A stretch of DNA of 64,000 bases. Origin: Ascidiella aspersa. Taxonomy: Eukaryota. The notes beneath the pieces were generated by a model. The model searched no databases. It saw nothing but the letters and a program-made list of their open reading frames with translations, and was not told the DNA's origin. The stretch spans positions 5,518,001 through 5,582,000 of the forward strand of contig OZ004614.1 of the NCBI GenBank assembly GCA_963924565.1, written 5' to 3'. Positions 1 through 64,000 of this stretch are shown one piece after another. Position 1 is the first letter of the stretch. Every line of letters begins with the position of its first letter. Both the position numbers and the translations under genes were made by a program.

Positions 1-702
1 CTCTTGGATCGCTTTAAAACATTTAATTTGTTTACAAAACAGCCATGTAACTCTTTTGTTTGGAACTGGTGTTAACAACGATTTCTTGAATTGCTTACTG
101 TTATGTGCGCGCATCGTTATATACCGTTGTAAGTATGCAAGACATTACTGACGCTTTCTATGTATGTTTTAATGGTCAAGTCGATAAAACACTCTGAGTA
201 CGTTATTTAAATTATGAAAACCTCACAACTAATAAAGTTAAGTGGGCTGTCCTTTAGCCCAACCTGTCGCTTATTAACAGGTGTTTTTTTTATTCTCCTC
301 CGTCTTTCTAATTTGTTGTTAAAGTGTAATAAATATAAAAAAGTGTTCTGCTTTAGAGTTTAGACCACTGTTTCTTAATCAGGTGAATGGTTCACCACAG
401 GGTGAATAAAATTTTTGCAGAGGTGAACCAACCAAAAGGGGTGAATAAGGGTGAACCGTTAGCAATGGATGATAGCTTGTGAGCAGGGCGGATATTCTGT
501 GTTTTTTGTACTTTCGTATTTTTTCTCTGGACTCAAGAAATTGTAGATTTGCAAGGGTTGAGTTGATCTTACCAAAAATCTAACAACCTAAGTCATGTTG
601 TGCTGTTATATATAGACGAGATAGTTTTATCATATCATGAGACAAGGGTGAATAAAATCTGGAGATATCTCCTAGGGGTAAACATAGCTAAAAGCTACTC
701 AC

Positions 703-1019
703 CCTACTGCGTGTGTGTTCGGCGCGGGCTTCGCTCCAACCATGAGTTGCCTGTCAATTCGCCTTCGTCTTCTCTTGTCCCGGAAATAGCAGAAGAGGAA
801 AACGAGCAACGAAGGTAGGACGATGACTGCCCCCATCACTAGGACAACTTGTAGCTTACCCTCGAGGGTGAGCAGGTACTTCCCCCTGGCTTTCCACGGC
901 TCGGCGTCGACCAGGTCGGGCGCCGGCGCAGGACTCTCGTAAATCAAGCGGTTCACCTCTTGTACGTAGCCGCTGGGAAAGCGAGCTGCGAATTGTGACG
1001 CGTCGTTGCCCTCATCCAT
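703..1019 (-). CDS. Probable first coding exon of an unknown single-pass membrane protein
   Basis: GC-rich ORF; hydrophobic VVLVMGAVIVLPSLLVFLFCYF followed by RDKRRRRR; the ORF stop coincides with donor GG|gtgagt at 702. Confidence 0.6.
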
Positions 1020-1485
1020 CGTTCGGATGAGAGCGTGATTCTATTGTTCCCCTTTCTTCGAAAATATTTTCTTTGCCGGTTAACAAACACTTCTTGCCTC
1101 GATTGAATGAAAAACAGTGAACTTTCTGAAGTTGTTGAAATGACTTTGAGCTTGCTTTTGGCAGCAAATGTACAAAACCTTATTTTTTGGATAAACAAAG
1201 TTCAATGGGAGGAGTTTCGAGATCCTTGGCAGCAAATGTGCGAGCACTTATAGGTCGCTACGTGCAGCACAATTGGAAGGAGCGAGTGAGCAAGTATTTT
1301 TAATTAAGGCATGTACACGCATTGCAAGTACGGCATGTCTTAAAAACAAAACAAAAAAGTTGTTTATTTGAGAATTTTGGTTTCACACCTTTCAGTCGAA
1401 CTAGCTTGGTTTTATCTGACGTGTTAAAACCCTGTCAAATTTAGTATAAAAGGTATGGTCACTTTTAGAAAAACACAGCCTAGAG

Positions 1486-1792
1486 CAGGGCTACTCAACC
1501 GGCGAACCGAGGTCCGAATGCGGACCTTCTTAATGTTGAATCCGAACCTTATCTGTCTCAGTATCCACTTTTTTGATGAGTTTTCTCTTTGCAAACAATT
1601 GCTACTGTTCGTTAAAAACCCCATTCTATAACGGACATTACAGAATTCTCAGTTGAAGCGAAGGACATTTTTAAACTATACCGTATTACATTTTGTATGA
1701 CTGTCAATTATTCCATGAGAGTTATAACGAACCTAAGAAAATTTGAAACCTTTCTAACTAGACCTTTGCTAAAAAATAGTTGATTAGCCCTG
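1486..1792. mobile_element. hAT-type MITE
   Basis: TIR CAGGGCTACTCAAC...GTTGATTAGCCCTG; imperfect flanking duplication. Confidence 0.7.
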
Positions 1793-2360
1793 GGCCCTAG
1801 ATTAAAACAAAATATTTACGGTTACAAACTTTCTAAGCCACTCTTATTCACAAACTAAACTTCAATTCGTATTTTTAAAGTAACCCTTGCTGCCTTTGCA
1901 AAGCAACCAGACCGTTTAAGTAGCGTTATATTGACATACACTGCGCACGCACGCATAAGCCCCCTTGGGATTTAACTAAATGACTGTTACTTCGTTCTGC
2001 CAAATGCTATACACTGGCTTGCCACTTATGGGTATGCAACATTGTTGTTTCAGAAACTAGCCATAATACCTTGGTAGGAATTTAACAACGGTTTTCGAAC
2101 GCAAGGTCCTTCGAAATTCACTACCCTTTTCAAAGGTCATACTTATAATACGTTAACGATGAATAATGTATATAATTATATTTTGTGCGACCAATTACAG
2201 GCTTTCCGTTTGTCATAAGTAAGAGGTAATCCGACTGTAAAGAAAGCATCATGCTGTTTCCCATTAGCATGGTTTTACCTAAATACAGCCAAAAAATATC
2301 ACAGCCCCACGTTTTGAAATTGTTCCTAACCGACCTGTTTAGTATTGTTTTCGTAGAAAC

Positions 2361-4845
2361 TGCCAGAGCCTGGCGTTTTAATCACAAATCGCTACCGTCT
2401 ACCTAATTCTGACTCAATAAGAATATCAAAGCCCATACAGAAGTAGGTATCATTTTGAACGTTTCGAATAAGTCTTTATTCATTTTCAACATAGCAATGC
2501 TTTGATATTCTTATTACGCCTTACTACAACCTCCCACCATTATGCTCCATAATTCTGATTCGTTTTTGCTTATTATCCTACTCCTATAACAGTTAGAAAC
2601 AGAATCTACATGTACGAAGCAAGTTATAGGCTAAATATTAGCGCTAAACCCTCCCGTCAACTCAACGGTACCAGTCATGTTTAACAAGTGTTCGACCAAT
2701 TCTCCGAAGGATCTATCGACAGGCAACTGCTTTTTTCCCAAAGCCAAGCACGTCTCGGCGTCCTATGTGGGCGTAAATCAACAATCAACGCCGCGTCTAG
2801 CAGCAGTCAAGGTGGCACCACTTTGGTTTTCCGAATTGGACCCTATTTAGGCCAATTTAAAGTTTAAAGGTTAACGGTTGGGGGGTTTCCAATTTAGGCT
2901 ATATTATAGGTATCTATGATGAAACGAAATGGGCCCCTGGACGTATAATTGAATTTTAATGTTGACAAGCTGTTCTACAACCATACTTCATCAGGTCGAC
3001 AATAGGGTGTATCTTTATAGAATCGAAAACCATCGGCGGCAGGTTTTAGCCAGTCGATCACTGCTCCGCTGACGCGTATATTAACAAGTAAAATCCATAG
3101 TTAAAAACATGTTTTTAACTATGAGTTTTACTCATCAGGTCGAAGTAGGAATTCCTATACAATTTGTCGTTCAGCAGTGTCACCTGATTTCTATAGACTT
3201 GGAATTACACAAACACGTTTATCAACAAACATATTTCTAACGCTTGAGACCAGTGTTGTAAACAAGTCATTTTGAAATGACTTAAGTCCAAGTCAAGTCA
3301 TTTGAAAAATAACTTAAGTCCAAGTCAAGTCTTTTGCAAAAATAACAAGTCAAGTCCCAGTCCAAGTCATCTGTTGCCCAAGTCAAGTCCCAGTCAAGTC
3401 ATTATGAGAGCAAGTCAATTTCAAGTCATGTCATTGACATAAAAGTAAATTATTAAACTATTAAAATTGGTAAACTCGTCCGATTATAAGCAACAATTTA
3501 ACTAAAAAAACACATACGCAATACACAGCAATTAAAGAGTTTAATATGCAAAATTTGAGATAAGTTTTAATGAAAAACACCTAATTTACATACAAGTTAT
3601 TTGCCAAAATGACTTAAGTCCAAGTCAAGTCATTTGACCAAAAGACTTAAGTCAAGTCAAGTCATTTTGGTCAAAGGACTTAAGTTAAGTCAAGTCATTT
3701 GAAAACAGTGACTTAAGTGCACTTAAGTCAAGTCAATGACTTAAGTCATTACAACACTGCTTGAGACTATCCAGTTATAAAAGCAGTGCATATGCGTGTT
3801 TCTGGTGTTGCCTAGTAAGCCAATCGAAGTGGAAAACACCGACTATTTAGTAATCGAATTTCACATTGAAGACCTGATGTCTGTGGTCGGGCAATCGATA
3901 GGAAGTTCGACAGTGGTTTGAAAAGAAATTGGATTTTTTAAACAATAAAATCTTGTCAAACCAAGTTTGCAAAACAGACCAATCAATATATTTCGCGATT
4001 CCGTTTAGCGTTGAAAGTGATATCAAATAAAAAGCAACTGAAACATATTACATATGCCCAATGTGTATTCTGTGATCAAGCCCTTCTGGAGTCGTACTGG
4101 CCAACTATAGCGACACCCATATGGTAAGCCTCTCCAAAGGCATCCTGTCAACTATAAAGAGCTTAAACTACTACCCTGTGCTACACCACAAGATGTCAAA
4201 ACGGGCATTTAGGCCAGTTATTTTCAACCTTTTATGGCTTACGGCACCCCTTAAAAAAATAAATGGAATATTGGGCACCCCAACTGGAATTTTCGGTGAG
4301 TATTTTCCTGAAATGTCACTATCAATGGAACTGGAACAACACAATCGACTTAAAATAGTAGGAAAATGTCATTTGAAATAATGATCTCAAATCGTATACG
4401 CAAATAGTTGTATCAAGAAGGTTACCAAGTTAGCAAAAATCCAGATTCTTAAAAATTCTTAAATACCAATCGGCACTCTTTTGCCAGAGCCTGGGGGTTA
4501 AAGCACAAATCGCTACCGTCTACCTCATTCAAACTCGTTTTTGCTTATTACCCTACTCTCATAACTGTTAGAAACAGAATCTACATGTACCAAGCAAGTT
4601 ATAGGCTAAATATTAGCGCTAAAGCCTCCTGTGAACTCAACGGTTCCAGTCATGTTTAACAAGTGTTCGACCAATTCTACGAAGGATCTATCGACAGGCA
4701 ACTGCTTTTTTCCAAAAGCCAAGCGCGTCTCGGCGTCCTATGTGGGCGTAAATCAACAATCAACGCCGCGTCTAGCAGCAGTTGAGGTGGCACGGCCTTG
4801 CGTTTTTCAGAATTGGGACCATTAAACTTTACAGGTTAACGGTTG
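2361..4845. repeat. Direct duplication of ~360 bp (2361-2880 vs 4482-4845)
   Basis: Near-identical blocks; the first copy carries an extra family-A insertion. Confidence 0.88.
3251..3759. mobile_element. hAT-type MITE with internal (CAAGT)n/GACTTAAGTC arrays
   Basis: TIR CAGTGTTGTAA...TTACAACACTG; perfect 8-bp TSD CTTGAGAC. Confidence 0.9.
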
Positions 4846-6060
4846 CTTTGAGGATGACACGCTAAATAGCAAAGCCTTTCTTAGATAACATTGACAAAAC
4901 AAATTGGTTTGGGCCCGTTTCGAAAAAAGTAAACCAGATTAAAGAAAACATGCAAACTTTTTTTTTAATAAACAAAGATTAATGTAAGAAGTTCCGAAAT
5001 AAAAAATGAATAAATTGCCTATTCGGATATAAGAAAATAAATTCTTAAAATCAATTAAAATCATTACAACTTACGCCTTTAGAATGCATATGGTTTATGG
5101 CAAAATCGTATTACTACTCGCTACGTATATGGTACCTATGTTAAGTATACATGCGTAATTATGCGTGTATTGAAGACTCTGTGTATTTGTGATGAAGGCA
5201 TCGTGGCGCATTTCCCTTAGGTGAGCCAGTTAGTTAAAAAAGCTTTGATTCAGCAACTGATCACAAACTGAGGCTCTTAGCCCAGAGCTCCGCAACCTTT
5301 ATTGCTTTACGGCACACTAATAGAGCTAATAACTAAACGGCGGCACACCTATACGAAATTTATGACCTTCGATAATATGCAACATAAGCAAATATCCTAG
5401 GAAGCCCAAAGAAAAAGGATCGACTTATGGGTAAACGCACCGAAGGTGACCAAATGCGTATTACACTATTTTATCTTCTGATTTTGCGTTTTTTCGTTCT
5501 TCCAAAAATGTCTTCAGCCAGCCGAACTCCAGAAAATTCCACCTTACAATAGCGGTTTAGAGAACATTGAGGGCTTTAGCATACTCGAAAAGTGTAACCT
5601 GACAATGCATTGTACTTTTTTGCCCAATTTATTTTTTGTAACAGCCGCTTATACTCCAGTTGAGTTGGTTACTGTTTTTATATTTCACTTCCGGCGCTTG
5701 AACGAAACATAGGTTTTACAAAAGAGTGTTAAATATCAGGCAAAGTTCAGAAAGCTACATTTGGATTATTCCATGTGACATGAGCTGAACATTTGTTTTG
5801 CCCAAAGTAATTAGTGCTGTTACATTTGGATTATTCCAAAGTCATGCCCTGACCGTTAAAAACGTAGGTAACACACCTCCGGGAACGTCGCGACACACCT
5901 GGCATGATCTCGCGGCACACCAAGCAGTGTGTTTAACAACACTAATTACTTTGCGCGAAACAACTAATCAGCTTATGTCAAATTTGCTATGTATAACAAT
6001 TGGGCAAATAGAATAGTAATTAAAAGGAGCATATAGTCGTTGCAGTGATATGGTTGTTTT

Positions 6061-6460
6061 CAGTTGCTAACAAGTCATTTTGAATTGACTAAGTCCAGGT
6101 CAAGTCTTTTTTTAAATAATAAGCCAAGTCCAAGTCAAGTCATGATTAGACCGAGTAATCTCCAAGTTAAATCACTTATCTAATACTAAAAGATAAACAA
6201 TAAAATTTGTAACCTCGTACGAATATAAGCAGTAACTCAAATAACAAAAACAACATGCAGCAATCTAATTGTTTTACGTGCAAATACAAAATAATGGCTC
6301 GATTTTATAATAAAATGTTAAATGTAAACATTTAATTTCAACCCAAGTTATTTGACTCAATTACTTGAGTCCAAAAGTCAAGTTATTACTTGTCCAAAAG
6401 ACTTAGGTCAAAGAAAGTCATTTCAGCTAAACGAATTAGGTCATGTCAAGGAATTTCAAA
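6061..6460. mobile_element. Degenerate copy of the CAAGT-array MITE
   Basis: Colinear similarity to 3251-3759; ends eroded. Confidence 0.7.
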
Positions 6461-8846
6461 AGTCAGCCGGAAGATAGACCTTCCTATTAAGGTCAAATTA
6501 AGTTTGTAAAACGTTCTGTATTACTAAACCTAAAAGTATTCCGCAATCCTTGGCAATAAAACTTTAGAAATTTTGTTACATATTTGTATAATATTCTGTT
6601 CAGTCACTTTAGGAGTGTGACGAAACCATTTTATATGTCTCAACGTTGGCGGGCCCAGCAAACCTTGCCACACATTACGCGAACGCCAGTTAATTCAATT
6701 TCGACCGAAGCTCTTAAGTGATATTTGTCGGCAGATTTATCGACCACCTCCTTTCATCGCCCGAGCTAAGCCTTCAATGTACCAAGGAAATGTTTCACAG
6801 TTGTACTGATGATGTGACGGCTTCATATGTGCCTGCTTGTTTACATCGATTGTCGACACAATCGGCAGATCTACATCGACAAGGGCTTGTGATGTTGGCT
6901 GCGCAATTACGCGTGGACCATCAGTCTGTCAATGAGGGATTTGGCTATTCTATTCCTAAGGTGCTCGCTGATAGGCCGGATTACGATGACGAGTGTAGAG
7001 GATATTTCCCGCGTGGCCGCTTATCAAAGTCGAACTGATTTTGTTATGGGATAGATAAAGGCTGTTTTGTGTTCACCAACATAATGAGTCTTGCATAGGG
7101 TATTAAAACATAAGTAGGGCGATTTATTTTAAGTAGGGCGATTATTTTTTGACCTGTCAAAAAAAGTCAAAATTGTGTCAAAATTTACACGTTAGGTCAA
7201 AATTTTTTCAAGCCAAAATCGAATAAAAATGCACATAAATCGCTTAAAAAATAGAAAAAAAACTGAAGTCAGCTTTTTAAAATTGGTCGTTCAGTTATTT
7301 TGAAATTTATCGTTCATTTTATCAAAAAAAATTAGTTTTGATATATGTTCAAAGTCATTTTAACCCTATTATATCTTTATTAGAGCAATATACGGTATAA
7401 AAAACGCGTGATTAACAACGCCTAGGTTATTTAAAAACGCCTAGGTTATTTCAATGTTTTTCTAACAGGTTAAAATAAATTATTTTCTGGTCAAAATTTC
7501 CTGTTTTTTTGGTCAAAAAATAATCTCCCCAGTCATAAGCAATAGGACTTGTTTTTACAAACAGCAAGTCAACATTCACGAACTACCGATGAAGTGCACG
7601 TAAAGTTGAATGTAGTCCTCAAAAAAATATTACAAAAATCACGGGATTGTGTCCGGGAACTCTTGAGAGTTTTGAATGAGGCATTACTCAATTCTAAACA
7701 AGCCTTGTGGAATAACTAGCGTTAAAATTGTAGTAGCGGAACAATGACATTTTACGATATTAAATATAGTCCAAAAGTTAAAAAAAATGCATTGGAATAA
7801 TAGATTTCCTAATGTTTTATAGTTTTTCAAACCATTTTTTTAATGCAGAAACAAATGATAAACTTGGAAAAAATAGGTATAATTGCATTTTAATAAAATG
7901 TGAAAAAAAAATAGGGAGTTTGGCGGGTTAACGCTTTTTGTTGAGGTATTAGGCGTTAAATTTCTTACGAATTTGGGAAAAGTAAATACGTCCTTTATGA
8001 GCCTCATGGCAAAAATAGGTCTATGTAAATCTGTTTTTCAAAGTTAAGCATTAGAATGTCAAGGCGTTAAAGTTGAAATTGTATAACAACTTTAATTCAC
8101 AAAAGTGTTACAGGCTAAGGCATATCAAGATAAATATCTATAGTTTGTGGACAAACGTATTTGTGTAAAAGTTGTAGAGATACTTGAATAAAAAAATAGC
8201 GTAGAACGTTTTAATTTTTTTTATTAAAGTACGTTAGCCAAGCTAAAGAACAATGCATATATTATTGCACAAAAACGCCAAAAGTGTGTAGGTTTATTAA
8301 ATAACAAGATATAACATAAAGATGAAAGCAAAAACATCAACGTGAAGTGTAGATCGCATCTAAACCACGTGTTGTTAATAAAATGCCGAGAAAAAAACAC
8401 AAGTTTTTTTTGAAGAATGGCACAGTTTTGAACGACAAGAATTTAAACAGTCGTTTTTTTTAAACACGTACAATATATTGTAAAGATCAAAAACTAAACA
8501 AACTATTGTATCAACGTTTGAGCTCCACCCAACGACTAATTATTTATAACAGTTCTATCACCAGATGACGCTAAAGAAGCATAAAAAATGCAAGCACGGC
8601 TGAAAACATATTTCTACACACGTTTAGGCTTGCTGGACGTTGTTTGACCAAGCTTTAAACTAAGCGCGGTAAGCGACTGCTCAAACTGCTGGAAAACAGG
8701 AGACATTTTAGAAAACTAAAAACAAATTGAAGAATGTTTGTTGTACAAAGAAAACGCGGCTTGTAAAGAAGGTAAAGGCACTTTAGGCGACATTTTTTTA
8801 ATACATATTAATTAACAATTTAATTTATTTTTTTTCTTTCTTTTTA

Positions 8847-9475
8847 GAACAGCCGCTAAATAAAATGTCTTGCCACAGTGGTTTCGCGACACGCAACTTA
8901 ATCGTGTCGCCGAAAGGGCATCTGCGACACAACCGTCGCTTTGGAGATTTGAAGAAAGAAGAAATACTAGCATACAGCTTGAATACACATTCTAGCTAAT
9001 CTTAAAAGAGCAGGCGCTAAAAACAATGTCGCGCCACAGTGGTTTCGCGACACGCGACTCAATTATGTCGCCGAACGGGTATCTGCGACACAACCGTCGC
9101 TTAGGAGTTTTGAAGAAAGTAGAAAATACTAGCATACAGCTTGTAAACATTTTTCCAACTAAATAATCTTTTAAGAACAGGCGCTAAACAAATGTCGCGC
9201 CACAGTGGTAATGCGACACGCGACTTAATAGTGTCGCCGAAAGGACACCTGCGACACAAACGTCACTTCAAACATTTCAAGAACGCAGGAAATTTCAGCA
9301 TACCGCTTGTAAACATATTTCCAACCAACTAATCTTTTAAGAACAGGTGCTCAAAATAATGTCGCGCCACAGTGGTAACGCGACTTCCTGCGACATATAC
9401 GTCACTTTTGACATTTGAAGAAAGCAGGAAATTCCAGCTTAAAGTCTGTAAACATATTTCCAAACAACTAATAAA
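8847..9475. repeat. ~165-bp tandem repeat x4 rich in GCGACA/TGTCGC, just 3' of the TMTC2 stop
   Basis: Units begin at ~8847, 9008, 9175, 9341. Confidence 0.88.
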
Positions 9476-9553
9476 TAAATGGCGTGGCCAAAATGACAAA
9501 AACATTTTTTAAATTGTGGCCGCCCGCTTGGCAGTCGCGCGAAGGCGACACTT

Positions 9554-9718
9554 TCACCGCTCGCCGGCTCGCAGAAGATTTTCGAGCTTGCCTAGGTTCT
9601 CGAGGATCATGACATCACCGGGCTTGATCTCTAGCGCCACCAAGTAGCTGGCCCGGGCTTCGAGGTGCTTCCCCCGCAGGTGTAGGATGGCGCCGAGGTT
9701 CATGTGGGCGGAGGCGAA
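9554..9718 (-). CDS. TMTC2: TMTC2 last coding exon ([14 protein letters not shown]...LLRAGER*)
   Basis: AG at 9720-9719; TGA at 9556-9554. Confidence 0.92.
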   Translation of the reverse strand, partial: FASAHMNLGAILHLRGKHLEARASYLVALEIKPGDVMILENLGKLENLLRAGER

Positions 9719-12700
9719 CTGAAAGTGAAGGAGGAAACTTTGAGCGAAATGAGGAAACTATGTGCAGTTTTGAGCACTTCAACGAACCTTTTATTGCCAA
9801 CGCTGTTCTAGAAATTGTTGAGAACAATGCCAGAATCGTTTGCGATTGTTTTAAACCGCTTAAAAATGCATACTCAAGTAAAACAGGCTTAATCACTTTC
9901 GAAAACGAGCATTCAGGCTCTAATGTTAAAGATTCGAAAACGCACAATAGTGGTACAGAAAAAGTGCTTTTTGTACCGTTGGTTCAAGTTCCACTGCTTT
10001 CCTGTAAAGTTTTTCGGCTCCGTCGTAGAGTTTAGCTTGTCGGTGAGCACTAGCTGCGTTGAACACTGTCTCGTAATTGCTGCTTCCCCGGTTCAAGGCC
10101 ACCGCTTTCTCCATCGCCGCTGCTGCTTCCACCAGGCGACCTCTTGCGGTCAAGAAGCTGCCTGCAAAATAAAGCAAGGTGGCAATAGCGTTTTCACTAT
10201 CGCTGTGTAAGGTTTTGCGGAAATTTCGGCGCTGGTCTAGAATCCTACCACAACTTTTTAAGAGTACAGACCAGCGCTGGACTTTCTTATCTGAATTATA
10301 CCAAAAAAAGGACTAAAACTTTATTTGAAAAACGAGCCAAATTCTGAATAAGGGTTGGCCACCCTTTTCTTGTCGCTGGCCCAAGCCAAATTCAGAAAGG
10401 CCACGGCGAGCCGATGTATTTAAGTGACAATTTTGTCGGTAAAATGTGTCATTTGTAAGCATTTCATTGATATACCTGTGTTAATCAAAGGCGGGCCTTT
10501 GATTTATTTTTGCAGTGTCCATATTCAAAAGACACAATGGATTTGAGGTTCTTTACATTTTAGTAATATTTAAATTTGTGGGAATTATAATGTTAAAAGG
10601 GAATGTTGAAAGTAAATCACAATGGCGAAATCTACATACGGGAAATTTTGTAAATATTTTTAATAATTTTTGATACTTTTGACCCGGGTCAACTTAGAAC
10701 AACATGCCATGGTTAGCCAGCTGCTTGTTATACAGCATTGGAGGAAATGCACAAAAGAAACGGGCCGACGATATTTGCTCGTAATTTGTTTTTGACAAAC
10801 TGGATTTTGTTCTTTTTATAAGTAACGGGTCAACAATATTTACTTTTGTTTTCAAACTCTGCTTTTTTAATTTAGTAACGGGGCAATAATGTTTGGTTTG
10901 TATTTTTTTTTAACTGCATTTTTAGTTCATTTTATATTTAACGGGGCAAATTGTGTATATTTTTTTTCGAAAAAAATATAAAGTCAATTTTAAACTGGAT
11001 CCAATTGCAAATGCTTACTGTAGTGCTGATGGACCACGTGACTGTCTTCATCCAGTTTCAGAGCGTCCAAGTACAAGCGTTCCGATTGGTCGAACCTTCC
11101 CACGTGACTGAGAAGTCGAGCGTAGGTGAGGTGGGCTGTCACGTGATCCGGTTTGGATTCGAGAGACTTGCGGAAGAATTTCTCGGCCTCATCCGATTTG
11201 CCGACGAGAAAAAGCGATTGTCCTGATCGGATTAAAGTAAATCGTTGTTATAATGCAGTGGTTTTGCTAACACTAAAAATGAAAAAAGATATATTTTTCT
11301 CTTGAATCTCACTTTCCTAATAGACGTAGTAAGAATATCACAGCAATTACAGAAGTATAGGTATCATTTACGAAACGTTTAAAATGCTACCTATACTTCT
11401 GTATGGGCTTCGATATTTTACAACGCTTTACTACAACCTCCAACCATTGTGCCTAAAAATGTTATTACTTAGCAAAGAACGATTTTAGTACAAAGTTAAA
11501 TACAACTGTACAAGATATAGGGTTTCTGGCCGTGTAGGACACGAATAGCTTTGAATTGCTAAGCGATTTATCGCGTCGTCCCTCTAAAAAAACTTGGATA
11601 AAAATATTTTTGTGACTAAGTCTTCTTCGGAAAAAAAACAAAAAAACTTGAACGTAACCAAGAATAAGCGCTCACCAAGCATATTGTAGAGGCTGTGGGC
11701 TTTGTAGTCGGCTGGCATTAGGCGCAGTGCCCTCTGATAGGCCGAGATCGCTTCCACGTGACTGCCCTCGTCAGCCAATAGGATGCCGAGGTTGTAGAGC
11801 GCTGAGGTTTGGGCTCTGAGATGGGCTCGCGGATTACGGAGGTTCTCATCGCTTAGAGAGGCCGCTTGAAGGTAAATCTGCAAATCGAAAGGAACTGTTA
11901 CAGTTTGTTCGATTCCGGAATAATACACCTTTGTATTTCAATATAAATTTATAGGTGTTTAATCTATAGTTTAAAAAAGAGTGTAACTAAACTATCGTGA
12001 TTATTTTCCTCAAATATTTAGCTCGAAAAAGCATGTTTTTTATGCAAAACTATTAAAATACTATACTATAACAAAAAGTACTTCAATCAAGCTGTTGTCT
12101 CCGACAGACCAAATCACTTTTTTTGCATTTTTGAGGAAATAGTTTGGAAGCCAAAAAACGATATAAGGTAAAACGTCAATTTAGGGGTTTATTCCAACCT
12201 GTGAGATATACCTAATCAATGAATATAATGCCTGCAATGGGCATTTTGCTCGATATTTCGGAATAAACAACGTGTGAAGCACAGGCCGACTATTTTGTGA
12301 ACTCTACACATCAACTTAATAGATGTACCAAAAAAAGACATTATCGCCGTGCAGAAATATCGAACTGCGGTGTAAGGAGCGACGGTAGAGAGGATTATCT
12401 ACCAAGGGTAGTGATCTGTCTTACACCGACACGGAAGTAAGATAATTCCCGCTACTACACTCTTATCTCTTCCGACCTAGGCGAACCCTGCATCCTACCA
12501 CGATGGCCAAGAAAATTAAATGGCAGACAATTTTTCATCAAAGTCATTTTGACGCCTTTCCTAACTCGAGCGGCGGCGGTGCGGCCTCGAATTCAACTTT
12601 TCCCGTGAAGCAATATATGCACGACTTTTCATCCGTTTTGCTCTTTTCTTTTTTGGTGCAAACCGTGAGTTCGACTCGAGGCGCATTTATTATTGATATC

Positions 12701-15700
12701 GTCGCACGACAGAGAATAATACAGCGGCGCTCAACAAAGTAACAGATCGACCCTATCGAATTGGCCATCTGATATACCGCTCGCTATCGTAATGAGCCAA
12801 AGGATTAGAGAATTACCCGCATAGTGTTTCTAGAGACTGTTGTTTCGCACTGAAACGTATACTTTACAAAAATAGAATTAACCTGGAAGGGTCTACGTTT
12901 TTGGAGCATAATGGTTCGAGGTTGTAGTAAAACGTAATAAGAATATCAAAGCCCATACAGAAGTAGATAGCATTTTGATTGAAAATGAACAAAGAAGTAG
13001 GTATTTTTTTGTTGAAAATAAATAAAATGCTACCTACTCTGCATGGGCTTTGATGGTCTATGTTTTTTTGTGCCGTATTGGCAAAATTTGTCTGTTGTCA
13101 GATAATTTGCTTGTGTTTTTGTAATACAGCCAATGGCAATATTGAATCACGGCCTTGGCACGTTTTTTTATAACATTGATAATGTATCTGAACTTGATAT
13201 TGTCGATGTTACAATAGTATTAAAGACAGTTTGTACGTACTCTGTAATACATTTTCATTAACCATAAAGTTTTATGGTACTAAAAAACAGATGTCCAAAG
13301 AAAGGGCCGAATTTGCGCTATGAACTGTTTGCTTTATGTCGAAACATTCGGAGATAATGTTTGCCCAATGTAAATATTATATGTTAACCAGCTATTCCGA
13401 TTTCAAAATACGACTGATAGTGCATATTAGTTGATGTGCATTGTACATTGACATGATTGAAATTGCCGCTAAATAAGTGTTGAATCCGGCGTTGCAAATG
13501 AATAAAAAGCTGTAAAATTGGGTTGTTTCTAACTACAGTTTATTACACCGGGACGTTGTATATCTTTATGCTTTTGGTGGTATTTTTCAGTTTAAAAAAA
13601 CTTTTTTTCTGTTGAAAAAAGTAAACAAATAATATGGTACTTCTACACAACATCAACATGTTATCACAGATTTTTTAAGTAACCTATGGGTACGCATGTA
13701 CGCAATAAAACGACCCAAAACCAAAAACAACAAGAGAGTATACGGCCCATCTGACCGCCCTGTTACGCTAAATGTTGCTGAGTCATAGCAAAACCGCTTT
13801 TTGTGCACGGCCCATGTGCAAAACTGCAACCGTCAGCAAAAAAGAACGCGGCCAAGCGCGTAACGGTGAAAGTTTTTTCGACATGTGCCAAGAAATACGC
13901 CCGAACCTTTTACAGGTAAAGCGCGAATGCTTCAGTCGAGAACACACCATAAGACTCTCTAAAAAACAATATGTAAAGCAGGATATTTTATAATATCATT
14001 GTATTAAGACCAACGACATAATAAAGTCAAATAAACAGTAACATCAACGGCAGAATAAGACCGAAATTCGTCGGAATATGGCCCAAATAACGCCTCAAAA
14101 CTGTAGCTAGAGGATATGGCACGATCGGGGGCCGTCGGTCTATTTATTACGGGGGTTAGTTATGTACTTAGGGGTGAAGTTTGGGGTTAGGTAAAATGCT
14201 GTATAGGCCTGATGCTGGCCATTTGGGTTAAATTCAAACGAATTAAGGAATTATTCCGATTTAGACGTGATTACGATTATTATGGGTATCTCATTTTAGT
14301 CTTATTCCTAACTGTGTTTTATGCCGACTTTGATGTTGCTCTTATTTCGTCGTATGGCTGTTGGTCCCTTTAGTCGAAGTGTTAAACCACACAAAGACGC
14401 GATTCCACGCCAAAGTGAATGAAGCATCTTAAATCGCATTGCCAGACACGCCACCGCGAACCACGAGCAAAGGACTGTCAGGCGGAGACAAACACCTGGA
14501 CCGCAGTTGAAGCTTCGTTATTTGCCCAGTCGGCACGTCGCATATAGCGAACAACTTGAGTGAGCGAGTTTTGAAGAGGGTTTGGAGTGTTTTTTTGCGT
14601 AAAAACACTCTTCCATGCTTTTCGGGAATGCGGCCCTATAGGATTGTACGGCTGCTTACGAGAAGGTTTAATGAGTTTTGACCGTTGGGGCCGGGTTTAA
14701 TTTGGATAGTGTGTCGGCGTTTTTGTGTGCTAAGGATGGTTTACACTATAGACGCGTTTTGCTTTGGTAAAAATCTTACGTCGAATTGAAGATTTTTCCC
14801 ATTGGCCAAGAAAGAGGCCAGGAATTTTTGAGCAAGTCAGTAGTAGTCTGAGTCCGGTTCTCTTACAACATGTGTCCGTTAGGGAGCAGGTACCGCCACT
14901 GAGATGTGCCAAAGTTAAAATTACGCAAAGCAGATGGTAAAAGTATAACAAATTATCAGTACTTGGTGTTATTTCAAATTTGAGTTATGCTGCACCCCAA
15001 AAAACAGGTTTTCTAAGTTACTTTATTCATATAGAATAGCAGCGTAAACCTTGGGTGAGCTCCAAAAGTCGACAAAGACAGGTTACGAAGTTAGTTCGAG
15101 CATTATTCCTTTCTAATGGCATTTAAAAATAAGGTTGCTGCAAAAACGATTATAGGAATCTGTTTAAGATGAAAGAACAGTTTAATCAATAGATTAATTA
15201 TGTGTGACCTAAACAGAAACCTAATCTTAGTCACTTATTACATAATAATTTGATCTTTTACAATTGATGTGATTAGTTGTAAGTATGATTGGATTTAAGT
15301 TTGAGAGTGTTGAAGTATAATATGGTCAATAAGAAGAATAATCCCTACGCATTGTCCATTTGTTTGCAAAGGGCGGGGTGATGCCTATTGACAAACGTTC
15401 AGTTTGACATTGAAAACTATTGATTTAAAATGCAGTGCGGCTGCACGATCCAATTTTAGAATAATAAATGTTTCGAACGTAATTAAACCTAAATATAATT
15501 GACTACATATTCCATGAATAATTCAGTGCATTATAAGGCAGGTGAGCCCAATGCGCCCGTAACTTTCGCATCGCGTTATACACATGGCGCGAATATCGAT
15601 TGGTCTGTCTAAATTCGTACGTGATTATTGACTATGTGTCGGCGTGTATCCGTCCGCGATAGTTCGTGAATTACAATCAGCCAGTATTTCCGACGAGCGT

Positions 15701-18700
15701 GTCACGCACCTAATCTCTGCCTTGCAAGACTGAAATGCAAGCGAATATAATCAGTTTAATGAAATACACACACACATATATGTGAGTTTATAACTGTGAT
15801 CTAGACCTTCTGAAGATGCTGTTTGACTAACGATTACAGCTTACGTATCATTAGAAATCGAAAGCAGCTTCAGGAGGGCTAGATCACAGTTGTTAACCCA
15901 AATATGAGTGTGTGTAACTGTGTATCTTTCATTGAATAATTATATTGTACTACATAGCCCTCCGTCAAAGTGACGTTGCTTTTACTAACATAATGTACCA
16001 AGCACTGGCCAATGCTTGTTTCTCGACTCATCTCTGTTCCTGTGTAACTCAGTTGACAAAGCGACGGTCTCGGCTTGACCGGGTCGTGAGTTCGAACCTC
16101 ACTGCAGGCCATAGTTGTTTTTCAAGCCTGCCTTGCTTGCATATTGATAAAAAGATTCGGTCTGCGATGGCTTTCGATGATGTACGAACTAAATGAGCTC
16201 ACAATTTCGTTCGCAATTCAAATGATCCGCCCGGTTTTAAATATGTCCAACGGCGCACAAAGGATAGATAAAAACGGTAAAGTATAGTCGACAGTCTTCG
16301 TTTTAGGGATAGGGCTACAAAGGTAGCTGAAGCACCTAAATCCCCTTCTCAGCAAAGGCGGCTAAGTTACGAACAAATATGGACACTTCGCTCGTCTCGC
16401 CAAGCAGTGCGGTTGGCCTTTTTGTTAAGGCGACGCTTCAATATTTTAAGAGCCTTGTTCCGCAATGCTAACGGCTAGGGGCGGCAAATGACGAACACGG
16501 AAAGTTTGATGGGCGTGAGCCCGCGAAAAAATTTGCAAATCAAATGCAGTTCAAGAAAGTAAATCAGCGCAGAACCCTTAAGCCAGATTTGCAAAATGAT
16601 GGTTTCTATATTGTCGGTATAGTAAGAAAAAAAACTTTACCTTTTGAAAGACTAGTTTCGCCGATGTACTACTATAGAACAGATTACACGTTATATAACG
16701 ATTCGGACAACATAATGAAACAGCAAAGAGAGACCTAAAATAGCGTCTGTCGTGAAATATATGCCAAAATGCAACGAACCCCTTGTATATGCGCGTTGGG
16801 ATTAGGGAGTGTAGGGTTTACTGATGTCATTTGACATCGATGAGACAGGTAATCGTTATACAGTTTCTCAATTTATTTTGCGGTAAAATAAATGGGTGAC
16901 CTAATTTTACCAATCGAAACAGGGTTACGTTGACAAATCTGTATGACCCAGTGAATATAGCGTGTTCCCATCTCCAGGGAATTACATAATCTTCTATTGA
17001 CGTCCGACAATGCACTTAACGTCGCTATACTAAGTCATAACATAGACGTAATATTTTGTGTTACGTAATTCAGTATGTAGTTTTGACCCGTGGTTGGATC
17101 ATTATCATAGTTTCGTAGTGTTAATGTTAACTTTATTAGTGCAGATATGAGAGGTTATTAACTGGGTTCTGTTGACCTATAGGCCTAATTTTAGAGGATC
17201 CATAAAGGCCCCAAAAATATAATTTTGTAAATGAAAAAAAAAGTTTTTATTGAAAAACACGCTTTGGCGCCTTCTTCCTAAAAACGTTTTTAAAATTTAT
17301 TTTAGCTTTATCTAGGTTGAATCGAAAACAGCAGGTTTCCTAGGCCTACTTGTTTTATGACGTCATCTCTAAAAATTCCACGCCTATCCTGGTCCACAAA
17401 AATCAAAAACATTCTGAGTATATAGTTTACATAAAGTGTTTGAAAGTTCAAGCGTCGCATTATGCGGTCAATCTTTAGGGGCAATTCAAATCCGACCTCG
17501 CTTTCTCTAACATACAGTTTTGAACGTTACTCCACGAGTGCTCCTGTCAGCTGACCCATTGTATGGCGTCCCGGCTAGGCGCCGACTTTTCTTAGTGTTT
17601 GTCCTGTCGTCCGAAAGGCCATCGTAAATTGTTCGCTCAAAAAACAAACGCGTCCGGTGTTACCGCCAAACAACACACCGAGATTTCAGACCAGGCGAAA
17701 AGACCTGATGGTTAACGGCAACTTGAAAGCGTAGAAACAGTTAGGACAAATTTGGTGTAGGCGTCGTATATCGCATATAGTAATTTTTTTAATTTTTTTC
17801 TCATTTTAGTGGATTTACTTAAGTCGTAGGGAAAACGAAAGTTTAGTGAAGGTAAAGCTTTGTGGCTGGTTTGTGTTAACATTGGTCAAGAAGAAGCACG
17901 AGAATTGCAAAAGTTCAGCCCCCATGTGTTTTTTTAACACAACGTGAAAGTACACTGGGGGTTCCCAACCTTTTTCACACCGTGGCCCCCTATTTTTTTC
18001 AACCTTTTGAAAAAAATAAGAAATATCATTTTAATTTAAAAAACTGGTTTATACAGTAACCGGTAGTTAGAATGGTAAAATGATATATATATATAACACA
18101 TTGTGGTTTACACACTTATTCGTCATGTACAGATATGTAAAACCAAGCTTAAGTTAACTTTCATCACACTTTCTTCTTTTAGCAGGTGTAGCCATTGCGC
18201 AAATTTTAAAACATAGGCCCCCAGGTTGGAAACCCTTGCTATACAGTCTACATTCGGAAAACGAATCTTTGTTTGTCACGCGTTAAGTCGTAGGCTCGCA
18301 GCAAGTGTATAGTTAATGGCCGCATGTTGGCTTCAATGTAGTGCCAGTCGACGATATATTGCTAAATGATGACGTTCGCCAGATTGAGAACGTTGACGTT
18401 GGTCTTGAGATTACAAAGGTTTATAGCGTTTGCTCACTTGCCCCATTCACATTGGCTGATGGGAGGGAGCGAACAGCGGTGGTGTTTGCCAACTGTTTTG
18501 ACCGAAGTCTTTGACAGGAATTATGGCGAAGATTCCTCGAAATGACAGAAGGGCCAGCTATAAGTGCCAGTGTATTGCGAAACGGCCAGCGTAAGTTTAA
18601 TTTATAGGAAAAAAATACGGAATTTATAGCCGTTAAACAACCAAAAAAGCAATTAAGTTCACGTTTAGCGCCCAGCATCAAGACAGCCAAAAATGTGGAA

Positions 18701-21700
18701 GGTTTTGGTTGGGTTTTTTACGTTTTGCCTAATTTGTTTTTTTATCACTATTCTACTGACAAATATTTCCATCTTGAAATGGGGTTTTAGTGATTATAAA
18801 GCTCTGCGACACAAGTCTTTTCTGTGTACTCGGACCGGACAGTCTCAATAGCTGGCACTGTATGCCTGCGTATTGTCATAAACGAAAACAGGAGCCGTTT
18901 ATATGGCAAAAAGGGCAATTCCATTATGAGAAAAGTGCCAAAAGGTGAAAAATTCGCATGCAAGAGAGAAAGACTCCGAGTAATTATATTCAGGCTATGG
19001 TTTATTTCCAAGAATAGGATTTTTCGCAAGGTTTATCTAATTTACAAGGCCGCAACTGCTAGATGCATAACCCAGTGCATTTTAAGCCTCGTTTGACCTT
19101 TTTACTTGTCAGCGGACCACGTTCGGTTTCTACATGTACCTGAACCTCGAATATATCCAGGATGCCAGCCCCGGGTTAAACCCTTCTTACCCCAATTTCG
19201 GTACGACCGCTATCTCTCGCACTACGAGACAAACTGCGCAACAAACTGTTTGCCTTCGCTGCCAGTCACTCGCATTCAAACGTATGCGCGCAACCTTAAC
19301 CGTGGCAACAGCACCGGTGCGCGTGAATCGGGCGACGCCAACCACACGTCATAGTTGATAAGGCGTGACAACAAAACGCCAACTTTTAGCGTGACGTCAC
19401 AATGGGGTTGCGCGGGTTCGTGGCGGCGAACATTGAGCGGGAATAATTTATGCGGCGAAGGAAGGCCTTGCGCCGCTACAAAAGTGCATTGTGTTGAGCG
19501 CTCGGCATGTTCTTGCAACCAGTGTTGTAAACAAGTCATTTTGAAATGACTTAAGTCCAGTCAAGTCATTTGAAAAAATAACAAGTTGAGTCCCAGTTCA
19601 AGTCATCGGTTGCCCAAGTCTCAGTAAAGTCATTATGAAAGCAAGTCAAAAGTCTTGTCATTGACATAAAAGTAAACTGTAAAACTATTAAAAATTGGTA
19701 AACTCATCCGATTATAAGCAATAATTTAACTAAAAAAATAACACAAACGCAATATACAGCACTAAAAGTGTTTAATGTGCAAACTTTACACTTAATTTAA
19801 TCCCAAGTTATTTGACAAAATAACTTAAGTCCAAGTCAAGTAACTTATCCATAATACTTAAGTCAAGTCAAGTCATTTTGGTCAAACGACTTAAGTTGAG
19901 TCAAGTCATTTAAAAACAGTGACTTGAGTCATGGCAACACTTCTTGCAACTCAGACGAGTGTTTTTTTGTTGCAGATGCTTTTCAGCTCTTGTTAGGTCT
20001 TAAATGCGATCAATCCGCTTAATATACGCTCGCCTGATCGCTTTGTATTCTGGCCTTGCCGCAATTGTGCAGGAAATATGCAATAACTGCTTAGTGCTTA
20101 GACATAAGGACCATTGAGTCCAATATTTGTATCGTATAAAGACTGTCATTTCCCAATGGGTTTCGGAATACCCTTTTGTGCGTTGGATCACCGCTTTTAA
20201 TTTCAACAGTTTTCAGTACTTTCGCTTTGTAGAGTATTATCGGACCACTAAAGAGACCGAAATGGTCTACAAAAAAAATGCGTTTTATTAGTTTTGGTTA
20301 TTTTTTCATACTTGGTTGGAATAGCCAGTCACCTAATCCAGACATTTAAAAAAAAAAACTGTATGAAGTTTGACTTCAAACACCTTGTTAGACATATCCA
20401 AAAGTATATACCTAAAACATCGAGTCCAATATTGATATCGTATATAAAGGTTGCTATTTCCCAATGGGTTTCGGCATACCCTCTCTAAGTTAGATCATTT
20501 TAAATTAACCGGAGTAAATAACAGTTTCCACTGAATAAACGCTATCAATAAAAAACGCCGCCTTTGTACGGTTTGTAATGTAGCTTGATAATAATGAATT
20601 GCAAAGCCAAAAAGGTTGAGTAGATCGACATCATCTTGATTAAGACGTTTCTATACGAGCTTGTATCATCTTCAGTTAATCCTCAAGTCAAACGCGGTCC
20701 TTAAAGTCGCAAAAAACTCAAAAACCCTTCAAGCCTCAGTCGTTCGAGTAAAAAAAAAAAAGTTCGAGTAAACATTTGCCTCCACGCCTCACACAAGCCG
20801 TACAAAAAGTTTTAGCGCACAATCCACATAACGAAATGCACAGCAAAGCGAATGGGTGCTGGTGTTTTGAAACTCAATATTGCAAAATGTGCTCGCAATT
20901 TAGGCACGCATAAACACCCCTCAAGCCTAAAGCCATTTGAGTGAGAATTTACTAAAATCTATACTAAAAGTCTTAGCGCACAATCCACATAGTGAAATGC
21001 ACGGCGAAGCGAACCTGTGCTGGTGTGTTTTGAAACGGCACACCGGGCGTATGAAGAGATTCCTTGGTAGTGTGTAGTCATGCGGTTACGCATTTGGGGC
21101 CGCTACAAAGCCAAAGCGCCGATGCGGCTTAGAAAAGACCCCAAACGTGGCCGCAAGGAAAAAAGGCGCACCTATGTAGGCAACAAGTGCATTGTGTTAC
21201 GGAGGTCGCGTTTTTCCCGTTGGATGCGCACGAAAAGTTGCGGTGCGTCCGTGCCGAAAAAAAAAGAGTTTGCGTTGCAAAAGGGCTGCGCTGCTGGTTC
21301 ACGATTAGTGTACGGTTTTTGTAGAGTGGCGGTAGCGCAGGGTTGACCAACTATGCGAAGTGTTCAGTGCTGTTTTTTTATTCGAAACAGTTTGATGCTG
21401 TATTGCTCATTCGTAAAACTATCATCGCCAGGTTGCTGCGTGCATGTTAAAAACAGGGCTTTAGACAGATTTCGGGACCCCAACTGGCGGGTCCACTTGG
21501 CTTAGCAGCAGGCAATTGTCTGTTCTTGCGGCCAGAAAAAATGGCCGAACCGTCTGCAGTTGAATAGCAAACCGTCGCAGTCTTGGCGCTTTTTATTTGA
21601 TTGTTGCATTTTATGTATATTTTGTAAATTTAATTTTCCGACGGTGTCAAGCTTTAAATATCGTGAGGAAATCGTTGTGGTCTTATGTCCAGTTTCGGCT

Positions 21701-24700
21701 GAGCATAAGGTAAACGTTAAACCTTAAAGTAAGTAATTTTGTGTCGGTCTTAACAAACACAAACAGCGGCAAGGGTAACTAACGTATAAGGCAACTGTGG
21801 CCAATGGTGTGCTTTGTCGCTGTCTAAATTTGCGATTGCTGGTTTTCTTAAGCCAACCCAAGGTGAGTGTGGAAATTTTAGATCTCTAACGTAAATTTTA
21901 GATGCTCGTTGGGGACTTTGAAATCGAACAGCCATATGTCAAACTTGAGCAGTTATGATTTTTTGATCGAATATTAAAAGCATAGCTCGATTGATATTTT
22001 TTACATGCGATGGTTTTTAAAGAGCATGTCTTGTAGTTTATATCGTAAAAAAATTAGCGAGAAATCTCGACAAATAGGTCTAATATGGCTGAATATTAAT
22101 ATTCGAAAAAAAATATATATTAATATTTTTTGGCTAAAAGTGTGTTTGCTGGATTGACAAAGCCACTACAAGGAATGTAGAAAAGTTTCAGTTTATTAGC
22201 GGCACAACTATAGAGATAATGCCCGAAAACAATCTCTGCGCTTTCCACTGCTGATCGAACACGTGTCTTCTTTACTTAAAACGTCGCTGACACTAGAATA
22301 TAGACGAATAGGCAAGCCATTGATTTGCGCGCGGAAAATCCCAGAAGATCATATCTTTTTCGTCTATTTTCGATTATCTTCAATATCAATAAGGTTTATA
22401 ATCTTTAGGAGCGCCTATAAGCAATGTTATACAGGTCGGCTAGGCTTGCCGTGTCGAAAGTGATTTTTTTCGGGGCCTTAATGAGCGCTTTTCCTGCTGC
22501 CTTGGTAAGATAATATCGGGCCTCAATTTTTCGCAAGACAGTCTAACATGTTTTGGAGGTTTACAAGTAGAGTTGGACCGCGACCGGCGATGCTATCAAG
22601 CTTTTCGTGTTGTGCGAAGATCCGACTTGGACTTTCATCGATGTCGACTGAGTCCCAGCGCCAAACATACAAATAAAAAGGTTTAAATTAGGCTTTATCC
22701 ATCGCTGCCTGTAAAGGCCATGACATCCCTGCCATTATCAAACATCTACGCTTTTTTCATCTTCGGAACAACTGAGTTTGGAATGATACAAGCAATGACG
22801 TTTTTCTCAATGTTTGTGTTTTGATTGCTTGCGTAAATCCAAATTCGAGGGGTGGAAATTAATGTTAGTACGTTTTACGACAACAAACTGCGCTTTGTGT
22901 AAAATCGTGGCAATTTGTTCGGCCCTGATGGGCACCTTTAAATCGAGCTTGTATAAACAACAGATTCTATCGACAAGCGCTAAAATGCATATTGTTCCTT
23001 GTACCAAGTTCCGGCGCTGAATAGGTGTTAAACGCTCAGTGCGCAAATGCATGCGTACCAAGTTTAATTCAACGGAATTGACAGCTCATTATGGTCTATT
23101 TCACTTAATCTAGTGGTTAGCAAACCAAAATACTCTTTCCACGGTCAAGGCCCACTACGTAAAACCATTAAGAAAACAGGGGAGTATCCAATTTTTCGAA
23201 TGACGTTACAAAGTTGCGTTGAAAACAAGTATTGAAACACGTATTGTTCTCATGCGAAAATTTGCAGCTACAATCTTGTCTAATATCGCGCAGCGCGAAA
23301 AAAAAGTCGAAAACACATTTTTTTCGGGGGGCTGCCACGTAAAAGACATTGCACATAATAGCCCGCGGCCCACAAAAATGGCTTTAAAGGCCCACAGTTT
23401 TTCGACCACTGACTAAATCTACTACTTAAGTCATTTAAATCAGTTAAGTGCATAATGAAACGGCATTAAAAATGCAATTTCGCCCGATTCATCTAAAAAT
23501 CGAAAGGTGCCAGTGAAAGTGATATAGCCCAGTGACAGCCCGAATAGAAAATCGTTATATAGCGAATTATGTAGAGTAACGCGCATTTTCGCGATATTAA
23601 TGAGGCTGCGAATCGATGTTACGTCGATGCAGAGCGGCTTAATTCAGGAATCAAAGAAGAGCGGTGATTAAGCATGAGACAAGAGAACACTGTGGCCCTT
23701 GGGTGACTGCCAACTGCGTGGCAGCACAATCATAGGCCAAATTTCACGAAATTCTGTAACGCGGGGAAAAAGGGGATGGTGTAACGCGTGATACCAATCT
23801 CGGCGGGGGCGCTTTTGTTATTTTCGAGTTTGGGATACGCGCGTAAGATCTAATACGTACTTGCAGACGGATCTCGAACAATCTCCAGTGTGGGTTGCAG
23901 GACTAATAGACCGCAGGAGTAAACAGATCAGTTAACATGAAAAAATGACAGCTGCTGGCGTTCAAGACGCATCGCACTGAACACCATTGGATGGAACATA
24001 CGTGTGTATAAAACCACCCACCTCGTCACGGCGCTTCAGTGGGGCAAAGATATCAAAAGAAAGACGAAGTGAAACGATACGGGGAAAATGTGTTAAAACG
24101 GCTGGCCGATTTTGCCGCCGACGCCATTAGAAATTCCCGAAGGACAAGTGAGTTTGGTCAGGACTATACAAAGCTCAGCTGAGAAGGATAGGACAGCGAA
24201 TTAGGAAAACTTAGACGACATCGGTATTAAAAGCGATGCACCTGTTGATGGTGGCGTTTGGACGCGAGGCGTTTACCTTAAAGCCGATCTTTTCAGTCAA
24301 TGCGTACGGAACGTTAAAAAACAAAGGCAATGGTCAGAACTATACAAAGCTCAGCTGACAAGGATAGGACAGCGAATTAGTAAAACTTAGACGACATCGG
24401 TATTAAAAGCGATGCACCTGTTGATGGTGGCGTTTGGAGGCGAGGCGCTAACCTTAAAGCCGATCTTTTCAGTCAATGTGTACTGAATGTTAAAAAGCAA
24501 ACGCAATGATTGGCACAGGGCGATGTGCGCCCTTTTGCTTATCATGCCTGCCTGATCCACGTCGCCCCACTTTCTTAAACCGCAAAAAAAATCAGCTTTA
24601 AAAATACGGGCTAGTTCCCGTCCGCGTCTAGTTCCCGTCCAAGTCCAAAATGTTATTTATTTTCCACGTAATATTTGATTTTTATTGTTTAGTCCCGCCT

Positions 24701-27700
24701 TACAATCGCGTTCGAAAGATCACGCAGGAAGGCGGGCAACAAACGGTGGCTTGCTCCGGAGAAAACTAATATTTGACTTTAGGGCGCTGGATAAGTTGGA
24801 AGAATCGTTGTGTAGGTGTAACGCGTTTAGGCCTGGAGAAATTATTTGAAGCAGGCAGGCGAGCGGGTAAAATACTTAATAAACAATTTTTTGTATGTCA
24901 ACCAAAGAACGGTGGCCAATTTTGCTGTAATTTTATTAAAAAAAAACAATAGTTGGCCCATAGGATTTGCCATTTATAAATTGTAGATGTGCTGCTTCGC
25001 CGTTAATTTCCTACCAAAGGAAAACCGTTAAAGCACTATTAGATCTTTCTTGGTTTTGGTGCTATGAGAATTTCATGAAAGTGTATCGACGACATAAAAA
25101 ACACAATCACAGCACGAATCCGATCAATCTATAGTAAAGGAATGATAAAGGTTTAAAGCGGGTGATATTGGCTTGAAAAACAATTTAAAACATGTTTTGT
25201 TTTCAGTGGGTCCATAAAATTAGCCCTATAGGAAATTATTTTTCTTATCGAGTGAGGGGACGATTGCCTTTTCCGAACAATACACTTTAATACGTTTATT
25301 TTAAGGTGAACAAGCCTATAGCAGCAATAGAGAAAGGCTGTTTACGTTTTTAAACGCTACCAGGAAAAACAACGAGCATGTGGGCATGAAAACTCTGTAG
25401 CTTGCCCAAAGGTTTGATAATGGACGACATGTTGTTATTAAACGAGACCACGTCACGCAATATGACGTCATTCAGCGTCAGTGGAAACGTCACGGCGATG
25501 GACCAATACGCAAACGCCAGCGAAGAAACTGACGTAATTTCAGGTAAGTTCATGTCGAAACTCTAAAGCAGGGGTTCTTAAACTGGGGTTCATGCACCCC
25601 TAGGGGGTCCGTGGAACAAGTTTTAGGGGGTCCGTGAAGGCCTAATTGAAATGTTAGTGTATATTTAAGGAGTAATCAAGTTTTGAAAGAAAATAGTTCA
25701 ATTAAAATCAAACGGTTTTGCACTGGATGTATTTAGACTGAAATCAGTGGATTTCTCTAGTCTATTTAATTGTGACACCAACCTGTGACGTAATTTTTGA
25801 AAATCTCTTGCCTACCGTGGTCCACGCGAAGCCAAACAATTTCCATAGGCGTGCGCGATCAAAAAAAAGTTAAAGAACGCCTGCTCTAAAGGTAAGGAAA
25901 ATTTCCGGATTTGAAATCACAGCAAAACGTAACAAAAACGACGATTTACGATTTCTGGTTAATTTATTAACCTCGCGGAACTTTTTAAATCTTTTTATTA
26001 CTTTTGGAAAACTCGTTACCAAAACACCGCCGAACCCCATGCTCAATTGATCACACTTTTCGCTTTTTCAATTTTGTTTTTTCGGTATATTGCGGTAAGA
26101 TTTTAGTGGCGTTTATTAAGATATTAGCCAAGGACTGTTTTGTTCTTTTATGCTGTCAATTTATTAAAAAAATTTAAAGTATGTTGATTAGTTGTGCGCC
26201 AACAGACTAAATTTGGTACTTTTATAAGATAATGAGGCATTTTCGTTTATGGTGGATCTCGTAAAATTCTACCCAAGACCTTTAAATACGCCGTAAAAGA
26301 GTGAAGTAGTCTAACGTTAGGCATACAAAAAATAAAACAAATATTTTGGAGTATAATGGTTGGAGGTTGTAGTGAGACGTAGCGAGAATACCGAAGCCCA
26401 TACTGTATATAGGTAACATTTTGATGTTGAAAATGAATAAAGAATTATTCGAAACGTTCAAAATGATACCTATTTGTGTATGGGCTTTGATATTCGTACT
26501 GCGGATTAAAACAAATATTGCTCCTTAAGCACTCCAGTAGTGGGGGAATTTAATCACTGCTTGTAGCTGTAGAATACCCCGATTGCAAACCAGTACAAAC
26601 AGTGCTGTTCGTGGACATTTCAATCATTTCTTTAAGCGCTTAAAGAAACGAGGTCGAAAAATCCAAATCGATTTGTGTAATTTCGCGTAAAAAATAATCC
26701 TAAGATGAAGCTGCTTTTAGAATCAATCGGCAAAAGGGATAGAAAGGTAAAGGCTTTGGATTCCACGGATAGCGGCATTGCGTCAGTTGTACAACCTAAC
26801 CGTTGCTATTTCGCAGAGACGGCCGCCTATTGGATGACGCTGACCGGCGTCATAGTGGGCTCCATTGTGACGTTGCTGGGCACGATTGGCAACGGAGCCA
26901 CGATCGAGGCGTACCGCCGCAACCGCAAGTTACAGACCACCTTCAACCACCTGATTACCAACCTGTGCGTTATCGATCTAATTTATTCTGCCGTGGTGAG
27001 TTCTATGAGTAGGTCAAATGATTATCAAGTGTACCTGACTTGGAAAGACCGAATCTTAGGCTAATCGAGAGTGCATCAGCCAAATAGCGTATAGCGTTTT
27101 CATTTTTTTCGGAATTGCTAAGGTTTTTAACTATTAAATTTAATTTAAAATGCTTAAAAGGAAGTCATTTTGCTTATGCATCTGCGTTGTATTATTGTCC
27201 TTAATCGTCGTTTTCGACAAAGTTTTCAGCCATAAATAGCAAAACGTTGCCAAAGCTAAAAGTTATCTAATCTCTGTGCAAGGTGATAAACACTACACTC
27301 ATACGTAAAGGCATCATACATTTACACACTTCCAAATTTATACCGTGCTTTAAAAGTCTATATTCGGCCACGAATCGACAGTACAGCCAAGAAGTATATG
27401 CCGTTTTTTATCGATTTTTTAGTAGAATATAGGTAATGCATTTTACTACTAAATTGACAATGCTAAAAAGAAAGTTATTTTGTTAATGCATCTGTGTTGC
27501 ATTGCTGCTTCTTACCGTTGTAAGTTCTATATTACTTTCGATTGGCAACATGACAACAGAAGGTAGACTTGTGGTAGAAACGAGCAAGATTACTTGGCTC
27601 GGCCAAATAATGACGAACGGCATTACTTGATTGTTAGCGTAGTTTATACAAAGAAGGAAATGTGTATATAAGAGTAAACGATGTTCCAACTATTGTCCTC

Positions 27701-30700
27701 AGCCATTAGGCCCTTCAGGATGGTTTACAATTACATTGTTAAGAAAGGAAAATTTGCGTAATCACAACTGAACATAGATGGCTCGATAGGTTGATCAATG
27801 ATCCAGTTTGACAGCGGTCGTGAGTTCGAATCCTTGCTTGCACCAAAACAATTTAACGACCAGCTATAATGAGTTGCTATAAAGTTATAATTTACAAACC
27901 TACAGTTTTTGTCGCATTTTGTAGATCACAGATATTTGTATGTGCCGAAAATTTACAGGTGATGCCTCTGGTTCTTGCTATGGTGGGTAGCGGCAAGCAG
28001 ATCCTGCCAGACCACCTGTGCACTGCCCTAGGGTTTGCCTACTACTGTTCTATCTCAGCTAGCGTCGTCAATCTTGTATTTATCGCAATCAACCGCTACG
28101 TGGGAATCGTTCACTCGGCGCAGTAAGTAGAGAAATTTAAACTAAACTTTATTGGAGCATAATGGTCTGGGCCGGATTAACAATATGCTACTAAGGCTAT
28201 AGTCCTATAGGCCCTTGAAAAAATCGGCCCTGCAGTAAATAATTTCAATTTTTTATGTGTATTGTTATTACTTTTTGTATAGCTTGATTTGCAAAATTAG
28301 GCCAATCTCTGGTGAACAGCCTTAGGCGTACAGTACCCTTGATCCGGCCATGATATTGGTTCTAGGTTGTAGGAAGATGTAAGAAGAATATCAAAGCCCA
28401 TACAGTATGGAGCATTTTAAACGTTTCGATTAATTCTTCAACATATTTGTCGCGGTAAGCGATTGGCATATCTAATGTTGCATTGCTCGGTTAATCCGGA
28501 CGACAAGTTTTTCCCAAAAAGCGCAGAGTCGAAAAACATTTTGGCAATTATCTCAAAACACCAGAAATAGACCATTTGACTCGAAATAAGATTGTTGACA
28601 AAAAAGTCTACAGCAGCGCAATTAAAATAATGTCAATATTTGCACTAATTTATTTTGATTGCTGTCACTGTTTACTGAACAAAAAATCAACAAAAGTGGA
28701 TTTTTAACTTTAAAAGTCGATATATGATTTACCAGAAGCCGAATTCAGACGTATACATTGCGTAAAGTAAGCTTGTACGGGTACAACCACCCCGGGAATA
28801 GCACAATGGCAGGTTTGCGGATTACTGCGTGCAGTCGACCACGCGGCGATTATAGTATAACATTCAGTGGCAACCATGAATGCAGCAAATAGCTTTACAC
28901 TGCATAACTGAGTGTTGCAAGTACCATAGGCGTGCAACCTGAATCGCTCGAAAAATAGCACCAAACGTCGGCGAAGACCGGCATTTGCAAGCCAAAGGGA
29001 AGCTTAGGGGGGAATGTGGGCTGGAGGCGCAAAATGGTTACAGGAGCCATGAATAATGAATGGCGAAAAGTCGCAGGACAAACGACCGGGCTGTGGGCAT
29101 CGGGAGGCCGGCCAAGTGTAGAAGACTGAAACTTTGAACGAGCCACCTCACTTCAGCGTCGAAGCGGGCAATTAACGGCTTAAGCTATAGTTCGCTCCAA
29201 ATCGTCCGTTGCTTGCTGATTAACGACGGTTCACTTTTTGGTTGGTTCTGCAGCGTACGATGAAAGCCGGCCGGGAAAACTTTGAAACGGCCGAGTTTTT
29301 AAGGGATTGCGTTGCTTTATTTATTTATGCAACACAAACACGCGTTTTGTTAGTTGTTATATGCAACGTGGCCAACTTTTTTTTTGGCGCGTACGTTAAA
29401 AAGCTGCTTTAAGCAAAACACTTCGACTTATTACCAAACGTTTTACCCTTATTAAGTTTCTACTGAGCCTCACACAAAACTGTTTTTTTGGCAAGCTGAG
29501 TGTAAGGTCGATATGCTGAAGTGCGCGATCGTACAATATGTCATGCCTGGCGCCGTAAAAATTGCATTGTTATGCATAAGCCCGCTGCCAAATAAAGCGA
29601 TGCCTTCGCTTGGCCAAGTATATCCGCCAGCGAATTGAATTTCGAATTTCGAAGGTTTCTTGGCAATACCGCCCTCTACACCTGTAACAACTTGACTCTA
29701 TAGGAGCCGGCGAGGCTGTTGACAATAACGGATGTGCCAAAGCTAAACAAAGGTTATTTTCGGAAGCTGCAAACTTACTTAATCAGTAAGTGAGGCCAAT
29801 TAAACTCGGCCTTTTTCTTTGTAGTTTTACTGAGCTATTTTAGGGCCAGTTTCGTGAACCAAAACATAGGCCACACCTACAAAAAACGGTAAAAGATTCC
29901 CGTGGCGCGTTAAATTCCCTAATGGCGCCCACCCCAACGCATACGCATGGTTTTATTGAAACAATTTAACGATTAAAGGTAACTAATCTTGAACAACTTA
30001 AGGCAAAGCTCGATATTTATATACCAACAAATAAAATGGAACAATCTTTAACGGCCTTTAAATCATTAAGACAAAGACAAACCGATGAATGCCAGAAAAC
30101 AAAATCTGTTAATTTACACTTAATCATTTTAATCCTGTTTTAAGTTAAGCTTTGTTTAAAAAAATCTGTCAACTTAGACTTGGGCCGTTCAATCTTGTTT
30201 TAGGCTAAATTTTGTTTTACCAGGTTAATTGAGAAAGTTAGCGTTCTACAAGCTTGTAAATTAAAACGTAATAAAAGTTAAAGTTCACTTTATCGCGGGC
30301 TCGCCCTTGAAAATGTGACAGACAAAAACATATAATACCCAGCCAATTCCCGACGGCCGCTCACACGGACAGGGCTTAGTTGAATTGGCGTGTATCGCCT
30401 TTCACTGTTTTGACAATTTCCTATGTGAAGCGCTGCAGTTCGGCTCTCGTTTCCGTCTCGATATGGCACACACGCCAACTCGCTTGCAAAATTAATAAGG
30501 CGCCGCATTTGACACCAACATGGCGTAATGCCGAGAATAATATTTACAGATCAAGCGGCAAGCAACAACGTTTTCATCTCCGTCGATCGTTGGGCGCAAT
30601 ACGCGGTGCTAATATCGGACGTGGAAAGCTATATTTAAAGCGTCTTCAACAGGGTTCTTAAACTTTTTTTACCGCGGATCCCTAAAAAATATTTTTGCTT

Positions 30701-33700
30701 CGCGTGGACCACGGTAGGCAAGTAATTTTAGAGGTGACGTCATAAATTGATGTCACAATACAAATAGACTTCAAAAATCTGCTGTTTCCGGTCTAAAAAA
30801 ATGTGAAAGCGCAACAGAGCCTAAATATTCATTCAGTGCAAAAACGTTTTATTTTTAATTATTTTTTTAACAACCATTTTCTTTGAAAAAATAATTTATT
30901 TTAGAATATATACATTAACATTTCTAGTAGGCCTTCATGGACCCCCTAAAACTAGGTCACGTACCCCCAAGGGGTCCATGGACCCCAGTTTAAGAACTAC
31001 TGGTCTAAATCTAAAGGATACTCTTAAAGCAAATCGGCGAACTTGGCGCGCTGCAATTTAAGTGTCATATATCTCGGGAATTTGTGCCGCAGATAAACTG
31101 AATTTTTTATACAATCCTTGTGTTGGCTTTAGCAATCCAACAAACACAAAAATATTGATGAAATATTATTATTCATTGGAACATATAGGGTTGGAGGTTT
31201 ATATAGTAAGACGTATTAAAAATATCAAAGCCCATGCAGGCAGATATAGCTCTTTCTTAATTGTCAACATCTTTATTAATTTTTCGATGTTGAAAATAAT
31301 AAAAAATACTACCTACTTTTGTATGGGATTTGATATTCTTATTACGTCTTACTATTATTGTTATCCATGTTTATAAATATTAATATTCAGCCATATTTCC
31401 ACCCAATTGTCGAGCTATCAAGCTGATTTTTTCACGATATAAACTGCAAGCCATACTCTTCAAAACGAGCCATCGCTTATAAATAATATCGGTGTTGTTT
31501 TGCTTTTAATATTCCAACAATCTTAACCATCTTTTAATGGATTTCAGTGTTCCTTTTTATTTATCGTAATGTGTTGTTCTACTCTGTAAGCTCGCTGATT
31601 TTAAAATGCAATTTTACGTAACGTTGTTAAATCAATATTTTGGTGCATCACGGCTGTAAAACGAGTTGTTTTTCATCACACTATGTAGGGATTCATGGGC
31701 GACGTTGCAGGCTGCGTGGTTAATCATACGTTCCTGTTTGCATATAATCGATCTGTTTTGCGCCTTGGAACGCATCCCGCGTCCAATATGCCAAAAACCG
31801 CGGCTTTAATTTTGCTTTAGTAGGTCGAAGGTTGGGCGTTTCTATTCTGATCAGTAATTTTGCTTTTCCAGGTACCGCAAGATATTCTCAAAAGACTGCA
31901 TAAAATGGTGGCTGGTGGCGGTCTGGCTGTCCACGCCCCTGCTCTACATGCCATTCCTCATATGTAAGTATATGAAAGGGATCCAAAACCATTGGCAGCA
32001 GGGTTTCTGCGTGATATGTTGCTTTGCAACAAATCAAAGTAACAATAAATATATTGTTTATGTACTTTGCTTTACTTATATGAACTGGCGATGTCAGTAT
32101 TGGCGAAATACATGTTCCTTTAAAAAATGTCTAATCCTGACTTTACTCGGGTTTTTTAACTTTGAATCTTATTGTTAACATACGTGTCAGCTAAACAGTG
32201 ATCGACAAGCAGAAACCTGCTGCCAATAGTTTTGGATTCCATAAAGATACACCATCTTGTAGTGACTCATAGAATTACGTGTTGTCGCAAAAAATGTTTA
32301 CAGCCGACTGTAAAGTTCAATAAATCTGCAAAACGCCTTTATACCAAGCTTTAACCAGAATTTGTGTCTTGATCGTTTAAAATTGAGAAGATCATGGGAA
32401 ATTCATGTTGATATATCTATTTAAAACAAAACTTACTTCACCAAAAAGAAACAGTCACTTTTAAACCCGAACTTAGCATATCAATTCGTGATCGTATATC
32501 GTGCTTTCCAAATGGTTAATTCTTGCGGCGTTTACGTTTTACGAATTTTTGGTGATGATTTAAACCATTCCGGGGAAGTTTGTTTACGCACCATTGAGCC
32601 ACGCGGTTCGGTAAACGGCGAGTAGTTGTCGAGCAATCTCACGAACTCGAAATAAGGGGAGCCAATGTAGTTACTTTGTAATTCCGCAGGCACTGTTGCA
32701 GAAACGATTATAAACAGCGTCAACGCCGGTAAAATAGCGAAATCGGACAAAAAATGCAGTCTTGCCCTTTTTTCTAGTAAAAATCGCAATGCAATGACGT
32801 CAAGCAGATATTTGGAAAGTCCCGTAACACCAACTCTCTATCTGAGCTTCGCACGATTTTTGTAGTTGCTAACAAACTGAGACGCCCAATTTAACTAATA
32901 AATACAGCCCGAATCTAACTGTGGTTAGGCGTTGGAAGGGAAGTATTGGGAACCTTCAGGCATCGTTCGGATGTTGAAAATAAATAAAGAGTTATTCATT
33001 ACGTTCAAAAAGATACCTATTAACTTGAATTCTTACTACATCGTTCATTCTTTTTGTACAATCTTTGCTGACGGCCATATTTGTGTCGAAAATATGGGAA
33101 TCGTGTGTGTTTGACGACAAATGGTTTTTCTAATGCCGACAAACTTTTGCACAACTTTTGGCCTAATAAAGAAAGGTAGCGCGATATATTATTTAGTAAA
33201 AAAATATGACCGCTCCTTTTTTTAACCGTGGTTGAAGTCGTAAACAACATTAATTTTTATGATGCGTTATCGTTCTCTTATGGTTTTTACGGCGTTGTTA
33301 GGTCAGTGAAAAAGGCGAAAACACTAAAATCAAATCAATAATAAATCTTGTCAATTTTGCACTATTTAGTATTGTTTTTATCACAGCCCATTGTTTTTCA
33401 ACAGTGGACAATGCCATAAACAACATTCACTTTTCATGACGCGGTATCATTCTCTTATAGTGTTGATGTACAGTAAGGCCAATCAAATCAATCAGCAAAA
33501 ACACTAAAATAAAATCGGAAAAAAGTCTGTCAACCTTATACTATATTTAGTAATATTTATTGCCACCGATTTCCTTTTAACAGTGGACGAAGCCGTAAAC
33601 AACATTTAGTTGTATGACGCGGCATCGTTCGCTTTTAGTAATTATGGCGCCTGTAAGGTCAATCAAATCAAAAACGCAAAAATAAAATCGACCGAAAAGG

Positions 33701-36700
33701 CTGACAGCCTTGCGCGGCGTGGCAGAAGCAGTGACGTCACTACTGGTCGAAAATAGCCTGTTTTCGGACTCGTTCGCGTTTGAGTTGGTCACCTGGACGC
33801 GTAGACAGAGCGACGTTTGGGGTCAAAGCGAACTGGGCACAGGCGCTTTGCGGTCATTGTATGCCGCAAAACGGGCAGAGGACGAGACGCGAATTGCCCA
33901 ACGCCGACTTTCCGTCTACTGATTTCCGCCGGCTTTGAAGGTTGGGAGAAAGCGGGCAAATGTTTAGGATTGGTTGCAGAGCGCCTTGAGGCCTTTTCGC
34001 ATTTAAGACACGTGTATGGTACAGCGATTATGCTGTTGCTACCAGGTATAGTATATACTGAAAATAAGTTCTTCTGGTATTTATTTGTTTGTCCGACATT
34101 TCGGTTAACTAGTCAGAAAGCCTTTATCAGCAAATTTGGACAACTAGATAATTCTAGTTTTCTAATTCAATAAATTAGAGCAAAATGTGAATAATTCTTA
34201 TTGTAATCTAACTTGTGAACTGCTTGTATGCTCTAAATCGAGTTAGTCAATTCATCCCCGTATGTACTTCAGCCACTTTGATACCGCCTTAAATGCACTT
34301 GTCAAATATCTCAACGAACGCTCCTTTTTACAGTCGATTCGTTCGAGTGGCGAGAATCGAGCTTGCGATGCGCATTGTCGTCCAACAAAATGACTTCCCA
34401 TGCGCTCAAGTATTACCACATCGCCGTCAACGTTTTGCTGCAGATCCTACCAGCCATCGCACTCGTTGTATTATACAGGTAAGCTTAATTTTTTTTAAAC
34501 ATTTTCTACGATAAAATATTTCTAAGGCGTTTTGTTCCAAACATGTATTTTCAAAATTCAAACTTCCCCAATTGTTATAGTTGAGACTAAACGAAATTAA
34601 ACACCTTTGCCTGGTTAAATAGCTGTGTAAATGTCATAACATAACGTGATGCGTAGAAATGTAAAACCCGCAGGCTTAAATCTACCAGGCTGTGGAATAT
34701 TGCCTTATTTAGGAATGTGCGAAACTGTTCAAGAAGTGGCAAGGGCAACGGAAAAGGCAACTTAATAGAACAGAAGGCAAAACGCTCTTAAGGTGTATAA
34801 ATTTGCTGTAATCATTTTGCTACTTAAGCCTAACTTGGTTCTAGTAGGTAGATTACGGTTTACCGAGTATGACAACATGCAAAAACTCTGTAAATCAAAA
34901 TCTGTCTCTATTCTAATTTTTAGCCATTTTTAACATACCATTAAGATTTGTGTTTTGCCGGACACATTTATTCTGTGTTCACGCTTTCATGTTTTCAAGT
35001 ATCACGAGTTTCCAAACGAGCGACATCAGAGATGATATAAAACGCAATAAACAACTGATCACACTGTTGCACTAACAGAAAAAATAAAGTTAATCTCTAA
35101 TCATAACCATAAGGATGGAGATTTTAATGCTGATTGGAAAGCTTAGATCAGTCATGCTTCATCATCGCATCGGTACTTAGCCCGCAAAAATCGATCAGCT
35201 TAGTATCTCAGCCTATAGCGCTGAATGCCGACAGTCACAAGGGGTTTAACTAGACCGCTATTAATGTGGATCACGGTGCATCATCAATCAGCGTGCCAGG
35301 ATTACAGGAAGCAAAAACATGTTTTTTGAGCTAGACGAACAACGCAATTTGGCGTTCCAGGAAACCGGGTCATTAGCTTTGAGCGAATTAATGCAACTTG
35401 ACTATTGTCTCTTTACTCCATGAGCAAATTAGATTAACAGAACTAAAATGTTTGACTTATTGCTGTTTTTTACAGTATTGACATTGTCTGGCCTTGTTGT
35501 TATGTTCTCAGAAAAAAAATGTTCGATTCCCAATATAGGTATTAAAATTTATAAAAACACAAAAACTATATAATGTGTGCTTCGTAAAACATCATACAGG
35601 TTTCTTAGGATTTTGACAAAAATAGCAGAAAAGTTTACGCAATAGCCATTCCATCATCATTGTAAAATTAACTCTAAGATAAAATTGTAGAACTATTGGT
35701 AAGTGCGTGTATATATACCCGAAAAGAGTTTGCCAAGAAGATCAGAAACGTCACTTCGCAAATACTGTTATCTCTATAGCTCGTGTGCCATTCACGATCG
35801 TACAGCAAGTCAAACAAAAAGTAAAACTGTAAAAATAATGTTAGCTCTACCAGGCAACATATCAATAGATAGAAATCGCTCTTCTGGTGTAAACGAAGTA
35901 TAAACCATCGTTTCGACATCAGATACCAGTTGAACTTATCAGGGTTAATAATTAAAACGAGAACGCGTTTGCCAGGACAATATATATAAGTTAAACGTCA
36001 CATAATATAATTAAACAGGGCGATCCTGCGTAAGGTCAAGCGATGTCGCAAATCGGTCGAACACCACCCGACCATCTTCTCAGCGACGCCCACTGGTGGA
36101 GACGCGAACGAGTCGTCCAAGGCCGCCGGAGGGCGTCGACCGAGCGTGAGTCGAGCCACGTCGCCGATGCGTCCATCGGTGGATGTACACAACAACAACT
36201 CTTTGCAAATCTTGTCTGATAAGAAGTCAACAATGTCCTACCTCCAAGTGCCAAACGGAGTTTGCGCGGCTGTCCAGCCTGCCAGCAGCACCGTTCGGGA
36301 AAAGCGTAAGTGATTTTTTGTCACGCAAAAGAAAATACGACTGCGTCCGTTTTGTTGCGAATTGTTCCAGACGGTCAATTTTCTGGCGCATTATTTTAGC
36401 AATGCGAACAAGCCAAACGCAGTAGGGTTTCGTACAGCGTCTTGACTAAATAAAGTTTCCTAAAAACGATTTACAGTGATTTTGTTCTCACAATACCCGT
36501 TTGCAAGCAGAAAACGGTTGAAAACATCCACAAGAATAAAAATCTCTTTCTCTGCATATAGGGCAGAAACTTTTTGGCTTTGGTCTTGTACTATCTCCAG
36601 TTAATGTATCGAAACGTCTTAATCAAGATGATGTCGATCTACTCGACAGTTTTGGCTTTGCAATTCATTGGAACTTTTTTTTGATCAAGCCTCTCCTATC

Positions 36701-39700
36701 TACAGTTATTATCATATTCATTCTTCCCTATACATTTATTTCTTGCAATCTCATTTTTGGACATCGTGTTTCGTTACTGTACAAAAGGGGTGGGATTCTA
36801 GACCAGGGCCTTTCGAATGACCGAGCCTCGTGTATATTGTATGTTGTATAGGCCGTAGTTTCTCCTTTCGACGACGCAACGTTTCCTCGCCTGATCTCAC
36901 CTCAAGTGACGAAGAAGCAGGACATAAGGGAAGGAGGGAGTGGCCCAGTTGGAGACGGAGAAGTTGGGGAGGTAATCGTTTATAACAGTACTTCTCAAAC
37001 CCTCTTTGCTTTGCGACGCCGCTGTGAACTTTGTTGCGGTAGCGACGCGTAAAGCAATATGAAATATAATTGAAGAAAATAATAATTAGAATGTAAAAGC
37101 CCATAAGGAAGTATGGGCAGCATTTTGTCAACTTTTTAAATAAAACTTAAGATAATGGCAGAAGGTTGTAGTTAAACGTAGTAAGAATATCAAAGCCCAT
37201 CCAGAAGTAGACATCATTTTGAACGTTTCTAATAGCTGCTATTATTCGGATTCAACATCAAAAAATTATTTTCAACATCTAAATCTAAACATTCAAAACC
37301 AAATCAAGGATGTCTCAATCGTTGACCAATAAGGAACATTTCAAGGCATGCACGTATTTTCACTAGAAGTCGAAAGGGATTTTTGCATTCCAAAACCCTC
37401 AACAGTCGAGTGTACGATTTTTTTTCGTTGCATACTCACTTTTAATACCACAGCAACCTTATGGTTCACTGTCTCGGAAGCAAAACCAATTATTGTCAAA
37501 TGAGGTCACTACCCATATTCATTGGCGTTCGTCAGCTATCCGAAATCGATATATTTTGCAAATTTTAACTTTACCAGGCCTTTCACTCTGCATTTTCTAA
37601 TGTATTTGCAGATAAGCCGGACGCGAAGTCTGGCGCTGGGATGCTGATGGCGATGCGACCCCGAAGCAGTACTGCCCTAACCGAGGCGGTTATAATCCAG
37701 GGAACGATGCTGTCCACCATCGATTCAGAGCCGACATCAAGGACGTTGGACCAAAGCGAGCAGCCAGAAACCGTTACGACCACAACAAACGAAAACACAA
37801 CCAGCGTGGAGTGCCTATCCACCCCTAGCGCACAATTGCTAGAGAAACCCACTTGCCACGTAGATGAACCAGGGTCACCAATTGGCTCTTCGCAGAAGAT
37901 GCGGCCTCCAGCTTTAAACGTTGACTTAAAGCTTTCGTATCGGAAAATAATGAAGGAGGATGCTAATTTGAAGCCACAGACAGCCAGAAATGGCGAGAGT
38001 GCGGTTTCCACTTTACGTTTACTAGACAGTGCTGCTCAAAGAGCAGAACTCCCAGGGTTTAAAACGCCGATAAACAACATTGGCACTAATGGTAGCGCAA
38101 CGAATTCTGTCGACTGTTCAACGCAATCGAATTCAAATCGAAAGGCGGCCACAAAAGGCGAAATTACAGCCAGAAAGCGACTTGCAGAAACGAAACTCAA
38201 CACGCTACCAAAGAAGAACCAGCTAACGAGGTGTCATCACAAACTGTGTAAGTCACACGACTCGCTTTACGTTCCCAATTTGGGCCTGGATCTGAAGCTC
38301 AGTCAACAACGCCTGCGCACCAAGTCCGTACCGGTGTCGCGTCGACTACAGAGGCCTTTAAGCAGAACGCCGAGTATCGGAGGACTGAATGACTCCGAAG
38401 CGCCAATCAAGGAGGACGAGCGCAACACATCTAAATCTACTCGATCCCGGAGGTTGCGCGACAAACGCAGCTTCACAGATCCGTGGAAGAGGACCTGGAG
38501 TTCGCTGTCTTCCGTCGGAAGAGGGAAGAGGTTCCGTAAGCGAGCTCGCTCCGAGGGTGTCGCCAAGTTCCCGGGAGCCATCTTCAGCCCTTCGACTCCT
38601 AAGATCGTGATCGACCACGCGACTTCCGATGACACGCGGCTGAGCAACGACCACGTGGAAAACACCTCCACTTCTTCAATGATCGAGGACTATATGAAGA
38701 GGAGTCAGATGGAGGAATCGAGCGACAGTGTGGACAATAAAGACTGCAAGTGGTGCAAGAATCTCATCACCAAGCTGCTGCAACGTAAGACCTCGCAGGA
38801 CTCTTCCCAACATCAGGATGAAAGCTCCAATTCGTCAAAGAGGAAATCGCCGAGGTCAGTGGGCAAAGCGCAAGTGGACGAATCCGTGAATACACTGCGT
38901 AAAGATTCCTTTACTGCGATCGCCGGAGTCTATTCTGGCGAATTTGCGTCCGACGAGCCGGCTTGGTCGGTGGGGAGCCGCGTCTACCGCTACTCGATCG
39001 GCGGCGGGGACGAGTGCGCGTCGCGGATCGACTCGGTCTCGTGCGCCGGGTACGAGTACACGACCACGCGCAATCACCTGCAGCGCGACGCATCCAAAGA
39101 CCTGGGCGCGTCCTTACAACAGCAAAAGCGAAAGCCGGTGCGGCGGCACCTCTCGATTTACAAGTCGTGGCGGCGCAAGTCGTTCCTAACCTCGTCGCTA
39201 CACAGCAGCCTGTCGACTGATAGTAGACGAAGGCTGCGGCGGCGCGACGCAGAGCGACACTTGGCCTACAGTGGTATGATCATATGCGCCGCGTTCGCGC
39301 TTTGCGTGCTTCCAACGTCAGTTATCAGCGTGTTGGGCGGGCTGCTGCGAGTTCAAGTCACTCCGACGGTGAAGTTCGCGGCCGGGATGCTGTCATGGCT
39401 GCACGCGGTCGTAAACCCGATGCTCTACGGCTTCCTCAACCCAAAGTACAGGCTCGAGTTCCGGCGGATGGCGCACGACGCTCGTTATTTCTGCAGGGCT
39501 TGGTGTTTGTGTTGTTGCAGGGGGGCAAGGGACCGTTCGGCCAGCCACGGCTCCCAGGCCAGCATTGCCAGCGGCCTGCGTCACAGCTGGAACCCCTCCT
39601 CCTGGTTCGACTCGACGCGGCGCCCCAGCAACGCACCGCACCCGTTGTGACGTAACAAAGAAGGACCGGCTACGTAATGAAGATGCGATTTATGGAGGAA

Positions 39701-42700
39701 AAGTTTACGGAGGAAACGCAGTTGTTTTAACGATGCTCTCATCGATTGCGAAATCAGTGTGTATGACGTCAAACGGATGATGACGTCACATGGACGCGTG
39801 TTTGACGTCAGCGTGTATGACGTCACACTTTTCTTTAGCGCCGCTGCGGCAGTCGCAACACTTGTTTTTTACCGTTTTAAACCTGCGTGCAATGTTGAAA
39901 CCCATCGTTTGCGTTTTGTTTTTTTCCCTATTTAATTTTCTTGCAAAAGTTTCAAGCTCGTTTTGTCCCAATCTTTTTTCAGGCGCCGCGCTTTTTATTC
40001 TCGTAGTTTCTTTCTTTGCTACGAACAAGTTGAAATCGCCCGTTTTACCTTTCTCGTTGCAGCGACGAAATACAGAAACTGTGATTGTTGTCGGCCTTGC
40101 CCAAAGCAAACAAAAACTACTTTTTCTTGTTTTGAAAGTTCACCGTACACCGGATAGCAAACAAATAGGTAAAACAAACGTCTAAACCAGCGGTTCTCAG
40201 TTTTTGTAAATATTTGAGCCATATTGCACAGTCGATTACCACGGGAGTTTAACAAACAAAAAACAATAGCAACAAATCACAACAACAACAAAAAAGTTGC
40301 CCTTTTTCTATTTTAATGGTTAACACTTGTGTAACAGATAAGCTTGCTCTAAGATTCAAACTCACGGCCTTTACCATACGAGGACCCAGACGCAAGCAAA
40401 CATTCAAGAAATTAGCTGTTAACCTGTTTAACAAAGAAAAGCATGTCAAAGCAACCGGTAAACTACTCAGGTCAGAGAAAACGCCACTAATGAAGGCTGC
40501 CCAAAAAACTTTTCGAGAATGGCGCCTCTGTTTTGCAAAATTGACGCAAGTGAAGATCCCACCGACCTGTTTCGCTTGTTCGGTCCTTCCCCGTTTGGTC
40601 ATGACCACACCGAGATTGAGGTAAGCCAGGGCGAGGGTTGGCCTGTAGCGTATCGAATCGTTGTAGCTCTTTTCCGCGTCGGTGAAGCGTCCCGACTCTT
40701 GGTATAAAAGCGCCCTGGGATGAAAAACAGGCAAAGATAGGAAAATATAGCTACAGGTAACTAAAACGATGAAAAAAACATTGCCAACGTTTATACCAAC
40801 CTCACAGTCGGATGAGCTACAGCGGTTATAAAGCATTTAAGAATATAGTAGATAGCGACAAAGAACTTATACGATCACGTCAGACTATTTTAGGTTTTTT
40901 GTCCCCCAATCAAAGACCCCTAGGGTTGCAAGACTTATAAACCTCTTATGCGCACCACATACCACTCTGCGTCATTTCTGAAAGTTTTAAAATTCTACGA
41001 TGTATAGTTCTTCTATTAAGTTTTGGACAAAAATCGGTATAAAATATACAAAAGCAAACCAAGTGACCAAAACAAGATATGACCCGAAATAATTTTTTGG
41101 CCAATATAATTACCATATTTTAAAAGCCATCATTTTGTTCGTGAAACAAGCGCAATTGAAGTAAGAAACCGGTCGTGGCTAAAGGGTTCCTGTTCGGGTA
41201 AAAATATTCATACTAGAAAATGTTAAATTTAGACTAAAATGGATATGGGGCTTGTACAGAAGCTCAACAATGAACAGCTGGTGCCTTTATACAACGGCAC
41301 TCGAGAACTTTATTTATGATCACAGAAAGAAGCTTTGCATAATGATTATACATAAAGAGACCATTCTGCTTGTTCACAAGTACAAACAATAGCGTACTTC
41401 ATTTCCTAATTACAGGAAAAATACTTTTTTTTGGAACCGCAAAAAATGGCAACCTTGAGAGAGAACGATGTGCATTTATGCTTGATCACAGAAAGAAGCT
41501 TTGCATAATGATTATACATAAAGAGACCATTCTGCTTGTTCAGAAGTACAAACAATAGCGTACTTCATTTCCTAATTACAGGAAAAATACTTTTTTTTGG
41601 AACTGCAAAAAATGGCAACCTTGAGAGAGAACGATGTGCATTTATGCTTGATCACAGAGAGAAGCTTTGCATAATGATTATACATAAAGAGACCATTCTG
41701 CTTGTTCAGAAGTACAAACAATAGCGTACTTCATTTCCTAATTACAGGAAAAATACTTTTTTTTGGAACTGCAAAAAATGGCAACCTTGAGAGAGAACGG
41801 TGTGCATTTATGCTTGATCACAGAGAGAAGCTTTGCATAATGATTATACATAAAGAGACCATTCTGCTTGTTCAGAAGTACAAACAATAATGTACCTCAT
41901 TTTCTAATTACAGAAAAAATACTTTTTTGGCACTGCAAAAAATGGCAACCTTTCATATCGTACGGTAAACCGGTGTGACGCATTCTAGCTGATTCTTGCC
42001 TATAGGTGAACAAACCCTTTAACAGGGGACGTTGCGTTGTTTTGTACAATGTTTGCAAAAAGTGTGCGCACATTTAAAAATGGCTTTAAAAATTGGTGCA
42101 CTTTTTTCAGAAAGTGCGCAGGTTTTAAAATGGCTTTCAAAAAGTGCACTGTTTTCTTAGAATGTGCGCACATTTTAAAATGACTTAACAAAAGTGCGCT
42201 GTTTTCGCAAAATGTGCGCGCATTTTAAAATGCTTTTAAAATATACTCACACTTTACAGATAGCGTTGTGCACCCGCATAACCTATCTCAAAATGTGCGC
42301 ACATTGTGCGAAAAGAGCGTACTTTTTTAAAACCATTTTTAAATGTGCGCATCCCCGTCGCAAACCCTTCACTTGTGTCACAGTCACAGAACGCGCGGCA
42401 GAAGTTTCGATGTGATACTCCGCCGTCAGCAATCCGAGAAACGCAAAACAGGGCTTTGTTCGGCGGGCTGGAAAGGCGCATAAACAGGCAACAATGGCAC
42501 ACCGACGCTACTGGACGCCCAAGCAGTTTGCACCGAAAACAGAAGGCCAGATGAGACACAATCGAGCGCTGGTTTGACTGTACACAGTCGCGTCTTGTTC
42601 CCAGGGATTTTTGGGATGACTAAGCGGACCCGTCGACCGTATTTCAGGGTATAAGGGGGGCTTTAAGTGGAACAGAAGCGCGTTTTTTTCGCTTTGTTAC

Positions 42701-45700
42701 GTGCGCGGGGCGTGAGCGATCAATCAGCGATAAAGTATAAAGAACATGGGCGAGCGTTGGATGAAATGCGTTTTGTTTCGCTCGGCCATAGATACTGTCC
42801 TTTATGCACATCGTAAACCTAGTATTGTTCTACTTTTAGGTATTACGAAAAGCGTCTTTTCGCTTTTCAGAATAAAAATTACCTTCGCTAAGTAGCGAAC
42901 AAAACATCGGTTTTACGTATTTCACAATAGCTTTCTTCTACTACCGTTTGTCAACAGTGAACTTATACATGTGAACATGTGCAACAATCTACTCATTTTA
43001 CAATGCTTACAGCTAAATGTTTACCGTAGAATGCGATCGCACTAAAAGTAGTAGCGATATTTGAGAAAAAGGTCACCCCTATTGGTTATATGTAGTGGCC
43101 TTTTGATCGGAGCTATATTCGCATTTTCACCGTAAAACTTCGCAAAACTTGATATAGTTTAAATTCATTATGTCATCGCAAACTGAATCCCCATTTTATT
43201 AACAATAGCTATAATGATAATTGGTTAAACAATAGTCTGGTTGGATTTTGCAGGTAAGGCAGCATTGTTGTTATATTCATCAGATAAAACGGAGTCGTGG
43301 TCCTAGGCGATGCATCAATATTTTGAGCTATTAAATTAACGCATAATTTACCTGTTAAATAAAAAGGTCGCATTCATACAGACAGCTTAATATGTAAAGA
43401 TATACATTTTAACGCCCTTCGTCGTTTGCCAAGAATAGTAACGATTTATAAAAAATAATAATAATTAAAGCTCAAAATTTGATTTCGTAAGGAAGGGAGA
43501 TGTTTGTCAATGTTACTGAAGGATCAGTAAAAAAATTGTCAAATACGACTTTATCATTTAAAAAAAAGTTTAACATTTTGACCTGAAACACACCGAAAAC
43601 GAGTTCAACAAATGAGCATCAAAGTGACATTTCGCCGCGAATATGTTTCAAAGGGACACGCCCGGCTCAAAATCAAAGTGCGACTTTAAATCTTTTCGAA
43701 ACGAACATAAGCTCTCCCAAGCTGAAAGCAACAAAAAAGCTACGAAACGTCTATACTCTGCCGTCTTTCACCGCCTCTTAAGCAAAACGAAAGCGCATCG
43801 TAAGCGCGATGAAAAGGCCCCCTACGGGTCGTTACCGCCGTTGGGGTCGGGGGCTTTTTCGGGGTCCGCTGGCTTAGGGGTGATTGGCAGGCGGTCGATT
43901 AGTCTCTCATCAAGCGGGGACGCTTAAAGGCGTTGAAATGGATTTCGGCGACTGGGAAAGCATTTTCATCGCGAATCTGCTGGAGTTACCGTTGGGGATG
44001 GGCGCTTTAAAAATAAACCCTAACTGTGGGACTTTTATTGTGATCATCAAAAGTCCGAAAACAACGTAAGGCCAAGTTGCTTCTTGTTTCTGATGCTCTC
44101 TTTTAAATGACTGCCTGATTTTAAGGCGTGGTCCGTTAGATTATAAAAAACGTTAAATGATTGCTCTTTAAAATGTTTTAAAAAGATTACTATAGAACTA
44201 CGAAAAATTATCGAAATATAATTGGAAATTATGTAAAAAAAAATATTAGTGATAAAATCAAAGCGTGATATTGTTAATAATTTTTATGGCATTCGTAGAT
44301 ATAAGATTTCTAAGAAAAAACAAGAGGCAAAAACGCATTTAAGGAACGCGAATTATACTTGATCTTTCATTTTTAATTCTCTTGCGCATTTCCATGTAAG
44401 CCAACTTATGCAAAACTTCACTTACAAATTGTAGTGTACGTCTGCCATGTTGGGTCGATGACGTAATGCAGTGACGTAGGCCTCCTCGGCTTCGTGACGT
44501 AGCCCCTGTGTTCGGTACACGTTGCCAAGGTTACCCCAAGCCTTGGCTGGGTTGGTAGTTAAGCCGGAACTGGAAATAAACAATAAGACGTATGTAAATC
44601 TAGGTCTATATATGAAACTTTTATACGACATCAACATACTTATACGACATGGTATCGTTTATAGTGTTTACAGCGGCTCATTAAAAAGATAAATATAGTT
44701 TGCGGCACCCTTACTGGTATTTTTGATTTTACAGGAATGTCACAATAAACGAAATAAACAACTCATATGAGCTTTGTACAAAAAAGGGGAATGCTTTTTT
44801 TTAGCCTTGTATTCTAGCGGTACACAAATCATAGTATTAAACTGATTTTAATCACGGTCATGTATTAAAATAGTGAACTTGGTGTGTACAAAGTTTTAAT
44901 ATACCTTACCGAATTCTGTTTTTAAAAAGATAAGTTAGTTTGGAGAACATTTTGTGACGGTCGAAAAGCCGACAACTCAGTCTTAAGTGTGTAGCCGCCC
45001 TCAAAAACGGAGAAATAATCTCACCTGTATAGACTCAGTTCGTCCTTCCAGTCGTAACCTCTCAACCATGACCGACACGCAAGAGCGAGAACTAGTGACG
45101 TCACAAAAATATGCCAGGCGTGACGACGACACCTGCGACCGATGAAAGAATGAAAGTTGTTTGTTTCTATTGGAACTGAAAGTTATACCAAAATTATTAT
45201 AACTAAACTATTGCTCAACTTAACAGTAGAATTACCGTGGGCGGTCAACACGACGTTTCATAAAGAACAGAAAAACGTACAAATAAAAAAATGCAGAATA
45301 ATTTAGCCTTATTTTCATCATAAGTTTCTTTAACTATTTGGGCTTGAATCTTAGCAGGTGTGAGATCAATACGTTGTATGCTTTATTATAATATCATATT
45401 CTGAGATATACTTCATAGGCCATATAATCGAATTGCATTGTAGCCCCCAAGCTAATTTTAAAAGGCGTGAAGGAAATTTGATTTTCTTGTTTTATTTATA
45501 TGAACATTAAAATTGATTAAAAAACAATAAACTTAAAAGATCAAACGGCGTTTTTTTATTATGCTGCTTTTTACATCGACTTGTAGCTATTCAAAGGCAT
45601 ACAAGAACAAAGAATTTGCAGCGCTCAGCGCAATCCACACATTCAACTTTCACCCAACTGCACACTTTCCGCAACCTAATACGCAGCATTCTTGCAGTTT

Positions 45701-48700
45701 CACATTCGTGTGGAATTACTTCCGCTTTCTCCGCCAACCACCGAACTTTGTTGACTTGTTGAGTTGACTCCAAATCATGAACTAGTTAGAAACGAACTAT
45801 CACAACCAACTGCAGCCATTGTTTGATGATTGTTTTTCAACCACAGCACAATAAAACGCGATCGTTTAGGGCAATTTTAATCGGCGAGGAATTGGAGTTT
45901 GCTTCACGATCAAAATGACCGTTGGCGGTATTTTAAAGTAAATCACTATATAACTCATACTGTGTTATTCTAATAAACTAAAGATTCAGATGCTTATGAA
46001 GTGACTTAGAATTAGGAGAAGTTTCAATATTCAAACAGATACCTAAGCGGCGACATCAACGATTAAAAATCAAAAAACGGTCAAAATGATCGCACTGGTA
46101 ATTCTAGCGTTAAAGGAATTCCCTGTGAGGTGTTTTTTAACGAGTTAGCTGGAAATATTTTCTTTATAAAAAATTGACTAAATACGGGTGTTTGGTATTA
46201 ATATTATATTTGTGACGATAAATTACAATCTTAGGCCTAGAATCATTTCTGCACCAAAGGTGTTGCTGCGGTGCATGGCACATCATCTTGTTCGACCGCT
46301 AGCCTTTTGTTTTTTGACGAAATGAAACACGTCAGAATGATACAGCCCAAGAGCAGCACACATTGAAACACCAGTACGCCAACGCCGCCATATTTGTTGA
46401 AAAAAAATCGGCCCAGCACACCAAGTAATATTGTCAGCGCCGACATTATCCCAGTTACCCAAGTATTGGCAAGAGCTTCGTCAACGGGATAGGTTAGTTG
46501 CGTTATGATCTCAACTGCTATGACGTCTGTAAAGCCAGAAAAGAACCCGAAAAGACAATTTGTCACCAAAATAACGACTGAATTTGCCGTGTATACGCCC
46601 AGTGTAAGTCCGACTGAGGCAAAAAAGTACAGCGAAAGGAATTTTATCATTAAAAGTTTGTACCGTTTACAGTGGTCGACAAGCTTTCCGGCAATTGTCA
46701 GTCCCAGTATGTTACTTACGCTCCACAGAGTCATAGCGATGCCACTTAACATATCTGTGGGCACATACGAAAATTGTTTCAAGTCCAAACTGTGAACGAT
46801 CTGGGACATCATGAGATTCTCAAGAAATACCAACTGATAACTGAGACCGAACACAATTGTCACGGCGCTGTAAGACCAGTTTGCGAAAAGGGACTTGGTT
46901 TCTTTTAGGAACATATCTGCTGTCTTTGTGTCTTGACTGGTGTCGTCCTTAACTTCCTGTGCTACCGTTGGAGCTGTTGGGGGCTTATCGGTCAAAAACA
47001 TGTAAAATAACAGTCCTGGGAGAATAGAAACGGCAGAACCGCAACCGTACATCAACTGTAGAGATAGTCGTCCGTTTTCAAGGGCAACAAGGCTTAAATT
47101 ATACTGCGAGGAATTTGCTGCTACATCCGTCGCGTATAACAACAGACTTGGTGGTACTAAGTAGCAAAATAAATCGCCGAATATCAGGCCTATCATATTG
47201 ACGGCTATCGCGGTTCCCACTTGACGTTCGGGGAACCATAAGACTGCAAAAGATGACGGTAAACCTACCGAGACCGTTTCGGCGAGCCCTGACAAAATCT
47301 GTCCAACGAATATTAGCGGCATGAGCAAAGGATTTGTGAGAGCGGCTGTTACAAGAAACGTGCCTAAAGTACTTGTGAACGCCATTAAAAGCACCATCCT
47401 TCTTAGTCCTACTTTGCCGTTGAATATAAACCACGCCAACGGAATCGTAACTAAAGCCGAACTGATGAAGCGCACGTTGGTAAACCAGTCCACTGTTAAG
47501 AAGTCGACGTTGTAGTATTGGGAGTAAAAGTTGCTGATTTGTCCGAAACTGGCGAATGAAAGGCCAACGTATAACTGATAAAATGCTAGCCCAACAAGAA
47601 AGAACCACCTTCTCGTATAAAGTGTCCTATTTTTATTCTCCATTATTTCGGAACGTTTTTCACCACGTGTGCAAACCGCACAATCAAAATCACTTCAAAC
47701 GCTTATTTCTAGTTAGGCCGAAATGAAAATCGCCAAACCTAATTTTCCGCAAAAAAAAGATTAGGCATCCATCAGTGACAGAACGTTATTCTAAATAACT
47801 ACCAAGGTAATGCCCAAAGTACATAATCGTACCGCAAGCGTACAATGCGCACAGGATGGAAACGTTGGCGTAGAGACTAACATTCGCTCGTGTGTCATAC
47901 AATTTCTCGGTAAACGTCAACTAGTCATGTCAAAGTAATCCTATAAAAAAGTAAATTTTGTTGTCGAACTTGCTCGTGTCTGGTTGATAGATAGATGATA
48001 ATTGAACATTAACTCTGTGCTTGTACATCAACCATTCCGTACAACTCTGTGCTTTCCAAGGCAACGTTATGACAATTCAGGATAAGAAGGGTAATTCAGA
48101 CGTAAACCAATTTAATCGTTTTTTTCACTATTTCTGGTTAACTTTGCGCCCTAAAGCATACCAGCGCACCATACACCATTACTATTGTTTTCTTTTTTTT
48201 CAAAAATGGTTACTCGTATATATGACAATATGTAAAACAAAAGCTTTGCATTTACATCAAACGGATTTGTAAATTTTTTTCGAAAAGAGTTGTGACAGGA
48301 TGACAAAACGGAAAATAAAAAACCTTCGCAGTTAATTCGAATGGTTTTATGGTATTACTCAAAATCTAAACCTATAAACTTGAAATTTTTCCTGGCGGTT
48401 TATATGCAATAAACCAAAATGCGTTTGTAAGTGCGTTTTTATTTAGGATTTTCGCAAAACACAGCTTTTAAATATGTGATGTTTTTGAAAGCTGTGTTTT
48501 GTGAAAATCCAAGCGAGGCCTTGCGGAAAGACTGTAAAAAAACTATTCTTCACTTCACAGTCATAGAATCTGGTGTATTGCCCATTTCGGCCTCTTAAAC
48601 ACCTCAAAAGAGCACTAAGCATACCAGTCCTCTAAATAGTTGCTGATTATTATGAGCGTGTACCGAACTACAGCCAGCTAACTTAATTCTACCGGCCTGC

Positions 48701-51700
48701 GGCATGTTACCTTAATCAAGATAAAATACAGTAAAAATGTTCACGGACGCCAAACTAAATTTTAATCAAACTTTAAACTTAAAACAAACCTCGATTTAAT
48801 ATTAGCACGACCGCGGAGCCAGAAGAGGCCCTGGGTAGCGAGGATCACCAAACCGACGCTCGGCAGATAGAGGATCCTCTCTGCGACTACGAAGCCCACG
48901 TAGAAAAATAGATTGGTGGCGGGCAGAAAGGCCAGAGAGGAAACAGTGATCCCGAACAGCAGGGCGCATTCCGTTTCTGCGTAAAAAGGCAAGTTAAATT
49001 TCTGAACGGCTGATGCATAGTTAAAAATACATTGTTTTTACTTGCGAATGATTCTACCCTATTACTCTGATCACTATTATCAAAAACGATTAAAGCAATG
49101 TAATAAGAGAAAAAATATAACTTTCTGAATTTTCAGAAAAATTGATCTTCAGGAAAAAAATCACAAAATGTAAAAGGCTAAAAAAAATTCTCAAAAAAAA
49201 TATCAGTTTTATTTACATTGTACAGTTTTATTTTTACCGTATGTTGTAATTAAAACTTTCTGCAGCCTTTATTTTTAAACTTTGCCCAGCAATTTGGAGA
49301 GCACTTGTCGTTGTTAGATATGCGTTGTTATTGTATTGATATGTTATACGTATTATAGTAAATCTTGCATAACACATACTGCGGACACATGATGGTGATG
49401 TTTCAGTTAAACGCCCAAAATCTTTAGGTATTTGGCACGAATCTGAATCAACACCACTTTATTTACCTGAACAAGAACGCGGCGACAGCTCAGTAATGGG
49501 AAGGCGACGTTTGGCGTCGGAAAACGCGGGTAACTCGCCGTCCGTGCTACTCGCACTCGATCGACGTCTAGACGACGAGTAGCCGTCGTGGCTTCGGTCC
49601 TGGCGCCTCAGGAACTTCCAGGACGGCCAGAGGGCGCCGAGGAACGCGCAGTAAAAGGCCAGGGTGGCAAGGTTCCGCGGGTCATCCAGGCCACGCAACA
49701 ACGGCACCGCGTCCATGCTCCAATCAAAGCTAAGGTGCAGCGGAAAGACGAATAGCAGTGCATTGAAGAAGAGAAGGTAGTTGAAGGTGAGCGCGCGACT
49801 TAGGAGATCTGCGCTGGCGGCCGCCGGGTTATCCGACTCCGAAAAGCCGGGAAAACGCGTGGAACCGCCCGATGTCTGCGCGCACAGCGACAGACGCCCG
49901 AGAACGGCTAGTAGTGTGAAGGCAACCGCGAATCGGACGCGCGATTGAAGCTGCTTACATTTTGCGCCCTGAAATCGAAGGTAAACTGAGTAAAAAGCGT
50001 TAAATACTGGCCAGGTTCGAAAGGCGTCATTGAAAGTGAACTAGCTGTATTTGGCAAGTAAAACTCATAGTTAAAAACATGAGTAAAAACAGGATCAGAC
50101 GTTTTGTTTAAAAGGAAAATATGTTTCGCCAAGCGGCATCATCAGTTCCTGTAAGAGTACAAATAAATAAATAAAATCAGAGCGCAAATAAAATCAGAGC
50201 GTTGGGTACCCTATGTACGGATCTGTTATACAGCTTGATAATAAATTGCAAAGCCAAAAAGGTCGAGTAGGTCGACATCATCTTAAAACAAGTGATGCTT
50301 AAACTACTTCTAAGTCAAATATGATACAAGCTCGTATGTTGTAAAATAAACGCCTGAACGACGGGATAACACGAGTTCAACTCGGGTCCTACGACAACTA
50401 CACATATTTTCCATTACTCGGCCGGCAAGTCACATAACCGGGACAAACTTTATAAAGTGTGAAAAAGAATAAGTTTTCCTTTCAAGTAAAGGTGGACATT
50501 TTTTTGGTAAAAATTGCAAAAATTTTACCAGTTAAATTCAAAAAATGAAAGGATTTGTTTTCGGTATTTGGAGTCTGAATGTTTGTACTATTTCTCGTGA
50601 AAAGACGATACAGCCAAAAAACAGTGAAAACTAATTTATTAAAAATATCAAAGTGTAACGCTCGAAAAAACTAAAATAGCGGAAATTTCCACGCCTTAGC
50701 AACTAACTATAGAACCAAAATAATGTGTAATAAGAACACCAAAGCCCATATAGTAGCAACATCTGTTGAAAATGAATAAAGAGTTATTCGAAACGTTCAA
50801 AATACTATACCTACTTCTGTATGGGCTTTGATATTCTTATTACGTCTTACTACAACCACCAACCATTATGCTCCAATATAACAGGCAATTTCACTTGACC
50901 GCCTTACGTGATGCGTTCCTACACATCTATGACGTAACAATCGAGTCTGGCGGCAAATTGTTTTCCAGGCTGTTGCGCTAATGGCCAATCTCAAGTGCGC
51001 TTGGGGGCTATTTATTTCACCCGGGGTCGGGCATTTCGGCCCCAGCAAATTCCTGGGGCACAAATTGGCCCCAGATCTGTCACAATTGACGCCACAATTG
51101 CCGCCTATTACGTCACACATGGACGAGTTTTTAATGCCCCGTCGGCAATTACGCCCAAACTTTAGGGGGTAATCTTTGTCTAAATTGATTCTAACTGACA
51201 AAGTTTGACAAGCGGGCAGGCTTGGATGAGCACAACATTTCAGCACGAAAACCATCGGCGTAATCGCTTAATTTTCTCTCTTTGCCAACACATCTTGCCA
51301 ATTTATCGGTGGACAAACGTTCGGAAAAAAGGTCGAGGCCGCAACAGGTTGGTTTCGGGTTTGGCACGATGCTAGATTATCTTGAACCAGTGACGTTACG
51401 TACAGCTTCGGTTGAACCCACATGGCACTGCGAAATTTCTTGCGGAACCGCGATGCCTAAAGAGCAACTTGTAAAAAATTTCAGACAATTGTAGCGGGTA
51501 TCGCCAAAATTGATTTCGCTGAGTACTGGAAATTGCGCCGGTGAACTGTAAACGCCAAACATAAGGTCGCAAATCAAATTTTTCGTGAGAAAACGATTGA
51601 CACCAGTCGGAATAGGCGGCAATATACAAGAGCGACCTCCCCCGGTGCAGGCAAATTAAAAATACCGATTCTGGAAAACGCGGTGACTGGTTCAAACGCG

Positions 51701-54700
51701 GTCGTCGACGACTCGACATACATAATATGGTCGTATAAATTATAGTTTTTACTGCGGAAAGCGCTGTTTCCTTGAAAGAACTGCGGAAGTTTAACTGCTT
51801 TAACGTTGGAGTGAAAAGGCGGCCGTACAACCGGCTTTCGCGTTTCGGCAAAAGCATGTCGCGCTTTTGCCGCAAGCCAATTTGCCGAGTGCCGTGCCAA
51901 GATGAACGGTGAAGATGCGAGACGTAATTAATTTTGAAAATTTTTGTATTTGAGGGCATATTTCTGAGGAGACATTGCGAAAATAAATTCGCCCAAAACC
52001 GATCTAAAAAAATTAACCATTTGAAATATAGTTTGCAATGCAAATTACGGTTGAAAACGAAGGAAAGAAACATGACTAAAGGCCATTTTTTCTCAACTAG
52101 TTTTTTTGCGGCGACTCATTTACTAAACGTAAGTATAACTGCCTTAACGACTTAATTATATTCAATTAATTTTTTGTAATCTTGACGTAAACAAAACACA
52201 AAGAACACAATAGCGCTCCAAAATTTAAATTTAATTAGCATGAGCCATGTGTGTAAAAACCTTGAATATAACAAATCCTAATAAAATTAAATGATATAGT
52301 TTTACTGCAGTCGGCGACCCAGCCAAAACCGCACAATTTTAGGTCTTGACCATGGGTTAAGAAACACTGTCCTAAGTCAAATGGTAGCATAGGTACTCGT
52401 CAGATACCATGGGGTTGGATTGGAGCCGATCCAATACTAAATTAACTGGTGCATTTCCGCCAAATAAACTTAGTGCCTAGCCCTAGATAATTGACAGCAG
52501 ATTTGAAAGCATTCCTTGGTTATTGCGAAGCACTATATATAGTGATCTGTATAATGTTAAAGTATAGTGAAACAAAATACGCAAAATTAAACACAATACA
52601 AGGGCCTACCTTCGCGAAGATAAGGCCAATTGCTCCACTTAAGCCCACTCTGTTTCGAATCCAAAGGTCGTAGACGAGGCAGGTTGGTAAAACGCAGTAG
52701 CCCTGTTCCTTGCTGAGCAGAGACAGCACGGACAACGCTACTGCTACGGAGAAAATAATCCAGCCGAGACAATTGGCACCACTTTGAGACTTTTCGTCGA
52801 AAAGATTTAGATTGAAAGGTGATTTGCGCGGTTGGTATTGGCATACATTGCTGTTTATTTTGGTTTTGGTGGACGTTGTTGTGTTGGAACTGTCGCACGT
52901 GTCTGTGGTTGTGTGTGAATCGTCCGATTCCGCAGCCCTGTCACCCTAAGAGAAAAACGGGTGTCGTTTTTTTTTTCGGAGACGATGGGAGATTTTTATT
53001 TTAAGACGCATACTGCTTGCTTGTGATGGGCGCTGAAGTAAGATTTGTTACGTCCTGGCAAATTAAAATGATTTATGCAGGTTAAAGGCTTTACGGTCAC
53101 TAACCTGTGGCTTGTGGCTGTTAGGAATAAAGCTTCGCGAAAATTATTATCTGATCGCATTTGCAAACTTTTTCCAACCCAATTGTAAAACTATAACTTA
53201 AAAAAAACTAAAAAAAAAAAAAATTAAAAAAAAAAACTACGGTCCACAGGCCACAACAATGCTATTTACAGCTTTTGTTTAGAAAGAATAATAATTAATT
53301 TATATCCTCTACTTAAACTGGAACGAAATTAGCATTTACGTGCCTCAGTTTGTTTTTTCGTTAAGTAATTTCAATACCACGAGCGATTAATTATTATGTT
53401 TCGGAGAATTGGCTACACATGTGAATGTTAATTAAGACTTGTATTTAAAGTTAACCCTAGGCCCTAGGCCAGTGATTCTCAACCTTTTTTGGCTTGCGGC
53501 ATCCTACAGGAATTATAAATAGTTCGGCACCCTTGCTTGTATTTTTGCTAAGTGCTTAACTGTAATGTTACGATGAACGAGATTGGAACAGCACATTAAC
53601 TCGGCAAAAAGATAGAAAAAAACATTTTAATTTTTTGTACTTTGATTGTACACAAAAAATTGTATCAAGAAGCGTACCAATTGGTACAAAAATTTGAATC
53701 CCAAAGAACTTGAAATATCTTATGGCACCTTTGAGTGTTAAAAATGGAACTCTAGAGTGCCGCGGCACCCCGGTTGAGAACCACTGCCCCAGGTGATCAC
53801 CCTGTTGGTGCTTTCACCCCTCAATTTGAAACCCCCATTCTAAGCCTTTGTACCTGCAGGAGCGGATGCAAATTGGTCGCTCCGACGTCATCCAAGTTCA
53901 CGTCCGGGAAATCCCCCGAGGTCGAATAGCAGTCGACTTCTCGGGAATTCCCCGTCTCACAGGCCCGCTTGCCGCGACGGTTTCTTCGCTTTCTTTTGGC
54001 CCCTGACCATCGCCCGGCGCTCCCCTGGTAGCTCAGAGTTTGGACTCTTGGGGCCACCCCTGAGCCCGCCGAGTGAGGTCGATATCCTTGTGGGGTCCGG
54101 GAATTCCCCTCGCTGGCTCTGGGCGCGTTTTTTCGGCGACCGTCCAAAAGATCGCATGAGCGTTTGTACACAAGAAGGGCTGGAACAGAGAGATAGGTAA
54201 AATTAAACCGTTGGTACTATTTTAATTTAATATTAGTTGTTTTTTATCTATTTTATTTCTACCATAGCTTTCATATATTTATCACAACGCGTATCACTTT
54301 ACGATTCACTTCGTCGAACTTGACATTTTCAAAAAAAATTAACAAATAAGTGACAATTGCCCCTTTTTCTTATCGCTGGTAGAAGTTGAAAAACAAATCA
54401 CGTTTAATTAAAAGTCACCTGACAAGAAGAAAAAAGTGGCCAAGACGTCAGCCCTTCCCACTATTCCTGCAACAGCTTCAGTGTGAATCGGATGCACAGC
54501 GAACAACAGACCTGAACAGAATAGTAATTGTTGAAGCCTATGGTTAACAATTTCTTACTTGGTGAACCTTAACATACATAGTGGAAACTTAAAACGGTTA
54601 GGGATATCGTGTTTTTTTAAAACAAGAGCAGTTAAGTAAAATTACAGTTCGATAACTTTTTCAAGGCATAACCTAATAAAAAAAGACGACCTCAAGCTGA

Positions 54701-56778
54701 TAAATTTACCAATTAATGAACAGCATCGTCCGTTTCGATAGTTAATGCGATCGTCCGATTGAATAGTTAATACGATGATCGTACGCCTAGATAATTAACA
54801 GCATCGTCCGGTTCGATAGTTAATGCGATCGTCCGATTGAATAGTTAATACGATGATCGTACGCCTAGATAATTAACAGCATCGTCCAATTCAAAATATA
54901 CGATCGTCCGATTCGAAACTTTTTTTCAAAAATATTAATCGCCCGATTCGTTATTTTATTTATGCGTACGAAAGCATATTTCACTTAAAAGTAAACTGAA
55001 TTACAGTATATTTTTAAACAAGGTAAATTTTCAAGACAGAAAATAACGCGTTGGGTCTCAGTTTATCGTCTAATCAGCGTCAATACCAAGCATAGTACAA
55101 ATACGGATACAGCCAAGACATCGCTTGTCTGCTTTGATATTGCAATATACGGCACCCCTGCTTGCATATTTAGAGAGTGGGTTAATTATGAATTCTCATT
55201 AATGGCTTTTGCCTCGGTCAATTAACCCTTCTTCTACAACTTGGTTACTGTTTGATTCTGATAAAAAATACCCACTCATGGTTTGCTGCTGGCGTAGTAA
55301 GCCTAAACTAATGAGAACTCATAATTCAACCCAATTCTTCACATTTACGCCCAAAGAGTTAAAATTTCGCTAATTCACCGTGCGAAGCTTTCCAAAGATC
55401 AACTTGCCAAACGCCCTAAAAACCTAAATCGCAAATCAGACGGCAGCACCTGATAGCAGGACTTTCTCGGGCGAGAAGAACAGCAAGGAGCTGGTCACGT
55501 GACAGAAGAGCAGGGTCGTCATAGCGTGAAGGATGATGTTGGTCACGTGGTATGGAGAAGGTTGTAGGCCGAAAAGCTGGTGATTGAGCCTGCGACAACA
55601 TGTAAGGGAAAAATGTTGCAAATAAAATGGCGACTGGGGGGAAAGACACAAATTTAGGAATTGCAATACAGCCAGGGTTTTTTTAAGGTTTGGTTTTGGT
55701 GACCGCTAAGTAGTTTTAACAGGCCGCAAGTATTTCATGTAAATATCAAAAAGTTGCAAGTCCAAAATTTAGGAAACCACTGGAGAAATTTGGGGTACCG
55801 TTTCGGTCCCCCAAAACAACTTAAAAAAAAACTGAATACAGCAATCGACAAGTCTTAGATCAGGGGTTCTTAACTGGGGTCCATGGACCCATTGGGATCC
55901 GTGAACTAGTTTTAGGGGCGTTTATGAAGGCTTATTTGAAATGTTAATGTATATTTAAGAAGTAATCAAATTTTTTTTAAGAAAATGTTTTAATTAAAAG
56001 TAATTCGGTTTAGCACTGAATGAATTTAGACTCAATTTTGCTTTCACATTTTTTAGCCGAAATCAGCGGATTTCTGAAGTCTATTTGTATTGTGATGTCA
56101 ATTAATGACGTCATCTCTGACAATTTCTTGCCTATCGGGGTACGTACGGAAAGATTTCATTAGAGATCCGTGGTAAAAAAAGAGTTTAAGAACCGCTGTC
56201 TTAGATAAAAGAAATGTGTCACTTTAAGAGTAAAGGGTATTTTAAAAGTATGTAATATAATCGTCATACCTTGAGCTTAAAGTGAGAACGGTGAAATGGC
56301 TATACCTTAAATCAGTGGTTCTCAACCGGGGTGCCGCGGCACTCCAGGGTGCCATTTTTAACAGTGGCGAGAGATCAAATTAGTTAGGATTTCAATTTTT
56401 GCTCTATTGGTAAGCTTCTTGATACAATTTTATGTACGCGATCAAAGTGCCAATAATTAAAAAAGTTTTGTCGACCTTGTTGCACAGTTAATGTGTTGTT
56501 CAATCACGTTTTTTGTAACGTTACAGTTAACCACTCAGCAAAAATACGAGCAAGGGTGCCGCGAATTATTTATAATTTTTGTAGGGTGTCGCAAGCCTAA
56601 AAAGGTTCTACCTTAAAGAAGGACGTTTAAATTGCCATACCTTAAAGTGAGAACGGTGATCGGTCTGTACGACTGGTGGCTTCCGGTGTGGTTCAGGGGG
56701 GTTCCCCAGAAGTCATTTGTGAAGACTTGCCCGATAGGAGTCGACTGCAGAACATCAGGGTTCGTCAATATGGCGCGG
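9554..56778 (-). CDS. TMTC2: TMTC2-like protein O-mannosyltransferase (TM region + DUF1736 + C-terminal TPRs); 14 coding exons, 5' exon missing
   Basis: Hand-spliced exons (all GT-AG, phases consistent, 2878 nt): 56641-56778, 55450-55589, 54419-54511, 53854-54179, 52610-52945, 49467-49968, 48790-48976, 45025-45132, 44426-44569, 40567-40714, 11676-11877, 11019-11222, 9977-10161, 9554-9718. Motifs [107 protein letters not shown] match TMTC2 as I recall it. Confidence 0.95.
9977..10161 (-). CDS. TMTC2: TMTC2 TPR exon ([14 protein letters not shown]...)
   Basis: Within ORF 9926..10177; phase 1-0. Confidence 0.92.
11019..11222 (-). CDS. TMTC2: TMTC2 TPR exon ([19 protein letters not shown]...)
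   Basis: 204 nt open, phase 1-1. Confidence 0.92.
11676..11877 (-). CDS. TMTC2: TMTC2 TPR exon ([10 protein letters not shown]...SLYNMLG)
   Basis: Within ORF 11584..11928; phase 0-1. Confidence 0.92.
15744..15946. repeat. ~200-bp imperfect palindrome (foldback)
   Basis: Arms ...AACTGTGATCTAGACCTTCTGAAG... / ...CTTCAGGAGGGCTAGATCACAGTT... Confidence 0.8.
16039..16111 (+). mobile_element. tRNA-derived SINE-like head (or tRNA pseudogene)
   Basis: A-box-like TAACTCAGTTGA, B-box GTTCGAACC, partial acceptor pairing CCTG/CAGG, ends in CCA; anticodon arm irregular; related B-box segment at ~27815-27845. Confidence 0.6.
17956..18238. mobile_element. hAT-type MITE
   Basis: GGGTTCCCAACCT...AGGTTGGAAACCC termini. 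Confidence 0.6.
19520..19942. mobile_element. hAT MITE, same family as 3251-3759
   Basis: Same termini and arrays; 8-bp TSD CTTGCAAC. Confidence 0.88.
20638..20681 (-). ncRNA. Candidate minimal type I hammerhead ribozyme (family B)
   Basis: GAUUAA CUGAAGA U GAUAC-AAGCUC-GUAUA GAAAC GUC UUAAUC. Confidence 0.6.
24155..24508. repeat. 176-bp tandem duplication
   Basis: TGGTCAG.ACTATACAAAGCTCAGCTGA at 24155 and 24331. Confidence 0.92.
25420..25543 (+). CDS. GPCR first coding exon ([34 protein letters not shown]...)
   Basis: In-frame TGA upstream (25387); NET/NMT/NVT/NAS sequons; donor G|gtaagt. Confidence 0.75.
25420..39650 (+). CDS. Class A (rhodopsin-like) GPCR, GPR84/Tre1/Moody-like, ~1009 aa, nested antisense in TMTC2 intron
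   Basis: Exons 25420-25543, 26817-26995, 27959-28122, 31872-31963, 34334-34478, 36019-36305, 37612-39650 splice in frame (3030 nt). N-terminus with four N-glycosylation sequons; TM1 GTIGN; [18 protein letters not shown] (TM2); IAINRY (TM3); TM4 Trp; ECL2 Cys; TM6 FALCVLP; TM7 NPMLY; Cys cluster after helix 8. Confidence 0.9.
25569..25883. mobile_element. hAT MITE (CAGGGGTTCTT family)
   Basis: TIRs; perfect TSD CTCTAAAG; 25 nt downstream of GPCR exon 1. Confidence 0.88.
26347..26500 (+). mobile_element. Family-A foldback element with central hammerhead-like core (about 10 copies in window)
   Basis: Arms TGGAGCATAATGG...AAGAATATCAAAGCCCATACAGAAGTAGGTA (consensus) and their reverse complement. 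Other copies at ~2416-2549, 11320-11452, 12903-13055, 28153-28445, 31178-31355, 32960-33035, 37155-37260, 50729-50875, 59285-59413. Confidence 0.8.
26817..26995 (+). CDS. GPCR exon 2 (TM1-TM2)
   Basis: Within ORF 26705..27064; GN and NLxxxD motifs. Confidence 0.9.
27959..28122 (+). CDS. GPCR exon 3 (TM3, NRY motif)
   Basis: Within ORF 27869..28126. Confidence 0.9.
28167..28352. mobile_element. hAT MITE inserted inside a family-A foldback element
   Basis: CTGGGCCGGATTAA...TTGATCCGGCCATG; TSD ATAATGGT/ATATTGGT. Confidence 0.75.
30650..31002. mobile_element. hAT MITE (CAGGGGTTCTT family), inverted orientation
   Basis: Reverse-complement similarity to 25569-25883 and 55861-56198. Confidence 0.8.
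31872..31963 (+). CDS. GPCR exon 4 (ICL2-TM4)
   Basis: [30 protein letters not shown]; phase 2-1. Confidence 0.85.
31972..32243. mobile_element. MITE-like element with ~35-bp inverted arms directly after GPCR exon 4
   Basis: ATCCAAAACCATTGGCAGCAGGGTTTCTGC ... GCAGAAACCTGCTGCCAATAGTTTTGGAT. Confidence 0.65.
33226..33710. repeat. Degenerate ~178-bp tandem repeat x3
   Basis: GTGG...TAAACAACATT...ATGA(C/T)GCG units at ~33226, 33401, 33581. Confidence 0.75.
34334..34478 (+). CDS. GPCR exon 5 (ECL2-TM5)
   Basis: [16 protein letters not shown]...[14 protein letters not shown]; phase 1-2. Confidence 0.85.
36019..36305 (+). CDS. GPCR exon 6 (start of ICL3)
   Basis: [13 protein letters not shown]... 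open for 287 nt; phase 2-1. Confidence 0.82.
37612..39650 (+). CDS. GPCR last exon (long ICL3, TM6, TM7, C-tail)
   Basis: ORF 37641..39650 extended to the acceptor ending at 37611; NPMLY. Confidence 0.92.
40567..40714 (-). CDS. TMTC2: TMTC2 TPR exon ([10 protein letters not shown]...[12 protein letters not shown]...)
   Basis: Within ORF 40249..40836; phase 2-0. Confidence 0.92.
41317..41952. repeat. 166-bp tandem repeat, ~3.8 near-identical units
   Basis: Near-identical ORFs recur at 41370, 41536, 41702 (period 166). Confidence 0.95.
42052..42352. repeat. Minisatellite of palindromic AAATGTGCGCACATTT-like units
   Basis: Repeated GTGCGC/GTGCAC cores separated by A/T tracts. Confidence 0.8.
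44426..44569 (-). CDS. TMTC2: TMTC2 TPR exon ([13 protein letters not shown]...MADVHYNL)
   Basis: Within ORF 44422..44637; phase 2-2. Confidence 0.93.
45025..45132 (-). CDS. TMTC2: TMTC2 exon (last TM helix, ...[12 protein letters not shown])
   Basis: 108 nt, phase 2-2, AG/GT borders. Confidence 0.88.
46243..47643 (-). CDS. Intronless MFS transporter, FLVCR/SLC49 family-like (466 aa)
   Basis: Multi-pass hydrophobic ORF; YTRRW N-terminal motif, [31 protein letters not shown] resemble FLVCR1/2 and SLC49A3/4. Confidence 0.88.
   Translation of the reverse strand: MENKNRTLYTRRWFFLVGLAFYQLYVGLSFASFGQISNFYSQYYNVDFLTVDWFTNVRFISSALVTIPLAWFIFNGKVGLRRMVLLMAFTSTLGTFLVTAALTNPLLMPLIFVGQILSGLAETVSVGLPSSFAVLWFPERQVGTAIAVNMIGLIFGDLFCYLVPPSLLLYATDVAANSSQYNLSLVALENGRLSLQLMYGCGSAVSILPGLLFYMFLTDKPPTAPTVAQEVKDDTSQDTKTADMFLKETKSLFANWSYSAVTIVFGLSYQLVFLENLMMSQIVHSLDLKQFSYVPTDMLSGIAMTLWSVSNILGLTIAGKLVDHCKRYKLLMIKFLSLYFFASVGLTLGVYTANSVVILVTNCLFGFFSGFTDVIAVEIITQLTYPVDEALANTWVTGIMSALTILLGVLGRFFFNKYGGVGVLVFQCVLLLGCIILTCFISSKNKRLAVEQDDVPCTAATPLVQK
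48790..48976 (-). CDS. TMTC2: TMTC2 exon ([26 protein letters not shown])
   Basis: Within ORF 48762..48992; phase 1-2. Confidence 0.93.
49467..49968 (-). CDS. TMTC2: TMTC2 exon containing DUF1736 (FSESDNPAA...[11 protein letters not shown]...DPRN)
   Basis: 502 nt, phase 0-1; DNP and DW motifs. Confidence 0.93.
50113..50150 (-). ncRNA. Candidate minimal type I hammerhead ribozyme
   Basis: AGGAA CUGAUGA U GCC-GCUU-GGC GAAA CAU AUU UUCCU: complete core, 5-bp helix I, 3-bp helix II. Confidence 0.6.
52610..52945 (-). CDS. TMTC2: TMTC2 exon (Thr/Ser-rich insert, then [33 protein letters not shown])
   Basis: 336 nt open, phase 0-0, KEQG motif. Confidence 0.88.
53470..53786. mobile_element. hAT MITE (CAGTGGTTCTCAAC family)
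   Basis: TIR CAGTGATTCTCAACC...GGTTGAGAACCACTG; inverted copy at 56313-56608. Confidence 0.82.
53854..54179 (-). CDS. TMTC2: TMTC2 exon encoding end of a TM helix plus long hydrophilic insert
   Basis: GC-rich open frame (ORF 53821..54171); phase 1-0 bridges the neighbouring exons exactly. Confidence 0.8.
54419..54511 (-). CDS. TMTC2: TMTC2 exon ([30 protein letters not shown])
   Basis: Hallmark [12 protein letters not shown] motif; 93 nt, phase 1-1. Confidence 0.93.
54719..54915. repeat. 78-bp tandem repeat x~2.4 built from ATCG subunits
   Basis: CAGCATCGTCC at 54721, 54799, 54877. Confidence 0.9.
55450..55589 (-). CDS. TMTC2: TMTC2 exon ([21 protein letters not shown]...)
   Basis: Within ORF 55436..55666; AG/GT borders; phase 2-1. 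Confidence 0.9.
55673..55834. mobile_element. Short hAT MITE (CAGGGTTTTTTTAAG family)
   Basis: Perfect TSD AATACAGC; second copy at 60124-60264. Confidence 0.85.
55861..56198. mobile_element. hAT MITE (CAGGGGTTCTT family)
   Basis: TIRs; perfect TSD TCTTAGAT. Confidence 0.88.
56313..56608. mobile_element. hAT MITE (CAGTGGTTCTCAAC family), one end truncated
   Basis: Reverse-complement similarity to 53470-53786. Confidence 0.78.
56641..56778 (-). CDS. TMTC2: TMTC2 exon (RAILTNPDV...[26 protein letters not shown])
   Basis: AG at 56780-56779, GT at 56640-56639; 138 nt, phase 2-2. Confidence 0.93.
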
Positions 56779-59191
56779 CTAAAAACAATTATTGTCGATT
56801 AAATTAGGCCATCATAAAAATCCAGTAGCGGACAACGGGCAGTTCTAAGAAATATCTTAGAATTCTTAAAAGTGTTTGAAGACGTTTCCCTAGACGCGAT
56901 TTTTTTTTCAATCGATATATTAGACAGCACAGAAGGCAATAAAGCAAAATATCAACACAGTCGATAAAGCATCAACGTATTGACCATTAACACTTACCTA
57001 TACGTCAAGTGTAGAGCAACACAAATTTTGTCTAAGCCAAAACAAAACAAAAAGCCACGAAATAGTTGCTCCGATCCTTAAGTGTAAGGTTTAAATCCGG
57101 GTTAAAACTCCTTGCAAAGTTGCTAATTTTTTATCAAGCATTTCGAATAATAACAGACAAATGCAAATACTTTGGCTCTAAAATATTGCCCAAATGAGCG
57201 ATTTTTCCTTGGTTTGTAAAGCCATCGGAAGTGTTACAGCATTTTAAATTACGGTAAAAATAATTTGTAAAAAATTACAGCGTAATTGTATTAAATTGTT
57301 TCGTTTATTTACAAAGCAAAAGGCCAAATTATCATCAAAAGAGCAACTATAAACTACAGAATTTTCCATGCAAAACTCTAACCAAAGTTAAAATAAGATA
57401 AATTTGATTTGATTCAAAGATAAATAGCTCTGATTTAGTTCCGAAATGACATTAATGGTCAAAAATGTCCTAAAACGAGAATCTTGGGAATTAATTACAA
57501 TAATCACGAAATACTCACGAATGACTTGACTGTCGAAGACATTGTAAGTGTAAAGCTTAGTGCTGTGTTTAGCGCTTTGGCCTGCTGTGATTGACTTAAA
57601 TGGTCAAAATAAGCCTTGAACGAGAACCGAAAATTATTTACAAAACAATAATCACGGAATTTACAAGAATGACTGCCCGAGACATTGCTAGTATGAAGAG
57701 TAGTGCTGTATTCAGCGTCCTAGCCTATGATTGGCCAAGCGACGCGCGAAGATCGACCACCGATCGCATTTGAAGCCTGAACGAGAGACCTTCGAGAGGC
57801 ACTCGGGCCCCCGCGGGGTTTTAATATCGCGCCTACAGTGCTACTTGGGGCAGCTCATCTCCGCTGACGAGTGCTTTCGTTGGCACCAGTCGTCCAGTCT
57901 CGAGAGCCAATCCGTCATTTTTGCACCGAGGAGAGAAAGCGTTTTGCGATATTTACCACAACGGTGGTTGGGTGCCGGAACGACCGAAGGGCGTTTGTGT
58001 TGTTTCGCGAATTGCGGAATCATCACAAACCGTTTCGCGGTGAAAGTTCCATGGCCAGCATTGTGTTTTTTATTCATTTCTGGAATCGACGTAATATCAA
58101 GTCGCGCCAGTCCAATGTTCGAGCAGTTCGAGCAAATGCGCAGCTTGTAAAAATATATATAAAATGCAACCTGAAATATGTAACCGTTTTAAAATTAAAG
58201 CACATTATCTTATTTTGTGGAAATCCCTTAAAACAATTTTATCTGAATATCGGCACACAAAATGTTATTAAGTCATTAGCATATTTACATATATTTATAT
58301 ACATGAGACCGAAACGTGACTGATGAAAAACCGCTTTTAACCTAACTTGAAAAAAAAATAAAGCAAAGAGTGGAAATAAGTTACGTGAAAAACCAACACA
58401 CTTGCATGTATTTCCATTTCTTTACTGAAGCGGTGTACACAAAAAACCAACACGGTTTGTGCGCCGCCAACCTTCGTTAGACATTACATATATTTGTTTG
58501 CCGAGCGAAAGCTTAGTAGATAAGTGAAGGTACACCAGATTGCGAAACAGCCGTGTCCAAACATCGCCGAACAAGTAGCAAACATTTTCGTTGCGCGGCG
58601 TCTTGATACGAAACTATTTACAAATTGGCTTTCGTAGCTACTTCGAAACCCGGATGTATTTCCTTAACACTTGCAATCTTAAAATGAGAGTTAGCTCCAC
58701 CAGGCAACATATCAATAAATAGAAATCGCTCTCCTGGTGTAAACGAAGTATCAACCGACGTTTCGGCAGCAGATACCAGGTGATCTCAACAGGCTTAATA
58801 ATTAAAACGAGAATACGTTAGCCAACTTACATAATAAAAATACTATATAGATTAAAATTTGGGATCTGTTACGCACGTAAGTCATTATGTAAAGACACCT
58901 ACAATACAGGGAGGCAGTTTTTAACGGTTTTCGTTACAAGTGCGATAATGACACGCAAATAGGCTAAAAATGGGGCCGGTCGTTCAAAAAAAGGCCATAG
59001 AAAGTGGCAGCGCAGTTACAGTCGGCTTGTTTGTATAGCGGATTGTGGCAAGATAAGAAGGACTCCGTTACACTTAATGGACCCACGGCACGGTGGTGCA
59101 ATAGAGAGTGAGGATTTCCGCTAAACGTGGCTGACCGGCCGCGATGCTTAAGTGTGTCGTGCCCTGCCGTAGTGTAATAATCACACTGGAC

Positions 59192-59769
59192 AACTGATTT
59201 TCAACTGGTGTTCTGCGGTACACTGGTGCTACGTGAAATAGCGGAAGGTGTTCTGCAAAGTTTAATATAATTTAACAGATTTTGGGTAATTGTTGTAAGA
59301 CGTAACGAGAATATCGAAGTCCGTACAGAAGTAGGTATCATTTTGAACGTTTCGATTAACTCTATTCATTTTCAACAATGTATGAGTTGTTCGAAACGTT
59401 CAAAATGGTACCTAATTTTACAAATGTTCCATGAAACACCAGTCGAAAGAGATTGGTTTAACACAATAAACTTAAGCAGCTTTTATTTTATTAAGTGTTA
59501 ATCCGCTATCACCAGTTTGCATTTTATATTGTGATTTGCTTGATCTATTGTTATGCAATAATAAGACTCTAGCGTAATAATAGGATTGCAATACACTGAA
59601 TATATAGTTTGTGCTCATCCAAACAGGCCCAGTATTTCACTACGAAAAACTGAAAGGGAATAAATAAATGTTATGCTGTTCATTGTTTATGCATTGATAA
59701 ACTTTCGTTGGCTTTCCGCAAAATTGTGTAATGCCCAATGTTCCGTGGTTAAAAGGTTAAAAAACACGG
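59192..59769. mobile_element. Degenerate hAT MITE containing a nested family-A foldback copy
   Basis: Flanked by CACTGGAC on both sides; eroded TIRs. Confidence 0.6.
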
Positions 59770-60123
59770 CACTGGACTAACACAGGTGACCCAAAATAAA
59801 TCGCTGTAACGTTTCACAATGCGAGCTCAATGTCACGAATTGATAAGCGACGCTTGCTTTACTGTCAATGATGGAGTACGCATTCGGTCATCTCACCAAT
59901 TACCAATCTCCTATTTCACAGACACAAGAGTATTATTGCAAGCAATTAATATAATCCTTTTGCGCTGCAAGACAAACATTCACTAGTTCATTCAAACCGT
60001 TGTTAAAATACTGTTACCGTAAGGCCAATCGATTTAAAAACAGGGTATAACCCTTGCAAGTCTGCCCTTAGTTTTAGGGAGGTTAAGCAAAATCTTACTT
60101 TTATTAAAAGTAATGCCTCTGTG

Positions 60124-60264
60124 CAGGGTTTTTTTAAGGTTTGGTTTGGGTGACCGCATAGTTTTAAGAGACCGCAAGTATTTGATTTGAATACCAAAAA
60201 GTTGCAAGTCCAAAATTTGGGAAACCGCTGGAGAAAATTTCCAAAACACCTTAAAAAAACACTG
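60124..60264. mobile_element. Short hAT MITE (CAGGGTTTTTTTAAG family)
   Basis: Perfect TSD CCTCTGTG. Confidence 0.85.
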
Positions 60265-61169
60265 CCTCTGTGTATGCATGGTTCTCCCGTAGTTTTATAA
60301 CTTATACAACACTCAATACTGCCACGTTGACCACGACTGGAAATAAATAATTACACCTTTCCAAATATACACGACTAAGTTTTAAACGCCGATCAATATG
60401 CCTTTACCAAACCGAACTAAAACACGCAAGTTCATAACAGATTCAAAAGTAGATTGAAGGAGATGTCGCAACTCGACAGTGGCCCGGTATTTTACGGCCG
60501 CATCAGCGCGCAAAAAGCATATTTAAAACTCATTGCGCCCGAAAAGCAGAGTTGACACTTATCTGATCATAATAAGCGACATTTCAGTGTTTATCGCTGA
60601 TCTAAACCTTAACGATTCGGTGTTTTGTCGAGCGCTAAACGCCCTCTACTGATGTTGGGCTGATTTTAAAAGGTCCTTATTTGTTTTTTTAACGCGCGAT
60701 AAAGTGGCCACATGCAAAGATGCCAGCAGTGTGAGGAAAATCATAACGTTGCGTTGAAAAGCAAGCAATACGTGGCTGTCGACATTATCAAAAAAACATT
60801 TAGACTCAAGTCGAATTTCAATAAATCGTAAGTGCTGTCGCAAAATTGGCATTGGGCGAAGCGAGTTAGTGTTTTTAATCAATAAAATAACGCACCTATT
60901 TTGAACCTGCACAGGAATAGGTAAACAAAATTTTTTTGCCAAATTGATGGATATAAAAACACAATATAAGCCATTGACTCTAACATGTATTGTGTCTTAT
61001 TAAAGTAATGCGTATTTATCAAAAAATATTTCAAACTAAAACAACAAGATTATTTTGGGCAATTTTTCAAGCCGCAGGCCGTGGTAAAAAAAAAACACAA
61101 GTGAAATTCAAAGGGCGCTCATAATATGACTGAACTTCAAATTTACATAAATTAAAGTTTTTTTTTTGC

Positions 61170-61334
61170 TGGGTACACTATGCACGGATCTGTAATGTAG
61201 CTTGATAATGAATTGCAAAGCCAAAATGGTCGAGTAGATCGACATCATCTTGATTAAGACGTTTCGGTACAAACTTGTGTCAGATAATCAAGATGGTGAC
61301 TATCTACTCGACCTTTTTGCCTTTGCAATTCATT
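61170..61334 (-). mobile_element. Family-B foldback element with central hammerhead remnant
   Basis: ~50-bp inverted arms 61207-61256 / 61285-61334; other copies ~20565-20681, 36605-36670, 50204-50340. Confidence 0.75.
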
Positions 61335-61880
61335 GCCAATTTTATTTCGTTGTGTTGCATAAAACATCAGCGTAAAATCCTGGAGACAATACACTCTGAT
61401 GACATCAAGTTCACTTTGCCAAGGTGAAATTATTTTTTGTGTTGGACAAAATATTAGCGTAAAATTCACGATACATTCTACTCTGAATACAGCGCGTTCA
61501 CTTCACCGAGGTGCGCCTCAACACGCCTTGTAAATGGCGAGCACGCTTAGATGCCCCTAATTGGTCGCGTCCCGCTGGCTTCAAACAGTCGCGTTGCGAC
61601 AAAATCAACCGGCGTTTTAGGGCGACGTTAACGTGGGCTAACTTCTGAAAAGGGGGATAGGCAGCGGGGTTAACAAAGCGACAGTTATGGGGTCGGCTGT
61701 CAATGATTTTTGCAGCCTTTTTTCGCTACAGTTACCGGTAAGTTAGTACACCGTGGTTTGAACTTTATCTTACAGATCAAGTGGTAAATCACTTTGACCT
61801 GATGAAGCACGGTTGTGCAAAAGCTTGTCGAGAATTTAATATAATTTATTTTTACGTAGTGCCACCTGATTCCTCTAGTA

Positions 61881-62166
61881 CAGGGGTTCCAAAACTTGTT
61901 TTGCCGCAGACCCCTAAATTTGTTTTGGCTTGGCGTGCACCACGGTAGGCAATACATTTTTAAAAGGACGTCATAAATTGACGTCACAATACAAATTGAC
62001 TTCATAAATTTGCTTATATCGGTCGAAAAATGTGAAATAAAATGGAATATAGATACATTCAGTGCAAAACTGTTTTATTTTTAGTTCAATTAGACTTTTA
62101 TGGACCCCCCTAAAACTAGTTTACGGACCCCCAAAGGGTTCATGGACCCAAGTTTAGAAACCCCTG
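61881..62166. mobile_element. hAT MITE (CAGGGGTTCTT family)
   Basis: CAGGGGTT...AACCCCTG termini; internal similarity to other copies. Confidence 0.78.
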
Positions 62167-62659
62167 CTATATAGGCAGGACACATAACGATTGTGTTTTC
62201 GTATGATTTTGTATTTTATATGCACTATCAAAGACCGTCAAAATGTCAGTTGTTCATAGTTTGTCATCGCTACAAAATCTAGTCGAATCGCAATTAAAAA
62301 CGATCACGTTGGTCTTTTAGAGTTTAGACGAGCCGTCCTGAAGTCACGTAACGAAAGAAGCGATGACATTTAGAGCTTTACGAAAAGTGCCAGGTTACAA
62401 GCGACCATTACATTACGCCGCGCATTGGGAGATGCTGGCGAAAGGCAAGCGCTGATGTGGGCCGCGAGATTGATGGGGCAAATGTGGCGTTAGACGTCTC
62501 GCGTGCACACAAAACACTGCTGCAGTAATGACTGAATACAAGTGGCACGTGAAAAGGCCAAAACAGCAAGAACGTTAGTAACCGCATTTTCGACTGGTCC
62601 CTGATCCTTCATTCCGCTTTGTGTTATTAGGCTTGCTCGCAAAAGCCCGTTATCTATTT

Positions 62660-62920
62660 TAGTGTTTCTTAATCAGATGAATGGTTCACCGCAGGGTGAA
62701 TAAATTTTTTGCAGGGCTGAACCAACCAAAAGGGGTGAATAAGGGTGAACCGTCAGCAATGGATGATAGTTTGCGTCAGAAATGGATGAAGTCATTTTGT
62801 GCTGTTATTTATAGACGAGATAGTTTTATCAAATCATAAGACAAGGATAAGACAAGGGTTGACGAAATCTGGAGATAGATGCTAGGGGTGAACAAAACTA
62901 TAAAAGTTTAAGAAGCACTG
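62660..62920. mobile_element. MITE (GGTGAA-motif family); second copy at ~366-695
   Basis: AGTGTTTCTTAA...TTAAGAAGCACT termini; long shared sequence with 366-695. Confidence 0.75.
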
Positions 62921-64000
62921 ATCTATTTATCCATGCTTAGGCATTCGTAGGCTAGCTCTGCGAAATACTGACAAATGCGTTTGGGATTTGCGAAGGCATT
63001 GGGTTGGGATAGTAACCAAATGGTTATAAAACGGCAAGGTTAACTGCGAATCACAGCGAAAAAAATCACGAAAAACACAGGTTTGCAAAACGGGACCGGC
63101 CATTTGATAAATAGCTTTGTAACAGTCTGTGTTTTTATTTGCAGTGAAAAGGCTCCTATATTCCATAAGCCTTGATTGCAAAAAAACGGAAAGCGTTGAT
63201 GGGCAGATAAAACGGCACATGTTATCAAGAAGTGTGACTTGTGTGAGAGATATCAATCATTGAAGCAAACAAAGTAATAGTCAAACTGCATTATATCTGC
63301 TTTAAGGTAAGATTTAAGCTCGAATTGTGCGAACGAAAAGCAATACTGCACATTTAGTGGCGGTGGAAAGTAAAGAAAATTTGGCCAAAAATGGTGCTTT
63401 GTTTATTTTCACTCAAGCACTTCATATTTCTGTGCAAATTTCCGGACGGCGTGATGGCCACCATTACGAACGTAGTTTGTTATTCCAGCCCAGTGACAAG
63501 CAAATATTTGGTTACTGGAATTCACTTTAAAAAAGGCACGCACCTGTTGACCATGGTAATATAACGCAGATCTTACCAATTGCAAAATGCATGTATTCAA
63601 GCCCGTTTTCAATTTTGTGTTCTAATCAAATTACCAGTGGAAATATTTGACACCCTGAAAGCTTCATTTCCGTACGTATAAGTTTCCCGCTTTATCACAA
63701 TTCAGTTTTGTGGCGTCGATAATGGCTTAGCGACGCAAAAGGCGTGGCGACTATCTGGGAGAAGTCACGAATTAGGAGCGGTTGTTGAACAACAAAAACG
63801 AGCCCTTTTTTTTGGAAAAAAATGGACTCTTATTTTTAAATTACCCCCGTCAGGGTTAAACCGCCAAGTAGGGCATGAAGAAACACAAAAGGATCCTATC
63901 CAGACCGAATACGACCATTGTCATCACATCAATTGAAATAAGAATTGCGGTCGCGACACAGCACCATACGAGAAAGTATCAGTAATTTCGTTTTTTTGAA

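Follow-up and report, generated by a model that had tools for sequence, protein, structure and literature searches.

A minimal hammerhead motif in a TMTC2-like intron of Ascidiella aspersa is a damaged piece of a truncated Penelope-like element

The 64,000-nt stretch of Ascidiella aspersa DNA analysed here (assembly GCA_963924565.1, contig OZ004614.1, positions 5,518,001 to 5,582,000), hereafter the window, carries a multi-exon gene on its minus strand that is probably TMTC2-like, the paralogue name being taken solely from its named vertebrate and Daphnia matches, which are TMTC2 or TMTC2-like (Table 1). The motif under study lies within the intron at 11881-40563 of this gene (between the exon ending at 40564 and that starting at 11880), and since the TMTC exons are themselves on the minus strand, this copy is sense to the TMTC2-like pre-mRNA, as a preliminary description of the locus had it. 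The same large intron also hosts a rhodopsin-type GPCR gene nested in antisense orientation (26681-39650, plus strand), with weak PF00001 matches under the curated cut-off and a last exon that stays open for 693 aa. Another TMTC intron contains an intronless major-facilitator transporter ORF on the strand of the host gene (46243-47694, minus; PF07690, 483 aa). Repeats of other kinds are scattered through the window, namely 166-bp tandem repeats at 41309-41928, a family with a 33-bp period at 3544-3751 and 19788-19949, and a fold-back repeat with a 50-bp period at 42044-42374.

Table 1. Host gene, hammerhead motif and copies of the two element families in the window (element numbering sets G12 of GAAAC to 0)
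Feature	Position	Strand	Details
TMTC2-like host gene (putative)	9572..56783	-	exons from 56783 to 9572; PF08409, TPR repeats
Minimal type I hammerhead motif	20638..20681	-	descriptor match and letters; C11.1 is A (20652)
5'-truncated PLE pseudo-LTR fragment, 119 bp, single arm, tail partly kept	20562..20680	-	element -29 to about +87; 90.8% identical to L125
Inverted stub with 5' half of ribozyme	36585..36607	-	inner end -31; 20/23 letters match family, by eye
Sense arm of second family-B insertion, no tail	36606..36669	+	element -5 to +58
Fourth family-B insertion	50205..50337		tailed arm (+14 to +93, minus strand, 50205-50284) and oppositely oriented piece (-58 to -2, with deletion)
Tailed sense arm, truncated inside core	61172..61282	-	element -17 to +93
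Short inverted arm, completes palindrome with 61172..61282	61285..61334	+	element +9 to +58
Family A copies	2415-2553, 11326-11448, 12899-13054, 26343-26517, 28353-28438, 31176-31354
Family A copies, further	32970-33021, 37152-37263, 50733-50880, 59290-59417

The motif is the sole match of a type I hammerhead descriptor within the window. Read on the minus strand from 20681 to 20638, its letters form the CUGAAGA/GAAAC/GUC core originally proposed (with CUGAnGA, GAAA and NUH present and all unpaired core bases intact), six complementary pairs in helix I, the sixth from G at 20681, and a G-A mismatch at the base of helix II; cleavage is predicted between 20644 and 20643, the position named before. 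G12 of GAAAC is 20651, and the A that occupies position 11.1 breaks the G10.1-C11.1 pair, which makes this copy a damaged member of the minimal hammerheads of Penelope-like elements (PLEs). An alternative U-A closing pair for helix II is possible. The term 'canonical', used in the preliminary description, does not suit it, since GUC directly 3' of GAAAC means that the loop of helix III is absent, as in the known loop-3-less minimal PLE type, and an Rfam scan yielded no hammerhead family at E<=1, its five weak matches being chance hairpins. The minimum-energy fold predicted for this copy is a different one from the hammerhead (z -0.47). The accompanying suggestion that such a hammerhead could operate only as a dimer is judged to be right. 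Cleavage by dimers was reportedly described by Lunse et al. 2017. The hammerhead at 20638..20681 is thus genuine, though minimal and damaged, and the PLE stub that holds it is an ordinary one.

Aligned to an ORF-linked copy (L125), the window copies of this family (family B) do not resemble a palindromic element whose arms are fixed and whose centre holds a ribozyme. The 20638 motif lies in a single-armed fragment with no inverted partner, and no target-site duplication was seen there by eye. A second copy at 36605, antisense to the TMTC-like gene, had been said to lack the 5' half of the ribozyme; the half is indeed absent from that arm but is not simply missing, as it occupies the adjoining 36585-36607 in inverted orientation. 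What had been taken for a core deletion in the copy at 61207 is the junction of a 5'-truncated sense arm with an inverted arm. The insertion at 50205-50337, in which the 50205-50284 arm is devoid of a hammerhead core, had been missed altogether. These copies are PLE pseudo-LTR ends that were truncated and inverted independently of one another.

Judged from its reading frames and their homologues, the element is an endonuclease-bearing Penelope-like element (EN+ PLE). A sequence walk upstream of the motif in other copies reaches the end of an ORF, and the motif follows an endonuclease-end query at 23 of 30 loci, at a distance of 117-188 nt that is mostly 146 or 158 nt. One copy (L121) contains a PF00078 reverse transcriptase (E 2e-9), and the C-terminal frame of another (L094) is 48-51% identical to the reverse transcriptase (RT) homologues P0001 and P0002, the latter (48% identical to the element frame) carrying PF01541 (GIY-YIG); Pfam run on the element's own frame returned no direct GIY-YIG match. 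RT homologues number 899, full-length ones measuring mostly 800-850 aa, and no zinc finger was seen by eye in the RT-EN linker at two loci (L094 and L106). At the other end of the ORF, the frame from the ATG at +17 is the best of 12 against an N-terminal profile of related ORFs (E 0.002, a weak score), with its counterpart in a second family (family A) coming next at E 0.005; the match is weak but fits a pseudo-LTR that would include the first ORF codons. Among the copies examined no full-length element with two direct pseudo-LTRs flanking the whole ORF was found, and as none of 177 tail matches continues into the ORF or into shared sequence, the junction of 5' pseudo-LTR and ORF is one that we infer. 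By eye, other insertions can be seen to break up the longest PLE copies: an apparent inverted-repeat DNA element occupies L121:3725-4725, and a hAT-like frame adjoins copy L115.

The traits supporting the PLE reading are all known from PMC4209133, PMC3846280, PMC8557442 and PMC11167929. We consider it highly probable that the motif is the minimal hammerhead of a PLE pseudo-LTR, and that 20562-20680 is a truncated, mutated insertion, likely inert in its host intron. It is one of many hundreds of PLE end fragments in the genome. The motif pattern has 43 exact matches in the 308-Mb genome, compared to 0 for a reversed control, and about 30 of the 43 represent a single locus repeated by duplication on C7; exact matches to a 20-letter core pattern number 262. 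Searches at the DNA level returned 1747 and 1632 first-look candidates, 40 of each being scored, figures that are not copy numbers.

The state of the ribozyme in the family as a whole was derived from 167 arms anchored outside it, 89 of which retain element sequence upstream of helix I. Every core base is kept in 51 of these 89 and the G10.1-C11.1 pair in 74, so that the family consensus has this pairing and the master an intact core, and in all arms but one (88/89) the extra base between 9 and 10.1 is U. With intact copies this common, the idea that the window copies complement one another toward an intact consensus falls away. Helix I of the family comprises five pairs followed by C.C (78/89). 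At position -30, 86 arms have C and a single arm has G, so the sixth pair, which is present in the 20638 copy but is not the family state, stems from its 5' junction or from a point change; two subfamilies have a C-A mismatch in the same helix. Helix II has five pairs, and essentially no compensatory change or covariation was found among the 89 arms. Core positions are no better conserved than non-core ones (93% vs 94%), so that selection on the genomic copies is not apparent, in keeping with neutral decay. These features echo the minimal hammerheads of metazoan PLE pseudo-LTRs (Cervera and De la Pena 2014, PMC4209133), which share the type I topology, absence of loop 3, palindromic 15.2-16.2, extra base between 9 and 10.1, G10.1-C11.1, 5-bp helix I and occurrence mostly as single truncated copies. 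The differences from that description are a helix II of 5 bp here vs 7-8 bp in Schistosoma, and the loss of C11.1 in the 20638 copy. According to the same source, minimal PLE hammerheads show no cleavage as monomers and cleave weakly as dimers.

The palindromes found at many loci follow a rule of their own. The 3' ends of family-B arms are bimodal, falling at about +60 to +72 or +90 to +95, some 30 nt apart. Leaving aside 8 unclassed cases, 68 of 70 among 78 head-to-head insertions combine one long and one short end, so that the 30-nt tail is on one arm alone; the remaining two have two short ends, and two long ends never occur (0/70). In sets not chosen on the tail, and after removal of near-duplicate loci, the one-long-one-short arrangement holds in 53 of 55 vs an expectation of 50% (p 4e-14), and among 85 loci chosen by tail alone (a set overlapping the 70 insertions for L129-L158) an inverted partner is present in 52 and is short in 51 of them. 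Inner junctions are scattered from -243 to +55, and flanking duplications of 10-14 nt accompany 21 of 52 inverted insertions in a hand count made without a control. The palindromes are head-to-head 5'-inversion insertions with scattered junctions, and an inverted 5'-truncated partner together with a 30-40-bp tail at one end alone is known for PLEs, as PMC3846280 and PMC8557442 describe. The tail itself corresponds to the two internal start sites of the anole element (PMC11167929).

The preliminary description implied something else, a palindromic element in its own right, non-autonomous and resembling a MITE or a retrozyme, with the ribozyme at its centre. The frequency of an inverted partner in the tail-selected loci (52/85) and the strong hairpin into which the 61200-61340 copy folds (z -13) would both be natural for such an element. 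Against this, arm lengths and junctions vary between copies, the arms are asymmetric in those 68 of 70 cases, the upstream sequence continues into an RT/endonuclease ORF, and tandem 170-400-nt arrays are absent from the loci fetched; nor did family-B copies prove to have the fixed, symmetric terminal inverted repeats of MITEs. This alternative is already largely refuted, and we regard it as very improbable.

The points at which the insertions begin may report on the RNA that was copied. Among 130 arm ends of the tail-selected set (5 duplicates dropped), those within -34..-30 account for 19 of the 52 arms reaching -30, vs roughly 1-13% for each other 5-nt step downstream, a pile-up located about 30 nt 3' of a TATA box and immediately before the ribozyme. 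Starts at -31 also make up 29 of 100 listed matches of the core pattern (262 in total; hand count), a pattern that leaves out most copies extending upstream. Base -31 is 30 nt after TATAA and inside an initiator-like word. A cleavage fingerprint is not apparent in the DNA, with 1 of the 130 ends at +8 and 7 at +6..+10, no clear excess. An end cluster initially noted at +8/+9 was discarded, as it came from a query that has this junction, and the site is also one of helix I microhomology. The likely cause of the -34..-30 pile-up is that reverse transcription ran off the 5' end of an RNA that was uncut and probably capped. Literature on a pile-up of PLE ends at a capped start, searched in the main texts of freely accessible journals, yielded nothing relevant.

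An extra G, which would mark a capped 5' end, is seen at family-B ends in 9 of 26 cases (3 duplicates dropped; not significant, p 0.18). Family A, a second PLE family in which an endonuclease C-terminus lies upstream in 3 of 30 loci (L234, L248 and L250 of the set L225-L284) and whose tail has 770 exact genomic matches, gives a sharper signal. Its hammerhead has the U3-A8 core variant, as known in Schistosoma Cercyon, and its inverted partners are short in 19 of 19. A sharp 5'-end pile-up again falls about 30 nt after the TATA box, -27 accounting for 11 of 49 ends. In 8 of these 11 the preceding letter is a G not present at that place in the element, and a G also stands at 40 of 66 ends at that base in 100 listed matches (of 696; hand count, p 3e-7 against 30% expected), a few of which may derive from the inverted arm.

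A different cause of the -34..-30 pile-up is conceivable, namely stalling of the RT at the ribozyme fold, helix I microhomology, or a splice acceptor (CAG ending at -34), any of which would oppose the run-off step alone. The pile-up does abut the 5' strand of helix I, an intron of D. virilis ends at helix I (PMC4209133), and family B shows no G excess. However, the mode is at -31 (in the hand count of listed matches) rather than at the -33 predicted by splicing, the upstream letters differ between copies, the spacing from TATAA is 30 nt, and family A with the same geometry does carry the extra G (in both of its counts). We thus consider these causes unlikely as a whole, at perhaps one chance in a few, and for family B stalling or microhomology stays a rival to run-off.

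Evidence at the RNA level comes from one raw-read run of the same species (X3), of which about 6% was read and which derives from an ordinary cDNA library. Coverage of the TMTC exons is mainly in the orientation that a minus-strand gene should give. The L125 pseudo-LTR collects 1127 reads in both orientations, with no site where many begin or end, and 94-97% of reads on the motif or pseudo-LTR continue into unlike sequence, which indicates that they come from copies inside other transcripts. Over the 20638 motif 97% do so, and reads whose ends hang loose at 20680 match the upstream letters of the element itself; no read in this run was assignable to the 20638 intron copy. In the part of X3 read, no pile-up of read ends was found on the window or the pseudo-LTR, and a library of this kind could miss cleavage ends. 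The run gives no support for cleavage.

A further possibility is that the 20638 copy has been co-opted as an intronic ribozyme that cuts the TMTC2-like pre-mRNA, alone or in trans with the substrate strand of another copy. Its sense orientation within the intron, its intact unpaired core bases and six helix I pairs, and a self-dimer structure that can be written at -6.1 kcal/mol would allow for this. Yet the monomer is devoid of helix III and has lost G10.1-C11.1, its hammerhead fold is not the predicted minimum, and the imposed dimer (-6.1) is far above the best co-fold (-18.9). On this strand the nearest other family-B arm (50205-50284) is without a core, and the one after it (61172) is situated past the first exon that was identified. 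According to PMC4209133 minimal PLE hammerheads are inactive as monomers with low dimer activity, and according to PMC11167929 the anole hammerhead needed the PLE protein. No evidence for a role of this copy in the host gene was found in this analysis, and co-option appears extremely doubtful.

How the stubs arise can be outlined as follows. The protein of the element would nick AT-rich DNA and start cDNA synthesis at two internal RNA sites, one per target side, and the joining head to head of two prematurely ended cDNAs would give rise to the palindromes. The likely start of the uncut RNA about 30 nt behind the TATA box would explain why many cDNAs end at that point. In an active element, cleavage after GUC would require either a dimer or assistance from protein, which is what has been published for other PLEs. 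The stubs would form a genomic record of PLE insertion, with two cDNAs made from two internal sites on an uncut template and many running off its capped 5' end before the hammerhead, an account whose chances of being right or wrong we see as evenly balanced. If true, the ribozyme sits at the start of the mRNA, and cleavage takes away the cap along with about 38 nt immediately preceding the start codon, making it a switch on translation or packaging rather than a maker of template ends.

Much of this is paralleled in other systems. EN+ PLE insertions (Arkhipova 2013, PMC3846280; Craig 2021, PMC8557442) resemble those of family B in having a 5'-truncated partner in inverted orientation, a tail of 30-40 bp on one side only, target-site duplications close to 10 bp, a TATA box and initiator in the pseudo-LTR and first ORF codons within it, whereas here most insertions are only 100-300 bp and none of those found is full-length. 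In Anolis, the Poseidon element PAc (Frangieh 2024, PMC11167929) likewise has its tail set by a pair of internal start sites, uses uncut RNA as its template and yields no RNA-seq reads that stop at the point of ribozyme cleavage. The two differ in the start of the ORF, which in PAc is at helix II and 26 nt 5' of the cut; family B has an ATG at the same place, but its frame ends after 9 codons, and the ATG at +17 is the likely start. Main-text literature combining hammerhead, Penelope and ascidian contained no report that we could find. Minimal hammerheads in PLE ends occur by the thousands across many animal genomes, and the damaged 20638 copy by itself matters little. Family B as a whole lends some in vivo support to the internal-initiation model of PLE copying, and the near-strict one-long-one-short rule, together with a pile-up of ends before the ribozyme and not at its cut site, leads to specific testable predictions.

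A likeness also exists to the non-LTR retrozymes of animals (PMC7229834; bioRxiv 10.64898/2026.07.22.740005), which share a type I hammerhead in PLE-related short repeats. Retrozymes are described there as tandem 170-400-nt units with canonical hammerheads and circular RNAs, unlike the dispersed, minimal family-B copies. A cluster on C7 (2.37-5.48 Mb; L010-L030, L127, L128), where about 30 near-identical copies of one family-B stub recur at a spacing of about 50 kb, was considered as a retrozyme array and ruled out because its copies lie some 50 kb apart inside a duplicated unit. This unit is 88-94% alike over 3 kb, and a frame near the stub copies resembles, by eye, a fatty acyl-CoA reductase exon.
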